A stretch of DNA of 24,000 bases from positions 1,040,730 to 1,064,729 of the forward strand of contig CAWJOX010000026.1 in NCBI GenBank assembly GCA_963844545.1, written 5' to 3'. Position 1 is the first letter of the stretch. Each line of letters starts with the position of its first letter. A model generated the notes under the pieces. That model was not told the origin of the DNA. It worked only from the letters and a program-made list of their open reading frames with translations, and ran no database searches. This stretch comes from an uncultured Alphaproteobacteria bacterium (GTDB lineage Bacteria; Pseudomonadota; Alphaproteobacteria; Rhizobiales; Xanthobacteraceae). This document shows, piece by piece, positions 1 through 24,000 of this stretch. The translations under genes and the position numbers were made by a program.

Positions 1-514
1 GGGCTGCGCGACGTGACGATCTTCGCCAGCGGCGGTCTCGATGAAGATTCGATCGCTGCTTTCGTCAAGGTGAATGCACCGATTGACGGGCTCGGCGTCG
101 GCACCAGTCTCACCACGTCCGCGGACGCTCCGACGCTCGATTGCGTCTACAAATTGCAGGAATACGCCGGCCTGCCGCGGCGCAAGCAGTCGGCAAAGAA
201 AGCCACTTGGCCGGGCCGCAAACAAGTGTGGCGCCGCTACGACGCAGACGGCCGCATGATTGGCGACCTGCTAGGGCGTTGAAGGCGAAGTGAAAGAGGG
301 CGAGCCATTGATCCAGCCGGTGATGCAAAACGGCAAACGCCTGCGGTCTGCGCCATCGCTCGACGAAATTCGCCAACACGCCAAGCGCGAGCTGCAACGA
401 TTGCCGGCCCCCTTGCGCGCGCTTGATCCGGCCATGACCTATCCGGTGACGGTCGCCGACGAACTCAAAGCGCTGGCGGCAGAGTTTGATCGGCGTTTGC
501 AAACGGCGAAATGA
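1..514 (+). pseudogene. pncB: Nicotinate phosphoribosyltransferase, 3' part (gene starts upstream of window); frame broken by an apparent 1-nt insertion in the GGG run at 274-276
   Basis: Frame 1 is open from nt 1 and reads ...FASGGLDEDSI...GLGVGTSL...CVYKLQEY...GRKQVWRRYDADGRMIGDLLGR*, which is NAPRTase-like. The expected C-terminus continues in frame 2 (ORF 290..514: EGEPLIQPVMQNGKRL..SLDEIRQHAKRELQRLP). Removing one G from cta-GGG-cgt gives a continuous ...GDLLGVEGEVKEGEPL.... The TGA stop at 512-514 overlaps the pncA ATG (ATGA). Confidence 0.8.
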
Positions 515-1158
515 AAAGCATGAACGAAGGCGCGACCATCGGCGGCAATGAAGTTCTGATCGTCATCGACGTGCAGAACGATTTCTGTCCGGGCGGTGCG
601 CTCGCGGTGCCGCGCGGCGACGAGATCGTTCCGATCGTCAATCGTCTGGCGGCGCGATTCCGTAATGTCGTGTTGACGCAGGACTGGCATCCGCACGGCC
701 ACTTCTCGTTTGCTTCAAGTCACGTTGGCAAAAAGCCGTTCGAGACCATCGCCGCATCCTACGGTCCGCAAGTGTTGTGGCCGGGCCACTGCGTGCAGGG
801 CACGCCTGGCGCCGCATTTCATCCGGCGCTCGACATTCCGCATGCCGCCTTGGTGCTGCGCAAAGGCATGGAACCCACGATCGATTCCTATTCGGCGTTC
901 TACGAGAACGATCGCAAGACGCCGACCGGGCTCGTCGGCTATTTGCGCGAGCGCGGCCTCACTCGCGCATTCATCGCCGGGCTCGCGTTCGATTTCTGCG
1001 TGCGTTACTCGGCCGAAGACGCACAGCGCGAGGGCTTTACGGTCTTCGTGGTCGAGGATGCCTGCCGCGGCATTGACGTTGATGGCTCGGTCGCCGCAAC
1101 CCGGGCGAGTCTCACAACGCTGGGCGTGGCCTGCATCTCGGCGCTCGCCGCCGCTTGA
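511..1158 (+). CDS. pncA: Nicotinamidase/pyrazinamidase (isochorismatase fold)
   Basis: 215-aa ORF with PncA hallmarks: LIVIDVQNDFCPGGALAV, TQDWHPxxHxSF, and AGLAFDFCV (catalytic Cys). Translationally coupled to pncB, the next enzyme of the NAD salvage pathway. Confidence 0.9.
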   Translation: MKSMNEGATIGGNEVLIVIDVQNDFCPGGALAVPRGDEIVPIVNRLAARFRNVVLTQDWHPHGHFSFASSHVGKKPFETIAASYGPQVLWPGHCVQGTPGAAFHPALDIPHAALVLRKGMEPTIDSYSAFYENDRKTPTGLVGYLRERGLTRAFIAGLAFDFCVRYSAEDAQREGFTVFVVEDACRGIDVDGSVAATRASLTTLGVACISALAAA

Positions 1159-1351
1159 ACCCTGCCAAGGGCCTGCCATCGTTATACAATTCCAGTACTG
1201 CGGCATACACTTACGGCGACGCAGCGTACTCCTGTGTGCAACGCACAAAGTCGTTGACTCTACGTTGCAGAGGCAGGACATTACAAAAATGTAAACCGCC
1301 GGTATCCGAATGCGTCATCAAACCGTCGCACCGTCCAGTCTGCCGTCGCTG

Positions 1352-1525
1352 ATGATGCCTTGTCCGGTATGCGCTGGGCGCATGGTCTACCAAAGCCGCC
1401 GTCCGATTACCTCCGAAGTCGAAGATACCGTCTACGCCTGCCGCAGCTGCGGCGCGGAGTTGATCCGCACCTCAGCAAGCCATGCCGCCAAGCCCGGACA
1501 GATCAAAAGCGCCGAAGCCGCCTGA
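1352..1525 (+). CDS. Small zinc-ribbon protein (CPVC...CRSC), hypothetical; start could also be 1310
   Basis: ORF 1310..1525. From MMPCPVCAGRM...YACRSCGAEL it has two CxxC pairs typical of a zinc ribbon. Third-codon positions are strongly G/C-biased by hand count, as in the neighbouring real genes. No clear Shine-Dalgarno sequence. Confidence 0.5.
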   Translation: MMPCPVCAGRMVYQSRRPITSEVEDTVYACRSCGAELIRTSASHAAKPGQIKSAEAA

Positions 1526-2425
1526 TCAGTTCAATCCCATCTGTCGCAGCACGGCGCGGCCGAGCAGGCCGTAGGGATTGGCGAAGGTTTCGAAAATCTC
1601 GAAATGATTGTAGTTCTCGCCGACGATCAGTTCGGCCGGCTTTCCCGCCGCCTTGACCGCTGCGAAAAAGTCGCGCGCCTGGCGCTGAAATTCCGGCGTC
1701 TCGCAGGTGCCGTGCGCAATCAGAAGCGGCATCGTCAGGCCATCGATATGGCGCATCGCGCTTAAGGCCTGCTCCATCTCGTCGGTGAATTTGACGTAGG
1801 CCGAGCGCTTCGACAGCCGCACCGGCTCGAGGTCGTACATGCCGCTGATCAGCAGCGCGCCCTTGCAGAAATCGGGCGGCAGGCCCTCGTCGCGCCAGCC
1901 CCGCGACAGCGCACAGGAGGAAAGGTGCGAGCCGGACGAGTGCGACGAGACGTAAAGCCGGCTGCGGTCGCCGCCGAAGCTTTCGGCGTTGCGCCACACC
2001 CAGGCGATCGCGCGGCTGACTTGCCGGTACATCGGAAACAGATTGCCGCCGGTCTGGTCGACATTGGTGAAATCGAGAACGACGGCATGCGCGCCGGCGC
2101 CGACGATCGGCTCGGCGACGAGCGCATTGGTCGCGGCGCTGCCGACGCGCCAGGCGCCGCCATGGACGAAAATATTGATCGGCGCGCCAGCGCTCGGCGC
2201 TGAGGGGGTGCGGTAAATGTCGAGCGCCTCAATCTCGCTCGGCCCGTAGGCGATGCGCTGCGGCGCGCCGAGAGCTGCGCGGGCGCGCCCGCTCGCGGCC
2301 GCGATCCGCGCCAGCACGAGGTCGCGGTTCGGCGCGTAGATCAGTTGATCGTAGGCGTCGTCGAGCGCTTTCTGGTCCATGTCGCGCCAGACCAGCGGGC
2401 CGCGCGCGGGTGCTCTTTCTTGCAT
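1526..2425 (-). CDS. Alpha/beta-hydrolase fold protein (esterase/arylformamidase-like)
   Basis: 299-aa ORF with an HGGAW oxyanion-hole motif, an SSHSSGSH nucleophile elbow, and a late His (NYNHF). Lies 49 nt downstream of fumA on the same strand. Confidence 0.8.
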
Positions 2426-2474
2426 TGACTGTCTCTCTCACTTTTCCTTTGCCGCTTCGCAGGGCAGGACGACG

Positions 2475-4146
2475 CTACCCCAAATTCAGTTCCTTGAAAA
2501 AGTCGTTGCCCTTGTCGTCGATGACGATGAAGGCCGGGAAATCCACCACCTCGATCCGCCAGATCGCCTCCATGCCGAGTTCCGGATATTCGATGCACTC
2601 GACCTTCTTGATGCAGTGCTCGGCGAGGTTGGCCGCGGCGCCGCCGATCGAGGCGAGATAGAAGCCGCCGTGTTTCTTGCAGGCTTCGCGCACGGTCGCC
2701 GCGCGGTTGCCCTTCGCCAGCATCACCATCGAGCCGCCGGCGGCCTGGAAATCGGCGACGAACGAATCCATGCGGCCGGCCGTGGTCGGGCCGAACGCGC
2801 CGGAGGCGTAGCCTTCCGGCGTCTTCGCCGGGCCGGCGTAATACACCGGATGGTTCTTGAAATAATCCGGCAGCGGTTCGCCGCGCTCCAGCCGCTCGCG
2901 CAGTTTGCCGTGGGCGGCATCGCGCGCCACGATCATCGGCCCCGACAGCGACAGCCGGGTCTTGATCGGATACTTGCGCGAGCTGCGCCAGAATTTCCTT
3001 CATCGGCTTGTTGAGATCGATCTGCACCACCTCGCCGCCGAGATGCGAGGTGTCGATGTCCGGCAGGTACTTCGCCGGATTGTGCTCGAGCTCTTCCAGG
3101 AACACGCCGTCGCGGGTGATCTTGCCGAGCGCCTGGCGGTCGGCCGAGCACGATACGCCGAGCCCGATCGGCAGCGAGGCGCCGTGGCGCGGCAGCCGGA
3201 TCACGCGCACGTCGTGGCAGAAATATTTGCCGCCGAACTGCGCGCCGACGCCGAGCGACTGCGTCATCTTCTGAATTTCCTGCTCCATCTCCCTGTCGCG
3301 GAAGGCGTGGCCGTCCTCGGAGCCGTGCTCGGGCAGCGTGTCGTAATATTTGCACGAGGCGAGCTTGACCGTTTTCATGGTCATTTCGGCGGAAGTGCCG
3401 CCGATCACGATGGCGAGATGGTACGGCGGGCAGGCGGCGGTGCCGAGCGTCAGCACTTTCTCTTTCAGGAACGGCAGCAAGCGTTCGCGTGACAGGATCG
3501 ACGGCGTCGCCTGGAACAGAAACGACTTGTTGGCCGAGCCGCCGCCCTTGGCGATGAACAGAAACTTGTAGGCGGCGTCATGCTCGGCATGGTTGGCATC
3601 ATGGCCCTCGGCGTAGATTTCCACCTGCGCCGGCATGTTCGAGCGGGTGTTCTTCTCTTCGAACATCGAGATCGGCGCCAGCTGCGAATAGCGCAGATTG
3701 CGTTTCAGATACGCATCGCGGGCGCCCTCGGCCAGCGCCGCCTCGTCGTCGCCGCCGGTCCAGATGAGCCGGCCCTTCTTGCCCATGATGATCGCGGTGC
3801 CGGTGTCCTGGCACATCGGCAGCACGCCGCCGGCGGCGATATTGGCGTTCTTGAGAAAATCGTAAGCGACGAACTTGTCGTTATCCGACGCTTCCGGGTC
3901 CTCGACGATATGTTTGAGGCTGGCAAGATGCGCGGGGCGGAGCAGATGATTGATGTCGGTGAACGCCGCCTCCGCCAGCGCGCGGAGCGCGTCGCGGGGC
4001 ACCACCAGTACTTCTTCGCCCAACACGAGCTCGACCCGCACGCCCTCGGCGGCGATCTTGCGGTACGGCGTCTGATCCTTGCCAAGCGGGAACAGCGGCG
4101 TGTGCTTGTAGGGCGGCGTCGGATGGGAGGTAAGGGGGGCGTTCAT
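2475..4146 (-). pseudogene. fumA: Class I (Fe-S dependent) fumarate hydratase, frame broken once near 2975-2982
   Basis: The N-terminal ~390 aa of ORF 2341..4146 match class I fumarase ([48 protein letters not shown]). After ...KEILAQLA the frame becomes an Arg/Gly-rich nonsense tail. The true C-terminal domain is ORF 2475..2936 ([12 protein letters not shown]...[12 protein letters not shown]...GPTTAGRMD...MLAKGNR...[26 protein letters not shown]). On the - strand, ctc gcg c aag tat ccg atc aag acc... reads [19 protein letters not shown] once a single base is removed. The span is 1672 nt (3n+1). Confidence 0.85.
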
Positions 4147-4222
4147 TCTGCGTTACCTTGTCGGGACCGGCTCGCGGTTATAGCGCAATCGGGAGCTTCG
4201 TCACATGAGGGGGCGTTGACGG

Positions 4223-4245
4223 GCGCTCAGAGTTGCGCGCTCAGA
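4223..4245. promoter_or_regulatory. 9-bp direct repeat GCGCTCAGA x2 (period 14) in the fumA upstream region
   Basis: gcgctcaga at 4223-4231 and again at 4237-4245, 77-99 nt upstream of the fumA start (4146, - strand). Function unknown. Confidence 0.25.
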
Positions 4246-4300
4246 ATCGCCGTGAGGCTCTCCTACAAATTCGTTCACGCGACGCTGGCGCATGATTCAT

Positions 4301-4961
4301 CCCGCCCCGCGAAAGCGGGGAGGGGGGACCGCGCGTAGCGCGGTGGGAGGGGTGCGGAACCCGACGATGTTTCCGTCGGCGCCAGCAAATCTCCACCGCC
4401 GACGCCCGCTCCACCACACTTTGTGTGTCTCGCTCCCCCGCTATCGCGAGGGCGGAAAACGATCTCGTTTTCGCGGCGCGGCTGCGTCCGAGCTTTGCAA
4501 CGAAGCGGAACGAATCTTTTCCCTCCAGAAAAAGGGAGGCGAAGCGTCGAAAGACGCACCATCCATTGGCCGTGCTCGTGCAAGCCCGGATGAAGCGAAG
4601 CGAAATCGGGCTACAACGACTAAGGAAAAAGGAAGCGGAACGCCGACAAACGTGTGTCCAACCTCCGCATCTCGCGATGCGGCGCGCACCCTTTCTCTTT
4701 CCCCTCCCCCGCTTGCGGGGGAGGATTGGGAGGGGGCACGCTCGCCTGTCGGCGTTCCACCACGGCTCTTGCGTCAGCGAGCGAACGCCGACGCTCAGCT
4801 CCAGGCCAGGCTTCCTGGGACTCGGCAGGACGCTCGATCCTGTAAGCTCGCTCCAACCGGGGAGCAAAGACCTTGCGCTTCTTCGTGCATGATCCGGAAA
4901 AGTGGAAACCGGTTTTCCGAAAAGATCATGCACCACTACTCACGGGCGTTACCCGCGCCCG
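4301..4961. repeat. Mosaic of at least 12 different GC-rich palindromic (REP/RIME-like) hairpin elements in a non-coding gap
   Basis: Hand-verified stems: 4305-4320 CCCCGC-gaaa-GCGGGG; 4328-4344 ACCGCGC-gta-GCGCGGT; 4361-4379 CCGACG..CGTCGG; GAAAACGA-tc-TCGTTTTC near 4455-4472; 4521-4539 CCCTCC..GGGAGG; 4544-4557 GCGTC-gaaa-GACGC; 4665-4682 CCGCATC-tcgc-GATGCGG; 4703-4724 CCTCCCCCGC-tt-GCGGGGGAGG; 4748-4792 GTCGGCGTTC..GAACGCCGAC; 4806-4818 CCAGG-ctt-CCTGG; 4885-4933 (listed separately below); 4943-4961 CGGGCG..CGCCCG. The long ORFs here (231 aa on -, 241 aa on +) are low-complexity translations of these repeats. Confidence 0.85.
4885..4933. repeat. 49-bp element with 10-bp perfect terminal inverted repeats (GTGCATGATC...GATCATGCAC) and an inner hairpin
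   Basis: gtgcatgatc-cggaaaagtggaaaccggttttccgaaaa-gatcatgcac. An inner CGGAAAA..TTTTCCG stem is present. From memory this resembles a dispersed intergenic repeat seen in Bradyrhizobiaceae genomes; this was not checked. Confidence 0.7.
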
Positions 4962-5204
4962 CCTGTCCCAGTCCAGGGAACGCACCTCCCAGACCGGTCA
5001 TAGTGCCGGCCGGATGATGCCCGAAGCCGCTCCAGCGCGGATTGCAAAACCGCGCGGGAGCACCGCACTCGCTCCGTGTTCAGGTGTGCCTCGAGAACAC
5101 GACCCTTCAAGATGAGCGAGATGTGTGCCATGTAACATAACCTAGTCACCACGTCAAGGACATTTTGTCCGCCGATCGGCGACGACAAATTACGAGGATT
5201 GAGC

Positions 5205-5227
5205 AAAAAAGCGTGCTGTTAACGCGC
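5205..5227 (-). terminator. Weak candidate intrinsic terminator at the end of mazF
   Basis: The - strand reads GCGCG-ttaacag-CACGC followed by TTTTTT. The 5-bp stem includes one G-U pair and the stop codon sits in the loop. The stem is short, so this is low confidence. Confidence 0.3.
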
Positions 5228-5551
5228 GAGGCCGAGAACGAGCAGTAACGCGCTGTCTAAGCGGTCGCTGGTCAAGTTATCGATGATTCCGATCACCGCT
5301 CGTATCCGAGCGCGAGGGATCGCCAGCACTCTATCCGTCATGATTTGGGAACGGACGCGAAGTCCATTGCTGTCCGCAGCCTCAACGATTGGTCTGATGG
5401 GCAGCTTTTCGACGATTTCGGATGTTATCGGACAAGCAAGCACCGTTGTGGTGGTACCACCCAATTCATCAGCTTGAACAACCACCGCCGGACGAGGTCT
5501 ACCGAGTTCGCCATAAGCGACGATGACGACGTCGCCGCGTTTCACCGCCAC
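5219..5551 (-). CDS. mazF: PemK/MazF-family type II toxin (endoribonuclease fold)
   Basis: 110 aa: MAVKRGDVVIV...GRPRPAVVVQAD...VLACPITS...RPIVEA...GLRVRSQIMTDRVLAIPRARI is a typical PemK/MazF pattern. The GTG start overlaps the antitoxin stop (GTGGCGGTGA). Confidence 0.85.
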   Translation of the reverse strand: MAVKRGDVVIVAYGELGRPRPAVVVQADELGGTTTTVLACPITSEIVEKLPIRPIVEAADSNGLRVRSQIMTDRVLAIPRARIRAVIGIIDNLTSDRLDSALLLVLGLAR

Positions 5552-5787
5552 TCGCTCGTATCGTAGATCGCCTCAATCCACGCATCGATCGGGTCGTTCT
5601 TTGGATGCCGAGCGAGTAACTTGCCCTGCCGGCGGAGATCGGCCCGTACCTGCGGATCGCGCACGTCGGGCACCCAGTGCTGAACAGGGCGCAGGCCTTG
5701 CGCGCGCAACCGCTTGCGCCGGGCGCTCATTCGCTCCATGGCGGTCTTAGGTCCATTCTTTGGTCGCGGCGTGGTCGCCATGACCAT
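5542..5787 (-). CDS. mazE: MazE-family antitoxin (DUF3018-type)
   Basis: ...RRKRLRAQGLRPVQHWVPDVRDPQVRADLRRQGKLLA... matches the R-rich / GLRPVQxWVPD signature of DUF3018/MazE antitoxins that pair with PemK toxins. Start chosen at ATG 5785-5787 (MVMATT); ATG 5779-5781 is equally possible. The upstream part of ORF 5542..5841 is probably untranslated. Confidence 0.8.
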   Translation of the reverse strand: MVMATTPRPKNGPKTAMERMSARRKRLRAQGLRPVQHWVPDVRDPQVRADLRRQGKLLARHPKNDPIDAWIEAIYDTSEWR

Positions 5788-5803
5788 CCGTAACATGTTA
5801 CGG
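5788..5803. promoter_or_regulatory. Perfect 16-bp palindrome CCGTAACATGTTACGG abutting the mazE start; candidate TA operator
   Basis: Verified self-complementary by hand. It lies immediately 5' of the antitoxin start codon on the - strand, where type II TA systems usually autoregulate. Confidence 0.5.
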
Positions 5804-5880
5804 ACAATGTTGCAACGCTCCGATTGCGTGTTCGGACGCAACGGGGAAAGCCATCCCTAATGTCGCAGCCGCAGCACGGC

Positions 5881-7686
5881 TCACACATCCACCTTCAGCG
5901 CGGCGATAAACGCCTCCTGCGGGATGTCGACCTTGCCGAACTGGCGCATGCGCTTCTTGCCTTCCTTCTGCTTCTCCAGAAGTTTGCGCTTGCGCGTCAC
6001 GTCGCCGCCGTAGCATTTCGCGGTCACGTCTTTCCTGAAGGCGCGCACGGTTTCCCGGGCGATGATCTTGCCGCCGATCGCGGCCTGGATCGGCACCTGG
6101 AACATGTGCGGCGGGATGAGTTCTTTCAGCTTCTCCGCCATGGCGCGGCCGCGCTGCTCGGCGCGTGTGCGGTGCACCAGCATCGCCAGCGCGTCCACCG
6201 GCTCGCCGTTGACCAGCATCTGCAGCTTCACCAGATCGGCCGGTTTGTAGTCGGTGAGGTGGTAGTCGAACGAGGCATAGCCGCGCGAGACCGATTTCAG
6301 GCGGTCGTAGAAATCGAACACCACTTCGTTGAGCGGCAAATTGTATTTGACCATGGCGCGATTGCCGACGTAGGTCAGCTCCTTTTGCTCGCCGCGGCGG
6401 TCCTGGCAGAGCTTGAGCACCGCGCCGAGGTATTCATCGGGCGTCAAAATGGTCGCCTCGATCCATGGCTCCTGCATTTCCTCGATGTGGTTCGGGTCCG
6501 GCATGTCGACCGGGTTGTGAATCTCAAGCTGCTGGCCGTTCCGCAATTTGATCTTGTAGATCACCGACGGCGCGGTCGCGATCAGGTTGAGATTGAACTC
6601 GCGCTCAAGCCGCTCCTGGATGATCTCGAGGTGGAGCAACCCGAGAAAGCCGCAGCGGAAGCCGAAGCCGAGCGCCGCCGAGGTCTCCATCTCATAGGAA
6701 AAACTCGCGTCATTGAGCCGGAGCCTGCCCATGGCGGCGCGGAGCGCTTCGAAGTCGGCGGCATCGACAGGAAACAACCCGCAAAACACCACGGGAATGG
6801 CGGGGCGGAAGCCGGGCAGCGGCGCAGCGACCGGCCGGCGCTCATCGGTGATGGTGTCGCCAACGCGGGTGTCGGCCACTTCCTTGATCGAGGCGGTGAG
6901 GAAGCCGATTTCGCCGGGTCCCAGTTCGTCGCGCTCGACACGTTTGGGCGTGAACACGCCGACGCGATCGACCTCATAGGAGGCGCCGGTCCCCATCATG
7001 CGGATGCGCTGGCCCTTCTTCAGCACGCCGTCGACGACGCGGAACAGCACGACCACGCCGAGATAGGCGTCGTACCAGCTGTCGACGAGCAGCGCCTTGA
7101 GCGGTGCCGCGGCGTCGCCTTTGGGCGGCGGCAGTCGATGCACGATCGCTTCCAGCACCTCTGGGACGTTCAGCCCGGTCTTGGCCGAGATCAGGATCGC
7201 GTCGGAGGCGTCGAGACCGATCACGTCCTCAATCTGCTGCTTGACCTTGTCGGGCTCGGCGGCCGGCAGATCGACCTTGTTGAGCACCGGCACGATCTCG
7301 TGGTTGTTGTCGATCGCTTGGTAGACGTTGGCTAGCGTCTGTGCCTCGACGCCCTGGCTCGCATCGACAACCAGGAGCGAGCCTTCGCAGGCGGCGAGCG
7401 AGCGGTTGACCTCGTAGGCGAAATCGACATGGCCGGGCGTGTCGATCAGGTTGAGCACGTAATCCTTGCCGTCGCGGGCGCGATAATTGAGCCGCACGGT
7501 TTGTGCCTTGATGGTGATGCCGCGCTCGCGCTCGATATCCATCGAATCGAGCACCTGCTCGACCATTTCGCGCGCTTCGAGTCCGCCGGTGAGCTGGATC
7601 AGCCGGTCGGCGAGCGTCGATTTGCCATGGTCGATGTGGGCAATAATCGAGAAATTACGGATGTTTTCGATGGGCACTGCAGTCAT
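5881..7686 (-). CDS. lepA: Translation elongation factor 4 (LepA/EF4)
   Basis: 601 aa from [29 protein letters not shown], with G motifs DTPGHVDF and NKVDL, and a LepA-specific C-terminus ...[34 protein letters not shown]. It is the 3' two-thirds of the artefactual 1051-aa ORF 5881..9036. Confidence 0.95.
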
Positions 7687-7732
7687 GCGGCGCAGATAAC
7701 ACTCGCATTCCACAGCGGCAAGCTCATCCCAT

Positions 7733-7868
7733 CCTCTCCCTTGCGGGAGAGGCGACAAGTCCGCGACGGCGGACTTGTCGGTGAGGGTCGAGTTTGATTG
7801 CGGCGGTGCGTACAGGCCCTCACCCGCCTCGCGTTCGCTCGGCGTCCTCCCCCGGAGCGGGAGAGGGA
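7733..7868. repeat. Four consecutive REP-like hairpins between the GT2-GtrA stop and the lepA start
   Basis: 7733-7752 CCTCTCCC-ttgc-GGGAGAGG (perfect); 7753-7780 CGACAAGTCC-gcgacggc-GGACTTGTCG (perfect 10 bp); 7781-7823 GTGAGGG..CCCTCAC; 7847-7868 imperfect CCTCCCCC..GGGAGAGG. The first and last are variants of the 4703-4724 element. Confidence 0.8.
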
Positions 7869-7871
7869 AGT

Positions 7872-9036
7872 CTACCGCTGCCGCCAGACGAAGGCGGCGC
7901 TGACCACGAAATTCCAGACGGTCCCGATCACGGCTCCGCCGAGGCCCGCGATCCACCACACGCGGTCGTAGTCGTAGATCCAGGTGGCGATGCCGACGTT
8001 GGATATCGCGCCGATGGCGCAAATCACCTGGAACCAAATGAGTCCGGTGACGAAGCGCCAGCCGGTGAGCCGCTGATCGCGGTAAGTGAACAGATTGTTG
8101 AGGACGAAATTCCAGGCGATGGCGCCGACAGTGGCAAGCGCCTGCGCCGCACCGAATGACAGCGCGGCGGCGAGAAAAGCTGCTCAACAGGATCAGGTGC
8201 ACCGCAATGCCGGTCAGCCCGACGAGGCAGAATAAGATGAAGCGTGCAGAGATGGCATCTTTGGTCAGCTTCGCCGTCACCAGCGCCGCGAAATCGAGCG
8301 CGATCTTCGAGTCGAGTTTGCTCTCACCGTGCTGACGCTCGCGAAACGTGGACGGCAGCTCGACGGTACGCAGGCGGCCACGGCCGGTCGCCAGAATGTC
8401 GAGCAGGATCTTGAAACCCTGCGAAGAGAGCTCAGGGGCGAGCGTTTCGAACACATCGCGCCGGATCATGAAATGGCCGCTCATCGGATCGGTGAGATCG
8501 ATCCCGAGCAGAAGCCGCACCAGCGTGTTGGACCAGCGGCTGACCCGTGAGCGCTGCTTCGAGAGGCCCGCGGCGGAGCCGCCGTAGAGATAACGGCTGG
8601 CGACGGCGAGATCGGCGCGGCCGTTGCGCAGACAATCGAGCATGCCGACGAGGAGGCTTTCGTCGTGCTGCAGGTCGGCATCCATGACGGCGACGTAGCG
8701 GGCCTGGCTTGAGAGCATGCCTTCGAGGCAGGCGCCGGCGAGGCCGCGGCGGCCGATGCGGCGGATACAGCGCACCCGGCTATCGGTTTCGCCAATGGCG
8801 CGCGCGGCCGCCGCGGTGCCGTCGGGAGAATTGTCGTCGACGAATACGACTTCCCAGTCGCAAGAGACGAGAAGGCGCGCGAGTCGCTCGACCAGGATCG
8901 GGATATTGGCCCGCTCATTGAAACTCGGCACGACGATGCTGAGTTCAGGGGCTGGGCGCACCACCACAGTCGTTTCTGCTCGCGCCGTGGTCGCTGCGCT
9001 TCCCGCTGGAATGTCGCTTGCCGCCGATTGAGACAA
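7872..9036 (-). pseudogene. GT2 glycosyltransferase (polyprenyl-phosphate sugar synthase, Dpm1/ArnC-like) fused to a C-terminal GtrA-like membrane domain; frame broken once near 8179-8190
   Basis: N-terminus: [14 protein letters not shown]...[12 protein letters not shown]...[11 protein letters not shown]...[12 protein letters not shown] (GT2 DxD and catalytic signatures). After ...[12 protein letters not shown] the frame degenerates. The adjacent frame reads [72 protein letters not shown]...[17 protein letters not shown], which is GtrA-like, with its stop at 7872-7874. The span is 1165 nt (3n+1). Start at TTG 9036 or an internal GTG is uncertain. Confidence 0.8.
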
Positions 9037-9168
9037 TTCCGCTGGCCTCCAATTTCCGCGCCTTTATTGCTCTATCCGCGGGCCCACGCTAGTAGCTTTT
9101 GCACGTTGCGGAGGCATGGTTCCGCCCTTCTTAGATCGGCCGACATCGGCTGCTCGTCGAGAGTGATT

Positions 9169-10732
9169 ATGTCGACCGTCGGACGTGATCACACCGGCCG
9201 GACACCTTCGGGGTTCGCCGGTTTCGTCGACCGGCTCAGCCAACCGGGCCGTCGTTTTATCGTAGAACATACCGAAGGCACGATCGTGCTTTCGGCGCTT
9301 GTTGCATTCGTTGTGCTGTGGATGGTCTTCGACGTCGTCTCTTTGGCGTCGGTGGACTTGCATCCCGATTGGAGCGAAGCCGCGCTTTGGGCGCACCACT
9401 TCGCCTTCGGCTACAAGCATCCGCCGATGACGGCCTGGCTGTTCATGCTGTGGTTTGCGGTGTTTCCGCGCCAGGACTGGGCAGCGGATCTTTTGAATGT
9501 GCTGGTCGTTGCGATGGGTCTCGGCGTCACTTGGCGTTTGTTGCGCGATCATCTCGACAAGAATCGCGCGCTGTTAGGGCTCGTCGCGCTGGTTCTGATT
9601 CCGCTCTACGACATCAAGACCGCGATCCTGAACGCCAACACCGTCATGATTCCGTTCTGGGCGGCGGCGCTGTTGTTTTACCTGCGGGCTCGGCGCGGCC
9701 TGGGCATCCTCGATGCTTTCCTCGCCGGAGCATTCGCCAGCCTCACGGTTTTCGGCAAATACTGGGCGCTGTTTCTGGTTGCCGGCATGGTGGTTGCCTC
9801 AGTTGTCGGCCCGGGGACGCGACGCTTCTGGCGCTCGCCTGCGCCCTACGTCATGGCGCTGGGGGCTGCAATCGTCATTGCGCCTCACGTCTGGTGGTTC
9901 GTGAGCGAGCGCGGCGGCACCAGTTACGCGTTCATGCGCGACACCGTCGTCGTCAGCCAGTCATTCGGGGCGGCGCTGCTGCGCTCGGTACGCTACCTTA
10001 TCAACTCCGTCGCCTACGCCATCGTGCCGATTGTTTTTCTCGCCGCGCTTCGGCCAAGCAGGGCGGCGCTCGCTGAAATGATCTGGCCGCGCGACGACGA
10101 CCGCCGGCAGGCATTGTTGTTGTTCTTGGTTCCGCTTGCTGTTGCCGGCGTTGGTCAATCTGGCCATTCCGTATCGGTTGACCGCGGATTGGACCTATCC
10201 GAACTGGGCTCTGCTGCCAGTCGTCCTCTACGCCTCGCGCGACATAATAGTCGATGAGCGCACGGTGGCGCGCGGCCGGCCTCGTTGCGCTGGCGGTGAC
10301 CGTGGCCGCTATTGTTGTGTCGCCGGTGGTCGCTTACGCCAGGCTGACGCGGGCCGATGACCAATATCGAGCCCATTTCCGCGAAGTTGCACGGCTCGCG
10401 GATCGCCTCGCGGGCCAGCCCGTGCGTCTATTCTGGGGCTCCCCGAAAATCACTGCGGGGCTGCCGTTCTATTTGCCAGAGGCCAGTCCTTTGATGGTCG
10501 GCCCATTGTCGGCGGAAGGCCGCGCAGCAATCGGCGCTCACGGACTTGTCGTGGTTTGCCTCAGCACCGATGCGCCGTGCCGAAGGGTCGGTGCGGAATT
10601 TGCGGCCGCCGGCGCGCACGCGGCAAACGCCAGGTTTACGCGCAGCTTCCTGGGCGTCTCGGGCGAGCCGATGAATTTTGAAATCACCGTGGTGCCGCCG
10701 GCTCCGACGCCGGCGCGCACCACGAAGCAATC

Positions 10733-10739
<7 letters not shown>
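9169..10739 (+). pseudogene. GT39/ArnT-like (PMT_2 family) membrane glycosyltransferase with a C-terminal periplasmic domain; frame broken twice (about 10120-10140 and 10251-10262)
   Basis: Polytopic protein from ATG 9169 (MSTVGRDH...). Contains ...HPDWSEAALWAHHFAFGYKHPPMTAW...GKYWALFL..., typical of ArnT/PMT-like GT-C enzymes. The hydrophobic sense passes from frame 1 (..ALLLFLVPL) to frame 2 (LLPALVNLAIPYRLTADWTYPNWALLPVVLYASRDIIVD) to frame 3 (SARWRAAGLVALAVTVAAIVVSPVVAY... to the stop at 10739). The span is 1571 nt (3n+2), consistent with two 1-nt insertions. Confidence 0.75.
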
Positions 10740-12177
<1,438 letters not shown>

Positions 12178-12250
12178 CTAGTAATTCCAAGGCGTTCCGG
12201 GAAATGGCCGCTGGGCTGATGCTACAGCCGGCTCCAGCGCGCGGCACTAA

Positions 12251-12274
12251 AGACATAAAGATACCTTTATGTCT
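12251..12274. promoter_or_regulatory. Perfect 10-bp inverted repeat AGACATAAAG-atac-CTTTATGTCT
   Basis: Verified by hand. It lies 95-118 nt upstream of the ahcY start, at the left edge of the A/T-richer segment. Could be an operator, a bidirectional terminator remnant or an insertion boundary. Confidence 0.35.
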
Positions 12275-12321
12275 ATCCTCAACGGAATTCGCCGATAACG
12301 TCTACGGACAGCATTGGCATC

Positions 12322-12510
12322 GTGTCCGATGTAGTGAAAGAAACTCTCTCCGAAAGCATCAGCGCAGCTAGCGACACGGCAATTATTTTTGCTTGTGACC
12401 GCTCCCAATATACCCAAGACGGGACATTGCAGAACAACTGCGTCTTTTCGATGCAATGTTTCAGAGACAGTAGCGGCCTGCCCCCGAATGGGGATAAGTC
12501 CGTTTCGTGA
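12322..12510 (+). CDS. Candidate small ORF (62 aa, Ser/Thr/Cys-rich), translationally coupled to the downstream membrane protein
   Basis: MSDVVKETLSESISAASDTAIIFACDRSQYTQDGTLQNNCVFSMQCFRDSSGLPPNGDKSVS. Its TGA stop overlaps the GTG start of the next gene (GTGA at 12507-12510). Third-position G+C is about 58% by hand count, against about 45-50% for the local bulk sequence. No convincing SD and no recognisable family. An overlapping antisense ORF (12279..12521) also exists. Confidence 0.25.
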   Translation: MSDVVKETLSESISAASDTAIIFACDRSQYTQDGTLQNNCVFSMQCFRDSSGLPPNGDKSVS

Positions 12511-13637
12511 AGCTCCGACACAAATCCCCGAACGAACCGTGGCGGTGGATGCTTGCGATCGATTTCATCATCGCGATCTGCGGAGTTCTTTACACCATTT
12601 TTGTCGATTCGCCGCGTTTAGCATCCTACATGCAGCTGCTGGTGACGTATCATTTCGGCTTTACCAGGCGCGCTCTCGTCGGGACGATCGTCTCCGGGTT
12701 CACGGACGTTGTTCCGTTCTGGTATCTCCACGCCATTGCCGTCGCCGCCTGGATTGCCACACTGATATTGTTCGTTGCGGCTTTCCGGAAAATCTATGGG
12801 TTTAATCGGAAGAATTTTGCGCTGTTTGTTTTCGTGTTCGGCTCGCCTTTCTTCCTCAAGAATTTCGCGATCTCACTTGGGCACTTTGACATATTCGGCT
12901 GCCTTTGGGCGCTTGTCGCTCTGCTGATCCCGGTCGGCGGGTTTTATCCGCTGATCGTCACGGCCGGCTGCATCGGCTTGATCCTGATACACAATCTCCA
13001 TTTTCTTTTGTATGTGACAACGATCGGCTTCATCGTGTTCGTGCGCTACGGGGTGTTGAATGGTCTTTCGACCGGCAAGGTCATTTATGGCCTAGTTCTC
13101 ATTTCTCTGGTTTCGGGCGTCTTCATCGTAACCGCTTTTTTCGGCAGCATGCCTGTTCCGCGGGAAACGTTTTTTGCTTACGTGAGCGCCCGCGCGTCGG
13201 TTCAGCTCGATCCGCAAAACGCCTGGATGTGGTACTCGACCATCTCTCAGGAGATTCAATCCACCCGGGATCACGCCTATATCACGATGATCCGGCTGCC
13301 GGTCTATGTCGTGTTGATCGCCCTGCATTGGCCGATTGCGCGTTACATCAAAACCATGATCGTCGCATTGCCGACGCCGTTTTTGCGGACTGTTTCAGTC
13401 GCGTGGTTGGCCGGCATATCGCTGGGCTACGTTGCGATCTTCGTGGTCGCGTATGACTATTCGCGGTGGGTCTCAAGCTGGGGCGTCTGTATGTTTTTGA
13501 TGATGCACGCGCTTCGGCTGCTGCCGTCGAGCGCGAAGGGCGAGGACCCGCCGATACGCCCCGACGACACCGGAAACCTGGTGCTGGGCTGGATCGTTAC
13601 AGTGATACCGCGGGTGGGAGTGACAATCCCATTTTAA
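12507..13637 (+). CDS. Polytopic inner-membrane protein (roughly 9-10 predicted TM segments), no family recognised
   Basis: 376-aa ORF with repeated 18-25 residue hydrophobic stretches (LAIDFIIAICGVLYTIFV, LHAIAVAAWIATLILFVAAF, FALFVFVFGSPFFL, LWALVALLIPVGGFYPLIVTAGCIGLILI, FLLYVTTIGFIVFV, VIYGLVLISLVSGVFIVTAFF, LPVYVVLIALHW, VAWLAGISLGYVAIFVVAY, WGVCMFLMMHAL). Clear codon periodicity, but much lower G+C than neighbours. Start is GTG 12507, or ATG 12549. Confidence 0.8.
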   Translation: MKLRHKSPNEPWRWMLAIDFIIAICGVLYTIFVDSPRLASYMQLLVTYHFGFTRRALVGTIVSGFTDVVPFWYLHAIAVAAWIATLILFVAAFRKIYGFNRKNFALFVFVFGSPFFLKNFAISLGHFDIFGCLWALVALLIPVGGFYPLIVTAGCIGLILIHNLHFLLYVTTIGFIVFVRYGVLNGLSTGKVIYGLVLISLVSGVFIVTAFFGSMPVPRETFFAYVSARASVQLDPQNAWMWYSTISQEIQSTRDHAYITMIRLPVYVVLIALHWPIARYIKTMIVALPTPFLRTVSVAWLAGISLGYVAIFVVAYDYSRWVSSWGVCMFLMMHALRLLPSSAKGEDPPIRPDDTGNLVLGWIVTVIPRVGVTIPF

Positions 13638-13665
13638 TCGACAAGGCGCAAACACGAAAGCCGAC

Positions 13666-14289
13666 ATGCAAGAGGTCATCAAATCGCTCCGCGAGCTCGC
13701 CGTGGCCGAGCAAGGATGCACGCGATGTCCACTTTATCGCGACGCCACCCAGGTTGTTCCCGGTGAGGGTCCAAGCCATGCCGCGCTCATGCTGGTCGGC
13801 GAGCAGCCCGGTGACAAAGAGGATCTCGCCGGCAAGCCGTTTGTCGGTCCCTCCGGCCGAGTTCTCGACCAAGCACTGAGAGATGCCGGAATAGACCGCG
13901 ACCAAGCGTTTGTCACCGGTGCGGTCAAGCACTTCAAACACGAAATGCGGGGCAAGCGCCGCCTGCACAAACGTCCTAACAATTACGAGATCGAACGCTG
14001 CAAATTCTGGCTTGATTTCGAGCGGCGTCTGGTCAAGCCGTCCATGATCGTTGCGCTGGGTGTGACAGCGGCGCGAAGTCTGATCGGGCGCACGGTGACG
14101 ATCGCCAAGGTACGTGGCAAGCTGATGGAACTTAACGACGGGACAAACCTGATTGTCACCGCGCATCCATCCGCGCTGCTGCGCATCAAGGACGAGGGCG
14201 AACGGCACAAAGCCTATCGAATGTTTGTCGCCGACCTCAAAGCCGCCGCAGGAAGTACTCGTGGGTCGGTGCGCGGCGAGGCGGGCTAG
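13666..14289 (+). CDS. udgX: UdgX-type uracil-DNA glycosylase superfamily protein (family 4-like)
   Basis: 207 aa: CTRCPLYRDATQVVPGEG...LMLVGEQPGDKEDLAGKPFVGPSGRVLDQAL...FVTGAVKHFKHEMRGKRRLHKRP...ERCKFWL...ALGVTAA...VTAHPSALLR. GEQPG (nt 13798-13812) and KRRLH (nt 13954-13968) correspond to the GEQPG motif A and KRRIH loop that define mycobacterial UdgX. This is from my recollection of that sequence; no alignment was run. Confidence 0.85.
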   Translation: MQEVIKSLRELAVAEQGCTRCPLYRDATQVVPGEGPSHAALMLVGEQPGDKEDLAGKPFVGPSGRVLDQALRDAGIDRDQAFVTGAVKHFKHEMRGKRRLHKRPNNYEIERCKFWLDFERRLVKPSMIVALGVTAARSLIGRTVTIAKVRGKLMELNDGTNLIVTAHPSALLRIKDEGERHKAYRMFVADLKAAAGSTRGSVRGEAG

Positions 14290-14292
14290 CGA

Positions 14293-14643
14293 TTAGTCCT
14301 TCGGTGGCGTCTCCCCCGCGCGCGGTGCGGATCGTGCCACCCCGGCCTGCGTGAGCGCCGCGCCGATCTGTTGCATGCGGTTGATCAGATCGGCCGCAGC
14401 GGCCGGCGGCAACACCAGACGGCAGGCCGGATAACGGCGGCCCGTAATCGGCATATTGGGCTTGACCTCATCGATACGCGTCACGGCGAATTCGATCCGC
14501 AGCGATTGGCCGTCAAAGATAAGACCGCTGACCGAGTCAGCAAAGGTCTCCGGAATATCTGGGCGATCGACGTACCGGATGGTTGCGGGCTGCCGTTGCG
14601 CTGCTGACGCCGGCGCGCCTGGACTGGTCTGTTCGTCTGCCAT
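14293..14643 (-). CDS. Conserved-looking hypothetical protein (116 aa) directly downstream of ptsH
   Basis: ATG at 14641-14643 is preceded by GAGGGGA (SD) 7-8 nt upstream. High G+C coding bias. Sequence: MADEQTS...IRYVDRPDIPETFADSVSGLIFDGQSLRIEFAVTRIDEV...RLVLPPAAAADLINRMQQIGAALTQAG. Vague resemblance to DUF3467-type proteins, not established. Confidence 0.6.
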   Translation of the reverse strand: MADEQTSPGAPASAAQRQPATIRYVDRPDIPETFADSVSGLIFDGQSLRIEFAVTRIDEVKPNMPITGRRYPACRLVLPPAAAADLINRMQQIGAALTQAGVARSAPRAGETPPKD

Positions 14644-14680
14644 CAGTTTTCCCCTCGGGCGTGTCCTTGAGTGATCCGGG

Positions 14681-15013
14681 TCAATCGTCTTCGCCAAAAC
14701 GCGTCTCGATGAGACTCGTCAATGCATCGACGACTTCTGCCGCTTGTCGGCCGGTTGCTTCCACAGTGATCGAAGTTCCTGGGGACGCCGCCAGCATCAT
14801 CAGCCCCATGATCGAAGTGCCGCCGACGATTTCACCGCCGCGCATGACGCGGACGTCGGCGTCGAATTTTTCCACCGTTTGCACGAACTTGGCCGACGCT
14901 CGCGCATGCAGCCCCTTGCGATTGCAGATGCAAAGTTTGCGAATTATCGCGCCATCGCGAAACGTCTGCTCATTGAGCAAGTTCTCGTCACCGCGGTGAG
15001 CGGGTGTGCTCAT
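14681..15013 (-). CDS. ptsH: HPr-family phosphocarrier protein (HPr/NPr of the incomplete alphaproteobacterial PTS)
   Basis: 110 aa from ATG 15011-15013. Contains NRKGLHARASAKFV (active-site His) and VGGTSIMGLMMLAA (regulatory Ser region), and ends FGEDD. The start overlaps the manX stop (ATGA). Confidence 0.9.
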   Translation of the reverse strand: MSTPAHRGDENLLNEQTFRDGAIIRKLCICNRKGLHARASAKFVQTVEKFDADVRVMRGGEIVGGTSIMGLMMLAASPGTSITVEATGRQAAEVVDALTSLIETRFGEDD

Positions 15014-15411
15014 TTTCCACTCAGAACCCGGCTGGCGATGGTCACATATTTTCGTCCCGCGTCCTGGGCGGCGGCGACCGCCTCGGCGAGCGGACACTCA
15101 TCGCGAACCTTGGCGAGTTTGACCAGCATTGGAAGATTGATGCCTGCGAGCACTTCGACTTTCGGCCGGCTCATGACCGAGATAGCGAGGTTCGACGGCG
15201 TGCCGCCGAACATGTCGGTCAGAATGGCGACGCCATCGCCGCTGTCGACGCGCTTGACCGCTTCGATGATGTCCTTGCGACGCTCTTCAACGTCGTCGTC
15301 GGGTCCGATGGTGACTGCTTCAATCTGGTCCTGTGGGCCTACCACGTGTTCCAAGGCCGCGCGGAACTCGACAGCCAACCGCCCGTGGGTGACAAGCACA
15401 AGACCAATCAT
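15010..15411 (-). CDS. manX: PTS EIIA component, mannose/fructose family
   Basis: 133 aa from ATG 15409-15411: MIGLVLVTHGRLAVEF (phospho-His), ...ILTDMFGGTPSN... . The longer 170-aa ORF start (15522) adds a non-conserved leader. Confidence 0.85.
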   Translation of the reverse strand: MIGLVLVTHGRLAVEFRAALEHVVGPQDQIEAVTIGPDDDVEERRKDIIEAVKRVDSGDGVAILTDMFGGTPSNLAISVMSRPKVEVLAGINLPMLVKLAKVRDECPLAEAVAAAQDAGRKYVTIASRVLSGK

Positions 15412-15655
15412 GGAACACCCCGCGGGCGCGTCCCGGTTGCACCGCACGAAAGGGTGCTCATCTTGACCATCCGAAGCCCAAGCGCAAGAGGCATTTTTGG
15501 CGGAATTTGGCGGTTGCTGCATTGCGGTAGCGCAAAGTCGAATTCAGATTAATGGCGCCGCCAATGACCCGCTTCGGCACGGTCCGCCGCGGAAAGCGCC
15601 CACCGAGTTTAACGGTGTTAGGGTTAACCAATCCCCAATAAAGCCGATATCGCCA

Positions 15656-16117
15656 CTAACTCCAATTATTTGCAGTTGAATTGAGGAGCGCCAGCACGCT
15701 GGGCCGGGCCGCTAAATCCTTTGCAACGGGCAGTCGTGGTACAAAGACACCGTTAATTTCAATACGTCGCTGATCGGCAGTCGGCAATCGTCGGCCGTCC
15801 GGCGCATCGAGGTCGACCACCAGTCCGACAACGGCACGCGGCTCGTGCACTAGGCGCAGAAGCCCGACGCCGCGCACCTCGATCAGGCCGGCAAGCGCCT
15901 CGGGGGCGCGAGCCAGCAAGCGTCCGCCGATGGCTGCGAGATGGACGCGATCGTCGGCGACCAACCTCGCAAAGCGCAAAGTGCCGGTGCGTGCTGCCTC
16001 GAGAAGTTCGAGTGCAAGCCGTGATTTTCCGGATGCTGAAGGTCCGCGGATCAGTACGGCTCGCGCACCAACCAGCACGGCCGAGGCGTGCACAGTCGCT
16101 AAATCAGCCGCCATCAC
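15656..16117 (-). CDS. hprK: HPr kinase/phosphorylase, short alphaproteobacterial form lacking the N-terminal domain
   Basis: 153 aa with P-loop GPSASGKS and LIEVRGVG. The start overlaps the chvG stop (ATGA at 16114-16117). Confidence 0.85.
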   Translation of the reverse strand: MMAADLATVHASAVLVGARAVLIRGPSASGKSRLALELLEAARTGTLRFARLVADDRVHLAAIGGRLLARAPEALAGLIEVRGVGLLRLVHEPRAVVGLVVDLDAPDGRRLPTADQRRIEINGVFVPRLPVAKDLAARPSVLALLNSTANNWS

Positions 16118-17955
16118 ATCGCCGGCAGGCGCACGATAAAGCGCGCACCGGCAATCGTCGGAGTGCCGTCTGCGTCTGGCGCGCCGGTTCTGTTCTCTGC
16201 CCAGATGGCGCCGCCGTGCGCGTCCACGATCTGCTTGGAGATCGAAAGCCCGAGTCCCGAGTTTTGGCCAAAGCCGTGTTGCGGGCGATCGGTATAAAAG
16301 CGTTCAAACACTTTTTCGAAAGCGTCGGGCGGCACCCCGGGACCGTCATCATCGACATAGATTTCAATATTGCTCTTCAGCCGCCGGCAGGTGACGCGCA
16401 CCGTGCCTCCCGCCGGCGAGAAAGAGCGCGCATTCTCGATCAGATTGTCGACGACCTGGCCGAGGCGGGAATCGCGTCCGGGCACCTGGAATGCACGCAC
16501 ACCGCCGCCTTCGAAACGCAGTGTGACGCGCACACCGTCGTCGCGCTTCACTTCGTTGGCGACCGCAACAACGGTATTGAGGAGCTTTGCAATGTCAACC
16601 GGCGCGGCTTCCTGGCGTTGCAGTTCGGCGTCGAGGCGGCTGGCGTCGGAAATGTCGGAGATCAGCCGATCGAGCCGTTTGACATCGTGCTGAATGATGG
16701 CGAGCAGGCGCCCGCGGCTCTCGTCGGTTTTAGCAACCGGCAATGTCTCGACTGCTGAACGCAGCGACGTCAGTGGATTTTTCAGTTCGTGCGCGACATC
16801 GGCGGCAAAGCTTTCGATCGCCTCGATTCGGCTATAGAGCGCGTTCGTCATGTCGCGCAGCGTGCCGGAGAGATGTCCGATCTCATCGCGCCGCCGTGTG
16901 AAATCCGGAATCTCAACCCGCGACCGGATGCGGCGGCGCACGCTCTCCGCCGCGTCGGCCAGCCGTCGGACCGGCTCGGCAATGGTGCCGGCCAACAGGA
17001 TCGAGAGCACAACCATGACGCTGGCGGCGACAATGAAGACCTTGAGAATGGCAAGCCTCTCGGCCTCCACCATGTCGTCGATGTCAGCTCCTTGCGTCGA
17101 CAGCATCAGCGCGCCGCGCACGGCGCGGAAGCGCTGCACCGGAACCGCGACCGACACGATGACGTCGCCGCGGTCGTTGATGCGCACCATGCTGGCATTC
17201 TGACCGCTTAAGGCCTGCGCAACCTCGGGATAGCCGCGGCCATTATCGGCGCGGAGTTCCCGATAGAGCGGTAGATCACCCCGTCCGAGCCACATGCGCG
17301 CTGCGATAAAGGCGCGCTCGAAGAAACTCGGTTTCTCGGCGTTCGGCGGCGGCAAGTCGAAGCGCAACACATCGCCTCGTCCAAACAAATTGCGGCTGTC
17401 GACCAGAAGTACGCCGTCGCGATCATAGATGCGCGCGCGGGTTTTTGTCGGCGACACAAGACGGCGCAAGACCGGCGCCACGCGCTCCGGATTGATCGGA
17501 AAATTGATCCCGTAGAGCGCGTCTTCGGATGGACCGTAGCTCTCGCCGGGATGGAGCTCGAGCAGTTTGTCCGGATCGATCGTGATCGATGAATCGGTTT
17601 CGACCGTTGCCGAGGCTGCAATCGCGCCGGCAATGATTTGCCCCTGTACCAGGAGACTCTGCACCCGCGCGTCGATCAGGCCGGCGCGGAACTGAGAAAG
17701 AAATGTGATGCCGATGGAGAGAGCCAGCAGTCCGGCGACGTTCAGAAAAACGATGCGGCGGGTGAGGCTCGAAAAGCTCTGGTTGACGAAGAATTGCCAC
17801 GCCCGCTGCAGCCAATTGGCAACTCTGGCGAGGCCGCGCGGTCGGGCAGGCGCCGAAGCCTCATCGAGACCATCGGCCTCGATTTGGCCTTCGACCGGAG
17901 TCGATGGCGGGGCCTTCCTTTCGGCCCCTGCGAGTTCTGCGGTTCGATCGAGCAC
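16114..17955 (-). CDS. chvG: Sensor histidine kinase of the ChvG/ExoS/BvrS family
   Basis: 613 aa with an N-terminal TM segment, a large periplasmic domain, a second TM/HAMP region, H-box FAADVAHELKNPLTSL, and N/G boxes (NLIENARSF, DDGPGV, GLGLSI). Its position between chvI and hprK is diagnostic of the family. GTG start. Confidence 0.9.
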   Translation of the reverse strand: MLDRTAELAGAERKAPPSTPVEGQIEADGLDEASAPARPRGLARVANWLQRAWQFFVNQSFSSLTRRIVFLNVAGLLALSIGITFLSQFRAGLIDARVQSLLVQGQIIAGAIAASATVETDSSITIDPDKLLELHPGESYGPSEDALYGINFPINPERVAPVLRRLVSPTKTRARIYDRDGVLLVDSRNLFGRGDVLRFDLPPPNAEKPSFFERAFIAARMWLGRGDLPLYRELRADNGRGYPEVAQALSGQNASMVRINDRGDVIVSVAVPVQRFRAVRGALMLSTQGADIDDMVEAERLAILKVFIVAASVMVVLSILLAGTIAEPVRRLADAAESVRRRIRSRVEIPDFTRRRDEIGHLSGTLRDMTNALYSRIEAIESFAADVAHELKNPLTSLRSAVETLPVAKTDESRGRLLAIIQHDVKRLDRLISDISDASRLDAELQRQEAAPVDIAKLLNTVVAVANEVKRDDGVRVTLRFEGGGVRAFQVPGRDSRLGQVVDNLIENARSFSPAGGTVRVTCRRLKSNIEIYVDDDGPGVPPDAFEKVFERFYTDRPQHGFGQNSGLGLSISKQIVDAHGGAIWAENRTGAPDADGTPTIAGARFIVRLPAM

Positions 17956-18100
17956 GTCGTCTGCCGGGGTTCCGATCAGCCCCCACCCTACGGCGGGAGC
18001 CGGACGTTATTACTACCGCACGTCAGCCGCCCAGTCAGGTCCAAGTCCCTGGGCCATGGATCAACATCCGCTGTCCACGGCTTTTGCGCCAATATTGCGC

Positions 18101-18796
18101 TTATTCCTTAAAACGATAGCCGACGCCGTACAGCGTCTCGATCATATCGAATTCCACATCGCTTGCCTTGAACTTCTTGCGCAACCGCTTGATGTGGCTG
18201 TCGATGGTGCGGTCGTCGACGTAGACCTGATCGTCGTAGGCGGCATCCATTAACGCGTTGCGGCTTTTCACAACGCCCGGCCGGCTCGCCAAAGCGTGGA
18301 GGATGAGAAATTCGGTGACGGTCAACGTCACCGGCTCGTTCTTCCAGGTGCAGGTATGGCGTTCCGGGTCCATGCGCAGCAACCCGCGTTCCAGAACCTT
18401 GCTGTCGGCTTCCTTCGGTGCGGCGCCATCCTTTGGCGAGGCGCGCCGCAGTACGGCCTTGACCCGCTCGACCAGGAGCCGCTGCGAAAACGGTTTGCGG
18501 ATGAAGTCGTCGGCGCCCATTTTCAGCCCGAACAATTCGTCGATCTCCTCATCTTTTGAGGTGAGGAAAATCACCGGAAGGTCGGACTTTTGCCGCAGCC
18601 GCCGCAACGTCTCCATGCCGTCCATGCGCGGCATCTTGATGTCAAGGATGGCGAGGTCAGGCGGGGCGGTTTTGAAGCCGTCGAGCGCAGAAGCGCCATC
18701 GGTATAGGTCGTGATGCGATAGCCTTCGGCCTCGAGCGCGATGGACACCGAGGTCAGGATATTGCGATCGTCGTCGACCAGAGCGATTGTCGGCAT
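18101..18796 (-). CDS. chvI: OmpR-family response regulator ChvI/BvrR
   Basis: 231 aa: [14 protein letters not shown]...[14 protein letters not shown]...[29 protein letters not shown], plus a winged-helix C-terminus ...[13 protein letters not shown]...[11 protein letters not shown]. Confidence 0.93.
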
Positions 18797-18945
18797 AGCG
18801 GCCTTCTAACATGAGTCGGCCGCAAGCATCACCTAGCCCCGGCCCCGTAAGCCTTTGAAAACCCATGTAGGGGCGGAAGTGTGACGAGACAAGGCAGAAT
18901 CGGGGCAACTGCCGTGGCAGCAGCTGGAGCCGGAAAAGCTTAACA

Positions 18946-19743
18946 ATGGCCGAAATCGATAAAGCCGCTCCCCTGCCGGGCTTTATGCCGAACCGCCTGC
19001 CTGAAAACGCTCCGGCGCCGGAATTTGACGCGCGCGCGATCGCGAAGGCGCTTCTGCGCAGCACACGAGCGGGGGCGCTTGCGACCATCGACCGCAATAC
19101 CGGGCATCCGTTCGCGTCATTGGTTAACGTCGCCACCGATGTCGACGGTTCGCCGCTAATTTTAGTGTCCCGGCTCTCGACCCATACCGCCAATCTTGAA
19201 AGCGACGGTCGCGCGTCGCTGCTCTTTGCGTCGGTTGGCCGCGGCGATCCGCTTGCTTATCCACGCCTGACCGTACTCGGCACCTTCACGCCGACGACGC
19301 GCCAGGATCCACGGGACGCCCGTTTCCGCCGACGGTTCCTGGCACGCCATCCGAAATCAGAACTTTACGCCGGCTTTGCCGATTTCTCGTTCTGGCAGCT
19401 TGAAATCGTTTCCGCTCACCTTAATGGCGGCTTTGGCCGCGCCGCCGATCTAAAAGCTTCAGACGTAGTGACCGACCTTACGGGTGCGGAAGACCTTGTC
19501 GAGGCCGAAGCGAGCGCCATCGCGCATATGAACAACGACCATGCCGAAGCCGTACGGCTCTATGCCACCAAACTGCTTGGCGCCGAAGATGGACCGTGGC
19601 GGCTGACCGGGCTTGACCCGGACGGCCTCGATCTCGCGCTCGGGGATGCGACGTTACGCCTGCCGTTCCCTGAGCGTGTGTCCACAGCCGAACACCTGCG
19701 AAGAGTAGTGGTGGAGCTGGCAACGGCCGCGCGCGCTAAATAA
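18946..19743 (+). CDS. HugZ-like / pyridoxamine 5'-phosphate oxidase-fold protein with C-terminal DUF2470-like domain
   Basis: 265 aa: ...ARAIAKALLRSTRAGALATID..GHPFASLVNVATDVDGSPLILVSRLSTHTANLE.DGRASLL..., followed by ...AIAHMNNDHAEAV.LYA... typical of the DUF2470 heme-utilisation-associated domain. Confidence 0.75.
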   Translation: MAEIDKAAPLPGFMPNRLPENAPAPEFDARAIAKALLRSTRAGALATIDRNTGHPFASLVNVATDVDGSPLILVSRLSTHTANLESDGRASLLFASVGRGDPLAYPRLTVLGTFTPTTRQDPRDARFRRRFLARHPKSELYAGFADFSFWQLEIVSAHLNGGFGRAADLKASDVVTDLTGAEDLVEAEASAIAHMNNDHAEAVRLYATKLLGAEDGPWRLTGLDPDGLDLALGDATLRLPFPERVSTAEHLRRVVVELATAARAK

Positions 19744-19922
19744 ACGCTGATGCCTTTTCCGGCGGCAGGGGCACGGGTCTGTTGCGCTGCAGCGCGGAAC
19801 GCCGGAGAAATTGATCCGTTAGCCTTGCGATGGGAGTCCGTCTTGGCACGTGCTAATATGCCCGATATAGGATCGCACGCCCTGACGGCGAGGTTGGCGT
19901 AAGGTGAGTTGCGGAGGCGAGG

Positions 19923-21536
19923 GTGAAGGAAACAGGTTTGCGAAATAGTACTCACGGGGCTGACAAATTCGGGCTGAAAGGCCTCGCGGCAATTCACTGG
20001 AATTTACCCGACGCCGCGCTGGTCGAGCACGCGATCGCCGATCGGGAAGGTTTCTTGGTTCAGGGTGGCGCCTTCTGCGCCGAAACCGGTGTCCATACCG
20101 GCCGCAGCCCTAAAGACAAATTCGTTGTCGCCGACGGACAGACCGAGAAATCCGTATGGTGGGAGAAGAATGGCCGTCTTTCGCCCGAGAAATTCCAGTT
20201 GCTGTTCGACGATTTCATCGCCCACGCCAGGGGCAAGACTCTGTTCGCTCAGGACCTCTATGGCGGCGCCGATCCGCGATACCGCATCAAGACCCGCGTC
20301 TACAACGAGCTTGCCTGGCATTCGATGTTCATTCGCGCGCTGCTGATCAGGCCTGACCGCGCCGAGCTTTCACACTACGTTCCCGACTTCACCATCCTGT
20401 CGCTGCCCTCCTTCAAGGCCGATCCGAAACGCCACGGCGTGCGCAGTGAGACGATCATCGCGCTCGACTTCACCCGCCGCATTATTTTGATTGGCGGCAC
20501 GTCCTACGCCGGCGAGATGAAAAAATCCGTGTTCACCACGCTCAACTATTATCTGCCGGCCGAGAGCGTGATGCCGATGCACTGCTCCGCCAACGTCGGA
20601 CCGGATGGCGACGTCGCGCTGTTCTTTGGTTTATCCGGTACCGGCAAAACGACGCTCTCGGCCGATCCCAAGCGCACCTTGATCGGCGACGACGAGCACG
20701 GCTGGGGTCCGCAGGGCGTGTTTAATTTCGAGGGCGGCTGCTACGCCAAATGCATTAAGCTTTCCGCCGAAGCGGAGCCGGAGATTTACGCCACCACGAA
20801 GCGCTTCGGCACCGTGCTTGAGAACGTGGTGTTCGATCCCGAGACGCGCATTTGCGATTTCGACGACGACTCAAAGACTGAGAACACGCGCGCAGCGTAT
20901 CCGCTCGAATTCATCCCAAACGCGTCACGCACCGGCCGCGCCGGTATGCCAAGGAACATCGTGCTTCTGACCGCCGATGCCTTTGGCGTCATGCCGCCGA
21001 TCGCCAAGCTGACGCCGGCGCAGGCGATGTATCACTTTCTGTCCGGCTACACCGCCAAGGTCGCGGGCACCGAGAAAGGTCTCGTCGGCGTCCAGCCGGA
21101 ATTCTCTACTTGCTTCGGGGCGCCGTTCCTGCCGCGCCACCCTTCCGTCTACGGGAATCTCTTGCGCGAATTGATCAGCGCGCACGAGGTCGATTGCTGG
21201 CTGGTGAATACCGGCTGGACCGGCGGCATCTACGGCGTTGGCCGGCGCATGCCGATCAAGGTGACGCGGACGCTGCTCACCGCGGCTCTGAACGGTTCGC
21301 TCAAGACCGCCAAATTCCGCACTGACCCCTATTTCGGCTTTTCGGTGCCGACGCAGTTGACCGGGGTCGAGCCGCACCTGCTCTATCCGCAGAAGACCTG
21401 GCAGAACAAACTCGAATTTGACCAGACCGCGCGTAAGCTGGTCGATATGTTCCAGAAGAACTTTGTCCAGTTCGAGGACCACGTCGAAGCCGACGTTCGC
21501 GCCGCCGCGCCGGAAGTGCGCATCGCCGCGGAGTAA
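19923..21536 (+). CDS. pckA: Phosphoenolpyruvate carboxykinase (ATP)
   Basis: 537 aa with [22 protein letters not shown], the kinase-1a motif [21 protein letters not shown] and NTGWTGG. GTG start. Confidence 0.95.
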
Positions 21537-21549
21537 GCAGGCGCCAAGC

Positions 21550-22518
21550 CTACCACGATCGCCATGCCGTCTCCGGAACCGGAGTGAGCGGCGGCCTGTC
21601 GTTTGCCCACGCCAGGATGTTGTCGACGAGAAGCTGGTCCATCTTCTCGCGGGTGAAAACCGACGCTGAGCCGAGATGCGGGAATAGCACCACGTTCTCC
21701 ATGGTCAGCAATTGCTCGGGCACCTGTGGCTCGTTGACAAAGACATCCAGTCCGGCGGCCATGATTTTTTGCTCGCGCAATGCGGCGATCAAAGCAGCCT
21801 CGTCGATCACCGAGCCGCGGGCGACATTGATCAGAATGCCGTCGCGGCCGAGCGCTTCCAGCGCTTGCGCATCGATCATGTTTTTGGTCGCTCCGCCGCC
21901 GGGCACAATGACAATGAGGGTATCGACGTCGCGCGCCATATCGACGAGCTTCGGGTAGTGACGGTAGGCGAGCTCCGGCCGCGCCCGCCGCGTGTGATAG
22001 ACGACGGGCACCCCGAATGCCTCAAGCCGGCGTGCAATGGCCATTCCGATGCGACCCATTCCGACCAGGCCGATGGTACGGTTGCGCAAAGTCGCGCGGC
22101 TGAGCGGGTAATTGTCTGCGAGCCATTTGCCGGCGCGAACATAACGCTCAGCCTGCGGCAATTCGCGCACAGTGCAGAGCAGAAGGCCGATTGCGGTATC
22201 AGCGACCTCTTCGGTCAGCACATCGGGCGTATGGGTCACCACGATGCCGCGCCGCGCTGCAGCGAGCGCGTCGATGTGATCGTAACCGACGCCGAAACTG
22301 GAAATGATCCGCAGGTTAGGCAAACGCGACAATAGTGCCTCGTCGATAAACTCTACAGGTGCGCTCACGGCCATGGCTCGCACATGGGCGATAGACGCAA
22401 AAAACGGATCGCGGTTCGGCGTCGGGGGAAGGCTACGCAGGGTGAAGTCGCCGAGACCTTTCGTGATGACCGGCCGCACCGGCCCGATCAGCAGTACCTC
22501 GGGTTTTGGTTGTGGCAA
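21550..22518 (-). CDS. D-isomer-specific 2-hydroxyacid dehydrogenase (glyoxylate/hydroxypyruvate reductase-like)
   Basis: 322 aa with the NAD-binding motif GLVGMGRIGMAIARR and catalytic region ...NVARGSVIDEAAL...FPHLGSAS. Confidence 0.85.
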   Translation of the reverse strand: MPQPKPEVLLIGPVRPVITKGLGDFTLRSLPPTPNRDPFFASIAHVRAMAVSAPVEFIDEALLSRLPNLRIISSFGVGYDHIDALAAARRGIVVTHTPDVLTEEVADTAIGLLLCTVRELPQAERYVRAGKWLADNYPLSRATLRNRTIGLVGMGRIGMAIARRLEAFGVPVVYHTRRARPELAYRHYPKLVDMARDVDTLIVIVPGGGATKNMIDAQALEALGRDGILINVARGSVIDEAALIAALREQKIMAAGLDVFVNEPQVPEQLLTMENVVLFPHLGSASVFTREKMDQLLVDNILAWANDRPPLTPVPETAWRSW

Positions 22519-22557
22519 AAATATCTCCTCAAACTACAGCGTCTCGATGCGGCGCAA

Positions 22558-23133
22558 TCAAGCAATGAAGGGGATCAAGGCAGGCACCTCGCCGCGATAG
22601 CGCGCGTATTGGTCACCGAATGTCTCCTCCATAAAACGTTCTTCCATTTTTAGTTTCAGAATTAGCGAGGCCGTCAGTAATCCGAAGGCGATCAAGCCGC
22701 GCCATTCGCCGAAGGCGATGGCTGTTCCCAGAATTGCAAAGAGCATGCCGGTATAGATCGGATGACGGACAATGCCGTACGGGCCGGTGCGAATGAGCTC
22801 GTGGTCTTCCTTGACGGTGACCCGGCCGCTCCAGTTCCGTCCAAGATGAACGCGGGCCCATACCGCAAAGGCGAGCCCGACCGCGACCATGAACAGCCCG
22901 AGCCAGTACGCCACCATTGTCTCCGGCAGGAAGCGGGCGTCGAGCCATTGGAACGGCTGCCGGTTAAAGGCCAAAAGCGCGGCAGCCAGGACGGTGAGCA
23001 CGGCGTGCCCGAGGCGCGATGCATAAGGCTCGCGGCGCCGCGTCGCCTTGACGTTCCGTGCGGCGATAATCCAGTAGGCGAGCCACGCCAGCCACAGGAC
23101 AGCGAACGGCGCCGCGGAGGGCGAATAAGACAC
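22558..23133 (-). CDS. Membrane methyltransferase of the ICMT/PEMT (isoprenylcysteine carboxyl / phospholipid methyltransferase) family
   Basis: 191 aa with 4-5 TM segments and the family signature ...LIRTGPYGIVRHPIYTGMLF...EERFMEETFGDQYARY. Confidence 0.75.
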   Translation of the reverse strand: MSYSPSAAPFAVLWLAWLAYWIIAARNVKATRRREPYASRLGHAVLTVLAAALLAFNRQPFQWLDARFLPETMVAYWLGLFMVAVGLAFAVWARVHLGRNWSGRVTVKEDHELIRTGPYGIVRHPIYTGMLFAILGTAIAFGEWRGLIAFGLLTASLILKLKMEERFMEETFGDQYARYRGEVPALIPFIA

Positions 23134-23166
23134 GCTTGCCTCAAGGGTTAGGACGCAATCGCGGCG

Positions 23167-24000
23167 CTAGACCAGCATGGTCACCGGCGTCTCGATCAGC
23201 GCCTTGATCATCGCCAGAAGCTCGGCGCCGAGCGCACCGTCAACGACGCGATGGTCGCAGGATAGCGTCGCCGTGAGCATGCTGGCGAAGGCAACGCCGC
23301 CGTCGGGCTTTTCGACCGCCTGCCGGCGTGCCGCGCCGATTGCGAGGATGGTGGCCTGCGGCGGATTGATGATCGCGGAAAACTCACGCACGCCGTACAT
23401 GCCGAGATTGGAGATCGCCGACGCGCCGCCTTGATAGTCGGCGGGCTTGAGCTTCTTGTCGCGGGCGCGCGCCGCCAGATCCTTCATTTCCGCAGAGATG
23501 GCGGTGAGCGATTTGGTCTCGGCACTGCGGATGATCGGCGCGATCAGACCGCCGTCGAGTGCCACGGCAACGCCGACATCGGAATGCGCAAAGCGCAGGA
23601 TGCGGTCGCCGGCCCAGGCCGCATTCGCGGCAGGTACGCGTTGCAGTGCCAGCGCCAGCGCACGGATGATAAAGTCGTTGAGCGAGAGCTTGAACGCCGG
23701 ATTGCCGTCGCGATCCTTTGGCGCCGCGGCATTGGCCTCTTCGCGCACCGCAATCAGGCGATCGATGGTGATGTCCGTGGTCAGATAGAAGTGCGGGACG
23801 GTCCGCTTCGCCTGCGCCAGCCGTGACGCTATGGTTTTTCGCATCCCATCGAGCGGGATTTCCTCGTAGCCTCCCGGTTCGTAGAGCGCCTTGACCTGAT
23901 CGGCGCTCGGCCCTTCGGCGACCGCGCCATGCGTGACCGGTCGCGGTGCGCTTTCCACGTCGCGAGCCATGATCCGGCCATGCGCGCCGGAGCCGCGCAG
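23167..24000 (-). CDS. pdhC: Dihydrolipoamide acetyltransferase (pyruvate dehydrogenase E2), 3' part; gene continues beyond the window
   Basis: Catalytic domain ...MRKTIASRLAQAKRTVPHFYL...KLSLNDFIIRALALAL...SNLGMYGV..FSAIINPPQ...TLSCDHRVVDGALGAE...TMLV*. The frame stays open to nt 24000, reading LRGSGAHGRI (E3-binding domain motif) upstream of the listed Met. Confidence 0.88.
   Translation of the reverse strand: MRGSGAHGRIMARDVESAPRPVTHGAVAEGPSADQVKALYEPGGYEEIPLDGMRKTIASRLAQAKRTVPHFYLTTDITIDRLIAVREEANAAAPKDRDGNPAFKLSLNDFIIRALALALQRVPAANAAWAGDRILRFAHSDVGVAVALDGGLIAPIIRSAETKSLTAISAEMKDLAARARDKKLKPADYQGGASAISNLGMYGVREFSAIINPPQATILAIGAARRQAVEKPDGGVAFASMLTATLSCDHRVVDGALGAELLAMIKALIETPVTMLV

Follow-up and report, generated by a model that had tools for sequence, protein, structure and literature searches.

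Genes between ahcY and hpr

The window, by which we mean the whole 24-kb stretch of DNA analysed here, comes from an uncultured member of the Xanthobacteraceae and contains a segment in which additional genes separate ahcY from hpr. The ahcY gene (10733..12156, minus strand), encoding S-adenosylhomocysteine hydrolase, forms the left flank; it is spread over three frames in this assembly, with apparent frameshifts near 11,680-11,745 in a three-frame translation, and is 97-99% identical to the intact gene for a 473-aa AdoHcyase at the related locus L003. On the right lies hpr/ptsO (14681..15013, minus strand; PF00381), the HPr/NPr gene, which is a 110-aa gene in relatives and the last gene of the chvI-chvG-hprK-manX-hpr block. 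Between them are a divergent intergenic region, the gene of a polytopic membrane protein, udgX and a gene that we call hyp116. A GT2-GtrA and PMT_2 pair is found two genes away from the membrane gene; like ahcY, both genes of the pair show apparent frameshifts in this assembly. Elsewhere in the window, ORF 2341-4146 encodes a fumarase of class I, and ORF 5881-9036 contains lepA.

The 376-aa ORF of the membrane protein shares 4 nt with a candidate small ORF of 62 aa (12322..12510, plus strand) and is followed, after a spacer of 28 nt, by the 207-aa ORF of udgX; this geometry, given in the original prediction, is borne out by the ORF coordinates. The small ORF had been counted as a member of a cassette, a role that did not survive comparison with relatives. 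It has no match in Pfam, NCBIfam or PADLOC, even at E<=10, and relatives have no gene called at its position. In a tblastn search the sole match, 29 residues long at 52%, was in L003/L004; L005, L008 and other relatives gave none. Judged in this way, it is probably not a gene. The variable segment does include a gene that had been overlooked, hyp116 (14293..14643, minus strand), which encodes a conserved 116-aa hypothetical protein; gene calls in relatives give it 112-120 aa. It is co-directional with hpr, 37 nt downstream of it, and convergent with udgX. Its 12 orthologues are 62-93% identical, with 41 invariant columns. Searches of Pfam, NCBIfam and PADLOC, even at E<=10, gave no match for hyp116, nor did a profile search of PDB, and the PDB fold matches of a single-sequence structure model (pLDDT 66) were meaningless. 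With this gene (14,293-14,643) included, the extra DNA extends from the candidate ahcY operator to hpr, ~12,275-14,680, rather than over the 12241-14292 that had been proposed.

The udgX gene (13666..14289, plus strand) encodes a 207-aa protein (PF03167) which, as had been suggested and as its sequence indicates, is a true member of the UdgX family of uracil-DNA binding/cross-linking glycosylases. It scored 282 bits with TIGR03914, where the cutoff is 189.95, and 131 bits with the family-4 model TIGR00758; its best PDB match was M. smegmatis UdgX (6ajo, E=1e-52, residues 7-195). All three characteristic motifs are present and align to those of the M. smegmatis protein. Motif A of UdgX is GEQPG, with Q replacing the A/G of family 4 (PMC10359453), and is found at residues 45-49; the R-loop KRRIH, which carries the cross-linking histidine (PMC4787834, PMC10359453), appears as KRRLH at residues 97-101; and motif B, HPS(S/A)(L/V)(L/V)R (as in PMC10359453), appears as HPSALLR. 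The N-terminal CxxC is aligned too. By analogy with M. smegmatis UdgX, the protein would excise uracil and cross-link through His101. The two differ in the R-loop residue noted above and in their setting: the glycosylase gene here stands alone, adjoins the membrane-protein gene and is divergent from ahcY. UdgX homologues in Bradyrhizobium and Rhizobium have already been noted (PMC4787834).

The polytopic membrane protein of 376 aa (12507..13637, plus strand) belongs to a large unnamed family. Its description as family-less was upheld: Pfam, NCBIfam and PADLOC gave no match, even at E<=10 or with ten distant family members. One homologue bears a precomputed PF27463 label, which our Pfam search did not reproduce. 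The family has at least 229 close homologues and 570 cluster representatives (E<=1e-3) and occupies at least five different genomic settings. The AF2 model (pLDDT 84, pTM 0.87) is all-helical and its top PDB fold matches are PglB, ArnT and Pmt4, none of them significant (E>0.3, TM 0.3-0.41); a profile search of PDB with the family returned nothing. Residues Y48, G51, R55, S113, P114, D128, P276, D317, R320 and G371 are invariant family-wide. D128 and D317 are the acidic residues among them, D67 being nearly invariant among close homologues only.

GT-C enzymes (ArnT, PglB, PMT, Gtr-type) are membrane glycosyltransferases that work with polyprenyl-phosphate sugar synthases of the GT2/GtrA type. 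Possible parallels in the membrane protein are its all-helical, polytopic form and, for part of the family, a GT2/GtrA gene nearby. In four loci (L093, L095, L096, L097) members of one clade of the family precede a GT2-GtrA gene by 21-77 nt, and in L113 a family member is divergent from such a gene; in the ahcY-locus clade the GT2-GtrA gene is 3.5 kb off, and the hslU/smr and ssb/uvrA contexts have none. The protein differs from GT-C enzymes in that it is without a periplasmic domain and its first loop, where a conserved catalytic acidic residue would be expected of a GT-C enzyme, has no family-wide invariant acidic residue, and an hhalign comparison of the family with PMT_2 gave a probability of 3.6%, which is no sequence support for the idea. 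The GT-C-like glycosyltransferase reading is a weak hint that draws on the modelled fold and on the GT2-GtrA neighbours. We would put forward only tentatively, with the balance leaning against it, the proposal of an enzymatic role, perhaps that of a GT-C-like transferase whose substrate is a polyprenyl-phosphate sugar from the GT2-GtrA synthase. A sizeable family of membrane proteins is flagged here, together with a testable glycosyltransferase hypothesis.

Base composition of the segment

The original prediction saw a lower-GC insert of about 2 kb, and the hand counts of G+C on which it drew (26/60, 28/60 and 26/60 in the segment, 43/60 in ahcY) are exact. The dip is real: nowhere in the 24-kb window is GC lower than at 12,150-13,350, where it is 0.50-0.56, the mean of the window being 0.62. 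The minimum over 300-bp windows is 0.500 (start 12,251), and that over 1200-bp windows is 0.527, also at 12,251, which is ~4 sd under the mean of 0.618 (sd 0.023). The dip is, however, confined to ~12,150-13,350, that is, to the intergenic region (12157..12506, GC 0.52) and the membrane gene, and udgX is normal at 0.61.

This pattern can be attributed to a hydrophobic membrane protein and an A/T-rich divergent promoter region. Because the membrane protein consists to 50% of F/I/L/V/M/W/Y, the coding strand of its gene is T-rich and its GC1 (0.52) and GC2 (0.41) are lowered. Hydrophobic membrane proteins depress the composition of these two codon positions, and synonymous sites alone are informative. 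With the 24-kb window as reference, GC3 was 0.714 for the membrane gene and 0.683 for udgX, both within the range of the neighbours (0.61-0.86, median near 0.72), and this test for a genomic island revealed no deviation. The overall GC of the membrane gene was 0.549 where 0.571 was expected from its amino acids, and its amino-acid-corrected residual was not above that of PMT_2 or hpr. The gene is still 2 GC points under the amino-acid prediction (z = -2.9), which counts against the explanation that we favour. The orthologues of L003, L005 and L089 repeat the pattern, as do members of the family located at unrelated loci, with GC3 tracking each host. Contrary to what had been supposed, the low GC is not a signal of foreign DNA; most of the deficit is predicted from amino-acid composition. 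A low-GC patch beside broken synteny mimics horizontal transfer, yet is not a sign of it.

The palindrome upstream of ahcY

A perfect 10-bp inverted repeat with a 4-nt spacer, AGACATAAAG-ATAC-CTTTATGTCT, lies at 12,251-12,274, ~95 nt upstream of the ahcY start. The pair AGACATAAAG/CTTTATGTCT is unique in the window, had 0 matches in window shuffles and is invariant across six aligned loci. The intergenic region is otherwise poorly conserved in that alignment, with a mean column identity of 54% and the palindrome as its one invariant block. Among the 42 loci having the ahcY 5' end, 36 possess a palindrome of the same form ([GCT]A[CT]ATAAAG-N4-CTTTAT[AG]T) 85-160 nt upstream of ahcY, insert-free loci included. 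The repeat thus exists as described, but since it is kept regardless of any insert it does not bound one, and we reassign it to a widely conserved ahcY control element.

By analogy, the palindrome is probably a control element upstream of ahcY and a candidate SahR-type operator. The motif of SahR, whose regulon is that of the SAM cycle, is a 20-bp palindrome, the core SahR regulon includes ahcY, and SahR orthologues are known in Xanthobacter and Azorhizobium (PMC4239095). The palindrome here shares with the SahR operator a length of ~20 bp, a position upstream of ahcY and conservation across alphaproteobacterial families, and the assignment goes by these traits. No SahR gene is found within the 24-kb window. 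In an Rfam scan no family attained its gathering score, so that neither an SAH riboswitch nor any other RNA was identified ahead of ahcY; a sigma-70 consensus scan of the ahcY-membrane gene intergenic region found no site, a scan that is uninformative for this bacterial group.

The membrane gene and udgX would be co-transcribed from the region carrying the palindrome. In L010 and L014, which have udgX and no membrane gene, the palindrome precedes the start codon of udgX by no more than 43-45 nt. We regard it as unlikely that genes in this position fall under an SAH-responsive ahcY operator. Were they to do so, udgX (here the membrane gene and udgX) would be induced along with the methyl cycle, and a uracil-DNA cross-linking protein would be tied to one-carbon/folate stress, a condition that raises dUTP misincorporation.

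The hpr-ahcY junction in related genomes

The expectation that ahcY and hpr adjoin in related genomes proved correct. In 13 related loci, among them those of Pseudolabrys, Ancylobacter, Microvirga, Bauldia and Rhodobiaceae, 119-174 nt separate the two genes, and in Brucella ptsO and ahcY are in one operon (PMC9491525), a 16-gene operon that includes chvI(bvrR)-chvG(bvrS)-hprK-ptsM(manX)-ptsO(hpr)-ahcY (PMC9491525; PMC2937029). The Brucella block from pckA/chvI to ahcY has the same genes, order and orientation as the window, with pckA upstream and opposite. The difference is that only a pseudogene lies between hpr and ahcY in Brucella, whereas ~2.4 kb with three extra genes, two of them on the opposite strand, intervenes here; for that reason read-through from hpr to ahcY would be unlikely. 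Because hpr and ahcY are directly adjacent in relatives, we infer that the genes in the window are a derived insertion. In the converse scenario the three genes were ancestral to a wider group and were lost many times, with the tight hpr-ahcY adjacency being derived. Patchy distribution does need several losses under any scenario, but the adjacency occurs with equal spacing and palindrome position in deep lineages (Microvirga, Ancylobacter, Bauldia, Rhodobiaceae, Pseudolabrys), the gene order of Brucella is the same (PMC9491525), and the membrane-family members of other lineages are located at other loci. Unrelated cargo, moreover, fills the junction in other lineages: DctM with an ABC-F ATPase, a Sel1 protein, an M20 peptidase, a GDSL lipase, cytochrome b561 and glutathione peroxidase. 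Ancestral presence is accordingly very improbable, and the junction in Hyphomicrobiales is better described as a recurrent slot for lineage-specific genes.

Where the genes of the window recur, the shared order is lepA, GT2/GtrA, PMT_2, ahcY, membrane gene, UDG, (hyp116), hpr, manX, hprK, chvG, chvI, pckA. It is kept in relatives whose membrane proteins are 78%, 68%, 65%, 64% and 60% identical to that of the window, and also in 12 metagenome loci. The genes are present in some relatives and absent from others at this conserved junction, and the parts vary independently. The membrane gene, udgX and hyp116 show all eight possible patterns of presence and absence, among them udgX with hyp116 (L010, L011, L014), udgX alone (L013, L016), hyp116 alone (L009), the membrane gene with udgX (L088, L091), the membrane gene with hyp116 (L104) and the membrane gene alone (L106).

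These observations bear on the view that a foreign, lower-GC operon of three genes was recently inserted as a unit, with the inverted repeat as its left end. Such a cassette would fit the co-directional, tightly spaced genes, the location in the lowest-GC stretch of the window and the absence of the genes from many related genomes, in which hpr and ahcY adjoin. That view is largely refuted, and we give it hardly any credence: GC3 lies in the normal range and amino-acid composition accounts for the dip, the repeat is an ahcY element that loci lacking an insert also carry, conservation of the small ORF is wanting, the genes are found separately in every combination, and the arrangement persists down to 60% membrane-protein identity with the proteins monophyletic. 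Our searches also agree with the statement, already made in the original prediction, that signs of mobility are absent, finding no tRNA within the window, no direct repeats flanking the segment and no integrase/transposase domains in neighbouring genes. What stands of the horizontal-transfer reading is that genes were added at the junction; the addition was not recent, did not involve one cassette and is not of foreign composition.

The membrane protein and UdgX might instead form a selected two-gene module, for example for membrane-associated uracil-DNA handling or defence against uracil-containing foreign DNA. In ~20 loci of the clade the two genes run in one direction, spaced by 16-160 nt, and a sister clade of the membrane protein adjoins ssb and uvrA, although ssb-uvrA is a common housekeeping junction and that adjacency may be coincidence. 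A module of this kind is nevertheless quite improbable: udgX is found at the locus without the membrane gene in five cases (L010, L011, L013, L014, L016) and the membrane gene without udgX in two (L104, L106), in ~58 of 80 metagenome loci the family member sits between hslU and smr/mltA and no UDG accompanies it, and PADLOC gave no matches.

We consider it highly probable that the segment consists of old, vertically inherited genes that were kept or lost independently in a naturally variable gap. This is ordinary genome evolution, and nothing here overturns current understanding. The gap between the hpr stop and the ahcY operator/promoter would be a permissive slot in Hyphomicrobiales chromosomes. 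In the proposed ancestral state hpr and ahcY would lie ~130 nt apart, with the palindrome ~35 nt after hpr and ~85-100 nt before ahcY. All cargo would sit between hpr and the palindrome, leaving the ahcY control region intact, and in this uncultured Xanthobacteraceae lineage the slot would have been filled with three unrelated genes (udgX, hyp116 and the membrane gene). These would be old residents, each retained or lost independently, the membrane gene having the synonymous composition of its host. In neighbour-joining trees built on fragments and without support values, the membrane proteins of the ahcY locus are monophyletic (60-100% identity) and sister to the ssb/uvrA clade, and their identities fall in step with ChvG identity. 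The species tree, a neighbour-joining tree of ChvG, ManX and AhcY fragments without bootstrap, is too weak for counting gains and losses. Because the ahcY locus holds one deep clade, the membrane gene appears to have arrived long ago; its source could be a relocation inside the genome, out of ssb/uvrA or hslU/smr, or a transfer from another alphaproteobacterium. The udgX of L013 falls outside the main UdgX clade, a position that could reflect a second gain.

Base composition of the ahcY-hpr segment

The ahcY-hpr insert is an ordinary one, an old and lineage-specific filling of an intergenic slot. A PMT_2-type membrane glycosyltransferase gene (9028-10739, +) and ahcY (10733-12156, -) are followed by a 350-bp intergenic region (12157-12506), the gene for a 376-aa polytopic membrane protein (12507-13637, +), udgX, encoding a UDG-superfamily protein (13666-14289, +), and hyp116, encoding a 116-aa protein without family (14293-14643, -). 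Beyond them lie hpr (14681-15013, -), manX (EIIA-Man; 15010-15522, -), a short hprK (15656-16117, -), chvG (16114-17955, -), chvI (18101-18796, -) and pckA (19923-21536, +). The original prediction named the membrane gene and the UDG correctly, overlooked hyp116 between the UDG and hpr, and saw the lower-GC segment at 12241-14292 as a horizontally acquired cassette. That view is largely refuted: GC3 is normal, the genes vary separately among relatives and the arrangement is kept down to 60% membrane-protein identity.

The hand counts of G+C behind it were all exact on recount and the segment is indeed the GC minimum of the whole window (lowest 1200 bp: GC 0.527, start 12,251; window mean 0.618, sd 0.023), with the dip limited to the membrane gene and the intergenic region before it. 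The codon positions of the membrane gene do not point to foreign DNA (GC1 0.523, GC2 0.408, GC3 0.714): its GC3 and that of udgX (0.683) are within the range of the other genes in the window (0.61-0.86, median near 0.72), and the dip recurs in orthologues. F, I, L, V, M, W and Y together make up half of the membrane protein, and its gene has a strong excess of T on the coding strand (AT skew -0.39 to -0.45). When the protein was recoded with synonymous codons drawn at the frequencies found in the other genes, the predicted GC was 0.571 ± 0.007 against 0.549 observed (z = -2.9), so amino-acid composition accounts for roughly two thirds of the deficit. The residual shortfall is not beyond that of clearly native genes (PMT_2, z = -4.1; hpr, z = -2.1). 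The same dip, of 3-7 points, is found in the orthologues of L003, L005 and L089, where GC3 follows each host genome, and family members encoded elsewhere in their genomes (L090, L096, L150) have it too. The dip is thus a property of the membrane-protein family; in the window it comes from the amino-acid composition of that protein and from a promoter region.

A variable slot and a conserved palindrome

Relatives were gathered by a ManX scan with one genome per species, giving 80 loci ranked by similarity, the nearest being uncultured Xanthobacteraceae MAGs; the window proteins were compared with all loci by tblastn and a neighbour-joining tree was built from ChvG, ManX and AhcY. Spacing between hpr and ahcY is only 119-174 nt in 13 loci, among them Pseudolabrys, Ancylobacter novellus, Microvirga, Bauldia, a Rhodobiaceae chromosome and several Xanthobacteraceae MAGs, and in Brucella ptsO, a pseudogene and ahcY form a single operon (PMC9491525). 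The adjacency that the original prediction gave for many Rhizobiales is therefore ancestral. It is not universal in the family, since Bradyrhizobium loci (L034, L035, L042, L045 and others) have no ahcY within 8 kb of hpr; a distant PMT_2-like gene follows hpr there.

At the junction the three genes are found in all possible combinations: all three (the window, L003, L005, L008, L089), membrane gene with udgX (L088, L091) or with hyp116 (L104), membrane gene only (L106), udgX with hyp116 (L010, L011, L014), udgX only (L013, L016), hyp116 only (L009) and, in many loci, none. Each gene is therefore independently dispensable. Elsewhere in Hyphomicrobiales (L023, L025, L032, L049, L057, L058, L060, L086) the slot, the gap between the hpr stop codon and the ahcY operator/promoter, holds unrelated cargo: DctM with an ABC-F ATPase, a Sel1-repeat protein, an M20 peptidase, a GDSL lipase, cytochrome b561 or glutathione peroxidase. 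All slot cargo with a Pfam match is divergent from ahcY and convergent with hpr. The window's full arrangement, with the whole lepA-to-pckA neighbourhood, recurs in contigs whose membrane proteins are 78%, 68%, 65%, 64% and 60% identical, and the arrangement is also found in 12 metagenome loci. Searches of the segment for a tRNA, flanking direct repeats or an Rfam family found none, in agreement with the earlier failure to see the first two. The segment is most probably an old, lineage-specific occupation of a slot that varies naturally.

The perfect 10-bp inverted repeat at 12251-12274 exists as described, yet it is not the left boundary of an insert, since it is found without any insert. In a six-locus alignment the intergenic region showed little conservation outside an invariant block, AAGACATAAAGA..CTTTATGTC. 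Of the 42 loci that reach the ahcY start, 36 carry the palindrome [GCT]A[CT]ATAAAG-N4-CTTTAT[AG]T at 85-160 nt upstream of that gene, with or without an insert, across Xanthobacteraceae, Ancylobacter, Microvirga, Methylorubrum, Bosea, Rhodoplanes and Hyphomicrobium; in loci with hpr next to ahcY it follows hpr by about 35 nt. Its retention upstream of ahcY regardless of insert marks it as an ahcY control element, and all cargo would have entered between hpr and the palindrome. SahR is an SAH-responsive repressor with a 20-bp palindromic binding site; ahcY belongs to its core regulon, and both Xanthobacter and Azorhizobium possess SahR (PMC4239095). The palindrome upstream of ahcY is therefore a likely candidate SahR operator. 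Where udgX occurs without the membrane gene (L010, 9720-9891; L014, 9731-9926) it is directly divergent from ahcY; its start codon follows the palindrome by 43-45 nt, and just ahead of the ATG the two loci share a short GCATTCTGC motif. This proximity raises the possibility that slot genes may be co-regulated with the methyl cycle. The conserved palindrome and the variable slot are points of modest interest.

Products of the inserted genes

The candidate small ORF (12322-12510, +) has no family match, no gene is called at its position in relatives, and the only tblastn match covers 29 residues (52%) in the closest relative; it is not conserved and is probably not a gene. The ORF overlaps and spacings had been described correctly. 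A conserved PWRW upstream of Met15 of the membrane protein makes the GTG start at 12,507 plausible, and the 4-nt "overlap" with the small ORF incidental.

The UDG had been called UdgX-like and, judged from its sequence, is a genuine UdgX-family protein: it scores 282 bits with TIGR03914 (cutoff 190), its top PDB match is M. smegmatis UdgX (E=1e-52), and its motif A (GEQPG), R-loop (KRRLH, His101) and motif B (HPSALLR) each fit the published UdgX definitions (PMC10359453, PMC4787834). Homology predicts that it removes uracil and becomes covalently attached to the abasic site; homologues from Bradyrhizobium and Rhizobium have already been listed (PMC4787834). No Pfam, NCBIfam, PADLOC or PDB relative of hyp116 was found. 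The gene lies 37 nt downstream of hpr, with its stop codon 3 nt from that of udgX; 41 positions are invariant among twelve orthologues and its presence is not tied to that of udgX or of the membrane gene.

The membrane protein is family-less, as proposed, in that no member of its family (at least 229 close homologues; 570 representatives at 50% clustering, E<=1e-3) has a name, Pfam or NCBIfam family. Look-ups and a metagenome scan yielded five genomic contexts, each its own clade in the protein tree: A, beside ahcY with udgX downstream (60-100% identity to the window protein; monophyletic); B, ssb, OMP, membrane gene, uvrA; C, between hslU and convergent smr and mltA; D, between aspartokinase and GT2/GtrA at four loci (L093, L095-L097; 21-77-nt spacing); and E, adjoining an ABC transporter. 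Context C, with about 58 of 80 metagenome loci, is the commonest home of the family (L114-L173). From these clades we infer that the membrane gene settled beside ahcY once, long ago, and would have been inherited there since that single arrival; its link to udgX is confined to one lineage.

Ten residues invariant across the family, including R55, D128, D317 and R320, suggest an enzyme or transporter. The AlphaFold model, from 53 homologues, is of high confidence (pLDDT 84, pTM 0.87) and all-helical. Foldseek against PDB ranked the GT-C glycosyltransferases PglB, ArnT and Pmt4 at the top, but none of these matches is significant (E 0.3-2.9, TM 0.30-0.41); PDB profile searches found nothing and hhalign against the PMT_2 profile gave 3.6% probability. 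In clade D the membrane gene is immediately 5' of a GT2-GtrA polyprenyl-phosphate sugar synthase gene with no other polytopic transferase nearby, in L113 the GT2-GtrA gene is divergently adjacent, and the window itself has a GT2-GtrA/PMT_2 pair just past ahcY. We tentatively entertain a GT-C-like transferase, a rather doubtful assignment. The unnamed family, with its testable glycosyltransferase hypothesis, is likewise of modest interest.

Apparent gene breaks and a gene-poor stretch

Several housekeeping genes at 5881-12156 appear frameshifted in this assembly: ahcY is split over three frames around 11,680-11,745, PMT_2 is interrupted at 10,254-10,257 (a single 507-522-aa gene in relatives) and the GT2-GtrA gene is fused without a stop to lepA (1051-aa ORF, 5881-9036). 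Assembly indel errors seem more likely than pseudogenes, given that the closest relatives come from long-read MAGs and that comparable fragmentation is seen in L004. Between class I fumarase (2341-4146) and lepA, about 1.7 kb (4147-5880) holds no recognisable gene, a 231-aa ORF there (4241-4936) having no Pfam match. The same stretch contains a local GC dip near 5100-5450 and an imperfect 35-nt inverted repeat at 4637-4671/4724-4758.
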